In this document: one piece after another, positions 1 to 64,000 of the stretch | How the letters are laid out: every line of letters starts with the position of its first letter | Numbering within the stretch: the first letter of the stretch is position 1 | DNA from: an uncultured Candidatus Saccharibacteria bacterium | GTDB taxonomy: Bacteria > Patescibacteriota > Minisyncoccia > Phycocordibacterales > UBA9973 | DNA length: 64,000 nt | Assembly (NCBI GenBank): GCA_964631935.1 | Contig: CAZWAV010000003.1 | Coordinates: 10,894-74,893, forward strand | Direction of reading: 5' to 3' | Position numbers and translations under genes: made by a program | Notes under the pieces: model-generated | What the model was told of the DNA's origin: nothing | Databases searched by the model: none | What the model saw: the letters and a program-made list of their open reading frames with translations, nothing else

Positions 1-10
1 TGAATAAAAA

Positions 11-406
11 ATGCAAAACATAAAAAATAAAAACATAAAATGGTGGTTGGGTGCTGTATCATACACAATGTTATTTATTGTCATAGTAGTTTTTGCATAT
101 AGTAAAATGGATTTTCTTCTTCATGGGGTAGAAATTTCCGCTTCCGTAAATCATAATGATTCTTCTCATATAGTAGAAATAAAGGGTAGCGCCAAAAATG
201 CAATCTACTTGAGTCTCAATGGACGAGAAATATTTATAGACAAAGATGGCTCATTTACAGAGCCTGTAGCTCTCCTTCCCGGATTATCTGTAGTCACACT
301 TGATGCGCAAGATAAGTTTGGTAAAACATCAGAGAAAAAATTTGAAGTTATGTATCAAGAAAGTACAGGAGTCGCAGTTGCAAATGAAATTAGTAATATA
401 AATTAA
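11..406 (+). CDS. hypothetical membrane-anchored protein (N-terminal TM helix)
   Basis: Intact 131-aa ORF; hydrophobic segment WWLGAVSYTMLFIVIVVFAY near the N-terminus; no recognisable family. Confidence 0.4.
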   Translation: MQNIKNKNIKWWLGAVSYTMLFIVIVVFAYSKMDFLLHGVEISASVNHNDSSHIVEIKGSAKNAIYLSLNGREIFIDKDGSFTEPVALLPGLSVVTLDAQDKFGKTSEKKFEVMYQESTGVAVANEISNIN

Positions 407-438
407 CAACAAATTAATAGTTATTCACAGGCAATTTC

Positions 439-468
439 TTGACTGTGAACGAACGTTCACTTATAATA
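439..468 (+). promoter_or_regulatory. recA promoter with embedded Cheo/LexA(DinR)-type SOS box
   Basis: TTGACT (439-444), 18-bp spacer, TATAAT (463-468). The spacer contains tGAACgaacGTTCa (447-458), matching the GAAC-N4-GTTC Cheo box consensus. It lies immediately 5' of the recA ATG at 475, implying a very short leader or leaderless mRNA. Confidence 0.5.
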
Positions 469-474
469 TATATT

Positions 475-1545
475 ATGCAAAAGAAAGCGAAAAAAGAATT
501 AAAAGAGATGGGTGGAGCAATTGAGGATACTATTAAATCAATCCAGACGAAATTTGGCGAAGGTGCAATAATGAAATTTGGTGATTCACCAAAGGTAGAC
601 ATTGATGTCATCCCTACTGGGTCTATCGGTCTTGATATGGCGCTCGGTATCGGCGGAGTTCCTCGTGGACGCATGATAGAAATATTCGGACCAGAATCAA
701 GCGGTAAAACTACTCTCGCTCTCCATATAGTAGCGGAAGCTCAGAAGAAGGGCGGTATATGCGCATACATAGACGCTGAGCATGCTATGGACCCAGAATA
801 CACAAAGAAGCTAGGAGTAAACGTAAAGGACCTGCTAATATCTCAACCAGACAATGGTGAACAAGCTCTTGAGATCGTAGAGAGCCTAGTACGCTCAGGA
901 AAGATAGATGTCATTGTGGTTGACTCTGTGGCAGCACTCACCCCTCGTGATGAGATAGAGGGAGATATGGGTCAATCCCATGTCGGTAAACAAGCTCGCC
1001 TAATGTCTCAAGCACTCCGTAAGCTCACAGCTATCATCTCTCGATCAAAGACCGTAGTAATATTCATAAACCAGATTCGTATGCAAATCGGTATTATGTT
1101 CGGCAATCCTGAGACTACCCCTGGAGGTAAAGCTCTTAAATTTTATACTTCTATTCGTCTAGATATCCGTCGTATCGCTCAGATTAAAAAAGGTGAAGAA
1201 GTTGTCGGCTCACGCACACGAGTAAAAGTCGTGAAGAATAAAGTTGCTGCTCCATTCAAGCAAACTGAATTTGATATCCTGTACGGTGAAGGTATTTCCC
1301 GTGAAGGAGAAATTATGGCGCTTGGCGAGAAACTTGGTATCATATCTAAATCAAGCGGGGCTATATTCACCTATCTCGGTACAGCTAAAGCACAAGAAAA
1401 AGGTCCAGTCGAAGAAATAAAACTAGGACGTGGCTACGACGCTGCTCGTACTTATCTTCGTGATAATAAAAAGCTCTCAGATGAGATTCTAAAAGAAGTC
1501 CGCTCACGTTTCGGTGAAATACAAGTCGCAAGTGCGGGAGAATAG
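475..1545 (+). CDS. recA: recombinase RecA
   Basis: Walker [10 protein letters not shown] and typical RecA blocks (IDAEHALDP-like, [14 protein letters not shown]). The ORF track starts at TTG 439; the ATG at 475 (MQKKAKKEL...) is the more plausible start. Confidence 0.95.
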
Positions 1546-1562
1546 ATTCATGATCTATATAA

Positions 1563-1592
1563 AAAAGCGTTACAATTGTAACGCTTTTTTTA
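1563..1592. terminator. rho-independent terminator hairpin (bidirectional, recA / convergent membrane-protein gene)
   Basis: Perfect palindrome aaagcgttacaattgtaacgcttt flanked by A-run and T-run. Confidence 0.7.
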
Positions 1593-1609
1593 ATTTAAAC
1601 TTTAATTAT

Positions 1610-2473
1610 TTAACCAGTATTACCTTCTGCCATGTAATCACCATAAGCTAATACAGCAACCAATATTACACCTATGATCAAACTTGGTGTCCAATATATA
1701 ACTGGATGCGGGTAAACCCCTATTAGATTTTTTATTATGACTCCCACAAAAGAGAAGATGGCTAAACAAGAGAGTGTAGCAGCCAAAAAAGTATTCAAAA
1801 AAATCACCCCTATGTCTAAATCACCTCTCATTAGGCTTGATGATTTCTCTTGAAACCTTACAGCGATTATAACCGTTATAATGGTTGCTGTAATAAACAA
1901 TGCGCTGTTGGAAAAATTATTCCAGAAATCATTCTTATGGTTTAAGTAGATATAAAAACCCATGACCGTCAATAAACACATCAACAGGAAGTCCAGTTCA
2001 TTTTTAAAGTGAGACATATCATCTGTGTGGTAAGAAAATTTTACATAATCTCCGTTAATAGAAAACGATGATAAAATAAAAATACAACAGAAACTTAGAC
2101 TAAAGCTTGATCCCCAAAATATCCAGCTTATTGCGGTATCGTTTGGATATTGGAGTAGTATCTGGAACCATTTCCATCCATGTAGTGTAAAATAATCATA
2201 AAAATAATTAATCACAAAATACCACCCGAGCAATCCAGCAAAGAAAGATCCTGACACCATAAGAAAGCCGCCAATTTCTCCATACACCCTGTTAAAATTA
2301 AAAACAAGGGAACGAAAAAATATAAACCCAGCGATTATTGATATCCATTTAAAGATATCTTTGTTTGGATTTATTTCATAATTAAAAATAGTTAGACTAC
2401 TACCAGTAGAATACAAAAACCATAGCATTAACACTACGATTGTAGGGAACAAAACAAAAGGTCTAGTTTTCAT
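1610..2473 (-). CDS. polytopic integral membrane protein, unknown function
   Basis: 287 aa with about 8 hydrophobic helices, aromatic-rich; no family recognised. Confidence 0.5.
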   Translation of the reverse strand: MKTRPFVLFPTIVVLMLWFLYSTGSSLTIFNYEINPNKDIFKWISIIAGFIFFRSLVFNFNRVYGEIGGFLMVSGSFFAGLLGWYFVINYFYDYFTLHGWKWFQILLQYPNDTAISWIFWGSSFSLSFCCIFILSSFSINGDYVKFSYHTDDMSHFKNELDFLLMCLLTVMGFYIYLNHKNDFWNNFSNSALFITATIITVIIAVRFQEKSSSLMRGDLDIGVIFLNTFLAATLSCLAIFSFVGVIIKNLIGVYPHPVIYWTPSLIIGVILVAVLAYGDYMAEGNTG

Positions 2474-2595
2474 GTCAATTTATTTTATGGTTAGACAATA
2501 TTGTCGAAGAATCAAATTATTAAAACCAATTATGAACTTTTTTATGTAATTGTCAATAACTTGAAAAAGTATAGATGATGAGCTAGAATAGCTCC

Positions 2596-3168
2596 ATGCT
2601 TGAATATAGTGAAATAAGAGAAAGGAAAATAATTATATACGAAAATGAGCCATGCGAAGTAATGGAAGCTCATGTTGCTCGCACTCAACAGCGCAAACCT
2701 CAAAACCAGGTTAAACTCAAGAGTTTACTATCTGGCCGTACATGGAATACTGTATTCCATGCTTCAGATAAAGCTGATGAGGCTGAGATAAGTAAAAAGG
2801 ATGTTAAATTCCTATATGCTAACAAGGGTGAATACTGGTTCTGTGATCCAGAGAATCCAAAGGATCGATTTCAGCTGTCAGAAAAAATTCTTGGAGATAG
2901 TACAAAGTTTTTAAAGACTAATGAAAATGTCACAGCCCTAGTCTGGGACAATGATGACGAAGAGCAAATCATAAGTATCAAACTTCCTGTAAAAATGGAA
3001 TTCGTCATAAAAGAAGCTCCCCCATCTATCAAAGGTAATACTGCCAATGGTGGGGGCAAGGTCGTCACACTTGAGAATGGCGTGAAGATGAATGTTCCCT
3101 TCTTCCTTGAAGCTGGAGACACAATCCGAGTCAATACTGAAACTGGTGAATACGTAGAGCGGGTTTAA
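2596..3168 (+). CDS. efp: translation elongation factor P
   Basis: Full-length homology to EF-P, including C-terminal GNTANGGGKVVTLENG...NTETGEYVERV (cf. GDTAGTGGKPATL...DTRSGEYVSRV). Candidate -35/-10 ttgaaa/tagaat upstream at about 2560-2589. Confidence 0.9.
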   Translation: MLEYSEIRERKIIIYENEPCEVMEAHVARTQQRKPQNQVKLKSLLSGRTWNTVFHASDKADEAEISKKDVKFLYANKGEYWFCDPENPKDRFQLSEKILGDSTKFLKTNENVTALVWDNDDEEQIISIKLPVKMEFVIKEAPPSIKGNTANGGGKVVTLENGVKMNVPFFLEAGDTIRVNTETGEYVERV

Positions 3169-3178
3169 TGCAAACAAT

Positions 3179-3210
3179 AAAACACCCACATTTCTGTGGG
3201 TGTTTTATTT
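3179..3210. terminator. bidirectional rho-independent terminator between efp and rplK
   Basis: aaaacacccacatttctgtgggtgtttt hairpin with flanking A and T runs. Confidence 0.7.
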
Positions 3211-3217
3211 GAATGTA

Positions 3218-3646
3218 TTATTCTACTACTGTGATTCCTGCTGAGCGAGCTGAGCCTTCAATGATTTTCATTGCACCTTCAATGTTCTTAGCATTTAGGT
3301 CTGGCATCTTCTTCTCGGCGATCTCACGGACTTGTGCCTTAGTGATTTTGCCTATTTTTGAAGTGTTTGGTTTACCTGAACCCTTCTCAATGCCTGCGGC
3401 TTTAAATATTAGACCTGCTACTGGTGGAGTCTTGACCTTTATATCATAAGTACGATCTTCGTACACAGATATAACACATCCGACTATCTCACCTGCCATA
3501 GACTGAGTCATAGCATTAAACTTCTGACAGAATTCTGCAATGTTCACTCCAGCCTGACCAAGAGCAGGACCAAGTGGTGGCGCAGGAGTTGCTTTCGCTG
3601 CGGGTATTTGTAATTTTACTTTTTTTGTTATTTTTTTAGCTGCCAT
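3218..3646 (-). CDS. rplK: 50S ribosomal protein L11
   Basis: [22 protein letters not shown] motif; 142 aa. Confidence 0.95.
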
Positions 3647-3711
3647 ATATTTGTTTGATTAATCTCGTGAGAAGCACGACTCGAGGTCGAACACGGACCC
3701 ATCTATTATAC

Positions 3712-4263
3712 TTATAACTTCTTAATCTGCAAGAAATCCAATTCAACTGGTGTCTCACGTCCGAACATTGAAACAAGGACTTTAACCTTGCCACGCTCTC
3801 GATCTACATCGTTAACCTTGCCTTCTAGTTCCTTGAAAGGACCATCAGCAATGCGTACGATTTCATCGATTTCAACGTCAATTTGGTGTTTATTACTTCC
3901 GTTAGCTTTTTCCATTCGGCCAAACAAATCATCTACTTCTTGTTTGTTTAGCGGTACAGGGTTTACTCCAGCTCCAACGAATCCAGTCACACGAGGAGTA
4001 TTACGAACTACGTACCATGAGTTGTCATCAACAATCATATCTACAAGTACATAACCAGGGTAAACTTTTTCTTCTACTTCTACTCTTTTACCTGCTTTAA
4101 TTTTTATTTTTTTCTCAGTGGGAACAACAACCGAAAAAATCTTATCATTCATACCTAGTGAATCAATACGCTGTTTTAAATTACGCATGACGGCATTTTC
4201 ATACCCAGCATAAGTATGGATAGCGTACCAATTTCTTTCCCCTCTTAATTCTTGTTTTGCCAT
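3712..4263 (-). CDS. nusG: transcription termination/antitermination factor NusG
   Basis: NGN domain (WYAIHTYAGYENAV) plus C-terminal KOW (GPFKELEGKVNDVDRERGKVKVLVSMFGR). Confidence 0.9.
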   Translation of the reverse strand: MAKQELRGERNWYAIHTYAGYENAVMRNLKQRIDSLGMNDKIFSVVVPTEKKIKIKAGKRVEVEEKVYPGYVLVDMIVDDNSWYVVRNTPRVTGFVGAGVNPVPLNKQEVDDLFGRMEKANGSNKHQIDVEIDEIVRIADGPFKELEGKVNDVDRERGKVKVLVSMFGRETPVELDFLQIKKL

Positions 4264-4278
4264 ATGTAATATTAAAAA

Positions 4279-4464
4279 TTATCTTGATAAAAGACGCTCA
4301 AGTCCAATTGAGAATACTTTGTCAAAAAAGCCAAGGAAGTAGGCTATAAATAGTGACACGATTAAAACAGCCACAGTGAAAAATATCGCTTGGCGTCGAG
4401 TTGGCCAAGTCACATGACTAAGCTCTGCTTTTACTTCTTTAAAATATTCAATAGTTTTGTTCAT
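4279..4464 (-). CDS. secE: preprotein translocase subunit SecE
   Basis: Single C-terminal TM helix; KEVKAELSHVTWPTRRQ matches SecE; conserved position upstream of nusG. ATG at 4464 preferred over the extended ORF call. Confidence 0.8.
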   Translation of the reverse strand: MNKTIEYFKEVKAELSHVTWPTRRQAIFFTVAVLIVSLFIAYFLGFFDKVFSIGLERLLSR

Positions 4465-4553
4465 ATATAATCTATTATTTCCTCCCTTATTAAAAACCAC
4501 CCCGGAGGGCTTATAAGAATATAGTACGCTTTTAAGCCCATAAAGTCAAATAT

Positions 4554-4587
4554 CTAAAATACCCCACTATTAGATGGGGTATTTTAG
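4554..4587 (-). terminator. rho-independent terminator after the SIMPL/DUF541 gene
   Basis: ctaaaataccccactattagatggggtattttag inverted repeat 10 nt past the stop. Confidence 0.6.
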
Positions 4588-4596
4588 ATATTATGA

Positions 4597-5382
4597 TTAT
4601 TTTATTTCGTAGGTAATTGTTACGTTTGAAGTTATTTTATTTTCACCCTTTGGAAGCTCAGGGGTAGGCGCTTGTGCCATACCAGAGCTTTGTGCCATGT
4701 CTTTGGCTGCATACATCACAGGATATCCCCCGCCATTTTCAGAAAAGCTTGCGACCTTACCTAAGCGCACCCCAAGCTCACGTGCTAATACTTTCGCTTT
4801 TGCTTTTGCATCTTCTATTGCTTTTGAGCGTGCTTGGTCATTGTAAGTATCTTCGTCATCGATAGAAAATGTAGGTCCACTAATATTTATAATGCCGAGA
4901 TTTGCAAGACCTGTACGTACGTCATTTGCAGTATCTACATCACGAACCTTCACTGTTATTGATTGACTAGCAGTGTATCCTATGATTTTTGACTCACCTT
5001 GTGGGCAAGGATAAGTAATACAATAATTGTTAGAATACTTTGGATTTATCCCTCCGTATTCTGATTTAACATCTTTTTCTTCTATGTTTTTAGTTTTTAG
5101 GTAAGACAAAGTTTTAGAAACTAGATCATTTAAAGAACTTTGAGCTTCTTTAGTAGTTGAAGCGTCTTTTGAAATATTTAAAGAGAGAGTGGCAATATCA
5201 GAAACTGCCATAACTTCCCCTTTACCTGAAACTGTAATAGTGGCTGGTATTTGTGATTCATGGCCAATATAACTACTTGCTTTTATTTCATTAATAAAAA
5301 GCATTAATACAAATAATGTTAATACACCTACAAGACCAATCGCCCCATTGATAAATTTTTTATTGTTTAAAAGTGTTTCCAT
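4597..5382 (-). CDS. SIMPL/DUF541-family periplasmic protein (YggE-like oxidative-stress defence protein)
   Basis: N-terminal TM anchor, then ITVSGKGEV...PD.A.L... pattern typical of DUF541. The ORF track starts with TTG at 5400; the ATG at 5382 (METLLNNKK) is preferred. Confidence 0.55.
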   Translation of the reverse strand: METLLNNKKFINGAIGLVGVLTLFVLMLFINEIKASSYIGHESQIPATITVSGKGEVMAVSDIATLSLNISKDASTTKEAQSSLNDLVSKTLSYLKTKNIEEKDVKSEYGGINPKYSNNYCITYPCPQGESKIIGYTASQSITVKVRDVDTANDVRTGLANLGIINISGPTFSIDDEDTYNDQARSKAIEDAKAKAKVLARELGVRLGKVASFSENGGGYPVMYAAKDMAQSSGMAQAPTPELPKGENKITSNVTITYEIK

Positions 5383-5436
5383 CCGTCTATTATAACACAA
5401 TGAGGGTCTCTAGAAAATTGACAAAAGAAGAATTTA

Positions 5437-6114
5437 TTACTTATTCAAAACATCACTTACGATAGACCCGTCTGCCATTGTTATAGTCCGATCAGCTAGT
5501 TTGGCATATTCAGGCTCATGAGTCACCATGATAATAGTTTGCCCCTCCTTATTTAAATCAATAAATGTCTTGATGACTTGCTCTGATGTCTCAGAATCGA
5601 GGTTAGCAGTAGGCTCATCGGCAAATATCACCTTTGGTGAGTGTGCAATAGCACGAGCAATAGAGACACGTTGCTGTTGACCTCCAGATAGCTGGCTTGG
5701 TAAATTATTCATGCGATCAAGAAGCCCCACTCTCTCGAGGGCCTTCTTTGCTTTAGTATTAGCAACTTTCGGGCTATAACCTTGCATGAGAAGAGGTAGA
5801 ATTGTATTTTCAAGCGCTGAGAGCGAAGGTAAGATTGCATAGTCTTGAAAGATGTACCCTAAGTCATTGAGTCTTGTGCTAGTACGCATCTTCTCAGAAG
5901 CAGGTACTAAGTCTTTGCCATCTATGATCGCTCCACCCGAAGTAGGAATATCGAGAAGTCCAAGTTGATAAAGGAGGGTTGACTTACCTGACCCAGACTT
6001 ACCAGTAATAGTTAAGAACTGACCTTGTGGTACCAGGAAAGAGATATTGTTGAGTGCAATAATTTTTTGATCACCACTTTGGAAAATTTTTGTAAGATTT
6101 TTTGCTTCTATCAT
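5437..6114 (-). CDS. ABC transporter ATP-binding protein (MacB/LolD/FtsE-like)
   Basis: Walker [10 protein letters not shown], signature [14 protein letters not shown], Walker B IIFADEPT. Confidence 0.9.
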
Positions 6115-6117
6115 AGA

Positions 6118-7395
6118 TTATCGTCCCAATATCGCACTTAGGGTATTTTGTTTAATAACAATTCTAGCTGGTATATAACCTGCAATAATTGTCGCTACTA
6201 ATAGTATACCTGCTCGGAGTAACGTACCAGATAGTGTTGCAACTAGGATGCCATCAGAAAATGGAAAATTAATTGGATGAGAAGTAAAGTAAGGTTTTAT
6301 AAGTAAGAATATTAGAGCCATACCGATAATAATACCCCCGCTTGCATAAATAAACGCTTGATACATATATGAATACAAAATAGCTTTCTGGTTTATCCCA
6401 ATACCTTTCAAGATTCCGATAAAACGTCGACGAGTAATAGCATTTACGAAAATAACAATAAATATTGTGATCGATGCTACAACAAGACCTATACCAGAAA
6501 TAGCTGACCCGAGTATTCCAAATGTTGCTTTAATATCTTTCAAGAATTTTGGGAAAGCTTCTTCTGCAGTCTGTATGCGAGCGTACTCCCCTACTCCTGA
6601 AGCAAGTAGGAAATTCTTTGCTTGCATTGGATCAGTACCAGGAAGAAGTTGGATAGCAATAGTCCCAGCATTTAAATCATCTTTTCCTAAAAGTTTTCTG
6701 ACTTCTGAATCAAGAGCAACTATAGATGTATCGAATTCATCAACCTTACTAGAGAGCATTCCTTTCACAAAATACTCCTTGGATGTGTCACCTACCGTAA
6801 CTTTAATGCGTGAACCAATTGAAACATTTTTTAGAGTCTGAAACCCAGGTGCTTCAATAGGAGTAAATTCGTACAGGAGATTCTTACCAATCAAAACACT
6901 ATCTTGATCAAGAGCAGTTAAATAAGATCCACGAATAACGAATTTTGATACACCAGAAAATTTTTCTTCCTCATCAGGATTTATACCAAGAAGTGAACCA
7001 GAAGCTCCATCACGCTTATCTCCAGGTGCTACAGTCTCTCTATAGTTTGATTCAACTCTGGCTCCCCCAGAGTAACGAACAGTATGATTTTTATAACCTG
7101 GAATAGTCTTTACAATATCTACAACAACTGGTGTCTGCTCGATGGCGCTTTTATTTAGAAATGGGGATATAACAATATCGCCTATGGCGTATTTCTTCTG
7201 GGCATCTTCTGATCCTTGGATTAAGCCGACCAATATACCAGATACAATAATAAGATTAAGGAAAGTTAAAGTCATAACAAGAACAATGAGTCCTGTCGTC
7301 CATATATTTGCACGTTCAATATCACGGCGGGCGAGAAACCAACCGACTTTTACATTGAGCGAAAATGAATTTTCTGTTGTAACTCTATCTTTCAT
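6118..7395 (-). CDS. ABC transporter permease, FtsX/MacB family with large extracytoplasmic domain
   Basis: N-terminal TM, large soluble domain, C-terminal 3-TM FtsX-like block; 3-nt gap to the ATPase gene. Confidence 0.8.
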   Translation of the reverse strand: MKDRVTTENSFSLNVKVGWFLARRDIERANIWTTGLIVLVMTLTFLNLIIVSGILVGLIQGSEDAQKKYAIGDIVISPFLNKSAIEQTPVVVDIVKTIPGYKNHTVRYSGGARVESNYRETVAPGDKRDGASGSLLGINPDEEEKFSGVSKFVIRGSYLTALDQDSVLIGKNLLYEFTPIEAPGFQTLKNVSIGSRIKVTVGDTSKEYFVKGMLSSKVDEFDTSIVALDSEVRKLLGKDDLNAGTIAIQLLPGTDPMQAKNFLLASGVGEYARIQTAEEAFPKFLKDIKATFGILGSAISGIGLVVASITIFIVIFVNAITRRRFIGILKGIGINQKAILYSYMYQAFIYASGGIIIGMALIFLLIKPYFTSHPINFPFSDGILVATLSGTLLRAGILLVATIIAGYIPARIVIKQNTLSAILGR

Positions 7396-8906
7396 TATTT
7401 AGATACGATAGCAATGTCAGTACCATCTCCTAGGCCTGAAGTAATTTCAATAAGATTACCATCACCAGTTAAACCTGTTGTAACTTCTTGTTCTTTATAC
7501 TTTTTGTGTTTTTTATCTGTTATAACATTAACGTATATTTTACTATCGTGAGAAAGAATTGCGGCTTTTGGTATAACCAGAACATGTTTCTTTTCAGCTG
7601 TAGTGATAGCGATATCGGCATTCATACCAGAGCGCACAGATTCATCAAGCGGAGTAATTGATGTCTTTATCTTATAGTTTACAATTCCATCTGTTGTTGT
7701 AGCACCTGGGTCAATATGGACGACATTACCATTAAATACACGGCTTGGGCCAAATGCATCAAACTTTATAGATACCTTTTGTCCAATCTTGAGGTTTGCA
7801 ATACTAGACTCATTGATCTTTGCTTCAATGTATAGATTTGAAACATCTTGTAGTGTTATCACTGGCTTCTGAACTTCAGATAATTCTCCGAGCTTGATAT
7901 CTATGTTTGTTATTGTTCCATTCTCTGGGGCTCTAATTATGGTATCTTCATACTTTGCCTGAGCAGCTTGTACTTGGCCTTCAGCACTTATAATGTCAGC
8001 TTGTGCTAAATCAATATCTGACCCACGAGCTTGAGCTTTCTTCAAAGCGAGTTCGGCAGTATACTTTTGTATAGTGGATTCCATGTGCGAAAGAGCCGCT
8101 TCGTAAGTATTGTAATTTGTTAGATAGTCAGAAGCATTCTTATTTGGTATTGCAATAATCCAATTAGAAATATTTGAGTTTATTGATGATGGAAATTTAA
8201 TATATAATCCTGAATTTCCTATTGGTTGTGGTGAAGTAGTATTTACTGTGCCACTACCATCAACAAGACCCGATGCAACAAAACCAAAACCGCTACTACT
8301 ATTTGCAGAATATGTTCTTATTTTAATATAACCTTCTTTATCTAAATCATATGTACCACTTATGGTTGGTGCTTCATAATCATTTGTAATATTCTCTGGC
8401 ATTGCTTCAGGTTTTGAATTTAATAAACTATGATAAGCATTTTTAACGGCTGTGGCTTCAGTTATTTTTGCTTGATCAAGAGTAACTTGTGCAAGAGCAA
8501 CTTCTTCACTTGAAGATCCCTCTATTGTCTTCTTATACCTTGCCTGAGCGGCAGCAAGGGCACCTCGAGCTTGCGTGAGGGATGCAAGAACAGAACCTTG
8601 GTCTATACTTGCCAAGACGTCGCCCTTCTTTACCACATCACCAACTTTAACTTTGAGTGATTTAACAATACCACTTGAATTAAAAGACAGATCAAGATCA
8701 GTATTAGAAGTGACTTGTCCTGTAGCTAAGACCGTCTGATTTAAATCAACATAGCGTGATGTATCAGTAGTTATATTTAGAGATGTACTAGAAGGCTTAA
8801 GCACATAAAATAGGAAAATCACAACGAGTACGAGGATAGCCCAAGTTCGCTTCTTTTTTGATATTTTCTTTAAAAATTTAATGAATGATTCTTTTTTACT
8901 TTGCAT
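7395..8906 (-). CDS. HlyD-family membrane-fusion / periplasmic adaptor protein
   Basis: N-terminal TM anchor, lipoyl/coiled-coil hairpin region, beta-barrel C-terminus (VKVGDVVKKGDVLASID...). Start overlaps the permease stop, so the three genes form an operon. Confidence 0.7.
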   Translation of the reverse strand: MQSKKESFIKFLKKISKKKRTWAILVLVVIFLFYVLKPSSTSLNITTDTSRYVDLNQTVLATGQVTSNTDLDLSFNSSGIVKSLKVKVGDVVKKGDVLASIDQGSVLASLTQARGALAAAQARYKKTIEGSSSEEVALAQVTLDQAKITEATAVKNAYHSLLNSKPEAMPENITNDYEAPTISGTYDLDKEGYIKIRTYSANSSSGFGFVASGLVDGSGTVNTTSPQPIGNSGLYIKFPSSINSNISNWIIAIPNKNASDYLTNYNTYEAALSHMESTIQKYTAELALKKAQARGSDIDLAQADIISAEGQVQAAQAKYEDTIIRAPENGTITNIDIKLGELSEVQKPVITLQDVSNLYIEAKINESSIANLKIGQKVSIKFDAFGPSRVFNGNVVHIDPGATTTDGIVNYKIKTSITPLDESVRSGMNADIAITTAEKKHVLVIPKAAILSHDSKIYVNVITDKKHKKYKEQEVTTGLTGDGNLIEITSGLGDGTDIAIVSK

Positions 8907-8912
8907 AGAAAA

Positions 8913-9407
8913 CTATTTAATAGCGACAAGTTCAACATCAAAGATTAGAGTGGAATTTGCTGGTATAGAACCGACTGCTCGAGCGCCATAACCTTTATCA
9001 GGCGTTATTGTTAAAGTCTTTTTCTCTCCTACTTTCATTCCGACTAAACCTTCATCCCAACCAGCAATAACTTGACCAGCGCCTAGTGTAAATTCGAAAG
9101 GCTCAACGTGGTTAAATTTTGGATCCACATTTGAATCGAAAACTGTACCGTTTTGTAAACGACCAGTGTAATTCATTGATAATACATCACCTTTTTTTGC
9201 TATTTGTTCCATAGATTTTTTTTCAGCAGGTTTTGCTGATTCATTATTATTAATTGTGTTTTGTTCTGTTGCTGCGTTTTGAGCCATATCTACTTCAGTA
9301 TTTGCATCCTGCTTTTTATGAGATAGTGCATACACCATAAGACCCACAGCAGCAATAACGATAATAAAAGAAACGACAACACTTGTACTTCCCTTTTGAT
9401 TTTGCAT
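8913..9407 (-). CDS. FKBP-type peptidyl-prolyl cis-trans isomerase, membrane anchored
   Basis: [21 protein letters not shown]...[26 protein letters not shown]...LIFDVELV is a canonical FKBP domain. Confidence 0.85.
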   Translation of the reverse strand: [164 protein letters not shown]

Positions 9408-9461
9408 ATTGGAAAAATATTTAACTTATATAAATCCAATTATAGCATACTTCGGAAGTGC

Positions 9462-9488
9462 TAAAAATCCCTTATGATAAGGGATTTT
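9462..9488 (-). terminator. rho-independent terminator after fusA
   Basis: aaaaatcccttatgataagggattttt hairpin 12 nt past the fusA stop. Confidence 0.6.
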
Positions 9489-9499
9489 TAGTTGATTAT

Positions 9500-11641
9500 T
9501 TACTTTCTAGACTCTATAATAGTTGTCGCTACATTTTGAGGAACGATATCGTAACGCAAGAATTCCATAGTGAATCCTGCACGTCCTTCAGTCATAGATC
9601 GAAGTGTTGTCATGTATCCGAACATTTCAGATAGAGGCACTATTGCCCTCACTGCTTGGTTCATACCACGACTCTCCATTCCTTCGATAAGTCCACGCTT
9701 TGATGACAGTGAGCCAGTTACATCTCCCATGAATTTATCAGGAGTAATAACTTCCACTTGCATCATAGGCTCAAGGATAACTGGTTTCGCCATTTTACAT
9801 GCATCTTGGATTGCCATTGAAGCAGCAATTTTGAAAGCCATTTCGTTTGAGTCCACATCGTGGTAACTTCCGTCGTATAGATCAACTGATACGTTTTCCA
9901 ATTTAAATCCTGCAAGTACTCCTCTATCGAGACCTTCTTTGAATCCTTTTTCACAAGCAGGAATATATTCCTGAGGAATAGCACCTCCTTTTATAGTATT
10001 TACGAATTCAAATCCCTTTTCACGTTTTACGTTCTTTGGAAGATCTTCAGGGTCAACAGTTAGATCCATAGGCTTAATCTTAATCTTCACGTGACCATAG
10101 TTACCACGGCCTCCTGATTGCTTGATATACTTACCTTCTACTTGAGCTTCACCTGTAATGGTCTCACGGTATGCAACTTGTGGCTTACCGACATTTGTCT
10201 CAACCGAGAATTCACGCTTCATACGGTCAACGATAATTTCAAGATGGAGTTCTCCCATTCCTGCAATGATAGTCTCATTTGTTTCTGGGTCTGTTGTCAC
10301 TCTAAACGTAGGATCTTCTTGGGCAAGACGAGAAAGTGCCATACCCATTTTCTCTTGGTCTGCTTTTGTCTTTGGTTCAACACGAAGGTTAATAACCGGT
10401 TCTGGGAAGACAATACGGTAGAGCTCGATTGGCTTCTCTTCGTCACAAAGTGTATCTGAAGTGATTGTATCTTTAAGACCTACAGCAGCCGCGATTTCTC
10501 CAGCGAAAACTTTTTTCACTTCTTCACGTTCGTTAGCATGCATACGAAGTATGCGACCTAGACGCTCTTTGTTGCGAGTACGAGGGTTGTAAATATATGA
10601 TCCAGCAGAAACTGATCCTGAGTAAACACGGAAGAATATAATCTGTCCGACGAATGGGTCAGTGGCAACTTTGAATGCTAGAGCTGAGAATGGCTCACTA
10701 TCTGATGCTTTACGATCCATAACCTCATCAGTGTCTGGGTTGATTCCTTGGATAGCTGGAATGTCGAGAGGACTTGGTAGATAGTCAACAACAGCATCAA
10801 GTACGAGCTGGACACCTTTATTTTTAAGAGCACTTCCTGCAAATACTGGGAAGATTTCATTAGCAATAACACCCTTTCTCATAAGCTTCTTTAGGGTCTC
10901 AACATCTGGAATCTTACCTTCTAGGTAATCATTCATCACCTGATCATCTTGCTCTACAATCTTTTCGATAAGCTCTGCATGATACTTGTCTGCTTCGGCC
11001 TTCATATTTTCAGGAATTTCTTTTTCGATAACCTTGTTACCCATTTCTCCTTCGAAGTAATATGCCTTCATTTTTAGAAGATCAATAACTCCTTCATGAT
11101 TTTCTTCAAGTCCTATTGGAATCTGCATTCGAATAGCTTTCTTTGTTAGTCTCTCATGAATAGTTTTGTATGAGTGCTCAAATGATGCACCTGTACGATC
11201 AAGCTTGTTTATGAAACAAATACGAGGAACATTTGCTTCGTCAGCATAGCGCCAGTTTGTCTCTGATTGAGGTTCAACTCCAGCAACTCCGTCGAATACT
11301 ACAACAGCGCCGTCGAGTACGCGAAGTGAACGCTTCACTTCTACAGTAAAGTCGATGTGACCAGGTGTATCGATAATATTAAAACGATGCTTTTTACTTT
11401 TATCAGTCAATGCATATGTAGGAGTCCAGAAACAAGTAACAGCCGCAGATGTGATAGTAATACCACGTTCACGCTCTTGTTCCATCCAGTCTGTGGTTGT
11501 CTCACCATCGTGAACTTCACCGATTTTGTGTGACACACCAGTATAAAAGAGCACACGCTCTGTCGTAGTTGTCTTACCCGCATCGATGTGGGCAATAATT
11601 CCAATATTTCGAACTTTTTCTAGGGGATAATCTCTTTCCAT
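9500..11641 (-). CDS. fusA: translation elongation factor G
   Basis: G-domain [24 protein letters not shown]; full five-domain length of 713 aa. Confidence 0.95.
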
Positions 11642-11729
11642 ATATATAATTTACTTGATAAAAATAAAAAGACACGAGTGTCTATGTCCATAGAATATAC
11701 AATATATGTGCAAAATTTGCAATCAAAGC

Positions 11730-11753
11730 AAAACTCCCCTTCCGGGGAGTTTT
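11730..11753 (-). terminator. intra-operon hairpin (attenuator/terminator) between rpsG and fusA
   Basis: aaaactccccttccggggagtttt: GC-rich stem plus T-run, 22 nt past the rpsG stop. Confidence 0.4.
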
Positions 11754-11774
11754 GTGGGTTTATATAAATTAAGA

Positions 11775-12245
11775 TTACCAAGCGAAGTGAGCAAATGCTT
11801 TGTTTGATTCTGCCATCTTGTGAGTATCATCACGTTTCTTGATAGCAGAGCCTTCGTTCTTTGAAGCGAGTATTAATTCTTCAGCAAGCTTCTGGTGAAT
11901 TGGGGCACCTTTCTTTCCACGGGCAGCAAGGATGATCCATCTCATTGCAAGCGCTGTGCGTCGTTCTGGACGAACTTCACGAGGAACCTGGTAGTTAGCA
12001 CCACCGATACGACGTGATCGAACTTCAACAAGTGGACCAGCATTCTTTATAGCTGTATCGAAAACTTCAAGAGGATTTGGGTTACCAGTTTTTTCTTTTA
12101 TTACATCAAAAGCCATATAGACAGCCTTGCGAGCAGTCTCCTTCTTTCCGTGGAGCATAATACTGTTTATAAACTTCGCAAGCTTTTGCGAATTATACAT
12201 TATGTCAGGGTCTACTATATTTCTATTTTTTATCTTTCTTCGCAT
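11775..12245 (-). CDS. rpsG: 30S ribosomal protein S7
   Basis: 156 aa; S7 blocks (GKK..A..IVY.A...I, ...MRWI). Confidence 0.95.
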   Translation of the reverse strand: MRRKIKNRNIVDPDIMYNSQKLAKFINSIMLHGKKETARKAVYMAFDVIKEKTGNPNPLEVFDTAIKNAGPLVEVRSRRIGGANYQVPREVRPERRTALAMRWIILAARGKKGAPIHQKLAEELILASKNEGSAIKKRDDTHKMAESNKAFAHFAW

Positions 12246-12256
12246 ATTATTTTAAA

Positions 12257-12682
12257 TTATTTTTTAGCTGCGTCTTTTGGAGTTTTAGTACCATAGAGAC
12301 TTCGAGACTGTCTTCGCTTGTCTACGCCTGTAGCATCGAGACGTCCACGAACTATGTGGTAACGTACACCGATCAAGTCCTTCACGCGTCCACCACGGAT
12401 CATAACCACTGAGTGTTCTTGTAAGTTGTGACCCTCACCTGGGATATAAGCAGTAACTTCCATTCCATTTGTAAGACGGACACGGGCGATCTTTCGAAGA
12501 GCTGAGTTAGGCTTCTTTGGAGTAGTTGTAGAAACTTTTGTACATACACCACGCTTGAATGGCGCAGGGTAAAATACTGGTCGATTCTTAATCGAATTAA
12601 AACCGCGAGCAAGGGCTACGGCTTTAGACTTTCTTTTAGTAATTTTTCGGCTCTTTCGAACCAATTGGTTTATTGTAGGCAT
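12257..12682 (-). CDS. rpsL: 30S ribosomal protein S12
   Basis: MPTINQL...[10 protein letters not shown]...VRLTNG; canonical. Confidence 0.95.
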
Positions 12683-12780
12683 ATTGAAACAAAAATAGTC
12701 ACGAACGGACTAGTCAGAATACTTTACTATAGGGGTGATAAAAAAGCAAGCCCCATATGGGGCTTGCTGGTTCTTCGATT

Positions 12781-14853
12781 TTATATCTCAAATTTCTTAC
12801 GCAAGAAGCCATCTTTGACTTCAAAAGGGGTAGATGTGTAAGCCGAGCTATAGCTTCCGTCATTATTTTTAACCTCTATCTTCACATAATACGCACCATT
12901 TGGAACAAGACAATAGTACTTACCTGTCCTATCGCTAACCTTTTTGATTACTTCACGGTCACTACCGACTGTATAGACTCGAACAATAGCAAAGGCAAGT
13001 GGTACACTTGTCCCCTTGTATACCAAAGTACCGAATGGTCGAGGTTTAAGAATAGTATGTTTCAAAATAAATATAAGCACATAGACAGCAAAAGTTATGA
13101 TGTTGTAAATTTTTGGAGAGACAAGTACTGCAACAGTGGTTACAGCAAAACCAAGAGCAAATAGAATATTTGAAATACGTGTAATCCAAATATCACGTCT
13201 TGAATAGAATTTCACTAAATCTTGTTTCCTTTTTGCGAATTCATTCCAGTCAAAGTTTATAGCATCCATTGGAATATTCTTAGTTATAACTTGACCTTCA
13301 GCAATATCGATAATATCTCCAAAATATAGATCTTGGTAAACTTCATCACTAATTTGTGTCTGTAATTTCTTTGAAGGAAATGTGTAATTTGTTTTATTAG
13401 CAATCATTCTGTACTGACCAGGAGGGACTAAGAATCCATAACGCCCAGAAATATCAGTAATAGAGGTAGACACTTCTTTGCCTTGTAAATCCGTAAGCAT
13501 CACATACGCAGGATCAAGAGGTTGCTTGGTCACACTATCATATACAGTTCCCCAAGGGCGATTTCGCTTTTTAATACCAAGAGCCGCTAAGAATAAACTC
13601 CATAGACGAAGTGGTATAAGGAATATTTCAGAGAATGTAAGTGGGCTTGCAAATATAGAGGTCAGGAAACTAAGAAGTACTCCGGAGAGAGCCCCTGTCG
13701 CAACAATTATCGGTACAGCAATTTTTGCAATTTCCTTTCCATTAAGACCAGATATTTTATCTATTGGAGTTTTTATTGGTGTAGAACCTACGCAAGATGG
13801 ATCAGTTGGATGTATGGCGCAGAAATTATTTGGTGGATTACATATTGCATCGTTTGGATGAAGAGAACAAAATGTTGGTGGATTTTCACTATCACCATTT
13901 GGATCATTCGCACATCCTGGATCATCTAAGTCTACTAGACCATCTCCATCATCATCAAAATTGTTACTACATATATGAACTCCCCCACCTCCATCATGAG
14001 GATTTCTACAACTTGAGTCATTAGGATGGGTGACACAAAAAGCTAGACATGATGGATCTGTTGGATGTGTACTACAAAATGGTGGTGGTAGACAAGATGG
14101 ATCGCTAGGATTTAGCTCACAAAATGTTGGTGGGTCACAATTTACAGTACATCCACCTGGTCCACCTGTAACTTCAGAATTGTCAGTCGGATCATAAGAC
14201 CCTGAATTGCTAGAGTTGCCATCAGTATGACACCCACTATCATTACTATCTATAGCTGAATCAGTATCATTATCTATACCGTCACTACACTGTGGTCTTG
14301 TATTACGTGGACGCCAGTCTGTCTTTACACAATAGTTTGAATCTGAGCAATCAAATTTTATCCATCCATGATTTTGACTCCAAGCATAGCCATTAAATTC
14401 TCCAGAACTATTTATGGATATTGGACTTGTGACGCTATTTAAAAATGGTCCGAAATTTATCCAACCAGAAGTCTGCCCCCAGGCATACCCAGACAGATGA
14501 CCATTGTTATCATTTGCTACTCTTAGCTGAGGATTTGAAGCACAACCACTTGTAGTATCTAAGCAATTTAGAACAACCCAACCAAAAGACTTCCCCCAAA
14601 TAAAGCCTGTTAATTGAGTATCAGTAACATGCACTATATAAGAGGAAGCATTTGTTGTCGGAGGATCAGTAAAAAAACCAAAATTAACAGGACTCGTAGA
14701 AGTAATAGAGCATAAAATATTTTCACAGACTTGCGCATTTCGATTTGTCTGATCGATAGTACCACTTATTATCGAGGCGCTTACAGTAAAAGATCCACAC
14801 AACAGTATGAAAAGAAAAAGATATTTTAAATATGTTTTATAAATAACTTTCAC
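12781..14853 (-). CDS. secreted/membrane-anchored Cys-repeat surface protein with two C-terminal CarboxypepD_reg-like beta-sandwich domains
   Basis: Signal peptide (GTG start). Three GW-type repeats (SGYAWGQTSGWINFG / NGYAWSQNHGWIKFDC / TGFIWGKSFGWVVLNC). Run of HPTDPSC / NPSDPSC / HPNDSSC Cys repeats. TM segments, then two domains of the type ...GRYGFLVPPGQYRM.. Confidence 0.55.
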   Translation of the reverse strand: MKVIYKTYLKYLFLFILLCGSFTVSASIISGTIDQTNRNAQVCENILCSITSTSPVNFGFFTDPPTTNASSYIVHVTDTQLTGFIWGKSFGWVVLNCLDTTSGCASNPQLRVANDNNGHLSGYAWGQTSGWINFGPFLNSVTSPISINSSGEFNGYAWSQNHGWIKFDCSDSNYCVKTDWRPRNTRPQCSDGIDNDTDSAIDSNDSGCHTDGNSSNSGSYDPTDNSEVTGGPGGCTVNCDPPTFCELNPSDPSCLPPPFCSTHPTDPSCLAFCVTHPNDSSCRNPHDGGGGVHICSNNFDDDGDGLVDLDDPGCANDPNGDSENPPTFCSLHPNDAICNPPNNFCAIHPTDPSCVGSTPIKTPIDKISGLNGKEIAKIAVPIIVATGALSGVLLSFLTSIFASPLTFSEIFLIPLRLWSLFLAALGIKKRNRPWGTVYDSVTKQPLDPAYVMLTDLQGKEVSTSITDISGRYGFLVPPGQYRMIANKTNYTFPSKKLQTQISDEVYQDLYFGDIIDIAEGQVITKNIPMDAINFDWNEFAKRKQDLVKFYSRRDIWITRISNILFALGFAVTTVAVLVSPKIYNIITFAVYVLIFILKHTILKPRPFGTLVYKGTSVPLAFAIVRVYTVGSDREVIKKVSDRTGKYYCLVPNGAYYVKIEVKNNDGSYSSAYTSTPFEVKDGFLRKKFEI

Positions 14854-14881
14854 AGATATATATAGTATACATTAGTAAATA

Positions 14882-17101
14882 TTAATTTGCAGGCGCTGGT
14901 GTATCTGATGGAGGGGTGTCGCTTGGTGTAGGATCTTGATTTGGTGTTAGTTCAGGATTTTGGTCTGGGACAACTGGATCCTGTGGTGGTAATGGTATTG
15001 GATCTGGGGTTGGGTCAGGTGTTGGAATTGGGTCTGGATTGGGTGGTGGAGTTTGTGTATTTAATAATTGTTTTAGTTGGTGAAGCTCTGATTTATTAAT
15101 ACACTCAGATGTACCGTCAGGATCAGTAAGACATACTTCCCCAGTAAATATACGTGTTAAATGATTTGCTGCATTTGCAAACCAAGCAATTAGAACATCT
15201 CTAAATGTATTTTCTTTTTCTAAATTATTTATTCCTTCAATCTTCAAATTCAATTCTTTAATAGAATTCACAAGTATAGGTGCCATACCAGCATAGTTAA
15301 CCTGGTAATAACCATTGGGAGCAGTTGAAACGAGTGTCGGGAAAGATTCTTTTAAGTTTTGAGCAAGGAATCCAATTTGTGGATTTGCGTTTGGGTTACT
15401 ACTCCAATTGTAGTTTACAGTTCTGATATTTTTTAATAAATCGAGAGTTGGTGAGAGATCAGATATATTTGTCTTTAATCTTTCGTCTGATGTACAGTTA
15501 ATGCCGGCTGTATCGGGACGGATCGTACAAGTTTGTGCTGCGCCTGTGATAACCATTTCTTCTATTGATCGAGTAGTTGAACCAATCATCAATTGGTTTG
15601 AGGCTGTGTTAGTGGCCGCCTCACCAATAGCTATAGAGTTATTATTACCACCAGCTGAAGTTACATTACCAATTAAAATATTGTAATCATTTATATCTCC
15701 AGTATTATTTACAGTCTGATTTTGTCCAGCGTTCCGTCCGATATAAATTGAGTGTGATGAATTACTAGAATTATACCCAGCACCAGCGCCAATAAAATTC
15801 GAGTATTGTGCTGTTCCAACAAGACCACCAGATCCAGAGCCTATAAATATCGATCCAGCCGTACTGGCAGACAATTTCCCTGATTGATAACCAATCATGA
15901 TAACGTTAAGTGCATCATCAGCATTCATTCCTGCTTCTCTACCAACAAATGTTGAGTTTGGTCCCCCACCACCACTTCCTGCGTCAAGACCAATCATTGT
16001 ACCACCACAGCCACCAGCTTGATTTAAGCCAGCATTAGTACCAATAAATGTTGAATTAATATCGCAAGCAGTACCCATAGTTGCAGTATCGGTTCCCAAC
16101 CATGTTTCATTACCGATAACAGAAGTAGAGCCAATAAATGCTCCAGATAAAGTAGTCCAGGTTGGGGTTACTCCTGGACCAGCACTTGTAAGTACTTGAC
16201 CCGCCGTTCCAACGTCGCTATTTAAAGATATGACCGAGGTTGAGTTTGTTAAGAAAATACCATAGGTAGCATTAAATGAGTCAGCATTAAATGAACTAGA
16301 TGGGCTGGAGGCAAAAATATTTCCGCTACTATCTACTTGGAGTATATCTGTATAGCCACCACCATTAGACTGGGCTTTAAGTCTCCATACACTGCTCGGG
16401 TTAGCACTACCTCGTACTGGTAAAATATCTGCTTGCCAGTCTACAGTCTGAGAAGCTCCTCCGGCTGAGGTTTTCCATCCTTGCCCTGTCCATCTTATTG
16501 CAGGAGAAATCTGTTGGGCATTCAAAGAGGCAGCTGTGTTATTCACAAGAGCAACCCCGGATGTAGAGGTTTGTGTTGTCCCGAGGGTATTGGTAATAAT
16601 ATCGAGGCGTGACGATGGTGATATTGTGCCAATACCAAACCTCACATTTGCCTCATCAAATGCACCAGATGTGCCAAATTGGATTTTACCTTTTGTTGCA
16701 TTCAACGTTGACATAAGTGTAAGTTTTTCTCCAGCACCAGTACCTCCCCTTAATTCTTGCCCTCCGGCTAAACCAGTTGTGAGATTATTTGTAATAGTTC
16801 CCGAAGTATCAGTAAGTCCAGAGGAAAATGTATAAGATCCCCCCGCCACACTCGCCCAACTCGTCACACTCCCATCAGTAGTTAAGAACTTACCAGAATT
16901 ACCAGTCTGATCAGGTAGGATTTGAACATAACAGTTAGTATCTGTAGGGGTACAGGCAGGATCAAGAGTTTGACCTGGTTGGTATGGTGAAACTATAGCG
17001 TAAGTATGTATGTAGTAGCCTAATAGGAATACAGACAGAGAGACTACAAGTAGCTTGGAGAAGAAATGATAGATAAACTTTTTTGATTTGTTTTCTGACA
17101 T
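14882..17101 (-). CDS. tail-fibre-like surface protein with C-terminal intramolecular-chaperone (Peptidase_S74-like) domain, paralog 1
   Basis: N-terminal signal anchor; Gly/Ser/Thr-rich fibre region; C-terminal ...TCTIRPDTAGINCTSDERLKTNISDL...IGFLAQNLKESFP...YQVNYAGM. Conserved S-D-x-R-L-K-x-N-I autoproteolysis motif. ATG at 17101 preferred over TTG at 17125. Confidence 0.75.
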   Translation of the reverse strand: MSENKSKKFIYHFFSKLLVVSLSVFLLGYYIHTYAIVSPYQPGQTLDPACTPTDTNCYVQILPDQTGNSGKFLTTDGSVTSWASVAGGSYTFSSGLTDTSGTITNNLTTGLAGGQELRGGTGAGEKLTLMSTLNATKGKIQFGTSGAFDEANVRFGIGTISPSSRLDIITNTLGTTQTSTSGVALVNNTAASLNAQQISPAIRWTGQGWKTSAGGASQTVDWQADILPVRGSANPSSVWRLKAQSNGGGYTDILQVDSSGNIFASSPSSSFNADSFNATYGIFLTNSTSVISLNSDVGTAGQVLTSAGPGVTPTWTTLSGAFIGSTSVIGNETWLGTDTATMGTACDINSTFIGTNAGLNQAGGCGGTMIGLDAGSGGGGPNSTFVGREAGMNADDALNVIMIGYQSGKLSASTAGSIFIGSGSGGLVGTAQYSNFIGAGAGYNSSNSSHSIYIGRNAGQNQTVNNTGDINDYNILIGNVTSAGGNNNSIAIGEAATNTASNQLMIGSTTRSIEEMVITGAAQTCTIRPDTAGINCTSDERLKTNISDLSPTLDLLKNIRTVNYNWSSNPNANPQIGFLAQNLKESFPTLVSTAPNGYYQVNYAGMAPILVNSIKELNLKIEGINNLEKENTFRDVLIAWFANAANHLTRIFTGEVCLTDPDGTSECINKSELHQLKQLLNTQTPPPNPDPIPTPDPTPDPIPLPPQDPVVPDQNPELTPNQDPTPSDTPPSDTPAPAN

Positions 17102-17150
17102 ATGTGATTGGTGCAAAAAGGCCAATATACATATGTATTATAGAATATGT
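16845..17150. repeat. ~305-bp direct repeat copy A (promoter plus 5' coding end of tail-fibre paralogs)
   Basis: Near-identical to 20401-20708, including upstream tctataatacatatgtatattggcctttttgcaccaatcacatATG and the first ~80 codons. Confidence 0.8.
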
Positions 17151-17179
17151 GGGGAGGGAAAGATAGGGGAAAAGTTGAT

Positions 17180-20100
17180 TTAAGGTGTAATTGTAGTATC
17201 GGTTGGTGTGCTGTCACCTGTGTTTTGATCAGGAGGAGGAGTTACATCTACTATACAATTGTTTGTTTCATCTAGGTGGTAACCTGTAGGTATTTCAGAT
17301 TGTACATCGTCTATATTTGGACAGATGTCGGTTGGAAGTGGTGGTGGATCGATGGGACCGCCGCCTCCACCAGAATTAATATTGTTAAGTAAAAGTTGTA
17401 GTTGATCTTTTGTTACACAAACATCTTCGAGGCATAATTTCTTTGCATGGACCTCTCCAAAGAAAACTATATCTAGGCTATTACTAACACTCCCCAAGAA
17501 ATTTTTAATTAATGATCCAAGAGAATTTGCATTTTCTGTATCCAAAGATGAGAGTCCTTCTATTTTTACATCAAGCTCTTTGATTGCATTCACGAGGATT
17601 GGTGTCATGCCTGCATAATTGACTTGGTAGTAACCAGTCGATGTAGTTGAAACGAGTGTCGGGAAAGATTCTTTTAGGTTTTGAGCAAGGAATCCAATTT
17701 GTGGATTTGAATTTGGATTATTCTTCCAGTTATAAGTTATAGTTCTGATATTTTTTAATAAATCGAGAGTTGACGACAGATCAGAGATGTTTGTCTTTAA
17801 TCTTTCATCTGAAGTACAATTGATACCTGCAGTATCTGGACGGATAGTACAAGTTTGTGAAGCGCCTGTGATAAATACTTCTTCGATAGGACGAGTGGTT
17901 GAGCCGACCATAAGCTGATTGATAGCTGTGTTAGTAGCATAAGAACCTATAGCAATAGAATTTTTAAATCCATTAGTAGTAGTATTGTTACCAATTAAAA
18001 TTGAGAAGTCATCTGGATCTCCAGTATTATCTACAGGATCACCACTAAAGATTCCCCCTCCGGCTAATGTACCTATGAAAATAGAGTGTGATGCATAATA
18101 TGCATTCCACCCAGCGCCGTCCCCAATAAACGTTGAGTAAGTTGCAGCACCTGCAGCGTTTCCTGCTTGGTATCCGATGAAGTTTGAGTTTGATGCCCCT
18201 CCCTGCCCAGCGCCATTACCAATGAAGTTTGAGTCTGAAACACTCGAAGCACTCTGACCAGCCCCTTGTCCAATGAAGTTTGAGGTAGACACGTTATTGG
18301 CACCCGATCCTGCCGCTGAACCAATGAAGTTTGATTGGGAAGTATTGTACGCGCCATTACCCGTTTGATATCCGGTGAAGTTTGAATAAGAGTTATTGTA
18401 CGCACCATTACCCGCTTGATATCCGGTGAAGTTGGAATATGCGGCATTGGACGCACTGTTGCCAGATTGAAATCCAATAAAGTTTGAATTATCTGCGCCA
18501 CTAGCACCGTATCCGGCTTCTCTTCCAAGAAAGACCGTTAGTGTTGAAGATCCACCACTGCTCCCTGCGGCCGTTCCGAGCCATGTTTCGCTATCAATTG
18601 TTGATGTTGAACCAACAAGTCCAGCTCCTGCTGCTGCCCAGGAAGCAACCCCACTACCATCAGTTTTCAAAAAATATCCATTCGTACCAGCAGATGTTGG
18701 GAGTGTCAGTGTCCATGTACCCGCCGCAGCTGCTGGCTGAACAATAACTTTCCCTGATGTTGACCCAGCAAATGAGAGCACACCGAGTCGTGACCCTGTC
18801 GTACCCAAAGAGAGGAGTTCTCCTGGATTATTGTTTGCAATACCTATTTTACCAGCAGTCGTCGGTGTAGCCGATGGTGTTGTATTATTATCAATACTGA
18901 TACCATAGAGAACATTCCCGATGTTGAGTTGTTGCGTTGCGCTATTTTGTGTTCCTTGGCCAATCGCAATGCTGTCTGAAAAACCACCCGTCTTTGTATA
19001 ATTACCAATGAGAATCGACGATTTAGTGCCTGATGTATTGTTGACAGTATCATTGATCCCAGAATTAACACCAAGAAAAATTGAATTCTTTGCGTTCGTC
19101 GCATTATATCCAGCATTTGTCCCTATGAACGTTGCATACCCGGCATTAGTAGCACCATACCCTGTTTGTTCTCCAAAGAAATTGGCGTTTGTGGCACTAG
19201 TTGCATTATAACCCGCACCATCTCCTATGAAGTTTGAGTAGGAAGCACCTGTAGCCTGGAACCCAGCAAGATTACCGAGGAAATTTGAAGCGGCGGCACT
19301 TGTTGCTCCGTAACCAGATTGAAAACCAAAGAAGTTCGACAATTGGGCACTTGTGGCAGCGCGTCCAGATTGGTACCCAAAAAAGTTTGACGAGGAAGCA
19401 CCTGTAGCCTGGAACCCAGCAGCACTGCCAAAGAAGTTTGAGTTTGCCGCACTCGTTGCTTGATATCCCGCGGAACTTCCCAAGAAATTTGAGTTATTTG
19501 CAGAAGTAGCCCCGTTTCCAGCGTTTAATCCTAAAAAGTTTGAATATGAAGCACTTGGGGCAAGGTACCCGGAATTGTATCCTAAAAAGTTAGCGTATAT
19601 TGCTGTCGTTGCTTGATATCCCGATTGAACACCTATGAAATTTGAACCAGACGCACTAGTAGCTTGAAACCCAGCACCACTACCAAAGAAATTCGAATTG
19701 GGTGCGCTCGACGCTTGATATCCCGCACCACCTCCTAAGAAAATCGAGCTCCCAGCATTTGTTGCCTGACTTCCTGCTAAATCTCCGATAAATATTGAAC
19801 CATTTGCATTAGTAGAATATGCTCCAGCTTGATCTCCTATAAAAGTAGAAGAGCTTGCATTTGTTGCTTGAAACCCAGCACTGTTTCCAAAAAAGTTTGA
19901 TTTGAGTGCATTTGTCGCCTGCTGTCCGGCACCCGCACCAAAGAAGTTAGAATCACGAGCTGAAGTAGCTACAGTACCTGCATTGTATCCAAGGAAATTT
20001 GACTGGTATGCGCCGGTTGCATTTAATCCTGCGTTTAATCCAAAAAAGTTTGAGTAATGTGCATCTGTTGCAAGTTTACCTGCTTGATATCCAATAAAAT

Positions 20101-20659
20101 TTGAGTTGTATGCATTTGTCGAACCAAAGCCTGCAGAATATCCGATAAAGTTTGATTGCGATGCGCTTGTTGCAGCAGAACCTGAAAAGCCACCGATAAA
20201 GTTTGATTGCGATGCGCTTGTTGCAGAGATACCTGCATTGTCTCCTATAAAAATTGACTGTATAGCACTTGTCGCATTCTTTCCTGCATCAACACCAATG
20301 AACACAGTGCGATTAGTTGATGCTGTTCCTAAACCTCCTAGACTTGTACCTAAAAATGTTTCCGTCCCGGATGTCGACGTCGATCCCAAAAGTCCTCCCG
20401 CCGCCACACTCGCCCAACTCGTCACACTCCCATCAGTAGTAAGATACTTACCAGAATTACCAGTCTGATCAGGTAGGATTTGAACATAACAGTTAGTATC
20501 TGTAGGGGTACAGGCAGGATCAAGAGTTTGACCTGGTTGGTATGGTGAAACTATAGCGTAAGTATGTATGTAGTAGCCTAATAGGAATACAGACAGAGAG
20601 ACTACAAGTAGCTTGGAGAAGAAATGATAGATAAACTTTTTTGATTTGTTTTCTGACAT
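17180..20659 (-). CDS. tail-fibre-like surface protein with ~35 tandem 18-aa phage-fibre-type repeats and C-terminal intramolecular-chaperone domain, paralog 2
   Basis: Same N-terminal 78 aa as paralog 1; long array of SNF[IFL]G..AG..AT.A.. 18-residue repeats (Phage_fiber_2/YadA-head-like); same C-terminal SDERLK chaperone domain. Confidence 0.75.
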   Translation of the reverse strand: MSENKSKKFIYHFFSKLLVVSLSVFLLGYYIHTYAIVSPYQPGQTLDPACTPTDTNCYVQILPDQTGNSGKYLTTDGSVTSWASVAAGGLLGSTSTSGTETFLGTSLGGLGTASTNRTVFIGVDAGKNATSAIQSIFIGDNAGISATSASQSNFIGGFSGSAATSASQSNFIGYSAGFGSTNAYNSNFIGYQAGKLATDAHYSNFFGLNAGLNATGAYQSNFLGYNAGTVATSARDSNFFGAGAGQQATNALKSNFFGNSAGFQATNASSSTFIGDQAGAYSTNANGSIFIGDLAGSQATNAGSSIFLGGGAGYQASSAPNSNFFGSGAGFQATSASGSNFIGVQSGYQATTAIYANFLGYNSGYLAPSASYSNFLGLNAGNGATSANNSNFLGSSAGYQATSAANSNFFGSAAGFQATGASSSNFFGYQSGRAATSAQLSNFFGFQSGYGATSAAASNFLGNLAGFQATGASYSNFIGDGAGYNATSATNANFFGEQTGYGATNAGYATFIGTNAGYNATNAKNSIFLGVNSGINDTVNNTSGTKSSILIGNYTKTGGFSDSIAIGQGTQNSATQQLNIGNVLYGISIDNNTTPSATPTTAGKIGIANNNPGELLSLGTTGSRLGVLSFAGSTSGKVIVQPAAAAGTWTLTLPTSAGTNGYFLKTDGSGVASWAAAGAGLVGSTSTIDSETWLGTAAGSSGGSSTLTVFLGREAGYGASGADNSNFIGFQSGNSASNAAYSNFTGYQAGNGAYNNSYSNFTGYQTGNGAYNTSQSNFIGSAAGSGANNVSTSNFIGQGAGQSASSVSDSNFIGNGAGQGGASNSNFIGYQAGNAAGAATYSTFIGDGAGWNAYYASHSIFIGTLAGGGIFSGDPVDNTGDPDDFSILIGNNTTTNGFKNSIAIGSYATNTAINQLMVGSTTRPIEEVFITGASQTCTIRPDTAGINCTSDERLKTNISDLSSTLDLLKNIRTITYNWKNNPNSNPQIGFLAQNLKESFPTLVSTTSTGYYQVNYAGMTPILVNAIKELDVKIEGLSSLDTENANSLGSLIKNFLGSVSNSLDIVFFGEVHAKKLCLEDVCVTKDQLQLLLNNINSGGGGGPIDPPPLPTDICPNIDDVQSEIPTGYHLDETNNCIVDVTPPPDQNTGDSTPTDTTITP

Positions 20660-20708
20660 ATGTGATTGGTGCAAAAAGGCCAATATACATATGTATTATA
20701 GAATATGT
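20401..20708. repeat. ~305-bp direct repeat copy B (promoter plus 5' coding end of tail-fibre paralogs)
   Basis: See copy A; only a few mismatches (e.g. gttaagaac vs gtaagatac; gggg vs ggtg in the leader). Confidence 0.8.
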
Positions 20709-20731
20709 GGTGAGGGAAAGATAGGGATTTT

Positions 20732-21376
20732 TTAGTGGATACCGGTAATTAAAGAGAAGGCTATATATATCAAAGGAGAAACCTTACTCCAGAGCAAAAC
20801 AATAAAAAGAAGCAAGACGAACATCCCCCATCTTTCTAAGAAATTCTGAATATATCGAAACTGTGGAGGTAAAATCGAAAAAAGAATTTTTGATCCATCA
20901 AGTGGTGGAATTGGAATAATATTAAATAGGGCAAGAATTAAATTTGTAAAAACAATTATACTTGTGATCTTATAGAACGGATGAATTGCAATTGCATCAG
21001 GTATAAAAGGTGGTAGTCCAAAAAATGGAGCAAATCTTATAAGGAGCCCAAACAATATTGCGATAGTTAAATTGGCGACAATACCAGCAACAGAGACCAT
21101 AATATTCCCCTTCTTTCCATTTCTTAAATTATTTGGATTATATGGTACAGGACGAGCCCAACCAATAACAAAACCTGCTTTACTAAGAATAAGTAGGAGT
21201 GGAAGAATAATAGAACCAAAAGGATCTAAATGTTTTAGAGGATTTAGGGTTAGTCGGCCAGAAACTCTAGCTGTATTATCCCCAAGAAGATACGCCATAT
21301 AGCCATGAGCGAATTCATGGACAACAACAGACATTATAAGTATTACTACGTAGAAAATTCCGTCTATAGCTTGCAT
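20732..21376 (-). CDS. M50-family (site-2 protease-like) intramembrane zinc metalloprotease
   Basis: HEFAHG motif inside the first TM helix, 6 TM helices, 214 aa. Confidence 0.7.
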   Translation of the reverse strand: MQAIDGIFYVVILIMSVVVHEFAHGYMAYLLGDNTARVSGRLTLNPLKHLDPFGSIILPLLLILSKAGFVIGWARPVPYNPNNLRNGKKGNIMVSVAGIVANLTIAILFGLLIRFAPFFGLPPFIPDAIAIHPFYKITSIIVFTNLILALFNIIPIPPLDGSKILFSILPPQFRYIQNFLERWGMFVLLLFIVLLWSKVSPLIYIAFSLITGIH

Positions 21377-21405
21377 ATGTATGCCCTATATGATAGCATA
21401 CATCC

Positions 21406-21651
21406 ATGTCAAAAGTCTGCGCTATAACAAATAAGGGCTCAAAAATGGCTGGGGGCTACTCCAACGTTGTTCGTGCTACTAAATTCAACCCTACAGGCAT
21501 GGTCCGCAAATACCCTAATCTTCAAAAGAAGCGCATATACGTACCTGAGCTTAAAAAGTACTTCCCTCTTACACTTTCTACTCAAGCCATCAAAACTATA
21601 AACAAAAACGGTGCTTACGCAGTTCTCAAGAAAGCCGGAATCATAAAATAA
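21406..21651 (+). CDS. rpmB: 50S ribosomal protein L28
   Basis: MSKVCAITNKG....ATKF.P....NLQ.KR.YVPEL pattern matches L28 (MSRVCQVTGK...ATKRRFLPNLH). Confidence 0.75.
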   Translation: MSKVCAITNKGSKMAGGYSNVVRATKFNPTGMVRKYPNLQKKRIYVPELKKYFPLTLSTQAIKTINKNGAYAVLKKAGIIK

Positions 21652-21680
21652 AAACCTTCGACTAGTCGAAGGTTTTTATT
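21650..21680. terminator. rho-independent terminator after rpmB (also downstream of the convergent comEC-MBL gene)
   Basis: aaaaccttcgactagtcgaaggttttt hairpin. Confidence 0.65.
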
Positions 21681-22562
21681 TTATTGAAACAAGCTTACTC
21701 CATCAGTTTGAAATATTATTGTACCCTTTTGGTATGTCGCCAGATATGGAATATGTAGAGTGCTTAGTAAATCAAGGACTTCTTTGTGTGGGTGACCATA
21801 ACGATTATTTTTCCCTGCGGAAATTATTGAGATTTCTGGATTTACTTTCTCAAGCCATAATTCACTTGATGATGTGTGTGACCCATGGTGACCAAGCTTA
21901 ACGACTTGTGCATGAAGAGCATCACTACTTTCATTATGCATGATTAAATTCTCCGTATATTTCGTCGCATCACCTGTGAGCATAAATGATTCCTTACCAT
22001 AGACAAGCCTCCCTACTATAGATCCATCATTTGATTCGGTAAATTTAGATACATCACGATCAGGAAATAAAATATCAAAATAAATATTTTTCTGAGAATC
22101 TAAAATTATGTGCATACCTCGACGAGCAATAATCTTTTCAACTTTATTTTCAGAAATTGTATTTTCGAGGTTTTCGAATGTTCTAGTTTTCGATGTTGCA
22201 CCATTCTCAATTACTCTTGGAACAGAGTACTGCCTAATTACTGAAGCAAGGCCACCAATATGATCAGCATCAGCATGAGTTGCAAGAACTATATCTATCG
22301 ATCGATCACCCCATGGCATAATTTTTGAGAGCTGTGCCAACACTGCATCATTGGGGCCTCCATCGATGAGCATTTGTTTACCATTTGGAGCTTCTATGTA
22401 GATAGAATCACCTTGGCCAATATCAAGAAAAGCTACTTTCAGTAAATTATTTTGATGACCCCTAGAATAAACAGTATATAGAATACCAATAAGTAGAATA
22501 ATAGTTATTACAAGTAGTATATATGGTAAATATTTGCGAAAATTTTTCATGGTATAATACAA
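21681..22562 (-). CDS. ComEC/Rec2-type metallo-beta-lactamase domain protein (C-terminal module of the competence channel), membrane anchored
   Basis: N-terminal TM; LDIGQGDSIYIE...DGG; HADADHIGG (HxHxDH); KLGHHGSHTSSS; GHPH are all MBL-fold motifs of the ComEC C-domain. Confidence 0.75.
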   Translation of the reverse strand: MYYTMKNFRKYLPYILLVITIILLIGILYTVYSRGHQNNLLKVAFLDIGQGDSIYIEAPNGKQMLIDGGPNDAVLAQLSKIMPWGDRSIDIVLATHADADHIGGLASVIRQYSVPRVIENGATSKTRTFENLENTISENKVEKIIARRGMHIILDSQKNIYFDILFPDRDVSKFTESNDGSIVGRLVYGKESFMLTGDATKYTENLIMHNESSDALHAQVVKLGHHGSHTSSSELWLEKVNPEISIISAGKNNRYGHPHKEVLDLLSTLHIPYLATYQKGTIIFQTDGVSLFQ

Positions 22563-22589
22563 ATATTACCACTAAGAAGAGAAAATACT

Positions 22590-23180
22590 ATGGACACATT
22601 CATACCGAAAACATTCACTATCCCAAAACTTACTGGAATTAGTGCAAAAAATATCGAAGAACATTTAAAGCTCTACGAGGGCTACGTAAATAATGCGAAT
22701 TTAATTTTGAAAAAAATAAAAGAACTTAGTGAAGATTCTGATAAAAATGCATATATTCTTGGAGAACTTCAGCGTAGATTTTCTTTTGAATTCGATGGCA
22801 TGCGTAATCATGAGTATTACTTTCATTCACTCGAAGGTGGTCCAGCACGCTTACCTTTTGAAAATACCCTCACCTATGCACTAGAAAAGGAGTGGGGTTC
22901 AATGGATAAATTTATCGATAGATTCAAAGCCATAGCTATGACTCGTGGTATCGGCTGGGCTATGCTCTACTATGATAAAGAGAGCGATCACCTGCTCACT
23001 CAGTGGGTAGAAGAACAACATTTAGGCCACCTCACTGGCCTCACACCAGTACTTTGTCTTGATATGTGGGAACATGCATATGTCTATGACTATCCGACAA
23101 GTGAAAAGAAAAAATACATTGAGGCATTCTTTGCAAATCTAAACTGGGAAGTTATTGAGAAAAACTTTGTAGGTAAATAA
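22590..23180 (+). CDS. sod: Fe/Mn-type superoxide dismutase (divergent N-terminal metal-ligand region)
   Basis: DMWEHAYVYDY (DxWEHAYY motif), FANLNWEVI; N-terminal helical hairpin has EEHLKLYEGYV instead of the canonical H..KHH..YV. Confidence 0.8.
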   Translation: MDTFIPKTFTIPKLTGISAKNIEEHLKLYEGYVNNANLILKKIKELSEDSDKNAYILGELQRRFSFEFDGMRNHEYYFHSLEGGPARLPFENTLTYALEKEWGSMDKFIDRFKAIAMTRGIGWAMLYYDKESDHLLTQWVEEQHLGHLTGLTPVLCLDMWEHAYVYDYPTSEKKKYIEAFFANLNWEVIEKNFVGK

Positions 23181-23182
23181 AG

Positions 23183-23214
23183 AAATGCCCCGAAGAATCT
23201 CGGGGCATTTTGTA
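23183..23214 (+). terminator. rho-independent terminator after sod
   Basis: aaatgccccgaagaatctcggggcattt hairpin plus T-rich tail. Confidence 0.65.
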
Positions 23215-23648
23215 TAGCTTTGTAGCTATAAGATAAAGTTAAGAACTTTTCAATGAAATTTTTTCGCTAACGCGGATGTGTGGGATTTTTGAGAGCTTGT
23301 CACTCTCGGAATTTTACCTGGTTTTTTTAACTGTTTGCGCCGGCCTTCCTTTTTTCACCGATGTTGATAGCAGCTTTTTTTACATTCAATTTTTGGTGCA
23401 CGCCCGAACTTCTGTTTTTGATACTTTTCATCTTTTTTTGATTTATAGGCAAAATGCCTAGTGAAAAAAATACTGATTCTGTTTCTGCAACTGGGGATTT
23501 TGGAGACTTTTTTATTTCGTACTGATGTACTTAATAATCCAAACTAGTCGGGATATTAGTTAATAAATATTTGATAATATTCCAATATCCAACCCTGCGC
23601 ATCTTTTGCTCAGAATCAAAAGAACTGTATGGACAAAATAGTACTCTT

Positions 23649-24959
23649 CTATATAATTCTGTCAATCTTACTTATGAACACCCACCAGAGAATTAATCCA
23701 TATAAAATTATTGTAATAAGTAGTGGAAAATATTGAATTGTGACACTGGCAAACGGAAGTGAGGCAAAAAAATGTATTACAGATAGAATATAAAAAAGTA
23801 ATAAATGTGCAATATATGCAAATGGAGTCGAAATCACAACAGACACAAATCCAATCATTCCGACAATAAAACTCATAAACATAGTAATAGGAATAAGAGG
23901 CAATATTAAAATATTGGCTGGGAGAGAAACTATAGAAAAAATTCCTGTGGAATAAAGAAGTACCGGGAGGACAGCTATCGTGGCAGCGATTGTAGTCGCC
24001 ACAAGTTCGCGAAGGCCGAACTTTGTTGGTAAAAATCTAATCCATTTAATAGTTTTAGGAGTTATAAATAATACCCCAAATGTAGCAATGAAAGATAGTT
24101 GGAATGATATATCAGTAAGTACTCGCGGATCATAGGCTATCATTAGAAGGGCGGCGATGACTAGGGCTCGGCCGGCATCGTATTTACGCCCAGTCATTCG
24201 TGCAAAGAGAGCAATGACAGCCATAATGCCAGCACGTATAGCAGTAGATGACGCTCCTGCAAGAAGTACAAATAAAACAATAACACAAATCCCCAATACA
24301 ATAGATACAGTCTGCGCAAAGACCAAACCAAGTATCTTCATAACTCCTTCAGCAACAATTGTCACATTGTAACCAGAGAGTGCAATTATATGAATCGTGC
24401 CCGTAGAGATAAATTCATTTCTCATATCAGTATCAAATCCCCCGCGGGCACCAAGAATTAAACCATCGGCCAAATCACTCTCTGGTGGCGAGATAACTCT
24501 GCCAATATTTTTCATAAATGAATCACGTAATTTATATAACAATGCTTGTATAAAAGAGCCGTGATCGTGTGAGATTACTTCAATCTCAGCATTTTGAATA
24601 ATAAAATATATATCTTGATTGGCAAGATATCTCTCGTAGTTAAACTCTTTACCTGAAGAAGTAATAAAGTTCTCTGGAGTCTCAAGTGTACCAGTGACTT
24701 TCACTATATCACCATAAGATACTCCTATATCAAGAGGTGCCACAGCCAATATATTTGATTCTTGATTATTGGGATTTATAGTGAGACGTTGGTTATATAA
24801 TCTCACATCTGGAGCCTCAACAACCTTTCCTTGTACATTCACCTTCTTCCCCACTGCTTCAGTGTAAGCCGGCGCTTTTGGTAAGAAAAAGAAAAATCGC
24901 ACAAGTGCAATGACAATTAAGATTATTATTATAAAAATTTCTTTTGCAGTAATTTTCAT
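23649..24959 (-). CDS. comEC: ComEC/Rec2 competence channel protein (DUF4131 plus Competence domain; N-terminal module)
   Basis: N-terminal TM, OB-like periplasmic segment, polytopic competence domain (ALSGYNVTIVAEG...LAGASSTAIRAGIMAVIALFARMTGRKYD...). Confidence 0.75.
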   Translation of the reverse strand: MKITAKEIFIIIILIVIALVRFFFFLPKAPAYTEAVGKKVNVQGKVVEAPDVRLYNQRLTINPNNQESNILAVAPLDIGVSYGDIVKVTGTLETPENFITSSGKEFNYERYLANQDIYFIIQNAEIEVISHDHGSFIQALLYKLRDSFMKNIGRVISPPESDLADGLILGARGGFDTDMRNEFISTGTIHIIALSGYNVTIVAEGVMKILGLVFAQTVSIVLGICVIVLFVLLAGASSTAIRAGIMAVIALFARMTGRKYDAGRALVIAALLMIAYDPRVLTDISFQLSFIATFGVLFITPKTIKWIRFLPTKFGLRELVATTIAATIAVLPVLLYSTGIFSIVSLPANILILPLIPITMFMSFIVGMIGFVSVVISTPFAYIAHLLLFYILSVIHFFASLPFASVTIQYFPLLITIILYGLILWWVFISKIDRII

Positions 24960-25047
24960 TTCATGTAAAAGAGAATATGTTTTAGAAAGCCTTGCGCAGG
25001 CCGACGGGCCGAGCAGAGCAAATTCCTAGCAAGGAATTATGTGTGCT

Positions 25048-25512
25048 TTATAAAATATATTTTCTTTGTAATGAAGAACAATCAGTCGCAATAGCATCAG
25101 CGCGCTCATTGTGGATGTGACCATCATGACCTTTTACTTTCTGCCAAGAAAGAGCGCCTTTAAAATCTCGGACATGTGCTATTAATTCTTGCCATAAATC
25201 CTGATTTAAAACTGGCTTTTTATTAGCTGTCTTCCAGCCATTTTTCTCCCAATTATGTATCCAGGTCGTTACTCCCCCTAAAACGTAGGTAGAATCAGCG
25301 TGGATGATAATACTATCTTTCGGATGTTTCTCTATTATATATTTAAGTGCTTCTATAACCGCCATGAGTTCCATGCGATTATTCGTCGTATCTTTCTCGT
25401 ATCCACCAATCTCTCCAGTGGTCTGATCTCCTGAAACAATCACCACTCCCCATCCCCCCGGGCCAGGATTTCCCAACGACGAACCATCTGTATATATTTC
25501 TATAGATTTCAT
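25048..25512 (-). CDS. rnhA: ribonuclease HI
   Basis: YTDGSSLGNPGPGGWG...NNRMEL.A...AL...H.DS.Y......W...W; canonical RNase H DEDD residues. Confidence 0.9.
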   Translation of the reverse strand: MKSIEIYTDGSSLGNPGPGGWGVVIVSGDQTTGEIGGYEKDTTNNRMELMAVIEALKYIIEKHPKDSIIIHADSTYVLGGVTTWIHNWEKNGWKTANKKPVLNQDLWQELIAHVRDFKGALSWQKVKGHDGHIHNERADAIATDCSSLQRKYIL

Positions 25513-25514
25513 AT

Positions 25515-27171
25515 TTATATTATATCAACAATTCTAAGTCGTAGCTCAGTGCGTCCAGCAAAAGTACTTTTCTCAAATGTTGCTGTCAATTGGATTTTCT
25601 CTCCGGCAGTTATGGAGCGATTATAACTCAGAGATGTCTTGAAAAATGCTATGGCTTTGACAGGTCGTCCCCTACTATTAGTAAACATGAGCTCTAAATG
25701 ATTTTTTTCTTTACCAAATTCTTTAACAGAGGTTATCGGCAAATCTATAAACATAAATGTTGGCTTTGGATTGCCCATTCCGTATGGTGCTAACTTTTCT
25801 ATAACATTATAATTCTCTGTAGTCACATCATCGATAGTGATGATCGCATCAATATTTGTTTCTGGATTACTTTCCTTTTTATCTTTAATACCATCAAATA
25901 CAGCAATTAATCTTTCTTCTAGGAAATGTACTTCTTCGTGCGACACAGAGAATCCTCCAGCACTAGTGTGCCCTCCCCACTCAAGTAGACTATTTTCAGG
26001 TAGAGTGCTCATCATGGAAACAAGATTTACATCTCCCCAACCTCGACAGGATCCACGAATAACTTCGCTCCCTTCACTTCCCCAGACGAAAGCTGGTCTT
26101 TTGTACTCTTCAGCAACCTTTGTAGCAACCAAGCCTAATATTCCTACTCTCCAATCTGGATTCCCTATAACAATAATAGACTTTTCTTCTCTTTTACTTA
26201 AAGTCTTTTTCACATCTTTCATAATATGAGCAACAATTGTTTTGCGTTCATCATTTATTTTCGCCAAATGGTCTGCTAAAGTTTTCGCTTCAACCGAATC
26301 AGTCGTTGCCAATACTTCAAAGGCGCGCATTGGGCTACCCATACGCGAAGCAGCGTTGAGACGAGGTGCTAGAGTAAATGTAACATCTTCTTCATTCAAT
26401 CTGCTTGTATCTACTCCTGCTTTGCGGAAAAGTTCGGCAAGTCCTGGACGTCGAGCTTTCTGTAAAACTTTTAAACCATAGTAAGCAAGAACTCGATTTT
26501 CATTTATAAGAGGAACTTGGTCAGCAAGAGTGGCCAGACCTGCCATATCGAGCAGCCATTTTTCCCATCCATCACTTAATTTCCAGTACTCGCTGTATTT
26601 TATGCTTAGTGCTTGGGCAAGTTTAAAAGCCAAGCCTGCTCCGCAGAGCATTTTGTCTGGGTATTCACATCCATCTTGTTTTGGATTTATAATTGCAAAT
26701 GCCCTTGGAATGTTTTCTTGGGGTAAATGATGATCAGTAATAATAACATCGATTCCTCCAGCAGTAGCTTGAGCTACTTCTTTAACCGCGGTGATCCCTA
26801 AGTCAAAAGTAATTAGAAGCTTCACACCGCTGTCTATAAATTCATCTATCGCATCAGCATGGAGGCCGTAGCCTTCATCGTGACGATCAGGAATATAAAT
26901 AGAGAAATTCACGTAACCAATCTTTGTAAAAAAATCATGCATAATAACTGCAGCAGGTATTCCATCACAGTCGTAGTCGCTATATATAACTATTTTTTCT
27001 TTAGCTTCAGTGGCCTCAAAAATACGAACGACGACTTTCTCCATATCCTTTAGGAGATACGGATCATATAGATGATGTTCATATGAAGGACTGAGAAATT
27101 TCTCTCTATCTTCGAGAGTAATTCCACGATTCTTTAGAAGTAAATCTAGGAGTTCAGTAGGGTTTGGCATT
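25515..27171 (-). CDS. recJ: single-stranded-DNA-specific exonuclease RecJ
   Basis: DHH motifs (IYSDYDCDGI, ITDHH), DHHA1 and OB-fold C-terminus. The ORF track starts at GTG 27224; the ATG at 27171 (MPNPTELLD) is also plausible. Confidence 0.85.
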
Positions 27172-27582
27172 TTATGATTGTAGCATAAAGTTAACTCCGG
27201 ATATAAAAAAATGTATGTAGCCACAGAGGGTTACATACATAATCATAATAAGGTGAGCTCTTTGGTTGCTATTTATGGAAAAAAGCAATAATTTCAGGAA
27301 ATTTGGCACCAATCATCAAAAGAATAACGAGTGCTAAAAATGCTTTAAATCCAAAACTGGTAAAAACTGACGGAGCGCATGGGTTGTCATTAAAAATTTT
27401 TACTTTTTTCATAAGCAAATTTTTAAGGGTTAAGTAATAAGATATTTTAAAGGTCAAATAAGTTCTAACCCCTAAAAGATATCATCATTTCCCCAAAAAG
27501 AATACCTTTGCTAATATCGTGCCATAAGCCCATTTTAAAGTCAAAAGGCAGAAGTGGATAAGAAGTGGGCAAATATTTTTAC

Positions 27583-30500
27583 TTATTTGCCTGCTAAAAT
27601 CTTATTCATAACTTCTCTAGTCTTCGGACCGAATATACCATCTACTTTTAGATTGTTTTCTTTTTGGAATAATTTTAGTGCAGATATAGTATTTCTTCCA
27701 TAAACTCCATCTACTTTTAGTAGTTTAGCTAGTTTTGATGAGAGTAAAATATTAAGAGTTTGCTGTATGTTTTTAATATCTCCCTTAGGGCTTTTAGGGC
27801 CAATGAATTTAATAAATTTAGGAATTGTTGTAGTTGGTATAGTGGGTGTAATGATCTTAGTAATAACTTGCGGAACAACCGGTGGGCCTCCTCCTCCACA
27901 ATTATTACAACCAGAAGGTGGTGGAGTAACCACTATGTTTTGTTTTAATAGACCATTGGTTGTATCTAGTATCCTCAATTTATCATCCTGAAACGCACTC
28001 ACATATATATCGGTCCCAACTACGCTCATTCCCGCTGGTGAATTACCGACATCTATAGTGCTTGTAATAGTATTTGTGTTTGTGTCGATAATTGATATTG
28101 TTCCGTCGTCAAAGTTCTCGACATAGAGAGTGGTACCTAGTCCAACAATACCGCGAGGACCTTGTCCAACAGTGATGGTATTAGTGATAGTATTAGTTGC
28201 AGTGTTGATTACCGAAACATTATGTGAGCGGTAGTTAGTGACATATACGTATGAACCAAGAACTGCTACTCCTCGTGGACCATCAGAACCTGCGGGAAGG
28301 ATTATAGTGCCTGAGACGGTGTTGGTTAGAGAGTTGATGATTGAGATATAGTTCCCTCCTGAATAGTTTGGGTCTCCATAGTTGGCAACATATAAATCAG
28401 TACCATGTGCTTTGATACCTCTTGGGTATGAACCGACGGGGATAGTCGCTGTTACAAGATTTGTATTTGAATTAATGACTGAGACTGTGTTTGATGCACC
28501 GTTAGTGACATAGACATTGGTACCTATAGTTGCAACGTAGTATGGTTTGATACCGACTGAGATAGTTGCGGTGACGGTATTGGTGGCAGTATCGATGACG
28601 GAGACGGTGTCTGAGTTTGTGTTGGCAACGTAGAGTTTCGTCCCAACAGCGGCGAGTCCGTATGGTTCAGAACCAACAGTGATGGTATCAACAAGCGTGT
28701 TGTCAGAAACTCTGACGACTGAGACCGTGCCTGCGCCTTGGTTAGCGATGTAGATGTACCCGTTGATGGAAGCTGAGATTTGGTATGGGGCGTCACCAAC
28801 AGTTATACTTGCATAGTCAGTGTTGATCACTATGTTCTTAATGTCGCCGAGGTTACGTACGATTAATGAGTTTTCTGCATTGAAGGAACCGACTGATGAA
28901 GGGAGGTCGTATGATGTGCGTGTGTGACCATTAGTATCTGAGACTGAGGCTGAGGTGATACTTTCGACAGCAAGATCAGGAGATGCGTCCCCTGCTTGGA
29001 CAGTATAGGTACCAGAGAGTGTTGAACCAGAGACATTGTTGAGTGTGACCGAGCGTCCAGAGTTGAGGAGGATGGTCATTGTTGAACCTGCTTGGAGTGT
29101 ACGGCCGAAGTTGGCCACTATTTGGATTGATTGACCAGTGGTGTATGTACCACTACTTGAGGAAGTGCTGAAGGAGGTGAGATTAGGAAGAAGGGATGAA
29201 ATTTGAGTGGTGTCGATGACGGAGACGATACTACCTGATGACCCACTGGAAATATAAATTTTACCGTTTAAAATAGCCCCATAATATGGATTATCAGTGA
29301 CAGGAATTGTTTCAATAACCGTATCTGAGTGAGAGTCAATGACAGACATTGTGTCACTATCGCCGTTTGCAACATATAAATATCTTTCTGAGGCTGCCAC
29401 AATATATCTGTTGCCACTTCCCACGTTTATCGTACTTTGTACTGTGTCAGTAATTGTGTTTATAACCTTCACAGTCCCTTGTCCACTTGAGACATACAGC
29501 TTTGTCCCGATGGCTACAGCAGATGACTGAGTATTATTTGTAACATTTATCGTTGTCACAGCATTTGTTGTTGTATTAATTACTTTTAGGTCTGTTCCAG
29601 CACCGGCATATACTTTATTACCTACGGCGACAACATACGATATACTTCCTGATCCACCGTTGATGAGTGTTGCTGTATGCGTATCATTGGTCGTATCAAC
29701 AACATATACTTTTTTTGAAGTACTGTCTCCAAGATACAGATTTGTTCCGACAATTGCAGGAAAACGAGCCTGACCCACCGTAATCGTCTGGGCAGTATCA
29801 GTAGTAGTGTCGATGACAGTCACATTTGTATTCCCTCCTGCAAGATATACTTTAGTACCAACACCAATAATGAGATACGATAGTATCTGACTCGTGGAAA
29901 TAGTTGAGGTGATGGTATTACTCTGTGTATTAAAAACAGATACATCTCTACTTGTATAGTTATCAGTGTACACTTTATGACCAAGGCCTATAGCAATAAA
30001 AGGATCACTACCGACAGTGGCCGTTGCTATAATTTCATTTGTCGCAGGGTCAATGACTGAAATATTTGATGGAGCACTTGCTCTTGTTATATATATTTTA
30101 TTGCCCAAGGTCAGGGGGTAGTAATTCCCTGGCATATATATACCCATAATAGTTGTATGGTCAGTAACTGCATCTACTTCAATACCAACGCTTTTGAGTG
30201 GTGTTGCACCTGGAGTATAGTCGACAAGTACAGCGTCCCCTGTTATCAGGGTATCCGCAATGGTGAGGATGACTACTTTCCCTGAGATAGTAACATTTGA
30301 GACGGTCGTCGCCACACCATTGATGGTAACAGAATAATCAGTAGTAGCTGGTATTGAATCAGTATCGAGCGTTTTGCTATAAATAAGTGTCACTGTATCA
30401 TCTATTGAACTCACATCGCTTAGGACGGCGTATACAAAAGAGCCACCATTGATGGTGCTAAAAGTCACACCGCTGTTAATTGTGGCATTTACTATAGTAA

Positions 30501-31758
30501 CCACCGCCCCATCTGCTACCACCGTCCATGACCCACCAGCTGTGAAATCTCGGATTGTTGTAGTTGTTGTTGTATATCGTCGTGTTTTTGTACCAGTAAC
30601 AGTACCATTGTTTTCAGATGATTCTCCGTAGAATGTGGCATTCCCGGTGACGGTGCCTTCGTTTGTACCACTATATCGAAAAATTGCATTGCCAATATAA
30701 TTTGCACCTCCTAGGACATGAAGTTCATCTGTAGACAAATCTGGTAATTGACTTGCTGGATCAGTCGCATTACTATCATTCCAGTAGTTGCCGAGTGTTG
30801 CAGGTGAGGTATCGACGGCATTATTGAAGTAGTATTTCAATATAAATCCTACAAACGATCCGCCATTCACAGTAGTGAATACTGTCGCATTGGTATATAT
30901 GGCACTTGTCACGTCAACCACTGCCCCATCTGCCATAACAGTCCATGGGCCGCCATTAGCAAAATCTAGTGTCGAGGTGGTCGTTGTTGTATATCGTCGT
31001 GTTTTTGTTCCGGTGACGGTGCCTTTATTTTCAGATAGGTCTCCGTAGAATGTGGCGTTGCCGGTGACAGTGCCGTTGTTGGTAGCACTCCCTTTAAATA
31101 TTGCATTACCTAAATAATTTGCACCACCATTAATACTAATCTCATCAACAGTATTATTTGGTATTTGGCTTGCTGGATCAGTCGCATTACTATCATTCCA
31201 GTAGTTGCCAAGCTCTGTTGGATCAGTATTAACGGCATTATTGAAATAATACACTTTTCCGCCGAGAAACGAGCCTCCATTTGTCGTGGTAAATACTGTC
31301 GCATTGGTATATATGGTACTTGTCACGTCAACCACTGCCCCATCTGCCATAACAGTCCATGGGCCGTCGGATGCAAAATCTCTACTATTGGTTGTATCCA
31401 CCGTATATCGCCTTGTCTTTGTACCAGTAACAGTACCATTGTTTTCAGATGAGTCTCCGTAGAATGTGGCGTTTCCGGTGACGGTGCCTTGGTTTTGACC
31501 TTCTTCTCTAAAGATTGCATTCCCGACGTAGTCAGCACCAGCAAGAACGGTGAGTTGATCAACTGAGAGGTCAGGGAGCTGGGATGCTGGATCATTCAGG
31601 CCAGCATCATTCCAGTAGTTACCAAGTGTTGCAGGTGAGGTATCGACGGCATTATTGAAGTAGTAGTTTGCTGCAGAGGCATGGGTGGTTATAGCAAAAA
31701 AGACTACAAGACTTACGAGTCCCATTAAGAGATATTTAGATTTGAAAATTGAATACAT
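27583..31758 (-). CDS. giant surface protein: signal peptide, 3 tandem ~140-aa repeats, Ig-like domains, about 14 YVTN-type beta-propeller blades, Pro/Gly linker, C-terminal peptidoglycan-binding domain
   Basis: Repeats ANYYFNNAVDT.P..LGNYWND... x3. Blades such as KLYVANTNSDTVSVIDTATNTVTATISVG. C-terminal ...LKVDGVYGRNTISALKLFQKENNLKVDGIFGPKT is a PG_binding_1-like domain. Confidence 0.7.
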   Translation of the reverse strand: MYSIFKSKYLLMGLVSLVVFFAITTHASAANYYFNNAVDTSPATLGNYWNDAGLNDPASQLPDLSVDQLTVLAGADYVGNAIFREEGQNQGTVTGNATFYGDSSENNGTVTGTKTRRYTVDTTNSRDFASDGPWTVMADGAVVDVTSTIYTNATVFTTTNGGSFLGGKVYYFNNAVNTDPTELGNYWNDSNATDPASQIPNNTVDEISINGGANYLGNAIFKGSATNNGTVTGNATFYGDLSENKGTVTGTKTRRYTTTTTSTLDFANGGPWTVMADGAVVDVTSAIYTNATVFTTVNGGSFVGFILKYYFNNAVDTSPATLGNYWNDSNATDPASQLPDLSTDELHVLGGANYIGNAIFRYSGTNEGTVTGNATFYGESSENNGTVTGTKTRRYTTTTTTIRDFTAGGSWTVVADGAVVTIVNATINSGVTFSTINGGSFVYAVLSDVSSIDDTVTLIYSKTLDTDSIPATTDYSVTINGVATTVSNVTISGKVVILTIADTLITGDAVLVDYTPGATPLKSVGIEVDAVTDHTTIMGIYMPGNYYPLTLGNKIYITRASAPSNISVIDPATNEIIATATVGSDPFIAIGLGHKVYTDNYTSRDVSVFNTQSNTITSTISTSQILSYLIIGVGTKVYLAGGNTNVTVIDTTTDTAQTITVGQARFPAIVGTNLYLGDSTSKKVYVVDTTNDTHTATLINGGSGSISYVVAVGNKVYAGAGTDLKVINTTTNAVTTINVTNNTQSSAVAIGTKLYVSSGQGTVKVINTITDTVQSTINVGSGNRYIVAASERYLYVANGDSDTMSVIDSHSDTVIETIPVTDNPYYGAILNGKIYISSGSSGSIVSVIDTTQISSLLPNLTSFSTSSSSGTYTTGQSIQIVANFGRTLQAGSTMTILLNSGRSVTLNNVSGSTLSGTYTVQAGDASPDLAVESITSASVSDTNGHTRTSYDLPSSVGSFNAENSLIVRNLGDIKNIVINTDYASITVGDAPYQISASINGYIYIANQGAGTVSVVRVSDNTLVDTITVGSEPYGLAAVGTKLYVANTNSDTVSVIDTATNTVTATISVGIKPYYVATIGTNVYVTNGASNTVSVINSNTNLVTATIPVGSYPRGIKAHGTDLYVANYGDPNYSGGNYISIINSLTNTVSGTIILPAGSDGPRGVAVLGSYVYVTNYRSHNVSVINTATNTITNTITVGQGPRGIVGLGTTLYVENFDDGTISIIDTNTNTITSTIDVGNSPAGMSVVGTDIYVSAFQDDKLRILDTTNGLLKQNIVVTPPPSGCNNCGGGGPPVVPQVITKIITPTIPTTTIPKFIKFIGPKSPKGDIKNIQQTLNILLSSKLAKLLKVDGVYGRNTISALKLFQKENNLKVDGIFGPKTREVMNKILAGK
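30410..31670. repeat. three tandem ~410-bp DNA repeats inside the giant surface-protein gene
   Basis: E.g. gctggatcagtcgcattactatcattccagtagttgcc recurs at about 30759 and 31169, with a more diverged third copy near 31580. Confidence 0.6.
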
Positions 31759-31776
31759 ATGCCAGATTATAGCACA

Positions 31777-32898
31777 TCATTTCAATACTTTTATTCCTGG
31801 GAGTGTACCTTTGACTAAGAAATCGAGAGTTGCGCCTCCTCCAGTTGAGACAAATCCTAATTTGTTCTCAAGCTTTAATTTAGAGATTATAGCTACTGTA
31901 TCTCCCCCGCCGATAATACTGTGGGCTTTAGATTTTGAAATGATTTTCAAAATTTGCTCTGTTGATCCACCGAAGCCAATCTCGTATTTACCAAGTGGAC
32001 CATTCCAAAGAATAAATTTTGATTTCTCAATTAATTCTTTTAATTTTTCAATAGTCTTTGGTCCTACATCAACGATTGATTCATCAATAGCAACACCGTC
32101 TGGTTTGACAAAATTATGTTTCGAACCTTTCGCCACTTCTACATCAGACGGAAGGATTAAATTTTTGTGTTTCAGTAAAGATTGAATTTGAAAATCAGTA
32201 TTATCGACAAGAGAAGTACCAACTTGGTATCCTCGGGCTCTAAAGAAATCATTGGCTAATGCTCCGCCAATAAATACATTGTCAGCATCGCGGAGGAATT
32301 TTTTAATTAATGGAATTTTTGTATCAAACTTTGCTCCCCCAAGAATAAAAAGAAATGGGTGTGATGGATTGAACGCTTTTGAAAGACAATCTACTTCATC
32401 TTGTAATTGAAAGCCTGCATATCCAGGTAAGTATTTTGTAATACCAACAACTGAAGCATGTGCTCTATGTGATACAGAGAAAGCATCGTTTACATATACT
32501 TCTCCGTATCGAGAAAGGGCCCTAGCAAATGATGGAGAATTATTTTTCTCTCCAGTTTCGGTCCGCAGATTCTCAAGCAAGAAAATGTCGCTCTTCTTCG
32601 CATCTTTAATTATTTTTTCTGTTTCATCTGAGAATATAGGTGTAGAAATAAATACGGCTTTCGGAATATATTTCTTTAGTTTTAGAGCCACGGGCTTAAG
32701 ACTTTGTTTCCCATCATCTCCAATATGAGCAAGGAGTATGACTATAGCCCCTTTTTTCTGTAGATATTCTATGGTTGGAATCGCTTTTTTAATACGAAAA
32801 TCATCAAGAACTTTGCCGTCTTTGATAGGCACATTAAAATCTACACGGACGAGTACTCGCTTCCCTGCTAACCCTTCTATATCTTTTAGTGATTTCAT
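31777..32898 (-). CDS. pgk: phosphoglycerate kinase
   Basis: RVDFNVP, hinge and C-terminal GGGA/GGGD nucleotide-binding motifs; 373 aa. Confidence 0.95.
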   Translation of the reverse strand: MKSLKDIEGLAGKRVLVRVDFNVPIKDGKVLDDFRIKKAIPTIEYLQKKGAIVILLAHIGDDGKQSLKPVALKLKKYIPKAVFISTPIFSDETEKIIKDAKKSDIFLLENLRTETGEKNNSPSFARALSRYGEVYVNDAFSVSHRAHASVVGITKYLPGYAGFQLQDEVDCLSKAFNPSHPFLFILGGAKFDTKIPLIKKFLRDADNVFIGGALANDFFRARGYQVGTSLVDNTDFQIQSLLKHKNLILPSDVEVAKGSKHNFVKPDGVAIDESIVDVGPKTIEKLKELIEKSKFILWNGPLGKYEIGFGGSTEQILKIISKSKAHSIIGGGDTVAIISKLKLENKLGFVSTGGGATLDFLVKGTLPGIKVLK

Positions 32899-32899
32899 A

Positions 32900-33664
32900 T
32901 TATTTTATAGCACTCGCAATTTTAATAATCGAAGAAAAATTATGAACATCAAGACTTGCCTTGCCAGGAAGTAACCCATCTGCACCAACATTCAAAAACG
33001 AAGATGCGTTATCTTTATTTACGGATCCTCCATAAATAATCAAAACAGAAGAAGCTATTGCTCTACCGAACAAGTCGGTAAGAATCTTTCGAATATATAT
33101 TTTCATTTCTTCAAAATCATGAGGTGTAGCATCGTGGCGGTTCTCAGTCGAAGAAAGCGCCCACACTGGCTCGTAAGCAATAACAATATTTTTTATCTGA
33201 GATTTTGATATTCCAAAGAGGCAAGATATTAATTGATCCTTTACAACCCCTAAATAAGAACCGTCATGGTTACGAATAGATTCCCCAACACATAGTATTG
33301 GACTAATTTTTGCTTTTAATACTGCCGTCAACTTTTTATTCGAAATTTCATTTGTCTCCCCCAAAGATCTACGCTCGGAATGTCCGACAATAACATATTT
33401 AACACCCATATCTTTTAGCATAGAAACGGAAACTTCTCCTGTATAAGGTCCCTGTGTCTCATAAAAAACATCTTGAGCTCCAAGTGCAATTTTTTTGATC
33501 TTTAGTTTTTTACTTATAAACAAATATGGAAATGGCAAACAAATAACAACTTCTGTATTTTTGATATTATTAATATTCTTTCCAATGTTATTAAAAAGAA
33601 CTTCCGCCTCCTTTTGGGATTGCGGGTTCATTTTCCAGTTGCCAACTATAAGCTTTTTTGACAT
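32900..33664 (-). CDS. tpiA: triosephosphate isomerase
   Basis: GNWKMN, VGHSERR, YEPVWA, IIYGGSV motifs. Confidence 0.9.
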   Translation of the reverse strand: MSKKLIVGNWKMNPQSQKEAEVLFNNIGKNINNIKNTEVVICLPFPYLFISKKLKIKKIALGAQDVFYETQGPYTGEVSVSMLKDMGVKYVIVGHSERRSLGETNEISNKKLTAVLKAKISPILCVGESIRNHDGSYLGVVKDQLISCLFGISKSQIKNIVIAYEPVWALSSTENRHDATPHDFEEMKIYIRKILTDLFGRAIASSVLIIYGGSVNKDNASSFLNVGADGLLPGKASLDVHNFSSIIKIASAIK

Positions 33665-33690
33665 AGCCCTATTATACCATAATTATCTTG

Positions 33691-35451
33691 CTACTCTGAT
33701 TCTTTCCAAGTTGAGACATTGTAAGAGCCCGATGGACCACTTGAAAAATTATTGTTTGAGAGACCAGATTCATAAGTAACACTTGAACCCCCATTTATAG
33801 TAATTCTATACCCAGTTGCTTCTTTTAAAGAAGCCCCGCCTGAAATACTGATTGTGCCATTCTCTGCATACACAACTACTGCTCCAGCACCACCATCAAT
33901 ACTAGCAGCGCTCGATGATGAACTTGTTGTAAGCATCATAATATAGCTACCAGTAACACCAGACCCTGTAGCGTGCCCACCCCCTGATATAGAAATATTA
34001 CCATCAGAAATTATTACAGCATCATTAGTACCATAACTAGGTGATAGTTTAATCTTCCCTCCACCATTAAGTGAAACATTTCCTGTAACCCATAAATTCC
34101 CAGTAACCACAAGAGTTCCTCCTCCACTTACAGTTAAGTCACCAATAATTTTTTTTGGCCCCAATGTGGCACCCGCCCACCCAACATTATAGTTACCATT
34201 ATAAGTTCCTCCTCCTAAGGATTCAGCTTGCCAAGAAGCTATGTTTGCGTCTGATACGGGGAATGTCTGATATACAGGATCGGGTTGATTTATACATGAC
34301 TTATTATTGCCAGTGCCACTCTGGCAATAAATATTACCATTTGAATTTGTATAATTAACCGTATGAGCTTGGGCTGTCCCAGAAACTGTACCTATGTGAA
34401 GCTGATTCCATTGACTACCAGATGACCCGGCTATTAGTCCATTCACCCCGCCAAGATAAACCTGGAAATAGTAATCAAGATTGGACGGTGTAGTATTATT
34501 CCAAGTTCCAGAAAACTGTCCAATTTTCCCAGAACCATTATTATATCCATTACTATTTGCTCCGACCGTGTAATATTTGGTACTTGAAGTGCTGGCATCA
34601 ATAACGATCCAATATGTTGTACCTAATAATAGCAATGGATTTGTCGTAAAAGAAACATCCACCCATCCATAGGAAGTTGTAACCGTAGAAGCATTCAATG
34701 TTCCACTTGCAAAGACTGTCGTACCCGGACTGCCACTTGAATCATTTACAATTTTTACTGTTGCATTACTTGCACTGCCAACCTTTTTTATATAAAATTG
34801 AATTTTATTTAATGGGCTCTCTGTCGACACCTGAAAACTCTGTGCAACATCTTGTGTTGCATTAGCATTACCAAAATTAACATTATTTGTTGGTGTACCA
34901 GTACCATTAGTTTGGTCTGTAGAGACGGCAGGGCTATTCGCTGATATGGCTGTTCCTGTGATAATAGCTGAACTATCCCCTGTAATAGGACCATTGGCAT
35001 AAACATTTCCATTTACAGTACCACTCCCATTTAAATCTATACCTCCCTGACCTACGAGTACACCGTAATTAAAAGAAACCCCCGCGCTAGTACTTATTAT
35101 TGTATCAATCTTTCTTTGGTTTGACCCCATATCACCAAGAGAGACAATTTGCTTTTGGCTACTTGAAATATCAGTAATCGTGGTGGTCGTAGTAGAAGTA
35201 CCTAAAACTAATGTTTCACTAGCACTAATTTGTCTATTATTCCTAATACGATAAAGAGCATCTTCTACGCCTGATTCTGCTAAAAAGTAGGCATTCTTGG
35301 AATTAAAAGTCGTACCTGCTATCTTAAATTCACGAACAGTAGGAGTTATAATACCAACCAAAATAGTTAAACTGATAAAAACGAAAAATATAACGACAAT
35401 CATCATTGCGGCACCACGATTTAGAGGATAGTTTTGTTTAATATTTTTCAT
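33691..35451 (-). CDS. large PilX-N-like pilus-associated protein (putative minor pilin/tip adhesin)
   Basis: N-terminal TM plus AYFLAESGVEDALYRIRNN (PilX N-terminal-like), then ~550 aa Gly/Ser/Thr/Asn-rich beta-rich region; last gene of the pilin operon. Confidence 0.5.
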   Translation of the reverse strand: MKNIKQNYPLNRGAAMMIVVIFFVFISLTILVGIITPTVREFKIAGTTFNSKNAYFLAESGVEDALYRIRNNRQISASETLVLGTSTTTTTITDISSSQKQIVSLGDMGSNQRKIDTIISTSAGVSFNYGVLVGQGGIDLNGSGTVNGNVYANGPITGDSSAIITGTAISANSPAVSTDQTNGTGTPTNNVNFGNANATQDVAQSFQVSTESPLNKIQFYIKKVGSASNATVKIVNDSSGSPGTTVFASGTLNASTVTTSYGWVDVSFTTNPLLLLGTTYWIVIDASTSSTKYYTVGANSNGYNNGSGKIGQFSGTWNNTTPSNLDYYFQVYLGGVNGLIAGSSGSQWNQLHIGTVSGTAQAHTVNYTNSNGNIYCQSGTGNNKSCINQPDPVYQTFPVSDANIASWQAESLGGGTYNGNYNVGWAGATLGPKKIIGDLTVSGGGTLVVTGNLWVTGNVSLNGGGKIKLSPSYGTNDAVIISDGNISISGGGHATGSGVTGSYIMMLTTSSSSSAASIDGGAGAVVVYAENGTISISGGASLKEATGYRITINGGSSVTYESGLSNNNFSSGPSGSYNVSTWKESE

Positions 35452-35454
35452 TTA

Positions 35455-35967
35455 TCAATATGCTCCACGCAAAATTATAGTGTCATAAAAATTCTCTAAC
35501 CTAGAGATCTTACTCCCTGAGTCTTCTAGTGTTAATTCTATTTTTACTGCTTCTCCGTTTGTAGTAGTAATACGTCTAAAAATCAAATTGTCTACTAATA
35601 TATTTTGCCCCAATAAATTGCCGACGAGCACTCCATCTTTATATATATTCAAAGCCCCATTCCCTACAACAAACTTCACAATCATAGCCGTCCCCACACT
35701 ATTGGTACTATTTAATTGCAGTACACCTGGATTAGATCCCATAACACTGTTCGCAATATCCACACTTGAAGCTTGGCGGATTTCCCTTGAAATCCTCTCC
35801 ATCGCAAGAGAACCCGATTCAAGTAAATTACGATTTGAACGAGTTGTGTTAAAAGCACCAAGGACAATAACAAACGAGTTAATAACAAGAACCGAAAGTG
35901 TCGTAAAAATAGCTAGATAAACTATTATTTCAACAAGGCTATATCCATTTTTCTTTATCTTTTTCAT
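35455..35967 (-). CDS. prepilin-type N-terminal cleavage/methylation domain protein (pseudopilin)
   Basis: KNGYSLVEIIVYLAIF prepilin peptidase site (G|YSLVE). Confidence 0.7.
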   Translation of the reverse strand: MKKIKKNGYSLVEIIVYLAIFTTLSVLVINSFVIVLGAFNTTRSNRNLLESGSLAMERISREIRQASSVDIANSVMGSNPGVLQLNSTNSVGTAMIVKFVVGNGALNIYKDGVLVGNLLGQNILVDNLIFRRITTTNGEAVKIELTLEDSGSKISRLENFYDTIILRGAY

Positions 35968-36465
35968 TTAATTAAAAATATCACTAACATAAAAGCCGAG
36001 ATTCTTTGTAGATGTTATACCTCCAGAGACAGGCCAGGAAACCACTACAGAAATCTTTTTAGTCCGAGCATCGAGAGTACCAGAAGAAGCAATGTCATCA
36101 TTTGAATCACGATTCACAGCTGAGAAAACTATAGTGCGAGTAAAAAGTGAGTCAATATTAGGGGTCGCGACAGTTCCTAAAGACCATTTATTTGAACCTG
36201 TATTGAAAGTCAAATAATAATTAGTGTTCAGGTTTAAACTTGAAATATTAGACCAAGAATCATCTCTAATGGATTTCACGGCTTCAGCTCCCTCTTCTAG
36301 CAACAAACTTGCTTGTGTTTGTCTTAAGGCCTGTTTGGATAATTCGATTCCTTTAGTTGAAGCCGACATCAAAGCAAAAATAGAAACTGAAATAATGGCA
36401 CAAGCAATGAGTACTTCGATGAGGCTAAAACCTTTTTTATTATTTTGTTTTAAAAATGATTTCAT
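35968..36465 (-). CDS. prepilin-type pseudopilin
   Basis: KKGFSLIEVLIACAIISV signature. Confidence 0.7.
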   Translation of the reverse strand: MKSFLKQNNKKGFSLIEVLIACAIISVSIFALMSASTKGIELSKQALRQTQASLLLEEGAEAVKSIRDDSWSNISSLNLNTNYYLTFNTGSNKWSLGTVATPNIDSLFTRTIVFSAVNRDSNDDIASSGTLDARTKKISVVVSWPVSGGITSTKNLGFYVSDIFN

Positions 36466-36942
36466 TTAATTTGCACTAATAGAACCAGTCTTGCTGATAC
36501 TAATAGTCTTTTTGCGAGTGGAATCAGAGGTAAGTGCTACTATAATTGTACCATAGTTAGGAGTATCACCAGTTAATCGAGTAAAAATAACATCACTACC
36601 TCCACCATTTAAATTGATACCATTGATTGATGGAATAGTTACACTCGAATCAAATACAAGGGGAACATTGGTTGCATCCCCACTATTAAATACTGATCCG
36701 ATAAAATAGGTTGCCCTATCTGATTGAAAGTGCACCCCGTAATTATTTGAACTAAGTGATGATATTGTATTGTTTCTAGCACTATTTAATAATGAGACAA
36801 CATCCCCCGTTGTGTTATTTAGTGTTTGTTCTCTCCTAAATAGGGAGAGGCTCGGTAATACAATTGCAGCCAAAATACCGATAATACTAACGACAATTAA
36901 TATTTCAATAACACTTATTCCTTTATTTTTCAATATATTCAT
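36466..36942 (-). CDS. type IV pilin-like protein (candidate major pilin)
   Basis: NKGISVIEILIVVSIIGILAAIVLP signature, first pilin after pilC. Confidence 0.7.
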   Translation of the reverse strand: MNILKNKGISVIEILIVVSIIGILAAIVLPSLSLFRREQTLNNTTGDVVSLLNSARNNTISSLSSNNYGVHFQSDRATYFIGSVFNSGDATNVPLVFDSSVTIPSINGINLNGGGSDVIFTRLTGDTPNYGTIIVALTSDSTRKKTISISKTGSISAN

Positions 36943-36944
36943 AT

Positions 36945-38159
36945 CTATTGTATATTACCCATAACTGAGTACATCGGGGAGATCATTGAAACAGCAAAAA
37001 ACCCAACAGCCCCTCCAATAAAGACCATTAACACCGGTTCGATAATAACAGAAAGATCTTTTGTTTTATTATCAACCTCTGATTCATAGAAAGTAGCAAT
37101 ATCAATTAACATTTTAGACAAATTACCTGTTTCCTCTCCCACTTCTATCATCTCTCCCATCATTACAGGGTAAAGATTAGAATTTTCTTTAAATAAGGCC
37201 GACAATGTTCCTCCTTTTTCGATAGAAATCACGGCTTGCCTCATCAAAGTTTTATAATAAACATTCTGAAGAACTTCTTCGGTGATAGTCAAAGCCCTAG
37301 ACATATCCACCCCTGATGACAAGAGAGATGACAAAGTGCGAGCAGTACGTGCAGTATTCACTTCTTTTGCAATGGTACCAATAATAGGTAATCGCAAAAC
37401 CATATAATCAAAATACTTCTTGGTGGCTTCAAGCCTCGTGAACATCACAAAAATTCCAATAATACCTCCAATGACCAGGAGAAACAGTAGTGTGTGATTA
37501 CTTATGGTATCTGAAATCCAAATAATAAATTTTGTGGAACTTGGTAAATCACCACCCAATTCTTTAAATGTTTTAGTTAGAGTCGGAACAACGAACATCA
37601 TCATAAGAACACCAATAATAAATATTGCACAAAGAATAATAGAAGGATACATGAGGGCTCCTTTTATTTTTTTATTTAAATCATAAGATTTTTTTAAATT
37701 CGAACCTACTTCTGCAAGAGCTTGGGGCAACCCCCCAGATTCTTCTCCTGAGTGAACCATAGATACAAATAAACCAGAGAAAACTTTAGGGAATTTCTTC
37801 ATACCATCTGACATGGTACTACCACGATTAATATCTTCAATAAGACTAACCAATACTTTATTCAAGGCGGGATTTTTGGTTTGCTTTTCAAGAACACTCA
37901 AGGCTCGAGTAAGAGATAAACCAGCAGTGAGCATTCCACTTAGATTATTGGTAAATATCATCTTCTCTGACAAAGAAACTCTACTGAAAAGTTCCATCTT
38001 CATCAATGATGATTTTTTTTGATCACCTGCCTCTTCTACAGAGATAGGAATATATCCTTGTTCTCTAAGCTCACGAGCAATAGTAAATTTATCTGCTGAA
38101 TCTTTATACCCTTCTACGATGCTGCCGTCTTTTTTTTGTACTTTATATTTAAATTTCAT
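36945..38159 (-). CDS. pilC: type IV pilus assembly platform protein PilC (GspF family)
   Basis: Two T2SS_F repeats, 3 TM segments, 404 aa. Confidence 0.85.
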   Translation of the reverse strand: MKFKYKVQKKDGSIVEGYKDSADKFTIARELREQGYIPISVEEAGDQKKSSLMKMELFSRVSLSEKMIFTNNLSGMLTAGLSLTRALSVLEKQTKNPALNKVLVSLIEDINRGSTMSDGMKKFPKVFSGLFVSMVHSGEESGGLPQALAEVGSNLKKSYDLNKKIKGALMYPSIILCAIFIIGVLMMMFVVPTLTKTFKELGGDLPSSTKFIIWISDTISNHTLLFLLVIGGIIGIFVMFTRLEATKKYFDYMVLRLPIIGTIAKEVNTARTARTLSSLLSSGVDMSRALTITEEVLQNVYYKTLMRQAVISIEKGGTLSALFKENSNLYPVMMGEMIEVGEETGNLSKMLIDIATFYESEVDNKTKDLSVIIEPVLMVFIGGAVGFFAVSMISPMYSVMGNIQ

Positions 38160-38164
38160 TTTTA

Positions 38165-39922
38165 TTATTCAGAAACAACACGCAAAACTTCTTCGGTTGA
38201 AGTTCTACCTTGGCAAGCTAAGAATATTCCATCTTCAAGCATTGTCACCATCCCCTCTTTCTTGGCCTGTACTTCAACTTCATCAGCCGAAGAACCCTTT
38301 AAAATCATTTCTTTAATTGTCGGAGTAACTTTTAAAACTTCGTGAATTCCAAGACGCCCCTTGTAGCCATTTTCTGATTCTTCGCTTGGTACGGGTTTAT
38401 AAAATGGGACTTTATCCCAGGTTGCATCTGGATCCACAACTTTTTCTTTCTTTAAAATCCCAAGCATGCGATCAAGGTCTACCACATTTCCAAGAGTCTT
38501 TTTCTCTGCTTCACTTAAAAAATATTTTTCTTTATTCGAATCGAGAACTCGAACAAGACGTTGAGCAATAATATTTTTAACAGTCGAAACAATGAGGAAT
38601 GGCTCCACCCCCATATCAATCATGCGGGGAATGGCTCCAGCTGCTGAGTTGGTGTGAATAGTAGATAATACCAAGTGACCAGTAAGCGAAGCATTCACCG
38701 CAAGTGAAGCAGTCTCTCCATCACGAATCTCTCCCACCATTATAATATCTGGGTCTTGACGAAGAAGAGTGCGAAGACCATTAGCAAAAGTCAGACCAAT
38801 TTCAGATTTTGTCTGAGTCTGATTTATGCGATTCATTTGGTATTCTATCGGATCTTCAACGGTTGAAATATTCACATCTGGAGTATTTAATATATCTAGC
38901 ATTGTATATAGTGTCGTCGTTTTACCCGAACCCGTCGGACCAGCACAGAGTAACATTCCACTTCGTTGCTTCATACCATCATGAATACGCTCAAGGGCTT
39001 CACCATGGAAACCAAGAGTCTCAAGAGAGAACCCTTTTGAATTTTCACGCAAGATACGAATAACAGTCTTCTCTCCGAAATATGTTGGTAGAGTAGAGAC
39101 ACGAAACGATACGTTACCATCATCGTTAACAATTTTGAAACGTCCATCTTGTGGCAAGCGCTTTTCATCAAGCTTTAGACTAGAGAGCACTTTTATACGT
39201 GCAACTATGCCAGGAGCTGTATCTTTAGGTAGTACCATGGCATCATGCAAAATACCGTCGATACGATATCGAACTATGAGCGAAGTCTCTTCTGGTTCAA
39301 TATGGACATCGGATGCTCCTTGCAAAATGGCGTGAGAGATTAGAGTATCGACAATTTTAACTATTGGTAAATCTTCAGCAAGTTCTTTGAGTTCTTTTTC
39401 TGACTTTTCTTCACCTGGTGTACCACTTTCTAGTATTGGCTTGAGTGTTGCAGATTCTTTTTTAATAATGTCCTCGAAATCAGCTTGTAGACTTTTCTTA
39501 TATTGAGTCAAGGCTTCCTTTATAGAGTCAGAGCTTGTCATTCGTGGGAGAATTTTAAGCCCTACTTTTTTCTTTATGAAGTCTATAACAGAAAGATTGT
39601 CGACATCGAGCATGGCGACCTCGAGACCAGTTTTACTTTTCTTATAAGCAATAATGTTATTGCTACGGGCAATTGGTTCAGGAATAAGAGAGAGTACAGA
39701 AGGATCAATCTTCTCACCTTTCAAACTAACAAAAGGAATGCCGAGCGATACAGCTTGCATGCTATTCCAATCTTTTTCTGTAAGTTTTCCATCGCTAATG
39801 AGAATATCTCCGATCGATTGAGAAGTTTCTTTAGATTTTTTGACTGCCATAGCCACATCAGTTTTACTGACGAGCCCTGAGCTATTGAGTAGATCTACTA
39901 TTGTCTTTTCATCAACATGCAT
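38165..39922 (-). CDS. pilB: type IV pilus assembly ATPase PilB (GspE family)
   Basis: N-terminal GSPII_E_N domain, Walker A GPTGSGKTTT, Asp box, His box, Walker B ILVGEIRD. Confidence 0.9.
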   Translation of the reverse strand: MHVDEKTIVDLLNSSGLVSKTDVAMAVKKSKETSQSIGDILISDGKLTEKDWNSMQAVSLGIPFVSLKGEKIDPSVLSLIPEPIARSNNIIAYKKSKTGLEVAMLDVDNLSVIDFIKKKVGLKILPRMTSSDSIKEALTQYKKSLQADFEDIIKKESATLKPILESGTPGEEKSEKELKELAEDLPIVKIVDTLISHAILQGASDVHIEPEETSLIVRYRIDGILHDAMVLPKDTAPGIVARIKVLSSLKLDEKRLPQDGRFKIVNDDGNVSFRVSTLPTYFGEKTVIRILRENSKGFSLETLGFHGEALERIHDGMKQRSGMLLCAGPTGSGKTTTLYTMLDILNTPDVNISTVEDPIEYQMNRINQTQTKSEIGLTFANGLRTLLRQDPDIIMVGEIRDGETASLAVNASLTGHLVLSTIHTNSAAGAIPRMIDMGVEPFLIVSTVKNIIAQRLVRVLDSNKEKYFLSEAEKKTLGNVVDLDRMLGILKKEKVVDPDATWDKVPFYKPVPSEESENGYKGRLGIHEVLKVTPTIKEMILKGSSADEVEVQAKKEGMVTMLEDGIFLACQGRTSTEEVLRVVSE

Positions 39923-39935
39923 ACTATATAGTATA

Positions 39936-41675
39936 TCATATCACTTCAGCTTGATAACACTTTTCACAATAAATTATCTCCGGTCTATCAGGTGAATAAC
40001 TGGTCTCAAATTCTACTTCACATTTACCCTCATGAATATGTCCCGATTTATCGCACATACATGATCTGTGCCAGAGTTTCATGGGGTTACGTTGTGATAT
40101 CCTCTCGTAATGTCGGCAATTTGGGCAAAGGTGAGGTATAGGTATTTTTAAATTACGATAAAATTCAAGTTCAGTTTTTGTAATTTTAAATGCCGTTGAA
40201 CATTCGTGTGAGCAGCTTCCTTTATGAGCACAGCTTATAATGTCATCTAGTATAGAATCTGTAACTTCTTCAATAGAATCAGCAAGATCGCTATCATTTA
40301 TAGTAATTACATAATTTCTCTCTGTATTTTTCATAAGCTTAATACCATTTAAGCTTGCTTCATCTACAGAGATGGGCTTGAGTTCTTGGGCTACTGTTTC
40401 ATTATAGAGGAATGGCGACAATTCTATAGGGAAAAATTCTCCATATCCATATACCCTACCGCCCTGATCAATATATTTCTTTTCGTCCATATGGGCTTTT
40501 ATTTTTTCAATAGTAGATTCGTAATCCTCTTTCGAATATTGTTTATTGAGAATGCAGTATTGTTTATTGCGTAAGCCTATACATGCAAATAGATTTGAAC
40601 AATTATGACAATTATAACTATACTCAATATTGTAACCACCAAATATAAAACGTGAAAACAAAACCCTATTACCAGGATACGCACTAGATACCTCATAACA
40701 ATCCACAGAAGAAAGTCCGGAGTGGTCTATCCCATAGCAATTTTTAACAGAAGAATAAACGAGCCATAGGTTTTTTGAGTCTTCTGCCCCTCCAAATATC
40801 GAGAAGGAATTTTTACAATTCTTTGACTCTTCTATGTCATCCCCTGTTACCTCTACAGATTTAATTATCTTTGCATAACGTCTTGGGAATTTTTTATTAA
40901 AATCAGAAAAATTTAATTTTATTTTTTGTAATTCTGAGTATGAAGATAGATTATATTCTTTCATTTTATTTGTATACTCTTCTCGTGAATACTGTTCGTT
41001 AAATATACAATATGATTTATTTGATAGGTTCACACAACCAAAACAGTCATGGCAATTCCGACAATTAAATAAGAAAGCGCTACCATAACAACCCTCACAA
41101 TATCTGCTGTAGAGTAATTTGGAACAAGAGATACAATCTATTGTCTCATAGTTCCACTCACTCTTTGAAACCCAATAACAATCAACTAAAAATTTAGAGT
41201 TAAATATAAATGCAGAATAAAGTGAATCCTCATTAAAATCTCCTCCTATTACTAAATAACAATTCTTGTTACCCTCCGTTATGCTACAGTAATCACTATT
41301 TACTGGATTAATATTAAATAATCCTATATCTGGGACTTCTCTCCATAAGCGATTGATCTGATCAAAAAAGTTATTAGAGAAGTCGTAGTCGCGCCCATAA
41401 CTTAAACCATCCCACGTATCACCCCACCATGCACTGTGGCAATATATAGTTGCATTCTTGTCAGGAGAGAATGTGCTTAGCATGTCTTCGCCATGATTTA
41501 GCGCTTGGCATTTGCTACGATACAGAGTTCTTTCATTCCTGAAAGCCATTCTTCTTATTAGACTACACTCCGAACAGAATGTCGGTGGAGGGACTTTTAT
41601 CTTCTCATAGAAAGAAAAATCTTCGGCTTCAATAACGAAATTATTCTTACAGTTCTGGCAGTTTTTTGTTTCCAT
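39936..41675 (-). CDS. Cys-rich (about 45 Cys) multi-CxxC protein, unrecognised family, paralog A
   Basis: 579 aa, no signal peptide. N-terminal and C-terminal zinc-ribbon-like modules share FY.K.K.P.P..C..CR...R.......L(Y/W).R.C. Central internally duplicated block C.NC...F.C..L.NK.YCI.N.QYS.E.Y. Confidence 0.6.
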   Translation of the reverse strand: METKNCQNCKNNFVIEAEDFSFYEKIKVPPPTFCSECSLIRRMAFRNERTLYRSKCQALNHGEDMLSTFSPDKNATIYCHSAWWGDTWDGLSYGRDYDFSNNFFDQINRLWREVPDIGLFNINPVNSDYCSITEGNKNCYLVIGGDFNEDSLYSAFIFNSKFLVDCYWVSKSEWNYETIDCISCSKLLYSRYCEGCYGSAFLFNCRNCHDCFGCVNLSNKSYCIFNEQYSREEYTNKMKEYNLSSYSELQKIKLNFSDFNKKFPRRYAKIIKSVEVTGDDIEESKNCKNSFSIFGGAEDSKNLWLVYSSVKNCYGIDHSGLSSVDCYEVSSAYPGNRVLFSRFIFGGYNIEYSYNCHNCSNLFACIGLRNKQYCILNKQYSKEDYESTIEKIKAHMDEKKYIDQGGRVYGYGEFFPIELSPFLYNETVAQELKPISVDEASLNGIKLMKNTERNYVITINDSDLADSIEEVTDSILDDIISCAHKGSCSHECSTAFKITKTELEFYRNLKIPIPHLCPNCRHYERISQRNPMKLWHRSCMCDKSGHIHEGKCEVEFETSYSPDRPEIIYCEKCYQAEVI

Positions 41676-41676
41676 A

Positions 41677-42105
41677 TTACTTTAACTTACCGAAGTGATA
41701 ACCATCTTCTTCGTCGTTTATTTCTTGGATCCTTTCTTCTTGTTCTGTTATATAAGCTTCTTTGTTATTTAAAGTAGCTTCAACCCAAAACTTATAAGTT
41801 GGGTTCATAACAGCTGTATCCATACGAGCGATCATAGGAGTGGTGTAAGGATGAAGTCCTCCTACATATTTAATAAGCCTATCTGAAAGCTCTTTCTCTG
41901 TTGTAAGCATTATCATATATTGCTCTACATCCTGGAGAACCCCCTTCCATGGGTAAATAGAGCCAATAGGCCAATAATCTACAGACACAGTCAGCTTCTC
42001 GTTTATACAAGAAAGGCCTATAGATTTAGCTTCTTCTATAGATGCGCATGTCGTGTATACAAATACTATTTCTTTTGGGGCATTATTTACTTTTTCTACA
42101 AGCAT
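41677..42105 (-). CDS. cutA: CutA1 divalent-cation tolerance protein (PII-like fold)
   Basis: IVFVYTTCASIEEAKSIG...SIYPWKG...EQYMIMLTTEKELSDRLIKYVGGLHPYTTP matches CutA. Confidence 0.6.
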   Translation of the reverse strand: MLVEKVNNAPKEIVFVYTTCASIEEAKSIGLSCINEKLTVSVDYWPIGSIYPWKGVLQDVEQYMIMLTTEKELSDRLIKYVGGLHPYTTPMIARMDTAVMNPTYKFWVEATLNNKEAYITEQEERIQEINDEEDGYHFGKLK

Positions 42106-42147
42106 ATAATTATGATACGCTTTGCTTTTGCCTTTTACAAGTAAAGA

Positions 42148-42720
42148 TTATTTGGGTAGAGCTGTTGCCTGAATTTCTTTTTTTGACATATATCTATGAT
42201 TTATCATAAGCAGTACTATCAGGGCTTGTGCAGTTAAGGCCATAACTGGAATAGTAATATACCCGAATTCAAAGACATACCGTGCTGCGCATGTAATACT
42301 TCCTTCAACATAATTAGAACAAGACAGATCTGATGCTCCTCCATTCTCTACATATATATGATAGACAGAGACAAGCATTCCAAGAAAAGCGACAATGGCA
42401 CTTAGAGTTATTAGTTGTTTTTTTTCTTTCCATAAAGCTATCCCTAGTATAAGTACTTGTGGATATATAAAAAATCTCTGGGCCCAACATAATTCGCAAG
42501 CTGCAAATCCAACAACTTCTGAATAAAATAGCGAGAGAGCAACAGAAGATAATGCAATACCTAAAGCAAAATAAACCCCATATTTATGAAAGAACATAAG
42601 CATAGGGTTAGTGTTTGATCTTTTGAAAATTAAATTCCCCAGGACAAAAACAAAGACAACTTGCATGGCTATGGTCCCCATAGCCAGAAGATAATTTAAT
42701 GTCTCTACGTATGCTGGCAT
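42148..42720 (-). CDS. disulfide bond formation protein B (DsbB/BdbC family)
   Basis: 4 TM helices; CELCWAQRFFIYPQ in the first loop region (cf. B. subtilis BdbC CELCWYQRI) plus a second Cys pair CSNY......C. Confidence 0.65.
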   Translation of the reverse strand: MPAYVETLNYLLAMGTIAMQVVFVFVLGNLIFKRSNTNPMLMFFHKYGVYFALGIALSSVALSLFYSEVVGFAACELCWAQRFFIYPQVLILGIALWKEKKQLITLSAIVAFLGMLVSVYHIYVENGGASDLSCSNYVEGSITCAARYVFEFGYITIPVMALTAQALIVLLMINHRYMSKKEIQATALPK

Positions 42721-42721
42721 A

Positions 42722-43291
42722 TTATTGAGGAAGGGTGTAACCTATCATCTCGGCCAGGAATTCAAGAGGTACTTCACCTTGTGTTTGAGCACCAGGTTCA
42801 AATGTCCAGACATCACCTTTTTTTACTGGATCAGTTGGACTCTTTATAGAAAACTTATATCCAGGAAATACCCATGTCTTGTAGTATTTTGAAGCAATCT
42901 GCGGACAGATTGGAGCTTCTCCAGCAACTCCAGGTTTGACCTGACAAATTGTAGGCTCAGATGTTGATTTTACAGTAACGCCATCTTTAAACATCCAAGT
43001 AGGATAACTTTCTATTTTCTTTTCTGTACAAATTGGAACTACTGATTGGTCTGGATTAGAACATTCCACATAAGGAAGGTATTGCTTAGCGGTACCAAAT
43101 AGAGCTTTTTCAGCCTGGCAGTGAGGACACCAGAAGGCCCCGTAGAACTGAGCTCCTCCAGACTTGAGAGCTTTAGCAAAATCGTCTAGTTTATTTGGTC
43201 CTTTTGCTTTATTGGTCGCAAAACCAAGACCAGCAACAATTACAACAATAGCCACTATTAACAATATAAATTGGGTTTGTTTTGATTTCAT
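42722..43291 (-). CDS. membrane-anchored thioredoxin-fold protein (VKOR/DsbB partner-type, YGAxWCPHC motif)
   Basis: N-terminal TM; FYGAFWCPHCQ active site resembling the Trx-like domains fused to bacterial VKOR homologs; C-terminal Cys-containing extension. Confidence 0.6.
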   Translation of the reverse strand: MKSKQTQFILLIVAIVVIVAGLGFATNKAKGPNKLDDFAKALKSGGAQFYGAFWCPHCQAEKALFGTAKQYLPYVECSNPDQSVVPICTEKKIESYPTWMFKDGVTVKSTSEPTICQVKPGVAGEAPICPQIASKYYKTWVFPGYKFSIKSPTDPVKKGDVWTFEPGAQTQGEVPLEFLAEMIGYTLPQ

Positions 43292-43304
43292 ATACTATAT
43301 ATTA

Positions 43305-44318
43305 CTACTCTTCTTTTGGTTTGTCATCCTTCTTCTCATTGTTGTGTCCATGGGCATCTACCTCATAAGCAGTGTTCTGTGCTTCAAAGAAATTAACAAG
43401 CTCATATACGTCTGTAGATGTTGCCATCCATTTTGCAGGATTTGTAACATTAAAGTGAGTTGGCAAACCTAGCTCTTCAAGTCTACGGTCAGCTACATAT
43501 TGAACATATTGATTTACATAATCAGCATTAAGCCCAAGTATTCCCTTTGGAAATAGATCTTTGTTGTAAGCAACTTCGAGATTTACTCCTTCGATAACTA
43601 TGTCTCGGATTTCATTTGCAAATTCTTCAGTCAGTAATTCAGCATTCTCTTCAAGTATTGTGTGTATAAGATTGATACCAAATTTTAGGTGGAGTGATTC
43701 ATCGCGAATAACCCAGTTGATCATTGACCCTAGATTGCGGAGCTGGTTACGCTGACGGAAAGAAAGCGCCACCATGAATCCAGAGTAGAACCAAATTCCT
43801 TCCATGACAATATTGGTAGCAACAAGGTTACGCAAGAAATCTTTCTTCCCTTCTGGAGTTTCAATATCGAGAGTATCCTCAGTCATACGAAGAAGATACT
43901 TCTTGATGAAATCTTCTTTCTTCTCCATTGAATCAAGTTCAAGGTGCACATTGTAAACCTTCTCGCGATCAAGTGGGAAAGTTTCAAGAACATATTCAAA
44001 TGATACACAGTGGTTCGCTTCTTCGAACATCTGCTTTGCTAAGTATAAGTGACACTCTGGACTCTTGATGTAAGGATACACTCCAAGAGCAAGTGAGCGA
44101 TTCACAATAAGCTCAGCTGGGTTAAAGAATGCCATGAGAAATTCGACAGCATGACGCTCATCATCGGTCATAGCTTTCCAGTCTACCAAGTCTTCCCCGA
44201 GAGCGATCTCGTGCGGGAACCAAGTATTTCGAACAGCCTGATTGTACAATTCATAAGCCCACTTATAGTGCATGGGATGAAGATTCATATCTTCGGGAGA
44301 TGCTTTTCCTAAAATCAT
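43305..44318 (-). CDS. nrdB: class I ribonucleotide reductase small subunit (R2)
   Basis: Ferritin-like diiron motifs E..H (EEANHCVSFEY; MEGIWFYSGF...), 337 aa. Confidence 0.85.
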   Translation of the reverse strand: MILGKASPEDMNLHPMHYKWAYELYNQAVRNTWFPHEIALGEDLVDWKAMTDDERHAVEFLMAFFNPAELIVNRSLALGVYPYIKSPECHLYLAKQMFEEANHCVSFEYVLETFPLDREKVYNVHLELDSMEKKEDFIKKYLLRMTEDTLDIETPEGKKDFLRNLVATNIVMEGIWFYSGFMVALSFRQRNQLRNLGSMINWVIRDESLHLKFGINLIHTILEENAELLTEEFANEIRDIVIEGVNLEVAYNKDLFPKGILGLNADYVNQYVQYVADRRLEELGLPTHFNVTNPAKWMATSTDVYELVNFFEAQNTAYEVDAHGHNNEKKDDKPKEE

Positions 44319-44341
44319 ATATATTTTTTATTAACTAGTAA

Positions 44342-46936
44342 TTACTGACAACTTTCACACAAAAACTTATCATTTGGGTCTTCTGGTAGATATACATTTG
44401 AGGAGGCACTTGGTGAATTCGTGGTCGTAGATTGACCAACGTTTGTAAGATCCATTTCCTTTTGGACTATATTTACAGGACTTGCAACTACAGGCTCTGA
44501 TACTTCTTCTGTTAAGATAGTATTCACCTTAGTATCTCTCAGTGCGGCGAACCCCCTACGTCCCATGGCTTCAGATTTATTTACACGAGTTGTAGATTGC
44601 TCTGCAGAGTGACGAGGCTTCATGTGTAAGTAGTAAGTAGTTTTCAATCCTTTATCCCATGCGCTTGTGTAGATATTCATAATCTCATCTATATCACGAA
44701 TATCAAGATACATGTTACGAGAGATTCCCATGTCCACCCATTTCTGTGCACGAGCTGCAACTTCTATAAATGCATAAGGAGAAACAGAGAAAGAAGTTTT
44801 ATATATACGCTTGATGTGATCTGGAATCTCAGCGATATCTGCAATGTCTCCATGGTGTTCTAGTATCTGTTCACGAACTTTTTCCCAAAGATTTTCTTTC
44901 TGGAGAGCAGAGACAAGGTTTGGATTTATTTCAAGATACTTACCTGAGATTTTATTTCTCGAAAACATTTGTGCAAATCTTGGATCAATACCAGGTGCAG
45001 TCCCCGCGACAAGTCCGATATTTGCATTTGGTGCAATAGCAAGAAGAGTGGCATTACGTATTCCCTTCTTTACCTTTGCTCGAACTTTATCCCAATCAAG
45101 AGTAGGTAAAATTTTTGCAGAATCTTTTTTAGTTAGAAGTTCACGTCCACGCTCAAGTTGCAACTTGTCCATCGTATCTATTGGCACGTGACCTTTCGCC
45201 CATTCTGAACCTTTGAAATTTTTGTATGCACCACGCTCTTCGGCTAAGTCTGCACTCTCATCGATCGCCATATAAGAAATAAATTCAAATACTTGATCTG
45301 AGAAATCAAAAGCTTCTTTATCTTCATATGAGTAACCGAGCTGTTCAATAGCATCAGAGAATCCCATGAGACCTAGTCCAACGGCACGATTCTCAGAATC
45401 TGCACGACGAGCTTCTTGTATAGGTAATTCATTGATGTCTACCAAGTTATCGAGTTGTCTTATCGCAAGACGAGTACTGTCCTCTAATCTGTGCCAATCT
45501 ATCTGACCATTCACAATGTGACGAGCTATATTTATAGACACAAGGTTACATACAGCTACATTGTCACGATCAGTTGGAAGAGTAACTTCTGTACAAAGGT
45601 TTGAACAGTGGATAGTCCCAGTGTTGTTGTTGAGGGCACGTACATTTATAGTGTCCTTCCAGGTTAGCCATGGATGTGAAGTAGTTTCAAGAGAAACCAA
45701 TATGTTCTTGTATTGCTGACGAGCTGGGATAACGTTATATAGCTTCATTTTTCCGGCTTTAGCCTTCTCAACATACTCATTGTAACGCTTAGAAAATTCC
45801 TGACCATAAAGCTCATTTAGGTCTGCAACCTCTTTCGGATCAAATAGATACCAGTCATCACCATTAAGAACTCTTTTCATGAATTCATCTGATATATATA
45901 CAGCGGTATTTGCAGTACGAGCACGACGATAGTCATCGCCATTGTTTTGCTTGAGATCTAGGAAATCTTGGAAGTTTAGATGCCAGTTCTCCATATAGAA
46001 ACATAAAGCACCTTTTTTCTTTCCCCCACGTTGAACAGCACGGACAGCAGAGTCGATGATGTGCATGAATGGAATTGGTCCAGATGAAACTGTGTTGTTT
46101 GATTTCAGAAGTGAACCTTCGGCACGAAGTTTTGTAACTGATAGACCGATACCTCCCGTTGCTTTTGAAAGAAGTAAAACATCGGAGACAGTTTTACCGA
46201 TGTGCTCCATATCATCATGAATTTCCATTAAGAAACAGTTTGAAAGTTTTGGGTGTGGAGTACCAGCACCGATGTTTGATGATCCAGCAGAAAGATATTC
46301 GAGTGCAGACATCTTTGCGTAAAACTTTTTCGCCCACTCTGTAGGATTACTTTCGTTGAGTGACATACCCATCGCAACTCGCATCCAGAAATATTGTGGG
46401 GTCTCGAGTGGTGCTTGTACTTCATCCTTCATAAGATAGCGATTGAGCATTGTCGAGAGTCCAGAATATTTATACAAATCATCATTATCAATATTTAAAC
46501 TCTCTGAAAGTATATCTAAATCAAATGCAGTCGCCATTCGTGCATCGAGTAATTTCTTTTCAACAGCGTTTTGTATATATTCTTTGAAGTGAGCAGCGTG
46601 AAGTTTATTAAATTCTTCTTTAGTTATAACTGCTGCTTCGTTATCAGGATCATAATCCCCCATTACTTTCTTATATATAACTTTCAGAAGTAATCTAGTG
46701 GCAATTTTATCAAATTCTAGATCGTATTGAGTATTTTGAAGAGCCGCATTGATTGTAGCGAGATCTAATTCTTCAGTTGTAATACCATCGTAAAGAGTAA
46801 GTCTAGTTTCTGTTGCGATTTGGATAACTTTACTTATTGGATCAGTCATTCCGTAACATGCGCGCTCGATTGATTTGTTGATTCGGTCGGCATTAAAGGA
46901 TGCTTTTGTTCCGTCTCTTTTTGTGATGGTTGTCAT
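44342..46936 (-). CDS. nrdA: class I ribonucleotide reductase large subunit (R1) with N-terminal ATP-cone
   Basis: ATP-cone (KRDGTKASFNADRINKSIE), active-site CSNLCTEV, C-terminal Cys pair (..CESCQ). Confidence 0.9.
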   Translation of the reverse strand: MTTITKRDGTKASFNADRINKSIERACYGMTDPISKVIQIATETRLTLYDGITTEELDLATINAALQNTQYDLEFDKIATRLLLKVIYKKVMGDYDPDNEAAVITKEEFNKLHAAHFKEYIQNAVEKKLLDARMATAFDLDILSESLNIDNDDLYKYSGLSTMLNRYLMKDEVQAPLETPQYFWMRVAMGMSLNESNPTEWAKKFYAKMSALEYLSAGSSNIGAGTPHPKLSNCFLMEIHDDMEHIGKTVSDVLLLSKATGGIGLSVTKLRAEGSLLKSNNTVSSGPIPFMHIIDSAVRAVQRGGKKKGALCFYMENWHLNFQDFLDLKQNNGDDYRRARTANTAVYISDEFMKRVLNGDDWYLFDPKEVADLNELYGQEFSKRYNEYVEKAKAGKMKLYNVIPARQQYKNILVSLETTSHPWLTWKDTINVRALNNNTGTIHCSNLCTEVTLPTDRDNVAVCNLVSINIARHIVNGQIDWHRLEDSTRLAIRQLDNLVDINELPIQEARRADSENRAVGLGLMGFSDAIEQLGYSYEDKEAFDFSDQVFEFISYMAIDESADLAEERGAYKNFKGSEWAKGHVPIDTMDKLQLERGRELLTKKDSAKILPTLDWDKVRAKVKKGIRNATLLAIAPNANIGLVAGTAPGIDPRFAQMFSRNKISGKYLEINPNLVSALQKENLWEKVREQILEHHGDIADIAEIPDHIKRIYKTSFSVSPYAFIEVAARAQKWVDMGISRNMYLDIRDIDEIMNIYTSAWDKGLKTTYYLHMKPRHSAEQSTTRVNKSEAMGRRGFAALRDTKVNTILTEEVSEPVVASPVNIVQKEMDLTNVGQSTTTNSPSASSNVYLPEDPNDKFLCESCQ

Positions 46937-46987
46937 GCTTTAAAAAATATTTATGGCACATTAATAATAGTAGTTCGTGTCTCTCGG

Positions 46988-47002
46988 GAGTATATTATAC
47001 TC
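46988..47002. promoter_or_regulatory. palindrome gagtatattatactc about 50 bp upstream of nrdA start (candidate operator)
   Basis: Near-perfect 15-bp inverted repeat in the nrdA 5' region; NrdR-box-like AT-rich core but odd-centred. Confidence 0.25.
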
Positions 47003-47160
47003 TCAGTATAAGTTATATTCCAAGTGCATAATGGAAAATTTGCAACTATAGCCATAGACATATCGTTTCGTCAACATGACCTTTACACCACACATAAAAA
47101 GTCGTTCTAACATAGCATATTTTGAGTCAAAAATTAGCAAAAAATTTCACATTTAAAAAA

Positions 47161-47190
47161 TTCTAAAAAATTTGCAAATTTTTTAGAATT
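47161..47190 (-). terminator. AT-rich perfect palindrome after Cys-rich paralog B (weak terminator candidate)
   Basis: ttctaaaaaatttgcaaattttttagaa followed on the coding strand by a T-run. Confidence 0.35.
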
Positions 47191-47211
47191 TTCAGTGGAT
47201 AACTTTTTGTT

Positions 47212-48963
47212 TTAGAGTACCTCCGCCTGGTAACACTTCTCACAGTAGACTTTTTCAGGCCTTTCTGGCGCATAGCTAGTCTCAAACTCGACTTCACAGT
47301 GATGATCTGCATGGAAATGACCATTTTTGTCGCACATACAAGACCTATGCCACAGTTTACGGAGTGGACGAAGATCAAATCTTCTTTTGTATCGACAATT
47401 TGGACATTTTCGTGGAAGTGGAATATTTTCTTTCCTATAAAAAGAAAGTTCATTCGGTGTGAGATTGTAATTTTTTGAACATAGGACACAAGCGAATATT
47501 TCATTCAAGAATGTATCAGATACTTCTTCTATCCTATCTGGGATATTAGAATGAGGAATTGTCTCTTTGCCAAAAGTTCCAGGAAGATTTTCTTCCCAAT
47601 GCCAGCCCTTTGCCAATACTTCTTCTTTGGTTAATGGATCATAAAGATTTCCTTGAGTTTCATTATAATACACTGGTGCAATGGATGGTGGGAAAAATTC
47701 TCCGTATTCTTTTGTATTTATCATGTGTTTAATAATTTTTTCTTTGAGTTCTAAGTACTCTTCTTTTGAATATTTTTTGTTAAATATCATATACTCCCCT
47801 TTCTTTACTGAGACACACCCAAAAAGATTTTGACTGTTCTGGCAAGTATCAGAGTATTCGACATTCATATCATCATAACAAAGGTGACAAAATTTACAGT
47901 TTGGAATTCGAGTGCATCCCTGGCATTCGTAACAAAGTTCAATATTATATCCTATATGATAAACATCCATCGAATCTTTTATATCAATCCCTCCGTAAAT
48001 ATATTTGCAGTTTTCTCCTTTATCTATTTCAAAGGATTTAGTAATATTCTTACAATCAAAGAGCAGAGACCCGGTGGAATTAATATTTCTCTCACTAATG
48101 ACATAGCGATGAATAGAATAATTATGAATTAAATTATCAAATTCCTTATTTAACCCTTCTCTAATTAAATATGAGGATAAATCAAATTCTTTTATTTTCT
48201 CTAAATATTCTTCACGAGTATACTGCTCATTTTTAAATACATAGCTTTTGTTGCGTAAATTTGAAGACATGAAACAATCAGTGCAACCCTTGCAATCGTA
48301 ACAGTAATAACAAGACGAGCAATCTTTTAAGAAAATACCATACTGACATTGATAAGAAGTTCGAGAGTCAATTACTTCATATAACCTTTCTCCTTTTTCT
48401 GCAATAAAACCACAGTCCATGAGGTCACGGCAATTTTTCATTGTCCATGTACTATACATTATATTCTCACCATCAAATGCACAAAATGACATGTATACGT
48501 TTTTATTATTACCCGAATGGTTTGTATACTCTGAATTCGTACTATTCTTATTTAGTAATGCCATTCTTGGAACTTCATGCTGAAGCTCCGAAAACTGTTC
48601 GAAGAAAGGTCTTGAGAAATCAAAATTCTTGCCATATGAGGATGAGTCCCATTTATCACTCCACCAACACTCATTACAATAAACTTTAAAGGGTTTATTT
48701 TTAGAATAGATGGTAACCATACTTTTCTGACAAAGATCACAAGTTCTTTTGTATAAAGTTCGTTCATTTCTCCATGCATACCTACGTTGTTGTCTGCATT
48801 CAAAACACCATGTCGGTGGCGGAACTTTAATTTTCTCATAGAAGGCGAAATCGTCCGGTTCAATATTGAAGGAGTTTTTGCAGTTCTGACACTCTCGGGA
48901 TTCTGTTTGCATACTATATATAGTATAGCTATTATGCTTTTTTATACAAGAAACGGAAAGCAA
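47212..48963 (-). CDS. Cys-rich multi-CxxC protein, unrecognised family, paralog B
   Basis: 583 aa, collinear with paralog A (identical module order; C-terminus ...KLWHRSCMCDK.GH.H....CEVEFETSY.P.RPE..YCEKCYQAEV conserved); overlaps the MFS gene stop by 32 nt. Confidence 0.6.
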   Translation of the reverse strand: MLSVSCIKKHNSYTIYSMQTESRECQNCKNSFNIEPDDFAFYEKIKVPPPTWCFECRQQRRYAWRNERTLYKRTCDLCQKSMVTIYSKNKPFKVYCNECWWSDKWDSSSYGKNFDFSRPFFEQFSELQHEVPRMALLNKNSTNSEYTNHSGNNKNVYMSFCAFDGENIMYSTWTMKNCRDLMDCGFIAEKGERLYEVIDSRTSYQCQYGIFLKDCSSCYYCYDCKGCTDCFMSSNLRNKSYVFKNEQYTREEYLEKIKEFDLSSYLIREGLNKEFDNLIHNYSIHRYVISERNINSTGSLLFDCKNITKSFEIDKGENCKYIYGGIDIKDSMDVYHIGYNIELCYECQGCTRIPNCKFCHLCYDDMNVEYSDTCQNSQNLFGCVSVKKGEYMIFNKKYSKEEYLELKEKIIKHMINTKEYGEFFPPSIAPVYYNETQGNLYDPLTKEEVLAKGWHWEENLPGTFGKETIPHSNIPDRIEEVSDTFLNEIFACVLCSKNYNLTPNELSFYRKENIPLPRKCPNCRYKRRFDLRPLRKLWHRSCMCDKNGHFHADHHCEVEFETSYAPERPEKVYCEKCYQAEVL

Positions 48964-50158
48964 GCCCTGAACAGATTATAAGAATAGAGGCTATGACAAG
49001 TGGTGTCGTCGGAGCAAGTGATGCTGCGATAAATCCAGATAGTATGGCAGGTATAGCTTGAGCAAGGGCTTGGACGGATGAACTTATACCCATGATCTCT
49101 CCCCTCTGATCGGCAGGAGAAGCTTTCGAAAGTAAGCTATTCATGTTGGCCATAGTCAGCCCTGTGCATACAGAGAAGAATGGTGGTATTAAGAATAGTT
49201 GCCAAGCATGTGTAGGTAAGAAATATGTAAGGACCATGACTCCTGCTCCAATAAGTGAGTAACGTATAATCGCAGGTTCGGTAAATCTCTTTGCAAATGC
49301 TCGAGTAAGTACTGCTTGAGTGAACACCCCCCATATACCGACATATGCAAAGAAGTCACCAATGTTACCTTGAGTAAAATTAAATTTTTGAATTAAGAAT
49401 ACTCCGAAGAATGTAGTAAAGAAAGTGAACCCACCAAAGAATATGAAATTCGTAAGGAATATTGTACTCACACCTTTCATCTCCATGGCTTTTTTAATAT
49501 TTGAAAGTGATTTACCCCAAGTAAGACGTTCCTTCCTTAGATTTTTATTTGTCTCCGGAACAAGGAAGAAGACAGAGAGCATATTTATACCAGCAAGTAT
49601 GGCTGCAAAATAGAATGGTGTCGCTGCTGTGAACCATGACATCACGGATGGATCAGAAAGCTTACCTCCTATATATGGACCAAGAATAAATCCGAGTCCG
49701 AATGCAGCACCAAGCATACCGAAATTCTTCGCTCTATTTTCTGGTTTTGATACATCCCCTATCATTGCTTGAGCAACAGAAATATTACCTCCAGTTATGC
49801 CATCAAAAAATCTAGAGAAGAATAGTAGTGGAATATTCTTCGTAATTATTGCAAAAGCAAATACTACATAGGATATAGCTGTACCGAGAAGCGATAAAGC
49901 TAAAATCTTTTTCCTTCCATATTTGTCAGAAAGCTGACCGAGAATTGGGGTGGCTAGGAATTGCCCTATAGGATACACAGCTATAAGTAATCCTAGTAGC
50001 ATGTACCCCTGATTTATAGAAGTACCAAAAGGCAACATGTACTCGATCGATGCTGGATTCGCAAAAAGCTGAGGTATAACAGGAATTAAAATACCGATCC
50101 CTAAAAGATCGATAAACACTGTCAGGAAAATTATTATCAAAATCTTATTCTTAAACAT
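48932..50158 (-). CDS. MFS transporter (12 TM, drug:H+ antiporter-like)
   Basis: Motif A-like GQLSDKYGRKK, 408 aa, 12 predicted helices. Confidence 0.85.
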   Translation of the reverse strand: MFKNKILIIIFLTVFIDLLGIGILIPVIPQLFANPASIEYMLPFGTSINQGYMLLGLLIAVYPIGQFLATPILGQLSDKYGRKKILALSLLGTAISYVVFAFAIITKNIPLLFFSRFFDGITGGNISVAQAMIGDVSKPENRAKNFGMLGAAFGLGFILGPYIGGKLSDPSVMSWFTAATPFYFAAILAGINMLSVFFLVPETNKNLRKERLTWGKSLSNIKKAMEMKGVSTIFLTNFIFFGGFTFFTTFFGVFLIQKFNFTQGNIGDFFAYVGIWGVFTQAVLTRAFAKRFTEPAIIRYSLIGAGVMVLTYFLPTHAWQLFLIPPFFSVCTGLTMANMNSLLSKASPADQRGEIMGISSSVQALAQAIPAILSGFIAASLAPTTPLVIASILIICSGLAFRFLYKKA

Positions 50159-50211
50159 TCACCTACTGTATCATATAGCGATGAAGGGACAAAATATGTA
50201 TACTATACCTT

Positions 50212-51138
50212 ATGGCTATCGGAACAATGATTGTAACAATATTAGGACTTTGTCTTTTTGAAATAGTAAGTAGTATCGATAACGCTGTTATAAACGCAGA
50301 AGTTCTAAGCACAATGGGTAAAAAAGCAAGACGATGGTTCCTTATATGGGGCTTTTTGATTGCAGTATTCCTCGTACGTGGGTTACTCCCTTGGGCTATT
50401 ATATGGGGAGCGACACCGGGGATCGGTCCAATGGGAGCTCTAACTGCTACTTTTTCTAATGATCCATCCGTTCATACGGCTATTGAATCTGCTGCACCGA
50501 TACTTCTTATGGGCGGAGGAGTATTCCTAGTATTTCTATTCTTTCATTGGCTTTTTCTTGAAAAAAAGAATTTTGGTCTTTTCGGAGAAAAGTTCTTTGC
50601 TCGTCATGGAGTGTGGTTCTTCGCAACTGTATCTATAATACTTTCTATAATTGTCTGGTACGCGATGAAGATAAACCCTATGCTTGCCTTTGGCGCTGTT
50701 ATAGGATCAACTGCATTTTTTATAACTCATGGTTTCAAAGAGAATGCTGAGAAGGTAGAGAGAGAGCTTGTCGAAGGGACAAGCAACATGAGTGACATGT
50801 CAAAAATTTTATACCTTGAGATTATCGATGCGACATTCTCTATAGATGGAGTACTTGGCGCGTTTGCTTTTACCCTATCTATCCCCCTCATACTTATCGG
50901 AAATGGATTAGGGGCATTCGTACTTCGTAAGCTTACCATTGGAAACATCGATCGTATTAAAAAATATATTTATCTAAAAAATGGTGCGATGTATTCTATA
51001 TTTGCTCTTGGCGGAATCATGGTAGCTGATGGATTCGGAGTACATATCCCAGCCCTTGTCTCCCCTGTTGTGACATTCATCATCATTGGTTACTTCTTTT
51101 TTAAATCAAAAAATGCGCTAGGTGAAGTCACTCAATAA
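50212..51138 (+). CDS. TerC/DUF475-family integral membrane protein
   Basis: EIVSSIDNAVINAEVL resembles the TerC-family S(I/V)DNA motif, repeated in the C-terminal half (EIIDATFSIDGVLGAFAFT). Confidence 0.5.
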   Translation: MAIGTMIVTILGLCLFEIVSSIDNAVINAEVLSTMGKKARRWFLIWGFLIAVFLVRGLLPWAIIWGATPGIGPMGALTATFSNDPSVHTAIESAAPILLMGGGVFLVFLFFHWLFLEKKNFGLFGEKFFARHGVWFFATVSIILSIIVWYAMKINPMLAFGAVIGSTAFFITHGFKENAEKVERELVEGTSNMSDMSKILYLEIIDATFSIDGVLGAFAFTLSIPLILIGNGLGAFVLRKLTIGNIDRIKKYIYLKNGAMYSIFALGGIMVADGFGVHIPALVSPVVTFIIIGYFFFKSKNALGEVTQ

Positions 51139-51193
51139 AAAAAGCGCCCAGAAAGTTTTTAACTTCCCAGGTCGCTTTGCACTTACTAACCCC

Positions 51194-51511
51194 TTAGTTG
51201 CTTTGGCCTAATGGCACCAATTGTAATCCCTGGACATTGTTAGCCAGAATGTACGGTTCAACATTGTCATTTTGAATAGCTTTTTTCTTCTCCAATTCCA
51301 ATTTGTGTTGAACACAGGCATCTTTCCAGTTTACTACGGTACAATTGGGGTGCCCATTGGCTTTATACCTTTTGTACGCATCCTTTTGGTCTGAGTTTAA
51401 TTTTTCAAACTCTTCTTCTTCAGGTGTGAGCTGTCTTTTGATTGGTTGAAATGTTGTTCCTTGCGCTTTGATTGAATTTTTCCTTTTCATTTGGAATAGT
51501 TTTGGGGTCAA
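51194..51511 (-). CDS. hypothetical small basic protein
   Basis: Intact 105-aa ORF, Lys/Glu-rich, no recognisable family. Confidence 0.3.
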   Translation of the reverse strand: MTPKLFQMKRKNSIKAQGTTFQPIKRQLTPEEEEFEKLNSDQKDAYKRYKANGHPNCTVVNWKDACVQHKLELEKKKAIQNDNVEPYILANNVQGLQLVPLGQSN

Positions 51512-51570
51512 TAATTAATGATCGGTTTTTATTACTATGACAATAGCATCTTATTTATAAGATGTCAATA

Positions 51571-51924
51571 TTACACTCTCCCATATTTATCTTCGTATCG
51601 TACAATGTCCCCTTCATCAAATTCCCCTATTGAAATCTCAAGGACTTCCAACCCATCCGGCCCTGCTTTAATTCTATGTTTAGAACCCACTGGCACATAT
51701 TGCTCAAAATTTTTCTCAACTTTGTAGTCTTGGCTATCTATATAAAATACTCCACTTCCAGAAACAACTCTCCAGAATTCTGATCTTTTGTTATGGCTCT
51801 GAAGACTCAATTCTTCGTTTGCCTTTATGGTTATTATTTTTACAGTAGATGGGGTGTTTTCAATAAACCTGCGGAAATTGCCCCACGGTCGCTCTTCTTC
51901 ATAGATATTTATTTCTTCTGACAT
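51571..51924 (-). CDS. cupin-fold protein (mannose-6-phosphate isomerase type II C-terminal-domain-like)
   Basis: RPWGNF......K.I.I.....LSLQ.H..R.E.W.VV.G....I; 117 aa. Confidence 0.65.
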   Translation of the reverse strand: MSEEINIYEEERPWGNFRRFIENTPSTVKIITIKANEELSLQSHNKRSEFWRVVSGSGVFYIDSQDYKVEKNFEQYVPVGSKHRIKAGPDGLEVLEISIGEFDEGDIVRYEDKYGRV

Positions 51925-51959
51925 ATGAAAATTATATCATATGTCGCTATTTTAAATTA

Positions 51960-52628
51960 TTAGATACTTGCCCTATTAACCTCAGAATACTTCCATGCCC
52001 TATAAGATGTATAAATGAAAACAAAAGAAATACCAGTAAAAAGATAGGCATCCATATATTGATTGGGCTTAGTAACAATATTAGATACATTTGTAAAAAT
52101 AAGTGATGCATCAGAAAATACATCCCAGCTGTTAAATCTCATAAATCTACCAAGATACATACCGAATGAAGTTAAAAATGTTATAGCCACAATAGCGAGA
52201 GAAGTTATTTTTTCTGAATATTTATATCTTAATATTTTTTCTACGTGAGACAATGAATACATAAATAAAATCATCCCCACCCAAGCTGCAGAGAAAATAA
52301 GAAATGTATCATAGAGAAGTGGTGCGTTGTGATTACGACCAAGGTGTATCAGATCGGTCACTATGTATGGAGCATTGGGCAATGTCAGTAACCATAAGAT
52401 TCCTCCAGCAATAAGTAAGCTTTGTTTTAATTTATTCTTCTCTGTATAGTGCAAAAGAAAAGAACTAATGATAAAAGGTATAATAGCTAAAAATATATTC
52501 CAAAAAAGATATATATAGTAAGTAGATTGGAAAACTATAAATCTTGTGAGATTTAATACAATAGTAAGCAGAAGTAATAATAATATCTGCTTTGGTATGT
52601 TAAGTATCTTTGTTTTTTGAGATTCCAT
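51960..52628 (-). CDS. DUF1361-like polytopic membrane protein
   Basis: WNIFLAIIPF, LPNAPYIVTDLIHL and RFNSWDVF motifs recall DUF1361. Confidence 0.45.
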   Translation of the reverse strand: MESQKTKILNIPKQILLLLLLTIVLNLTRFIVFQSTYYIYLFWNIFLAIIPFIISSFLLHYTEKNKLKQSLLIAGGILWLLTLPNAPYIVTDLIHLGRNHNAPLLYDTFLIFSAAWVGMILFMYSLSHVEKILRYKYSEKITSLAIVAITFLTSFGMYLGRFMRFNSWDVFSDASLIFTNVSNIVTKPNQYMDAYLFTGISFVFIYTSYRAWKYSEVNRASI

Positions 52629-52638
52629 CTAATTTAGA

Positions 52639-53037
52639 TTAAACAAGCATCGATGTGCAGTGTGGACATCTTCGAGCATCGATAGATATCTCGCTCATGC
52701 AGTCACGACATTTCTTAGTAGTCGGATCAATAGGTGCTCCCTTCTTTGTACGGGCGATTAGTAGATTTATTGGCGTAACAACAAAGAAATATATAGCACA
52801 AGCCACAAGTATAAAAGAAAGGAGGGCGTTTATAAATTCGCCATACATAAATTTACTACCATTTATAGTAAAGAATAGTTCGTGGAAATCCGGCACTTTT
52901 GCAATAGCTCCAATTAGAGGAGTAATCAAATCTTTCACAAGAGAAGCGACGACAGCACTAAATGCAGCACCGATAACCACACCGACTGCTAAATCCACAA
53001 CATTTCCTCTTAAAATAAACTGTTTAAAGCCTTTCAT
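52639..53037 (-). CDS. mscL: large-conductance mechanosensitive channel MscL with C-terminal C4 zinc-ribbon
   Basis: FKQFILRGNVVDLAVGVVIGAAF...LI.PLIG is canonical MscL TM1; two TM helices; C-terminus CRDCMSEISIDARRCPHC instead of a helical bundle. The ORF track extends to TTG 53127; the ATG at 53037 is preferred. Confidence 0.8.
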   Translation of the reverse strand: MKGFKQFILRGNVVDLAVGVVIGAAFSAVVASLVKDLITPLIGAIAKVPDFHELFFTINGSKFMYGEFINALLSFILVACAIYFFVVTPINLLIARTKKGAPIDPTTKKCRDCMSEISIDARRCPHCTSMLV

Positions 53038-53173
53038 TTTATATTGAAGTTTGATTACCAATAATAGACCTATTATACCAAGCAAAATAAACCCTGTATA
53101 CTCATTTGACACAATTGAAATAATCAATTATAATGACAAAGAACAATATTAAAAACATCAAACCCCAAAAGCA

Positions 53174-53581
53174 ATGAGCACGATTGAGACTAGTTTCAAT
53201 GATGAAGATGTCATCTTTGAAACATCAATTGAAGGAATATCACTTCCTAAGTTAAAAAGCTTCTGCATGGCAACCAACAGCACCCTAAGGGATTATTATG
53301 AGAGAAAAAAACACTACGTCCCAGGTGTTTACGTAATTGCAATGTTTAGGCACATTGTAAAGAAACTTTACAAAGAAAACCCAAATTTTCCGCTTAAAAA
53401 ACTAAAAAGTTTTTATGGTCACAATGGTGGTACCATAGAAAATCGTATTTTCATTAATGAGAAATTAACCTACCGGTTCGCTAAAGTTTCTACAAATGGA
53501 AATAAGATTCAGCTAAAAGTTGAAATAACAAGGAATGGAGGAGAAATAGTTTTAAAAGGATTATTTCAATTTGTTAAGTAA
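53174..53581 (+). CDS. hypothetical protein
   Basis: Intact 135-aa ORF with no recognisable family. Confidence 0.35.
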   Translation: MSTIETSFNDEDVIFETSIEGISLPKLKSFCMATNSTLRDYYERKKHYVPGVYVIAMFRHIVKKLYKENPNFPLKKLKSFYGHNGGTIENRIFINEKLTYRFAKVSTNGNKIQLKVEITRNGGEIVLKGLFQFVK

Positions 53582-53642
53582 TATTACAATCGTTTTAGTG
53601 ATTATCAACAATGGACCGAATTTTTATTCGGTCTTTTTTATT

Positions 53643-53716
53643 GGGGGGCTACTGGGAATCGAACCCAGATCGAAGGTTCCACAAACCTCAGTGTTAACCG
53701 TTACACCATAGCCCCC
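53643..53716 (-). tRNA. tRNA-His (GTG)
   Basis: Reverse complement GGGGGCTATGGTGTAACGGTTAACACT-GAGGT-TTGTGGA-ACCTT-CGAT-CTGGGTTCGATTCCCAG-TAGCCCCCC folds as a cloverleaf with anticodon GTG. Extra 5' G is consistent with His G-1; no encoded CCA. Confidence 0.85.
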
Positions 53717-53785
53717 ATATCGTTGCCCTACAATAAAAGTAGGACGATTACCCTGTTATACCAGAAAATCGCTTATAAATCTAGC

Positions 53786-54205
53786 TTAATATGCGATTAG
53801 ATGGAGATAAGAAAATAAAGCTATAAGAATAGAAGTTAGAGCAGATGATAGACACCATACACACCAATGTTTAACAACAAACGCTTGAATGGAAACTAAA
53901 TAAAGAGAGAATAAACATGCGCATAAACTAATACCTAAAAGTACTATAGCAACTTGGTACGACCACGCTCCTCCTATAAAAATAAAAGTATAAGCACTTC
54001 CAATAAATGCATAGTAAACCATACCTAGTACTTCGACAGGAATTCCAATTATTTTCGAATAGTCAGAATGTATAACCGTATCGCATGTTGAATACCTAGG
54101 ACAGATGAGCTTTTTCTTGGCTTTTTTCTTGCTATATATATAAAAAGACAAGAAGAAACCACAGAGCCCGAGTAGGCTGATAATATTTACAAAAATTATA
54201 TCCAT
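53786..54205 (-). CDS. vitamin K epoxide reductase (VKOR)-family membrane protein
   Basis: 4 TM; loop cysteines CPRYSTC and TM4 active site CVWC, the VKOR arrangement. Confidence 0.6.
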   Translation of the reverse strand: MDIIFVNIISLLGLCGFFLSFYIYSKKKAKKKLICPRYSTCDTVIHSDYSKIIGIPVEVLGMVYYAFIGSAYTFIFIGGAWSYQVAIVLLGISLCACLFSLYLVSIQAFVVKHWCVWCLSSALTSILIALFSYLHLIAY

Positions 54206-54206
54206 A

Positions 54207-56381
54207 TTATTGGCAGATTGCGCCTTTCGGCACAGTGTTAAGAATAGTAGTTGTCCCCTTGCTGTCTACACAGAAAGAAGTATTTGGATCGCTCGAGAGC
54301 GGTGCAGAAAGTGCCCAAGCATCAGGAGTAGAGTAGCAAGAAAGTGCTCCGCCTGTTGTGCTTAGGATTTCATTCATCAGACTAGCAATATTACCGACAA
54401 CTACATTTGCCCCTTTTACGTGACCAATTGGTGAGAATAGTGAGCTTGGGTTTGGATTTGTACAGCTACCTGTAGGATTTGTACGTTTGCCATAGCTACC
54501 GATTGCGTTATGGAAGTTATTAGCAAGTGGCTTGAAAGCAGAAATCTTGTCTTTTATTTTCATATCTGTAATCTTTTTCATAAACTCATCTACACTTATA
54601 GATGCCTCAGGGAAAGGAATATCGTTAGAGACATCAAAATCATAGTAAGTAGTTTTCCAATCAAGGCTTACTACATTGCCAGCGATACCTTTGTCGTCGA
54701 GACCTATAAGTCTAGAGAGTGGTGTCTTTAGAGTAAATTTATATTGATGTATTTTACTATCGTCCTTCCCTATCCAAACTTCTAGTGAGTCGAGAGTAAC
54801 TGCTCCAAGTCTTTCGTCTAAAATACTTTTCTCTGCATTAGATAAATTTTTTGTAAATACACTTATGAATTGAGATACTAGTTTTTTTGTTGCCTCTTTG
54901 TCAGCACTTAGTTCGTAATGATAAGACAAAACTCCATGTATAGATTCTTGTTCCTTTTCTATTACAGTGACACTGTTAACAAAATCTTTAAAGATTGACC
55001 CTGTTTCATTATTTATATAAGAAGGCACTCCAATAGAAAGGAGTTTTTCGATATCAATTTTAGTAAACTTATCAGCAATACTATCTGGGAGTAGAGCTAT
55101 AAATGAATCAAACTGGCCTTTCGGTACTAAGACTACTTCTGGCTTGGGTGTATTCATGCCAAGTAATTCACTTAAATCAGGAGTAGTTACAAAGGTAGTT
55201 AAATCATTATATCTAAGCTTGGTTATAATATCATCTTTAAAAAAGGAACTCTTAAAAGTGGCATCGTATGAGAAAACTGGAGATAAGCCACTTTCGTGAT
55301 TTACAATTCCTTTGGCTGACAAAGAGACCGTATCTGTGTCTTTAGATGAAACAGCCTCCCCGCTTACTAAACCAGATGTAATATCTGCAATAGACGGAGC
55401 TGTAACGCTTGCAGTTGTTTGTATCTTATATGATTTCAACTCATCAAGAATAATAGGTGCGTTTACTAATAGAAGTTTGGGGTCTTTTTTAATAAATGAA
55501 AAATTAAAAGATGGTAATTTTATATAGTCTTCCATGAAAGCAAAAACTGACCCGCCAATAGCACTCAATATCAATATAACAATAAGCCATTTTAGTAGTG
55601 TATTTCTTTTTTTCTTTGATAGTTCTGTGTTTACTTGATTGGCAGATGACAAAACTTTTTGATATGAGTGGAGTAAAGCACTATTAGGCAAATCTGTAAT
55701 CGTAGACATTCTTGATGATAGTGGAATAGCTTGATTTATTTTTAAGCTAGGTGCTGGAACAGGATTTATTATTGGTTTTACTAATGTTGGTATTACTGGT
55801 GTAGGTGTTATTGCTGGAGGGTTTTTGGGTATAAGCGTAGGTATTAGTTCTTCTTCTTGAACTTCTATATTTCTTACACTAGGATACTCGATAGCTTTGG
55901 CTGGAGCAGGAGCAGAGATAGGTTCAGATACTTTTGGATTGGCTTCGCTAAAGCTATTTGAAAATACAGGTTTTATTGGTGTAGAATTTTGGTTATTTTG
56001 ATTTTCTATTTCGGGCTTCTTTTCTATTGTTGGAGTAGATACAGGGATCGATAGTTCTTTGGGTGTCAATTTTATAGGAGCCCATATTTTATCTGGTACT
56101 TGCTGTGGCTCATCTGCAACTATTTTTTCAAGATATGGATCAGGTCCTTCTCTTTTTTCTGTAACATTAGTATTGATAGGCACAGATAAGGGTTTAACTA
56201 CTGGTGGAGTTACGGGTTTAGGAATACTTATAGGCGGAGTTGGTGGATTTATTTTTCTAAATGCTTCTTCTACATCATCTTTATGCCAACCTTTATCAAG
56301 TAGGCGTGAAGTAATAAAACTATCAGAAATATTTTTCCTACGTTGTGCCTGAATATAGGCAATTAAATCCTCAGTTATCAT
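54207..56381 (-). CDS. large bitopic membrane protein: small N-terminal cytoplasmic domain, Pro-rich linker, TM, ~450-aa extracellular domain with C-terminal Cys cluster
   Basis: 724 aa; PTPPISIPKPVTPPVVKP low-complexity region; TM LLKWLIVILILSAIGGSVFAF; no recognisable family. Confidence 0.5.
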   Translation of the reverse strand: MITEDLIAYIQAQRRKNISDSFITSRLLDKGWHKDDVEEAFRKINPPTPPISIPKPVTPPVVKPLSVPINTNVTEKREGPDPYLEKIVADEPQQVPDKIWAPIKLTPKELSIPVSTPTIEKKPEIENQNNQNSTPIKPVFSNSFSEANPKVSEPISAPAPAKAIEYPSVRNIEVQEEELIPTLIPKNPPAITPTPVIPTLVKPIINPVPAPSLKINQAIPLSSRMSTITDLPNSALLHSYQKVLSSANQVNTELSKKKRNTLLKWLIVILILSAIGGSVFAFMEDYIKLPSFNFSFIKKDPKLLLVNAPIILDELKSYKIQTTASVTAPSIADITSGLVSGEAVSSKDTDTVSLSAKGIVNHESGLSPVFSYDATFKSSFFKDDIITKLRYNDLTTFVTTPDLSELLGMNTPKPEVVLVPKGQFDSFIALLPDSIADKFTKIDIEKLLSIGVPSYINNETGSIFKDFVNSVTVIEKEQESIHGVLSYHYELSADKEATKKLVSQFISVFTKNLSNAEKSILDERLGAVTLDSLEVWIGKDDSKIHQYKFTLKTPLSRLIGLDDKGIAGNVVSLDWKTTYYDFDVSNDIPFPEASISVDEFMKKITDMKIKDKISAFKPLANNFHNAIGSYGKRTNPTGSCTNPNPSSLFSPIGHVKGANVVVGNIASLMNEILSTTGGALSCYSTPDAWALSAPLSSDPNTSFCVDSKGTTTILNTVPKGAICQ

Positions 56382-56406
56382 ATATACTATAGTATATCAC
56401 CTCGGT

Positions 56407-56964
56407 TTAAAATTCATAGATATAAATCTTATTTTTTGATTTTTTTGCAGTAAATTCTTTATCTGGTTGTTTCTGTGTAAATTTAAAATTCATAGAAACT
56501 AGTCTTGTTCCTGGCTTAAGTTCTCTGTCGAACTTAGGAAGTAAGTCATCCATAACATTTGGGTACAAATATATGAATATATGTGTGGCGTTAGATAAAT
56601 CTTGAGCAAAAAAATCTTTATTAAGAATACTTATTTTTATATTTTTTGTTTTTTTCTCCCACCAAGCTCTAGTTTTCGCAAGAATAAGAGGAAAGGGACT
56701 ACTCTCAATCCCTAGATAAGTAGCCCTAGGAATAATTTTTGATATATAGAAGAGCACACGTCCATCATTGCAACCGAGATCATATACCATACTATTATCT
56801 TTTACATCTAAGGCTTCGCAAATATCAGGAATTATAGAATTATGGACTGGAGCAAATGGTACTTTTGAACGATACCCTGTGGCCATCCACAACACAAGAA
56901 GCACGAATACAATAAAAAGTATAAGTATTAAGATCCAGCTTAGAATATTAAATATTAAAAACAT
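56407..56964 (-). CDS. membrane-anchored class I SAM-dependent methyltransferase-like protein
   Basis: Motif I VYDLGCNDGRV; N-terminal TM helix. Confidence 0.5.
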   Translation of the reverse strand: MFLIFNILSWILILILFIVFVLLVLWMATGYRSKVPFAPVHNSIIPDICEALDVKDNSMVYDLGCNDGRVLFYISKIIPRATYLGIESSPFPLILAKTRAWWEKKTKNIKISILNKDFFAQDLSNATHIFIYLYPNVMDDLLPKFDRELKPGTRLVSMNFKFTQKQPDKEFTAKKSKNKIYIYEF

Positions 56965-56968
56965 AAAT

Positions 56969-57526
56969 TTATTCTTTCCAATCTATGTGCTTTTCTTCAC
57001 GAATAGCACATGTACGATTAACAAAATCTTCACGACCTGAACCCTTTCGGTAGGCCATATAATGAGCTGGATTTTTCTCGGCATAATTCTGGTGATATTC
57101 TTCTGCCTTATAAAAAGGTGCTAATTCTAGAACTTCCACTGCGTGGGGTTTATCATAAATATGACTATCGTCTAATTCTTTAAGTAGACCTTCCGCAATC
57201 ATTTTCTCTTCATCTGTACTAAAATAAATTGCTGTTTTGTAGCTTCCACCCCTATCCCCAAACTGGCCACCTTCATCAGTCGGATCTATATGGTCAAGGA
57301 AAAACTGCACAAGCTTTTTGTAAGAATTTTTGTTTGAATCATATTCTACTTCTATCGCTTCACGATGACCTTTATGATTCTCATATGTCGGATTTGTAGA
57401 TTCCCCTCCTGTGTACCCAGATACTATATTTGTAACACCCATTGCTTCATGAAAATCATGCTCAACACACCAGAAACATCCCCCTGCAAAAATAGCTTTA
57501 TTCATATTATTTATTGTTACTGACAT
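56969..57526 (-). CDS. msrA: peptide-methionine (S)-S-oxide reductase MsrA
   Basis: AIFAGGCFWCVE active site, HDPT-like and GGQF/GDRG motifs. Alternative ATG at 57505 (MNKAIFAGG) would avoid overlap with the upstream gene. Confidence 0.9.
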   Translation of the reverse strand: MSVTINNMNKAIFAGGCFWCVEHDFHEAMGVTNIVSGYTGGESTNPTYENHKGHREAIEVEYDSNKNSYKKLVQFFLDHIDPTDEGGQFGDRGGSYKTAIYFSTDEEKMIAEGLLKELDDSHIYDKPHAVEVLELAPFYKAEEYHQNYAEKNPAHYMAYRKGSGREDFVNRTCAIREEKHIDWKE

Positions 57527-57990
57527 TGTTCTTTAGGCACTCCAAGGCATGGGCCGTATGCTTCATACAAAATAGACACAATTTTATCTACATACGCAGC
57601 ATCACTCGGTACACGCTTTTTATAAACATTTAAATATGCATCAAGATTAAGATAAATATCTCCAGTGAAAGCAGGATCTTTTTTATATTGAACATTTAGA
57701 TTTTCAACCAATATTGGTATCGCAGCTTTTAGATCAGGAATTGATAGAGCTTCTGCATCAGCTTGATATGTCATATATAATTCTTGAGTATCTTCGCCTA
57801 TTGTCTGGGTATCTTTTTCTGTTTGGCTTTGACTTACTTTAGATTTTATATCATTCATTAGATCTGGGTTGTGTTTCTTGTTCCAGATAACCCCAAACGC
57901 AAGGAGAACAATAAAACCCACAGTAATTAATATACTTGATATTTTTAAATCAGATTTAGAATATTGATTTTCCATGTAACCATTATACAA
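57517..57990 (-). CDS. hypothetical membrane-anchored protein
   Basis: 157 aa, single N-terminal TM, C-terminal Cys pair (CLGVPKEQC). Confidence 0.4.
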   Translation of the reverse strand: MYNGYMENQYSKSDLKISSILITVGFIVLLAFGVIWNKKHNPDLMNDIKSKVSQSQTEKDTQTIGEDTQELYMTYQADAEALSIPDLKAAIPILVENLNVQYKKDPAFTGDIYLNLDAYLNVYKKRVPSDAAYVDKIVSILYEAYGPCLGVPKEQCQ

Positions 57991-58023
57991 GAAACACGGA
58001 CGTTTGTCCGTGTTTCTTGTATC

Positions 58024-58353
58024 TTAAGCTTTGGCTTTTTGTGAAAGCTCGTGAAGAATACGACATGGCTCAACAATGCGAGGATCAATGATGTTGTAGT
58101 AGCCATTTAACCCATTGCGTCTTACTGTAACGAGTTTTGCGTGACGAAGCAGTGCTAGGTGTTGTGAGACATTGGCTTTAGTGACTCCTAGGGTTTTAAT
58201 AAGCTGTTCAACAGACATTTCTTGTTCACGGAGTAGGTTTAAAATCTCTAACCTCTTTGGATTAGCTAGGATTTTATATGTTTCGGCATTCTTTTGATAT
58301 GCACTTCTTGGGAGAGGTTGTTTTATCTTCATAGTTTCTAAATTATGCAACAA
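58024..58353 (-). CDS. ArsR/SmtB-family winged-helix transcriptional regulator
   Basis: ILANPKRLEILNLL......V..L.......ANVSQHL..L....LV is an ArsR HTH. Confidence 0.8.
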   Translation of the reverse strand: MLHNLETMKIKQPLPRSAYQKNAETYKILANPKRLEILNLLREQEMSVEQLIKTLGVTKANVSQHLALLRHAKLVTVRRNGLNGYYNIIDPRIVEPCRILHELSQKAKA

Positions 58354-58370
58354 GCAAAGTTAAAAAGCAA

Positions 58371-58940
58371 TCATTTATATAATGGTTTGTTTTCATAAAA
58401 ACCTTCTTGATAATTAGCTAAGCGAGCCAGAGCATACAATACACTTGAGAGTCGATTAAGGAATATAATACTTTCATTGTGAATCACTCTCTCCTCCTTT
58501 TCTTGTAGTAACACAACATGTCTCTCTGCTCTACGTGCAACAGTGCGAACAACATCAAGATAAGCCCCGCATTCTCCACCACCAGGAACAATAAATGATT
58601 TTATTGGTGGTAGTATTGTTTCTACTTCAGAAATAACTTTTTCAAGATAAATTATATGTTTTTTATTTAAGTGTATATCTGAACCACCAATTTCAGCTTG
58701 AATAGAAAATACATTCTGCTGAAGATTATCTATTATTTTTTCATAGGGAATTTTCTCATTTTCCATATAAAAATATGGGTTTGATTTTTTTGAAAGTGCT
58801 TTTGCGTATCCAAGCGATGAATTTAACTCATCTAATGTTCCGAGAACTTCAAAAACAAATGAACCTTTTGAAAGTCTTATTCCTTGGGGGCAGTCGAACA
58901 GTTTAGTTGTTCCATTATCTCCTTTTCCTGTATACAACAT
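58371..58940 (-). CDS. PduO-type ATP:cob(I)alamin adenosyltransferase
   Basis: MLYTGKGDNGTT N-terminus (T.GD.G.T hallmark) and a helical bundle. The ORF track's 5' extension to 59012 overlaps nrdJ and is probably spurious. Confidence 0.8.
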   Translation of the reverse strand: MLYTGKGDNGTTKLFDCPQGIRLSKGSFVFEVLGTLDELNSSLGYAKALSKKSNPYFYMENEKIPYEKIIDNLQQNVFSIQAEIGGSDIHLNKKHIIYLEKVISEVETILPPIKSFIVPGGGECGAYLDVVRTVARRAERHVVLLQEKEERVIHNESIIFLNRLSSVLYALARLANYQEGFYENKPLYK

Positions 58941-58944
58941 AAAA

Positions 58945-61218
58945 TTATACTTCACAAAGACCTCCGACACAGGCGAGCTCACGCTTAACTTCTGTTTCAT
59001 CTTCTGTCTCATAAGTCACAATTTTAGAAAAATCTATCTCCCCAAGCCTTTTTGTCATTTCTTCATATTTTTCTTTTGTTATTGTTTCATATGGTGCCAA
59101 CTGATATACATGGTTTGATCTTGGAAGAAACGACAGACCTCCGACTAACTCCCAATTCTCATATATCCAATGTGCAACAGAAAGCCATTCGTCTTCGCCA
59201 ACAGAAATAGTCACCGATGGATTATGTTCAGTAAAATTCTTTTTTACTATTTTCCAGTGTTCTAGTTGTTCAATTGCATTTATATCATCTTTGCAAATAG
59301 CTCCCTCGGGGGCTTTAACCGGAAACTCGAGCACAAAGGTTGTAGCATTTTCTAATGTCTGACCGACCTCAGGGGAATATGGTACACCCTGATCTTTCAA
59401 CATATTAAATAGTGCATCAGTAGCTGAAATACGTATACGACGTATATAGTATGGGGCGTGCCTAGGATGCATACCAGAAGCACAATCAACAGTCTGAGAC
59501 ACAGTGCCAGAGGGCTTAACACAAGTAATGCAAGTCGATGGTCCCACACCGAAACGTTTAGCATATTTTTTGTTTGTTTCGATAGCAACTTGTTTCATCT
59601 TTTCTAGAATTTTTGGATTACGAACCGCCTCACAATCCCATTGTCCAGTAATAGAAACTCCGAGCAATCTTTCTGCTTCACAATTAGCTTTCCATTCTTT
59701 TGATAGATAAGGAAAATATGTAAGAGTGGATTGGTATGTACCTAAAATTGTTGCAACACGAATTTTTTTAATTAATGTATCTTCATTGTCTTCTGCTCGT
59801 GCTATAACCTCAGAAAGATTACAAAATTGTTTTGATTGCAAAATTATTTCCCCACAAGGGTTAGTCCCCCATGAAGGATACTGTCCATCTTTCCATTGAT
59901 TCAATCTCCTTTTGGGTAAAGTACCCGCAAGCCCACCACGATTAAATATTCCACGCTCTCCACTGCCACTTTTTACTAAAGCAATCCATTCTTCCATAAA
60001 TTCTGTTGTGGTTGGTTTTGAAAGATAGACAGCAGAATTATTGGCAAGCATTCTTTGCCCTTCTGAAATATAAAATTGCCCTGATTTAGAATCACGAATG
60101 GCTTCATCATCTAAATCAGAAAGAGATATCATTGCACTTCTACGCACTCCTCCAGCAACAACACATTCACCAATCTTACATATTATGTCGTGTGCATCAA
60201 GGTTAGATAAGTGTCTACCCTGGCGACGTAGCACCCGGGCACGAGTGAAATCAAGAAGCGAGTGTAGTGGTTCTGGGCCAGAACTTTTACCTCCCATTGT
60301 TTTCAAACGTGAACCAGCTGGGCGAATAAGGGAATAATCAAAATCAATATCCCCTCCTTCAAACCAAGTCTTAAGACCAAGACTAAGCGCATCCGCCCAG
60401 CCTTCTTTGGTGTCAGGGATTGTATGCGTTGGTAATTTTTTACCATTTTGTTTTTGAATTTGAGGAAGGGCCTGAATATTTTCACTTTCTACTGACCAAC
60501 CCACCCCTGTCCCACACATAGATATATACATAATTTCAGCAAAATCTTGAAATGTTTTAGGTGCGATAAATGAGCAATTATAAGCACAAACATTAGTTCG
60601 CCTTGCTGCCTTACCAGCAAACTGTAGGAGGCGCATGGAAGGCATTGATTCTTGACTTAGAATAGCCTCTCTAATTTCAGCATATTCACTTTCATTAAGT
60701 TTTGATCCAATATTATCTCGCATGAAATTTAGATACCTATCAACAGTCTCAATCCATGTTTCCCTGCGATCTTCTTCTGGGACCCATTTGGCATATGTAC
60801 GATAGTAGACCAGTTCAGCAAGTGGATTTCTAAAATATTTTTTACTTTCTGCTACAAGTTCTTTGACTTTTTCTGGGACAAAACCAACTTTCTGCCTCAC
60901 GAGCGAACGTTCGTTGCGATACAATATATAAGCTTTAGCTGTAGCTAAAAATCCAGAAGCAATCAATTCATTCTCAACAATATCTTGAATCGTTTCAACT
61001 GTTGGTATAAAAATTTTAATCTTTTTTTCTTTTTTGAGAGCAATAAGAGCATCTAATACTTTATACATTACAGTAGAAGCATGGGCCTCATCCCCTTCTC
61101 TTACAGACTGCATAGCACGAAAAACAGCACGACTAATGCGCTTCTCATCTAGGGGAACAATGGTACCATCGCGCTTTTGTATTCTTGAAAGTTGTTTATA
61201 TTTTTTATTATTTTTCAT
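58945..61218 (-). CDS. nrdJ: class II adenosylcobalamin-dependent ribonucleotide reductase with N-terminal ATP-cone
   Basis: ATP-cone (KRDGTIVPLDEKRISRAV), active-site NPCGEI, C-terminal redox Cys pair (CVGGLCEV); 757 aa. Confidence 0.85.
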   Translation of the reverse strand: MKNNKKYKQLSRIQKRDGTIVPLDEKRISRAVFRAMQSVREGDEAHASTVMYKVLDALIALKKEKKIKIFIPTVETIQDIVENELIASGFLATAKAYILYRNERSLVRQKVGFVPEKVKELVAESKKYFRNPLAELVYYRTYAKWVPEEDRRETWIETVDRYLNFMRDNIGSKLNESEYAEIREAILSQESMPSMRLLQFAGKAARRTNVCAYNCSFIAPKTFQDFAEIMYISMCGTGVGWSVESENIQALPQIQKQNGKKLPTHTIPDTKEGWADALSLGLKTWFEGGDIDFDYSLIRPAGSRLKTMGGKSSGPEPLHSLLDFTRARVLRRQGRHLSNLDAHDIICKIGECVVAGGVRRSAMISLSDLDDEAIRDSKSGQFYISEGQRMLANNSAVYLSKPTTTEFMEEWIALVKSGSGERGIFNRGGLAGTLPKRRLNQWKDGQYPSWGTNPCGEIILQSKQFCNLSEVIARAEDNEDTLIKKIRVATILGTYQSTLTYFPYLSKEWKANCEAERLLGVSITGQWDCEAVRNPKILEKMKQVAIETNKKYAKRFGVGPSTCITCVKPSGTVSQTVDCASGMHPRHAPYYIRRIRISATDALFNMLKDQGVPYSPEVGQTLENATTFVLEFPVKAPEGAICKDDINAIEQLEHWKIVKKNFTEHNPSVTISVGEDEWLSVAHWIYENWELVGGLSFLPRSNHVYQLAPYETITKEKYEEMTKRLGEIDFSKIVTYETEDETEVKRELACVGGLCEV

Positions 61219-61220
61219 AA

Positions 61221-61766
61221 TTATGCGTGATTATTCTTAAAGATAGAAATAATAGATGGTACTTCAAGTTTTCTATTTTCAACAACAAAAGTATATATTG
61301 CAGGGGATAAAATTAGAGAGAAACTCACATTTCCAATAAGATGCATAGCTGTAAATGGAATCTGTCCTATAAAAGCCTCAGTGAATGGTTGATGAAAGAA
61401 AATTGGGCCGATTAATAACCCTGTAACAATATCAAAAGCAAGGGTACCGATAATGGCAAATTTTACATAATTAATTGAGTTATTACTTTTATTTTTGAAA
61501 TAAAATCCTGCCCAAAGACCCAATAAGCCGTAAGCAGAGGCAGTTATAAATGTCCACATACCAACTTTCCCAGTTAGTATGTCGTAGAGCACAATACTAA
61601 GGAAGGCAAAAACGAATCCAGAAATTTTTCCATAGGCTTTTGCAAATGGCATTTGTGTTGCAAGAATTGGCTCTATGTTTGGCGGACGAAACGGAATAAG
61701 TCTTATTAAAAGACAAACAACAAATCCCACAACATACTTAAACCAGTTCTTTTTATATGTTTCCAT
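61221..61766 (-). CDS. small 5-6-TM membrane protein, possibly an ECF-transporter S-component-like vitamin carrier
   Basis: 181 aa, 5-6 helices, 3-nt gap to nrdJ; family assignment tentative. Confidence 0.35.
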   Translation of the reverse strand: METYKKNWFKYVVGFVVCLLIRLIPFRPPNIEPILATQMPFAKAYGKISGFVFAFLSIVLYDILTGKVGMWTFITASAYGLLGLWAGFYFKNKSNNSINYVKFAIIGTLAFDIVTGLLIGPIFFHQPFTEAFIGQIPFTAMHLIGNVSFSLILSPAIYTFVVENRKLEVPSIISIFKNNHA

Positions 61767-61903
61767 AATTTGAGGTACTTAAAACCACTTGGCAACACTA
61801 CAAGTGGGGTATATAATAATTATAGTTGCAAAGTTGCGAAACTACTAAACCAGTATACTCCCGAGTTGAAAACTTACGCAACAGTGGATAACTATCTTTT
61901 AAT

Positions 61904-62515
61904 ATGTTCTATTGTCGAGTAGCATATATAGAGACACTTTTATTAATTAATGAAATACACATAATGAAACAATACATTATAGATGACTCCCCTTTGGCAA
62001 AGTTCCTTTTTACAAATAAAAAGTCGGCGTGGATATGGCTTATCTTGCGTATCTATGTCGGTTTAGAGTGGCTTTCAGCTGGGTGGGAAAAGATCCACTC
62101 TGCAGTCTGGGTTGGACCAAATGCTGGTGGTGCAATTTCAGGTTTTATAAATGGTGCACTTTCAAAGACTGTAGGTGCTCACCCTGATGTGCAAGGTTGG
62201 TATGCTTATTTTTTACAAAATATTGTACTCCCCCATGCAAACACATGGTCACACGCAGTAGCATACGGTGAGGTATTGGTAGGTATCGCTCTTATTATAG
62301 GAGCATTTACTGGTATTGCAGCTTTCTTTGGACTTTTTATGAATCTAAATTATTTACTCGCTGGAACTGTGAGTACTAATCCAATCCTATTTACTTGTAG
62401 TATTGGTATTATTCTTGCATGGAGAGTTGCAGGCTATATTGGTATAGATAGCTATCTACTACCACATTTAGGGACTCCGTGGAAAAGGGACTTACCTCCA
62501 GTATCTGGGCTTTAA
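61904..62515 (+). CDS. DoxX-family membrane protein
   Basis: RIYVGLEWLSAGWEK and 4 TM helices; may start at the ATG at 61964 (MKQYIID). Confidence 0.6.
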   Translation: MFYCRVAYIETLLLINEIHIMKQYIIDDSPLAKFLFTNKKSAWIWLILRIYVGLEWLSAGWEKIHSAVWVGPNAGGAISGFINGALSKTVGAHPDVQGWYAYFLQNIVLPHANTWSHAVAYGEVLVGIALIIGAFTGIAAFFGLFMNLNYLLAGTVSTNPILFTCSIGIILAWRVAGYIGIDSYLLPHLGTPWKRDLPPVSGL

Positions 62516-62542
62516 AATTATTTAATAAAATTAAAAAATATT

Positions 62543-62908
62543 ATGAATACTGAAAAAAAGATGGAGTGGGCATTGAGGATTGGTGTGGCCGGTGAATTTA
62601 TAGGACATGGCGCATTGGCGCTTGGAGGCAAAGCAGATTGGGTTAGTTGGGTTCAGCAATTATCTGGCTTTAGTCAACCTGCCGCAATAAAAACTATTTT
62701 TATTATCGGAGTAGTAGATATAATTTTGGCAATTATAGTTCTTGTTAAGCCAATGAAGCCTTTACTCCTATGGATGGCATTCTGGGGATTTTTCACTGCA
62801 ATTTTACGTCCAATTGTTGGACAATCAATTTGGGATTTCGTAGAACGTTTTGCAAACTGGGGGGCACCACTTGCTTTGTATTTCTTATATAAATCAAAAA
62901 ATAATTAA
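62543..62908 (+). CDS. small DoxX-like membrane protein
   Basis: 121 aa, 3-4 TM, LRIGVAGEFIGHG resembles DoxX-like proteins. Confidence 0.45.
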   Translation: MNTEKKMEWALRIGVAGEFIGHGALALGGKADWVSWVQQLSGFSQPAAIKTIFIIGVVDIILAIIVLVKPMKPLLLWMAFWGFFTAILRPIVGQSIWDFVERFANWGAPLALYFLYKSKNN

Positions 62909-62917
62909 GTTTCCAAT

Positions 62918-62950
62918 AATAAAAGCCGACAAATGTCGGCTTTTATTATT
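62918..62950. terminator. bidirectional rho-independent terminator (doxX-like genes / tRNA-Leu)
   Basis: aaaagccgacaaatgtcggctttt hairpin with A and T flanks. Confidence 0.65.
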
Positions 62951-62951
62951 G

Positions 62952-63035
62952 TGCACGGGAGAAGATTTGAACTTCCAAGCCCTTGCGGGCGCTACCACCT
63001 CAAGGTAGTGCGTCTACCAATTTCGCCACCCGTGC
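62952..63035 (-). tRNA. tRNA-Leu (GAG)
   Basis: Reverse complement GCACGGGTGGCGAAATTGGTAGACGCACTACCTTGAGGTGGTAGCGCCCGCAAGGGCTTGGAAGTTCAAATCTTCTCCCGTGCA has anticodon loop CTTGAGGT and a long variable arm typical of Leu; no encoded CCA. Confidence 0.85.
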
Positions 63036-63083
63036 ATACAATGTAACTTTGGGAGTATAGCCGATTCTACCTATTTTATCAAC

Positions 63084-63108
63084 AAAAAATCCGCAGTGCG
63101 GATTTTTT
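63084..63108 (-). terminator. rho-independent terminator after rplS
   Basis: aaaaaatccgcagtgcggatttttt hairpin followed by T-run on the minus strand. Confidence 0.55.
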
Positions 63109-63111
63109 GTT

Positions 63112-63525
63112 TTATTCTGTAGTTGCTTGAGTTGATGCTTCTTCTGATTCCTTCTTTGTAAGGGTAATACTCTTTAGGCGCTTCTTCACTTCTTTCACTG
63201 CCTTTGTACGTATATAGTAGAGTTTGCTTCGACGAGTTTTTGATTGTCTTAGGACTTCGATCTTATCTAGGTTTGGAGAATATAATGGGAAAATACGCTC
63301 TACTCCAACACCTGAAGCAACTTTACGAATAGTAAATGTAGCCCCACTTTCTGTACCATGCTTACGAGCAAGTACTAGACCTTCAAAAGCCTGGAGACGA
63401 GTTTTTCCTTTTTCTTGAATCTTACTCCAGACACGTACAGTATCTCCAGCTTTAAAAATAAGCTTTTTGCGACCTTCTTGGTCGACTGAAGTAAATTTTT
63501 CTTTAGTTAATTCCGCTGATGTCAT
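63112..63525 (-). CDS. rplS: 50S ribosomal protein L19
   Basis: GDTVRVW....EKGKTRLQAFEGLVLA....G...TFT.RK...GVGVER.F is canonical L19. ATG at 63525 preferred over the TTG-extended call. Confidence 0.9.
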   Translation of the reverse strand: MTSAELTKEKFTSVDQEGRKKLIFKAGDTVRVWSKIQEKGKTRLQAFEGLVLARKHGTESGATFTIRKVASGVGVERIFPLYSPNLDKIEVLRQSKTRRSKLYYIRTKAVKEVKKRLKSITLTKKESEEASTQATTE

Positions 63526-63564
63526 AGGGCCTACTTTATCATATATAGGTATTTTAAGCAAGAA

Positions 63565-64000
63565 TTAAGCTTTTGGTAGATAGGTTTTTATAACCTTTTT
63601 GAAATCAGCTGGAAGTGGGGCTTCGACAGTCTTAATTTCCCCATTAGACAGACGAAATGTTACAGAGCAAGCGTGTAAGGCAAGGCGTTTCATTCCCAGA
63701 GCTTTTTCTTTTGCCCCACTATATAGAGGATCAGAAACTACAGGGTGATTTATATACCGCATATGAACTCTTATCTGGTGAGTACGACCAGTTTTCGGAT
63801 AAACCTCTACGTATGAGAATTGATGTTCAACTGTGACTTTACCTCTTTTTATATCAGTGAATCTATCGAGTACTACATACTCAGTAATAGCGTCACGTAG
63901 TGGTGGCCTTGCGCCACGTCCAGCCGTCCACATACGTATATCTTTCGGACTTCTACCAAGAGCAACATTTATAATTCCCCTCTTGCCTGTAGCAAGTGAT
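63565..64000 (-). CDS. RluA-family pseudouridine synthase (5'-truncated by window edge)
   Basis: GRTHQIRVH catalytic-region motif; reading frame continues open to position 64000. Confidence 0.8.
   Translation of the reverse strand, partial: SLATGKRGIINVALGRSPKDIRMWTAGRGARPPLRDAITEYVVLDRFTDIKRGKVTVEHQFSYVEVYPKTGRTHQIRVHMRYINHPVVSDPLYSGAKEKALGMKRLALHACSVTFRLSNGEIKTVEAPLPADFKKVIKTYLPKA

What the first reader, a model, noticed from the sequence alone, without database searches (positions are those of the whole stretch)
39936..48963. Two paralogous ~580-aa, ~8%-cysteine multi-CxxC proteins of unrecognised family bracket an RNR-thiol/disulfide island
ORFs 39936-41675 and 47212-48963 are collinear paralogs of 579 and 583 aa, each with about 45 Cys. 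Each has an N-terminal and a C-terminal zinc-ribbon-like module sharing FY.K.K.P.P..C..CR...R.......L(Y/W).R.C, with the C-terminal tail KLWHRSCMCDK.GH.H....CEVEFETSY.P.RPE..YCEKCYQAEV almost identical between paralogs. Each also carries an internally duplicated central C.NC...F.C..L.NK.YCI.N.QYS.EEY block. Neither has a signal peptide. I cannot place them in any known family. They sit at both ends of a co-directional cluster encoding class I NrdA/NrdB, a TM-anchored CPHC thioredoxin-fold protein, a DsbB/BdbC homolog and CutA. The upstream paralog overlaps an MFS transporter stop, and the downstream one abuts pilB. Metal/thiol-rich proteins duplicated around a redox-dependent dNTP-synthesis cassette suggest a dedicated metallo- or redox-chaperone, or an electron-donor system, for RNR or the disulfide machinery. 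This is the best candidate here for an undescribed system.
Basis: partly seen in the sequence, partly recalled or inferred. Interest (0 to 1): 0.8.

Follow-up and report, generated by a model that had tools for sequence, protein, structure and literature searches.

The report
Unnamed zinc-finger beta-helix family, Paceibacteria
The two cysteine-rich proteins are real members of a very large, uncharacterised protein family found in one group of ultra-small (CPR) bacteria, where it forms tandem arrays of up to 15 or more old paralogs; sitting next to the ribonucleotide reductase and disulfide genes here looks incidental.

Summary
Both ORFs are real, full-length paralogs (41% identity, E 3e-143). 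The description needs three corrections. They hold 35 and 37 Cys (6.0-6.5%), not about 45 (8%). The upstream copy most likely starts at ATG 48912, so it does not overlap the MFS stop. The terminal modules do match named but uncharacterised zinc-finger models in orthologs.

The family is very large: at least 3,654 clusters at 50% identity. All named sources are Patescibacteria, mainly Paceibacteria lineages. It has no whole-protein Pfam, NCBIfam, PDB, PADLOC or PHROG match.

Architecture: a double zinc-finger module at each end (mutually homologous), two copies of a ~120-aa unit with a 12-residue period, and an alpha/beta linker. In unit S1, 98.5% of Cys lie in one phase of a three-residue lattice.

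In 78 other loci the family forms co-directional arrays (median gap 4 bp; at least 15 copies on one contig). The paralogs are old and conserved across genomes. NrdA is nearby in 3 of 78 loci; NrdB, DsbB, the thioredoxin-like protein and CutA in 1 each.

The commonest neighbour (26 of 78 loci) is a TraD/VirD4-like ATPase carrying the same CxxC-x17-CxxC finger. Function is unknown. My best guess is zinc-stabilised, paralog-specific binding or scaffold proteins.

The parts
39936..41675 (-). Paralog A, 579 aa, 35 Cys; a member of the 'A-type' orthologous subfamily
   Evidence: ORF. A 100% match and 52-78% full-length homologs, all named 'hypothetical protein' from Patescibacteria MAGs. AF2 model pLDDT 79, pTM 0.81.
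41322..41675 (-). A, N-terminal double zinc-finger module (residues 1-118). Finger 1 is C6, C9, C34, C37 followed by an Arg-rich helix. Finger 2 is the C56...H61...C79-H80 variant.
   Evidence: Cys 6/9/34/37 are conserved at 98-100% in 181-550 sequences. Homologous to the C module (hhalign 99.6%). Orthologs hit zf_Tbcl and zf_Tbcl_2.
40890..41321 (-). A, solenoid unit S1 (residues 119-262): about nine 12-residue rungs ending in NC.NC.DCFGCVNL.N.SYCI.N.QY..EEY plus helices
40476..40889 (-). A, solenoid unit S2 (residues 263-400), an internal duplicate of S1
   Evidence: hhalign S1 vs S2 probability 99.9%, E 2.6e-37.
40248..40475 (-). A, acidic alpha/beta linker (residues 401-476) with the conserved motif YGEFFP..(I/L)SPF.YNET
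   Evidence: Conservation blocks 0.75-0.77. Median net charge -5, pI 4.6.
39939..40247 (-). A, C-terminal double zinc-finger module (residues 477-579). Finger 1 uses C482, C492, C517 and C520; C488 is a further, less conserved Cys. Finger 2 uses C552-x17-C570-x2-C573 plus one of C539, C541, H546 or H548.
   Evidence: C482, C539, C552, C570 and C573 are conserved at 99-100%; C492, C517 and C520 at 91-92%. hhalign to the N module.
47212..48912 (-). Paralog B, 566 aa from ATG 48912 (the mechanical ORF call starts at TTG 48963), 37 Cys; a member of the 'B-type' subfamily
   Evidence: ORF. Start chosen from homolog alignments. Orthologs are 70-89% identical. AF2 pLDDT 83.8, pTM 0.85.
48559..48912 (-). 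B, N-terminal double zinc-finger module: CxxC-x24-CxxC followed by an exact CxxC-x17-CxxC (CDLC...CNEC)
   Evidence: Cys positions 25, 28, 53, 56, 75, 78, 96 and 99 in the 583-aa numbering. Cys at the three positions 59, 79 and 82 (A numbering) co-vary, phi 0.84-0.99.
48121..48558 (-). B, solenoid unit S1, with a run of six Cys at every third residue (CSSCYYCYDCKGCTDC)
47710..48120 (-). B, solenoid unit S2
   Evidence: Mapped from A by global alignment. Duplication shown.
47506..47709 (-). B, alpha/beta linker
47215..47505 (-). B, C-terminal double zinc-finger module
41677..46936 (-). Context only, not part of the family's conserved neighbourhood: nrdA, nrdB, the TM-anchored CPHC thioredoxin-like gene, dsbB and cutA lying between the two paralogs
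   Evidence: Pfam assignments. Found near family members elsewhere in only 0-3 of 78 loci.

Best explanation
A and B are two anciently diverged members of a large Patescibacteria (mainly Paceibacteria) family of cytoplasmic, metal-stabilised beta-helix proteins.

Each protein has five parts in the order Z-S1-S2-L-Z'. Z and Z' are homologous double zinc-finger modules: a zf_Tbcl-like CxxC-x24-CxxC finger followed by a CxxC-x17-CxxC-type finger. S1 and S2 are duplicated ~120-aa solenoid units with 12-residue rungs, in which every third residue points inward. L is an acidic alpha/beta linker.

Inferred: most cysteines are structural. They act either as zinc ligands in the four terminal fingers, or as core residues and stacked CxxC staples in the solenoid. 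They are not redox-active thiols.

Inferred: the shared terminal modules are the generic docking part of the protein. The paralog-specific solenoid and linker surfaces, which are strongly conserved within each subfamily, give each paralog its own partner, ligand or place in a hetero-oligomer. This would explain why genomes keep operonic arrays of 2 to at least 15 old paralogs.

Weakly inferred: the family works together with soluble TraD/VirD4/HerA-like P-loop ATPases. These are its commonest neighbours and carry the same CxxC-x17-CxxC finger.

Shown: flanking nrdAB-trx-dsbB-cutA in this window is local synteny, not a conserved functional link.
For: Family size and distribution:
- At least 574 matching stretches in GTDB species genomes; all named sources are Patescibacteria.

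Architecture:
- N and C modules are homologous.
- S1 and S2 are a duplication.
- S1 shows period 12.
- 5,923 of 6,011 S1 cysteines in 550 sequences lie in one phase mod 3.

Metal-ligand reading:
- Most finger Cys are 98-100% conserved; C492, C517 and C520 are at 91-92%.
- Orthologs hit zf_Tbcl, zf_Tbcl_2 and TIGR04272.
- Core Cys at i and i+6 are anti-correlated (phi about -0.5). Several i/i+3 and i/i+12 pairs are positively correlated, although the mean phi at those offsets is only 0.15 and 0.05.

Arrays and old paralogs:
- 203 copies in 78 loci; 123 of 124 consecutive pairs are on the same strand; the median gap is 4 bp.
- At least 15 copies lie in a row on JALLOO010000001.1.
- The best in-array identity is 45% against 58% to another genome; 97% of members are closer to a copy in another genome.

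Paralog-specific conserved surfaces:
- Outward positions are as conserved as inward ones within the A-type and B-type subfamilies (0.77-0.86).
- The A and B consensus sequences agree at 41% of positions in S1, S2 and L, against 56-66% in Z and Z'.

ATPase link:
- The ATPase is adjacent in 19 of 78 loci and within three genes in 26 of 78. It is always co-directional, with gaps of 3-373 nt.
- Its long form has zf_Tbcl_2 at 55 bits and TIGR04272 at 59.6 bits.
- A regex for this finger motif matched only these two families among the ORFs of 158 loci.

No RNR or Dsb link.
Against: - No function has been shown for any part, including the Pfam and NCBIfam finger models, which are only 'probable'.
- A and B themselves do not reach any Pfam threshold.
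- I could not read the model coordinates, so the zinc geometry and the stacking of CxxC pairs are inferred from sequence statistics only.
- Many core Cys exchange with Ser, Val or Leu, so many are not obligate ligands.
- The ATPase link is partial. There is no such ATPase in this 64-kb window. It lies within three genes in only a third of family loci.
- In the reverse test only 14 of 80 loci around the ATPase held a family member, and distant ATPase pairs occur without the family.
- Part of the adjacency could be inherited synteny. The two main contexts are dnaK-ATPase-F-ATPase-dnaJ and secF-sigma-ATPase-ATPase-F.
- The modules are not strongly basic (net charge 0 and +3), which gives no clear support for nucleic-acid binding.
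Confidence: 0.4

Rival explanations
1. One reading: the two paralogs are dedicated metallo- or redox chaperones, or electron donors, for class I RNR or for the DsbB/thioredoxin-like disulfide machinery that they bracket.
For: In this window, and in the congeneric genome L062, family genes flank nrdA-nrdB-(trx)-dsbB. CutA lies 1 nt upstream of A, and a CutA-like ORF sits inside an eight-copy array in L018. The proteins are Cys-rich.
Against: Within +-8 kb of the family in 78 other loci, NrdA is found in 3 and NrdB, DsbB, Trx-like and CutA in 1 each. In L062 the flanking genes are 84-96% identical, but the family genes at the same positions are only 40-45% identical to A and B. Different paralogs therefore occupy the slots. 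There is no thioredoxin, glutaredoxin, NrdH or ferredoxin signature. The conserved Cys form zinc-finger patterns. The genes belong to a long co-directional string that also holds the pilus genes.
Confidence: 0.04
2. Nucleic-acid-handling proteins. The two double zinc-finger modules grip DNA or RNA. The paralogs recognise different substrates and act with DNA-translocating TraD/VirD4/FtsK-like ATPases, for example in the uptake or processing of scavenged DNA.
For: An Arg-rich helix follows finger 1 (CR..RR...RNER, invariant R42, R46 and R49). The neighbouring ATPase belongs to the DNA-translocase/coupling-protein superfamily, with weak similarity to the CedD DNA-import ATPase, and shares the finger. 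In this window A is followed after 13 nt by pilB-pilC-pilins, and the window holds two RNRs. CPR bacteria are thought to scavenge DNA (PMC6744442).
Against: Whole proteins are slightly acidic (pI 6.3), and the modules have net charge 0 and +3. No nuclease, helicase or known DNA-binding domain is detected. PilB is nearby in only 2 of 78 other loci. Nothing is known about what the zf_Tbcl or CxxC-x17-CxxC fingers bind.
Confidence: 0.2
3. Translocated cargo. The proteins are substrates or effectors recognised through their conserved terminal modules by the VirD4-like coupling ATPase and exported without a signal peptide to act on the host cell. Arrays would give a repertoire of effectors.
For: Arrays of diversified paralogs lie next to coupling-protein-like ATPases, one form of which has an N-terminal TM segment. 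The C-terminal tail is very well conserved. The paralog set differs between closely related genomes. Paceibacteria are host-dependent (PMC10936435).
Against: Orthologs are unusually conserved (B-type 70-89% identity across 120 clusters), unlike most effectors. Four Cys4 zinc fingers suit a cytoplasmic protein. No VirB4- or VirB6-type channel genes recur nearby. The ATPase pairs are widespread where the family is absent.
Confidence: 0.12
4. Metal storage or buffering. The Cys-lined solenoid core binds a column of metal ions (Zn, Cu(I) or Fe) and acts as a store or detoxifier, as Cys-lined four-helix-bundle copper storage proteins do.
Against: Central Cys number varies from 9 to 35, and Cys are freely replaced by Ser, Val or Leu. 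That fits packing better than a fixed metal column. Strong conservation of outward surfaces and of old paralog identities is not expected for a bulk store. The ferredoxin motif CxxCxxCxxxCP is absent, and there is no Fer4 Pfam hit.
Confidence: 0.1

Closest known systems
Pfam zf_Tbcl (PF13451) plus zf_Tbcl_2 (PF23477), the latter matching NCBIfam TIGR04272 'CxxC-x17-CxxC domain'
   Same: The terminal modules have the same Cys spacing: CxxC-x24-CxxC, then CxxC-x17-CxxC, which is exact in B's N module. Orthologs score above the Pfam gathering cut-off. TIGR04272 is hit below its cut-off.
   Different: These models describe single small fingers of unknown function. Here the two are fused into a ~76-aa module present at both ends of a 570-aa protein. 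A and B themselves score below threshold. In A-type proteins finger 2 has His and Asp in place of two Cys.
Tenebrio molitor antifreeze protein beta-helix (PDB 1ezg)
   Different: This is resemblance in fold class, not homology. In the antifreeze protein (from my own knowledge) Cys at i and i+6 form disulfides across the core. Here Cys at i and i+6 are mutually exclusive (phi about -0.5), and the proteins have no signal peptide. There is no Thr ice-binding ladder.
Left-handed beta-helix (hexapeptide-repeat) acyltransferases such as LpxA, LpxD, GlmU and PglD
TraD/VirD4/TrwB coupling ATPases and HerA/FtsK-type ATPases with their partner proteins (system level)
   Same: The family's commonest neighbour is a P-loop ATPase of this superfamily (Pfam TrwB_AAD_bind, T4SS-DNA_transf, DUF87, TraG-D_C). 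It is co-directional with the arrays and shares a zinc finger with them.
   Different: No other type IV secretion parts recur nearby. The ATPases are soluble or single-TM forms peculiar to CPR bacteria and also occur without the family. None is present in this window.
Cys-lined copper storage proteins (Csp1/Csp3) and metallothioneins (from my own knowledge)
   Same: A protein core lined with many cysteines.
   Different: Those are four-helix bundles or small unstructured peptides. No sequence or fold match was found here, and metal content is untested.

Membership tests
Pfam zf_Tbcl (PF13451) | Score at or above the gathering cut-off (24 bits) on the CxxC...FY...P.P..C..CR stretch | tested here: inconclusive
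   A and B have no hit at E<=1. Orthologs P0284 (29.7 bits) and P0364 (27.1 bits) pass. 28 of 82 family members hit at E<0.01.
Pfam zf_Tbcl_2 (PF23477) / NCBIfam TIGR04272 CxxC-x17-CxxC | The CxxC-x17-CxxC spacing | tested here: met
   B N module: C75-x2-C78-x17-C96-x2-C99 in the 583-aa numbering. The C modules of A and B keep C-x17-CxxC, with the first pair replaced by C.C...H.H. The A N module has a C...H...C/D-H variant.
Pfam zf_Tbcl_2 (PF23477) / NCBIfam TIGR04272 CxxC-x17-CxxC | Profile score at or above the curated cut-off (27 bits Pfam, 36 bits NCBIfam) | tested here: inconclusive
   A and B have no hit. Orthologs P0290 (30.8 bits) and P0384 (27.5 bits) pass Pfam. 31 of 82 members hit at E<0.01. 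TIGR04272 scores 24.5 and 22.9 bits, below its cut-off.
Hexapeptide-repeat left-handed beta-helix transferases | Hexapeptide [LIV]-G-x4 repeats (Pfam Hexapep) and a significant fold match | tested here: not met
Tenebrio-type 12-residue Cys beta-helix | 12-residue rungs with an inward small residue at every third position | tested here: met
Tenebrio-type 12-residue Cys beta-helix | Intra-rung disulfides between Cys at i and i+6, in a secreted protein | tested here: not met
   Cys at i and i+6 are anti-correlated: 181/187 at -0.49, 187/193 at -0.52, 193/199 at -0.52. There is no signal peptide.
2x[4Fe-4S] ferredoxin-type Fe-S proteins | CxxCxxCxxxCP motifs or a Fer4 profile hit | tested here: not met
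Thiol-disulfide oxidoreductases / RNR electron donors (thioredoxin, glutaredoxin, NrdH, DsbA-like) | A thioredoxin fold with an active-site CxxC, and conserved linkage to nrd or dsb genes | tested here: not met
   No thioredoxin-fold profile or structural match. NrdA is near the family in 3 of 78 loci and DsbB in 1 of 78.
Known anti-phage defence or phage protein families | A profile hit in PADLOC or PHROGs, or presence on viral contigs | tested here: not met
   No PADLOC hit. PHROG hits only at E>=0.011. No relatives in IMG/VR or in GenBank phage records.

The most novel reading that the evidence does not exclude
The family is the specificity layer of a previously unseen Paceibacteria machine. 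Arrays of paralogous zinc-finger-capped beta-helices, whose Cys-lined cores hold columns of metal-thiolate sites, would dock through their shared CxxC-x17-CxxC modules onto TraD/VirD4-like ATPases carrying the same finger. Together they would assemble, translocate or process a macromolecule (DNA or protein) at the interface with the host.
Probability: 0.12. Interest if true: 0.85.

Novelty: categorically new. Interest (0 to 1): 0.62.

Why it matters
Paceibacteria are among the most abundant and least understood bacteria in groundwater and sediments, and they have tiny genomes. One contig carries at least 15 co-directional copies over 27 kb. Each paralog is kept at 58-89% identity across genomes. 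A family maintained like this is likely to be central to their biology, yet every named copy I saw is annotated 'hypothetical protein', and my searches found no paper on it.

Structurally it would be a bacterial, probably cytoplasmic, example of a 12-residue Cys-lattice beta-helix otherwise known from an insect antifreeze protein. Here it is capped by zinc fingers and probably stapled by metal rather than disulfides.

The result also shows that the eye-catching link to ribonucleotide reductase is a local accident. That redirects any experiment away from RNR and towards metal content, oligomer formation and the TraD/VirD4-like ATPases.

Tried and rejected
- Profile and sequence searches of A and B against Pfam, NCBIfam, PDB sequences (single sequence and family profile), PADLOC and PHROGs found nothing significant. 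The only hits were BsaP E 0.026, Elf1 E 0.057 and Med15 E 0.019, which I treat as noise.
- The model coordinates are not exposed to scripts, so I could not measure Cys-Cys distances.
- Five literature searches and two papers read turned up no description of the family. One search was swamped by 'TbCl3'.
- IMG/VR and GenBank phage records held no relatives.
- A 47-aa finger query against the protein collection returned only two hits, so it gave no picture of where else the finger occurs.
- I considered TmAFP-like disulfide bracing and rejected it on the anti-correlation of Cys at i and i+6.
- I considered a ferredoxin-like Fe-S reading and rejected it on motif and profile grounds.
- I considered a link to dnaK/dnaJ, because the order dnaK-ATPase-F-ATPase-dnaJ recurs. 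It looks confined to one lineage's synteny: DnaJ lies within three genes in 11 of 78 loci and DnaK in 5 of 78.
- I considered a link to the pilus genes: PilB is nearby in only 2 of 78 other loci.
- An Rfam scan of the window found only two tRNAs.

Full report
**1. The observation**

ORFs 39936-41675(-) and 47212-48963(-) are present. Their products align end to end at 41% identity, E 3e-143.

Cysteine content is lower than stated: 35 of 579 (6.0%) and 38 of 583 (6.5%). The upstream gene was called from a TTG. Homolog N-termini line up with the ATG at 48912 (MQTESRECQNC). That gives 566 aa and 37 Cys, with a 19-nt gap after the MFS stop instead of an overlap.

Neither protein has a hydrophobic segment; the maximum 19-aa hydropathy is 0.9. 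The neighbours are as described: class I NrdA with ATP-cone, NrdB, a weak thioredoxin-fold protein, DsbB, CutA1, MFS and PilB.

The whole region is a co-directional string with gaps of 0-42 nt, except for 275 nt before nrdA. It runs on into pilB, pilC and pilin genes.

**2. Anatomy**

I call the two window proteins A (39936-41675) and B (47212-48912), and the family 'F' in locus maps.

- **Terminal modules.** The N- and C-terminal modules are homologous (hhalign 99.6%, E 3e-24). Each has a CxxC-x24-CxxC finger followed by an Arg-rich helix, and then a second finger.
- **Second finger.** In B, and in about 47% of 550 family members, the second finger is an exact CxxC-x17-CxxC. The three extra Cys co-vary (phi 0.84-0.99). 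A-type proteins use a Cys/His/Asp variant instead.
- **Matches to named models.** A and B do not reach any Pfam threshold. Orthologs do hit zf_Tbcl (PF13451) and zf_Tbcl_2 (PF23477) above the gathering score. At E<0.01, 28 and 31 of 82 members match. NCBIfam TIGR04272 'CxxC-x17-CxxC' is hit below its cut-off.
- **Central duplication.** The central region is a duplication of a ~120-aa unit (S1 and S2; hhalign 99.9%, E 2.6e-37).
- **Periodicity.** S1 has a 12-residue period.
- **Cys lattice.** Of 6,011 cysteines in S1 of 550 sequences, 5,923 fall in one phase of a three-residue lattice. The other residues at those positions are Ser, Thr, Val, Leu, Gly and Asn. This is the signature of a very narrow beta-helix whose inward positions are small residues.

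Cys at i and i+6 are mutually exclusive, while several i/i+3 and i/i+12 pairs co-occur. Averaged over all pairs the positive correlations are weak (mean phi 0.15 and 0.05). I read this as stacked CxxC pairs forming metal staples on one side or the other of the helix, rather than the cross-core disulfides of the insect protein. This is an inference, because I could not read the model coordinates.

**3. The family**

Searches return at least 7,977 clusters at 90% identity (capped) for A and 6,093 for B. There are 3,654 clusters at 50% identity at E<=1e-3, of which 1,423 are at E<=1e-30.

All named sources are Patescibacteria: Nomura-, Lipton-, Staskawicz-, Jorgensen-, Wolfe-, Kaiser-, Sungii- and Niyogibacteria, Minisyncoccia and Paceibacterota. 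Some third-party MAGs are labelled Saccharibacteria, and one 2-kb contig is labelled Gammaproteobacteria.

Every copy that carries a name is called 'hypothetical protein'. There are no relatives on viral contigs or in phage records. Five literature searches found no description.

**4. Context elsewhere**

I called and clustered ORFs in 78 loci (+-8 kb) from GTDB species genomes.

- **Arrays.** The family has 203 members in these loci, and 46 loci hold two or more copies. Of 124 consecutive pairs, 123 share a strand. The median gap between adjacent copies is 4 bp.
- **Largest array.** One contig, JALLOO010000001.1, carries at least 15 copies in 27 kb, interrupted by a single other gene.
- **Age of the paralogs.** The closest array-mate is 45% identical (median), but the closest protein from another genome is 58% identical. 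For 97% of members the closest relative lies in another genome. B-type orthologs are 70-89% identical over 120 clusters.
- **Turnover of the repertoire.** L062 is a syntenic close relative (NrdB 96%, NrdA 89%, MFS 84% identical). Yet the family genes at the same positions are only 40-45% identical to A and B.
- **Where the conservation lies.** Within a subfamily, outward-facing solenoid positions are as conserved as inward ones (0.77-0.86). The A-type and B-type consensus sequences agree at only 41% of positions in S1, S2 and the linker, against 56-66% in the terminal modules.

**5. The RNR/disulfide idea**

Near family genes in the 78 other loci, NrdA occurs 3 times. NrdB, DsbB, the thioredoxin-like protein and CutA each occur once, mostly in L062. 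The proteins also have no thioredoxin-like or ferredoxin signature.

**6. The best contextual lead**

The most frequent neighbour is a TraD/VirD4/TrwB/HerA-like P-loop ATPase (Pfam TrwB_AAD_bind, T4SS-DNA_transf, DUF87 and TraG-D_C).

- It is adjacent in 19 of 78 loci and within three genes in 26 of 78. It is always co-directional and often flanks arrays on both sides.
- Its long form carries a strong zf_Tbcl_2 / TIGR04272 finger: 55 bits in Pfam and 59.6 bits in NCBIfam.
- A regex for that finger motif matched only this ATPase and the family among the ORFs of 158 loci.

The link is partial. The window has no such ATPase. In 80 metagenome loci centred on the ATPase, the family is present in 14, mostly beside the closest ATPase relatives. 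Distant ATPase pairs (a TM form plus a finger form) occur without it.

**7. Interpretation**

Shown:
- This is a real, very large family with no functional annotation.
- It has the Z-S1-S2-L-Z' architecture described above.
- It forms operonic arrays of old paralogs.
- It has no conserved tie to RNR or Dsb genes.

Inferred:
- The cysteines are structural, serving as finger ligands and as core or staple residues.
- The shared terminal modules are generic docking elements, and the paralog-specific conserved surfaces give specificity.
- The family may work with the finger-bearing ATPases.

Rivals I cannot exclude are nucleic-acid handling, exported cargo and metal storage.

Function remains unknown. 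The decisive experiments are metal analysis, a structure, oligomer and ATPase interaction tests, and genome-wide phyletic profiling.

**8. Verdict**

The functional reading is wrong. The object itself is a novel family worth following up. Interest 0.62.

Noticed in passing
window 58945-61218 (-): A second ribonucleotide reductase (ATP-cone, RNR_Alpha and the B12-dependent RNR insertion domain, so class II-like) lies 12 kb from the class I nrdAB. This small genome therefore carries two RNR classes.
   Followed up: partly
window 14882-17125 and 17180-20683 (-): Two large ORFs (747 and 1,167 aa) each carry a Peptidase_S74 'chaperone of endosialidase' domain of the tailspike or fibre type. The second coincides with a local GC rise to 0.46.
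   Followed up: no
window 27583-31758 (-): A 1,391-aa ORF whose only Pfam match is a C-terminal peptidoglycan-binding domain (PG_binding_1), in a GC-rich stretch (0.43). It may be a surface or host-attachment protein.
   Followed up: no
window 33691-39922 (-): A type IV pilus operon lies directly downstream of paralog A: pilB, pilC, three short pilin-like ORFs and a 586-aa ORF with no Pfam hit.
   Followed up: partly
window 42148-43291 (-): A TM-anchored CPHC thioredoxin-like protein and DsbB are separated by 1 nt. Together they look like an extracytoplasmic disulfide-forming pair in a CPR bacterium. The thioredoxin match is below the Pfam cut-off.
   Followed up: partly
L112-L161 (metagenome loci), e.g. 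L117, L118, L145, L150, L161: A widespread CPR gene pair: a ~420-470-aa ATPase form followed directly by a ~520-660-aa TraD/VirD4-like ATPase form carrying a CxxC-x17-CxxC zinc finger. The short form has an N-terminal TM segment in the examples I inspected (L004, L034, L054, L069). The pair occurs without the beta-helix family and has no known role.
   Followed up: partly
L025, L029, L033, L036, L075: In one lineage the order is dnaK, long ATPase, family gene(s), short ATPase, dnaJ. The ATPases and the family therefore sit inside the dnaK-dnaJ chaperone cluster.
   Followed up: partly
L062 vs window 39936-50158: A congeneric genome keeps the order MFS-F-F-nrdA-nrdB-dsbB-F with flanking genes 84-96% identical. 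Its family genes are only 40-45% identical to A and B, so different paralogs occupy the same slots.
   Followed up: yes
L018 2163-2468: A 101-aa CutA-like ORF (31% identical to the window's CutA) sits inside an eight-copy array of the family in a Jorgensenbacteria MAG. This is the only other CutA adjacency seen.
   Followed up: partly
L067 3215-4393 (contig JALLOO010000001.1, about 12412-13590): The single gene interrupting the array of at least 15 copies is a 392-aa P-loop (GPRQVGKT) ATPase-like ORF unrelated to the TraD-like neighbour.
   Followed up: no

Follow-up and report, generated by a model that had tools for sequence, protein, structure and literature searches.

The closest described system to the locus presented here is the nrdJ-cbrS-cbrT-pduO cluster of Lactobacillus delbrueckii, in which CbrT has been shown by experiment to be a carrier of B12 and cobinamide (PMC5997447). 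The ECF-CbrT complex of this species had been predicted by Rodionov et al. 2009, and CbrT alone supported no B12 uptake in E. coli. A second reference is BtuM-BtuR from Thiobacillus denitrificans (PMC6072759), where a small protein with the S-component fold adjoins a cobalamin adenosyltransferase; BtuM is found in Gram-negative proteobacteria and has an invariant cobalt-ligating cysteine in loop 3 (Cys80). For the reductase itself, the reference is the RTPR enzyme of L. leichmannii (1L1L).

We analysed a window of 64,000 nt (the whole stretch of DNA under study) from an uncultured Candidatus Saccharibacteria bacterium (GCA_964631935.1, contig CAZWAV010000003.1, positions 10,894-74,893, forward strand). 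It contains four ORFs, all on the minus strand, encoding an S-component-fold membrane protein, a class II ribonucleotide reductase (RNR), a PduO-type adenosyltransferase and an ArsR-family regulator. We consider it likely that they represent an operon, found across this Paceibacteria lineage, with which vitamin B12 is scavenged and put to use. The membrane-protein gene (61221-61766, minus strand, 181 aa) ends with a TAA codon at 61223-61221, leaving a gap of 2 nt, and not the 3 nt claimed in the first-pass annotation, before the ATG of nrdJ at 61218 (58945-61218, minus strand, 757 aa). The program-listed ORF of pduO spans 58371-59012; the N-terminus of the family, MLYTGKGDNGTT, begins at ATG 58940, giving a gene of 189 aa (58371-58940, minus strand), the length also found in the JGI gene call. 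With this start, the 4 nt initially reported between the nrdJ stop and pduO are exact. The arsR gene (58024-58332, minus strand, 102 aa) starts at ATG 58332 (MKIKQPLPRSAY); a start at TTG 58353 was rejected, since all orthologues begin at the equivalent of ATG 58332.

By sequence, the reductase belongs with the monomeric, RTPR-type, AdoCbl-dependent class II enzymes, and not with class I, class III or dimeric NrdJ, and it has an N-terminal ATP-cone. Its Pfam domains are the ATP-cone (5e-19), RNR_Alpha, RNR-II_ins_dom and the barrel domain. Among NCBIfam models the best is TIGR02505 RTPR (1.2e-86, 291.5 bits over model positions 180-722, below the curated cut-off of 340), the NrdJ_Z model reaching just 44.7 bits, and among solved structures L. 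leichmannii RTPR matches best (1l1l, 5.4e-49). Profile searches, proposed at first as a check on the class II assignment, bear it out: class I and class III RNR models match through the ATP-cone only. The NPCGEI active site, ATP-cone and C-terminal CVGGLCEV described earlier are all found in the protein, the cone at residues 12-105 and the first motif as TNPCGEI in the finger loop. TNPCGEI and FCNL align with GTNPCGEI and PCNL of 1l1l, and CVGGLC with CEGGAC, placing the second active-site Cys and the C-terminal CxxxxC in register with that structure. N214-C215, C455, C466, C750 and C755 are invariant, and identity of the reductase across species is 78-86 %. Monomeric RTPR-type enzymes have a long loop-1 insertion that mimics the dimer interface; the candidate for this domain (residues 260-322) scores 31 bits for PF21995 RNR-II_ins_dom against a cut-off of 27, the AF2 model of the reductase (pLDDT 56) being too poor to show its geometry. 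The ATP-cone match (PF03477, 5.1e-19) covers positions 2-87 of 88; K15-R16-D17-G18 is conserved, and the residue three past the Gly is Val. In the ATP-cone consensus, a Glu is usual three residues after the Gly of KRDG. The sole class II enzyme with an ATP-cone studied so far showed no activity regulation (PMC9669993).

The class I genes reported elsewhere in the window are bona fide: nrdA (44342-46936) and nrdB (43305-44318), together at 43305-46936 on the minus strand and 12 kb from the nrdJ operon, were recognised with Pfam and NCBIfam, and both subunits exceed the curated NCBIfam cut-offs (NF005101, 1243.7 > 988; NF007186, 363 > 237). They constitute the O2-dependent partner system. The adenosyltransferase is likewise what it had been taken for, a PduO-type ATP:cob(I)alamin adenosyltransferase, with a full-length family match (PF01923, 6e-41, positions 1-170 of 171), a TIGR00636 score above the curated threshold (142.4 bits vs 108.45), and matches to solved PduO/MMAB-type structures at 1e-24 to 1e-19.

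The first-pass annotation had suggested that the ~180-aa membrane protein could be ECF S-component-like, and structure prediction favours this. The AF2 model (pLDDT 94.9, pTM 0.88) has six or seven helices, and its top 20 Foldseek matches are all S-components (TM 0.5-0.7), with RibU, FolT, ThiT, BioY and BtuM appearing among the top matches; the modelled fold is that of an ECF S-component. A search with the profile of its family gave an E-value of 3.5e-12 for CbrT (6fnp_A), the next S-component being at 0.09, and hhalign of the family against CbrT gave 96.7 %, from which we conclude that the two are homologous. Both contain the motifs C-x3-R, PN-x-[EQ]-P, G[IM]WT, AY and F-x3-H-x2-GN. Pairwise identity to CbrT is ~21-28 % (28 % over 69 residues), and the Pfam families differ, CbrT belonging to PF12822 and the window protein to DUF6580. 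The protein thus appears to represent a sister or distant subfamily of CbrT whose orthology is not clear, and the profile search would tie DUF6580, an uncharacterised family, specifically to CbrT. The sole conserved Cys of the family is C18, in helix 1. An identity as BtuM was rejected, as there is no Cys in loop 65-70 and no profile match, and BtuM ranks 50 in Foldseek.

We then compared the locus across 23 related species (species-level genomes; loci labelled L0xx). The S-component gene lies directly before nrdJ in 21 of the 23, an arrangement beyond chance given that the order is kept in so many species-level genomes, and the neighbourhood originally described characterises the lineage at large and not just the window genome. 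An adenosyltransferase gene comes next in 20 species (17 times of PduO type and three times of the unrelated CobA/BtuR type), and arsR is inside the locus in 13 of 21 relatives. The exceptions are L006 and L027, which have the S-component gene without nrdJ; in L006 a PurN-like formyltransferase gene comes after it, and distant DUF6580 members adjoin Aminotran_4 and not B12 genes. Genes for DUF4430 proteins, which are transcobalamin-like (PMC4350170), occur in the loci of at least 10 of the 23 species. In eight loci they are preceded by AdoCbl or AdoCbl-II riboswitches, which sit upstream of the DUF4430 genes and not of the S-component gene; no cobalamin riboswitch was found in the window (Rfam AdoCbl, AdoCbl-II and Cobalamin, at gathering score or E <= 1). 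The cobalamin salvage proposed from the window is strengthened by this synteny, by the swap of CobA/BtuR for PduO in three relatives, and by the riboswitches and transcobalamin-like genes in the relatives' loci.

The regulator reported just downstream is an ArsR/SmtB-family winged-helix protein (HTH_5, 3.8e-14; NF033788, 83 bits vs a cut-off of 55). Its orthologues are 80-90 % identical, and the one invariant Cys lies in their invariant DPRIVEPCRILH tail. Of the known metal sites (alpha3N CxC; alpha5 D-x-H...H-x2-E), the alpha3 CxC is absent, and an Arg occupies the place of SmtB His106; a different set, D83/E88/C90/H94, is invariant. Among solved structures, SmtB, Rv0081 and HlyU match best, and we found no report in the literature of an ArsR-family protein targeting an RNR/B12 operon. 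The protein is probably the operon's regulator, as a putative autoregulated repressor, judging from a repeat with the consensus AGTTGC-N8-GCAACT. In the operon promoter, the predicted operator AGTTTCGCAACTTTGCAACT (61824-61843, minus strand; one mismatch) follows closely on a -10-like TATACT (61852-61857) and shares bases with a second -35-like TTCGCA; a second copy, TGTTGCATAATTTAGAAACT (58333-58352, minus strand), abuts the arsR start codon with two mismatches, a variant kept in L017, L019 and L020. Within the 64-kb window alone the pattern, with its 1 and 2 mismatches, is not above chance. The repeat is perfect at the operon-promoter position in 11 relatives and upstream of arsR in L007, L008, L010, L012 and L024, including where arsR stands apart from the operon. 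Over 349 kb there are 16 perfect copies of its 12 specified bases, compared to ~0.01 expected from base composition, all of them at the operon promoter or at arsR. Paired positions do not covary and the sequence is near-invariant, which fits a DNA-protein site, and its presence both in the operon promoter and just upstream of arsR predicts autoregulation of the operon by ArsR. The leader also contains a hairpin, CCACTTG-N9-CAAGTGG followed by TTTT (61785-61807, minus strand), ~20 nt before the S-component ATG; 14 of 16 leaders have a hairpin at the equivalent site, with different stem sequences in L009, L015, L021, L023 and L025. Directly upstream of a -35-like TTGCGT (61876-61881) lies a DnaA-box-like GTTATCCAC (61884-61892, minus strand), a 9-mer with only two copies in the window, the other being upstream of nrdA, and kept in 13 related loci.

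In the mechanism that we propose, the S-component-fold protein, as a distant homologue of CbrT, would bind external corrinoid and carry it across the membrane. The PduO-type enzyme, whose family function is established, would here adenosylate the corrinoid, also trapping it in the cell. By homology to L. leichmannii RTPR, the reductase would use AdoCbl to generate a thiyl radical on Cys455 for O2-independent ribonucleotide reduction, and be re-reduced via the C-terminal Cys750/Cys755 pair; the N-terminal ATP-cone may give ATP/dATP control. Class I NrdAB would serve oxic conditions. Transcription most likely answers to the ArsR-family protein encoded alongside, and not to a B12 riboswitch; from the comparison of loci, this protein would bind AGTTGC-N8-GCAACT at the operon promoter and before its own gene. 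Energy for uptake could come from a shared ECF module encoded elsewhere, as is the rule for CbrT, which we rate as slightly likelier, or the protein could facilitate uptake on its own, with metabolic trapping, on the model put forward for BtuM-BtuR (PMC6072759).

That the S-component acts alone, its facilitated diffusion being pulled by adenosylation and by NrdJ binding, is a serious possibility, if short of a probable one. Neither the 64-kb window nor the +/-6 kb around the 23 loci contains ecfA, ecfA' or ecfT, the only ABC ATPases seen being of MacB/FtsX/HlyD type, and the carrier gene is tightly, apparently translationally, linked to that of the adenosyltransferase, as in btuM-btuR. Furthermore, the small residues of the CbrT helix 1 motif (A-x3-A) align with Val/Ile in the family of the window protein. 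Yet the absence of nearby ECF genes says little, because Group II S-components are usually encoded far from the module they share; CbrT alone is inactive in E. coli, and both the missing loop-3 cysteine that defines BtuM and the low Foldseek rank of the latter argue against such a solitary mode. One can also suspect that the protein transports another small molecule (a folate- or flavin-type vitamin, or a nucleoside), the adjacency to nrdJ reflecting co-expression with DNA-precursor metabolism and B12 entering by another route. Its Pfam matches, DUF6580 and the riboflavin S-component family (ECF-ribofla_trS), are only ~34 bits each, the NCBIfam riboflavin S-component model matches weakly, and the folate-dependent-type formyltransferase gene following the S-component gene in L006, together with the Aminotran_4 gene preceding distant DUF6580 members, point the same way. 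We find this quite improbable: CbrT is by far the nearest characterised S-component (3.5e-12 vs >= 0.09), the gene is linked in 20 species to nrdJ and an adenosyltransferase gene, whose product has one of two unrelated folds, the locus also harbours B12 riboswitches and transcobalamin-like genes, and no second B12 importer was seen.

The repeat could in turn be a promoter element, a leader RNA hairpin or the site of another factor, with ArsR as a mere neighbour in charge of an unrelated (metal) regulon. It does overlap -35-like and -10-like hexamers and could form a 6-bp RNA stem, while the canonical SmtB alpha5 His is missing from ArsR and no known effector site is evident. However, the repeat reappears right in front of arsR, including in loci where this gene lies 2-3 kb from the operon (L007, L008, L023 and L024), its stem shows the near-invariance without covariation expected of a protein-DNA site, and it is found nowhere else in 349 kb, making this explanation unlikely. 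A bolder joint reading, which we put forward as rather doubtful, would have a solitary CbrT-like DUF6580 carrier working without ECF ATPase, with immediate adenosylation driving uptake and, in many species, transcobalamin-like surface binders under riboswitch control supplying it; the whole operon would be switched by an ArsR-type sensor of its own (of redox or cobalt), and the ATP-cone would make a monomeric class II reductase subject to dATP control.

With their tiny genomes, Patescibacteria obtain most cofactors from their neighbours. A conserved, tightly packed unit for B12 import, activation and use would mean that B12 from outside feeds directly into DNA synthesis in this clade, a point relevant to growing these bacteria (B12 supplementation) and to their dependence on hosts. 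As compact test cases the locus offers an S-component family that is uncharacterised but has a strongly predicted substrate, and, for an RNR operon, a predicted pair of operator and regulator distinct from both NrdR and riboswitches.

Taken as a whole, the locus can be regarded as the CPR version of a B12 salvage/RNR module whose design is already known from lactobacilli, and what is new relative to L. delbrueckii is a few features of transporter and control. The reductase has the NPCGE finger loop, second active-site Cys and C-x4-C tail of L. leichmannii RTPR, and probably its loop-1 insertion domain, but has ~110 additional N-terminal residues, the ATP-cone, and stays under the cut-off of the equivalog model. 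The adenosyltransferase matches L. reuteri PduO (3CI1) and human MMAB (2IDX) over its full length, including the N-terminal T-x-K-G-D-x-G-x-T ATP motif; it is a single stand-alone domain without Pdu microcompartment context. ArsR has the winged-helix core common to SmtB and to the ArsR/SmtB repressors without classical metal sites (Rv0081, HlyU, PagR and NolR), which it further resembles in its palindromic operator and predicted autoregulation, whereas the alpha5 ligand His106 of SmtB is not kept. With BtuM-BtuR the locus shares a small S-component-fold protein adjoining a cobalamin adenosyltransferase and the lack of neighbouring ECF genes, and three relatives even use a BtuR/CobA-type adenosyltransferase, but the cobalt-ligating Cys80 of the proteobacterial BtuM is absent. 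The L. delbrueckii cluster (ECF-CbrT, PDB 6FNP; Santos et al. 2018, PMC5997447) has the same three functions side by side: S-component, RTPR-type class II reductase and PduO-type adenosyltransferase. In the window the gene order differs and cbrS is absent, the reductase carries an ATP-cone, control is apparently exerted by an ArsR-type repressor, and relatives add riboswitch-controlled DUF4430 surface proteins.

Open reading frame analysis of the window delineated four genes between 58024 and 61766, all on the minus strand and nearly spacer-free, with a GC content of ~36-37 % throughout. The first gene (61221-61766) encodes a small membrane protein of 181 aa, hereafter the S-component, and is followed after a 2-nt gap by nrdJ (58945-61218), a class II reductase of 757 aa. 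The adenosyltransferase gene (189 aa) begins 4 nt further on, at the ATG at 58940 (N-terminus MLYTGKGDNGTT); a longer mechanical ORF extending to 59012 was discarded, as it overlaps nrdJ and does not have the N-terminus of the family. An ArsR-family gene with a conserved start at ATG 58332 (MKIKQPLPRSAY) lies 38 nt after the adenosyltransferase gene. The first-pass annotation had described precisely this set -class II RNR, PduO-type enzyme, small membrane protein and ArsR regulator- and all four are present. Its 4-nt spacing between nrdJ and pduO was correct, while the gap to the membrane protein gene is of 2 nt and not 3. The class I nrdA/nrdB pair that it placed at 43305-46936 consists of genuine genes. 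The only sources of identical or near-identical proteins were metagenomic assemblies of Patescibacteria (Paceibacteria/Nomurabacteria).

Profile searches bear out the assignment of NrdJ to class II. Pfam recognises an ATP-cone at residues 12-105 (5e-19) along with the RNR alpha and barrel domains and the class II insertion domain. The top NCBIfam model is TIGR02505, the monomeric Lactobacillus leichmannii-type RTPR (291.5 bits, below the curated 340), against 44.7 bits for the dimeric NrdJ_Z model; class I and III models match at the ATP-cone alone. The closest solved structure is likewise an RTPR (1l1l, 5.4e-49), and in this alignment the finger loop TNPCGEI, the nearby FCNL cysteine and the C-terminal CVGGLC are all matched, the aligned cysteines and N214-C215 being invariant among relatives. 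An AF2 model of NrdJ built from 26 close homologues (pLDDT 56) was too poor for fold search or cysteine geometry and was left unused. More than 120 Paceibacteria homologues share 78-86 % identity and are named by NCBI either ribonucleoside-triphosphate reductase or 'ATP cone domain-containing protein'; all of them have the ATP-cone, a domain present in ~11 % of class II sequences, in which the sole enzyme studied lacked regulation of its activity (PMC9669993).

The membrane protein had been proposed to resemble an ECF S-component, and this is the family to which it probably belongs, judging from its predicted fold and from a family profile closest to CbrT. Against Pfam it gives weak matches to DUF6580 and to the riboflavin S-component family, and a PDB search with the single sequence returned no match, CbrT being reached by the family profile alone. 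The AF2 model, computed from 83 diverse members, has high confidence (pLDDT 94.9), and the structures it matches best are without exception those of ECF S-components: RibU, FolT, ThiT, PanT, BioY and BtuM. Among solved proteins the family profile has one strong match, 6FNP chain A (E 3.5e-12; next S-component, 0.09), which is CbrT from the L. delbrueckii cobalamin ECF transporter; hhalign of the family against CbrT gave 96.7 % over 135 columns. Both share C-x3-R, PN-x-[EQ]-P, G-[IM]-W-T, A-Y and F-x3-H-x2-G-N. In pairwise alignment the identity is low, and CbrT itself falls in PF12822 instead of DUF6580, so we label the protein CbrT-like and not a proven orthologue. CbrT carries cobalamin and cobinamide, and its gene lies in an nrdJ-cbrS-cbrT-pduO cluster (PMC5997447).

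Within Paceibacteria the S-component is 64-86 % identical, with invariant R22, P25-F-R-P-P-N-I-E-P33, D62, G69-x-W-T, Y79-G, D112, T115-G, Q135-x-P-F, H142 and G145-N. The family is small, since an exhaustive search yielded only 245 representatives in all. A high-GC branch of DUF6580 adjoins an aminotransferase gene and has no B12 genes around, and the B12 assignment is therefore confined to the Paceibacteria subfamily.

Across 23 species-representative genomes carrying the S-component, its gene is directly followed by nrdJ in 21, and a PduO-type gene comes next in line in 17. The two loci in which nrdJ does not follow include L006, from one of these species, where 4 nt of the S-component gene overlap a gene for a PurN-like formyltransferase (PF00551), the two spanning 6001-7166; it is the sole context hinting at a non-B12, folate-type link.

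The adenosyltransferase was correctly called PduO-type, matching full-length above the curated threshold. In the loci of three related species (L007:7752-8288, L008:5451-5975 and L024:4507-5028), the slot after nrdJ is filled instead by a CobA/BtuR-type enzyme (PF02572, 1.7e-52), a non-orthologous displacement. Because this unrelated fold has the same activity, the replacement is strong evidence that adenosylation is the function under selection in this position.

Further along in at least 10 loci lie genes for a small DUF4430 protein and for a surface protein of 650-720 aa in which DUF4430 is joined to an alpha/alpha-toroid region and which weakly matches eukaryotic cobalamin binders; DUF4430 is the C-terminal domain of transcobalamin (PMC4350170). 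Eight of these loci contain, at gathering score and precisely between the adenosyltransferase and DUF4430 genes, either an AdoCbl riboswitch (RF01482; L007:8282-8430, L024:5023-5181) or an AdoCbl-II riboswitch (RF01689; L013:9462-9556, L014:7553-7645, L021:8399-8489, L022:9614-9704, L023:5235-5322, L026:9883-9973). The DUF4430 proteins of these relatives are probably extracellular B12 binders repressed by B12. Riboswitches, DUF4430 genes and adenosyltransferases together indicate that the lineage senses AdoCbl and that the locus is a cobalamin locus. In the window we found neither DUF4430 genes nor a cobalamin riboswitch, even at E <= 1: its genome has a minimal version of this locus.

The leader 5' of the S-component gene is conserved across species at the DNA level. 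It comprises, in order, GTTATCCAC abutting a -35-like TTGC, a -10-like GTATA(C/A)T, a near-invariant TAGTTGCGAAACTATGCAACTA, ATTATACAC, and a hairpin with a T-run. This hairpin (61785-61807, minus strand, ~20 nt before the ATG) occurs in 14/16 leaders and at the same position in loci L007-L028; stem sequences differ between several species, hence the changes are compensatory. The hairpin is modestly stable (-3 to -11 kcal/mol) and could act as a 5'-terminal stabiliser or an attenuator. The inverted repeat AGTTGC-N8-GCAACT lies in the window at 61824-61843 (operon promoter, one mismatch) and 58333-58352 (arsR, two mismatches). Perfect copies number 16 across the 349 kb of loci, where we estimate ~0.01 from base composition. 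All copies, perfect or with one mismatch, lie at the operon promoter or directly upstream of arsR, even where arsR is kilobases away from the operon, and a two-mismatch variant abutting the arsR ATG is conserved in other genomes, the window included. The RNAalifold consensus of the leader supports the repeat stem alone; its positions do not covary, as expected of a protein-binding DNA site. In L014 the half-sites are present ~60-100 nt ahead of the start of the S-component gene (near 4000-4040) with a longer spacer (AGTTGCC, ~27 nt, GGCAACT), as though sequence had been inserted between them.

On the simplest reading, ArsR would repress the operon as well as its own gene. Its orthologues are 80-90 % identical, have neither the alpha5 histidine of SmtB nor the CxC of alpha3, and share an invariant tail, DPRIVEPCRILH, holding the sole cysteine of the protein; we speculate that the effector might be a redox or cobalt signal. 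The window contains neither an NrdR-like ORF nor an NrdR-box-like palindrome.

GTTATCCAC resembles the DnaA-box consensus TTATCCACA and has exactly two copies in the window (61884-61892 and 47195-47203, minus strand), each preceding an RNR operon, S-component/nrdJ and nrdA (~260 nt before), with AGTTATCCACTG at both. A third site, TTATCCACT (27553-27561, minus), precedes a recJ-like gene. The motif, conserved before the operon in 13 relatives, may couple dNTP supply to replication control or be a site for another factor.

Thiol and oxidative-stress genes surround the operon: VKOR, MsrA, DsbB, two DoxX-family membrane proteins, both transcribed divergently from it, and an Fe/Mn superoxide dismutase (53786-54205, 56969-57526, 42148-42720, 61904-62515, 62543-62908, 22590-23180). 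They suggest an organism exposed to oxygen and may be related to the ArsR signal. Right after arsR come two conserved, Pfam-negative genes (54207-56381 and 57517-57990, minus). The product of the former has 724 aa, is rich in proline over its N-terminal half and has a single membrane helix and a cysteine-containing C-terminus; that of the latter is a membrane-anchored protein of 157 aa. Farther away, at 12781-20683 (minus), three big neighbouring genes of 690, 747 and 1167 aa (CarboxypepD_reg; Peptidase_S74, a tail-spike chaperone domain; Pfam-negative) may encode surface/adhesion proteins or be phage-derived.

S-component genes of shared-module systems normally lie far from their module. By ABC-ATPase motifs, the window has one ABC ATPase, in a MacB/FtsX/HlyD system, the only type of ABC system found in window and loci, and no locus shows EcfA genes in tandem or a neighbour resembling EcfT; given the usual remoteness of the module, this does not amount to genome-wide absence. 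Alternatively, the protein could work as a solitary carrier, its substrate being trapped metabolically by the neighbouring adenosyltransferase, for which BtuM-BtuR is a precedent (PMC6072759). Yet the cysteine that defines BtuM, in loop 3, is absent from the S-component, which has no profile match to BtuM either and is thus not a member of that family, and CbrT alone is inactive in E. coli.

Overall, the first-pass view of a class II reductase served by cobalamin salvage, alongside the class I enzyme, is supported. Literature searches (CPR with ECF, B12 or RNR; DUF6580) returned no description of the operon, of DUF6580 or of CPR ECF systems. The operon is the CPR counterpart of the B12-salvage/RTPR cluster known from Lactobacillus, and what is new relative to it is an S-component that is divergent and uncharacterised, a monomeric-type reductase with an ATP-cone, a predicted ArsR-operator control replacing the riboswitch and, in relatives, riboswitch-controlled transcobalamin-like genes.
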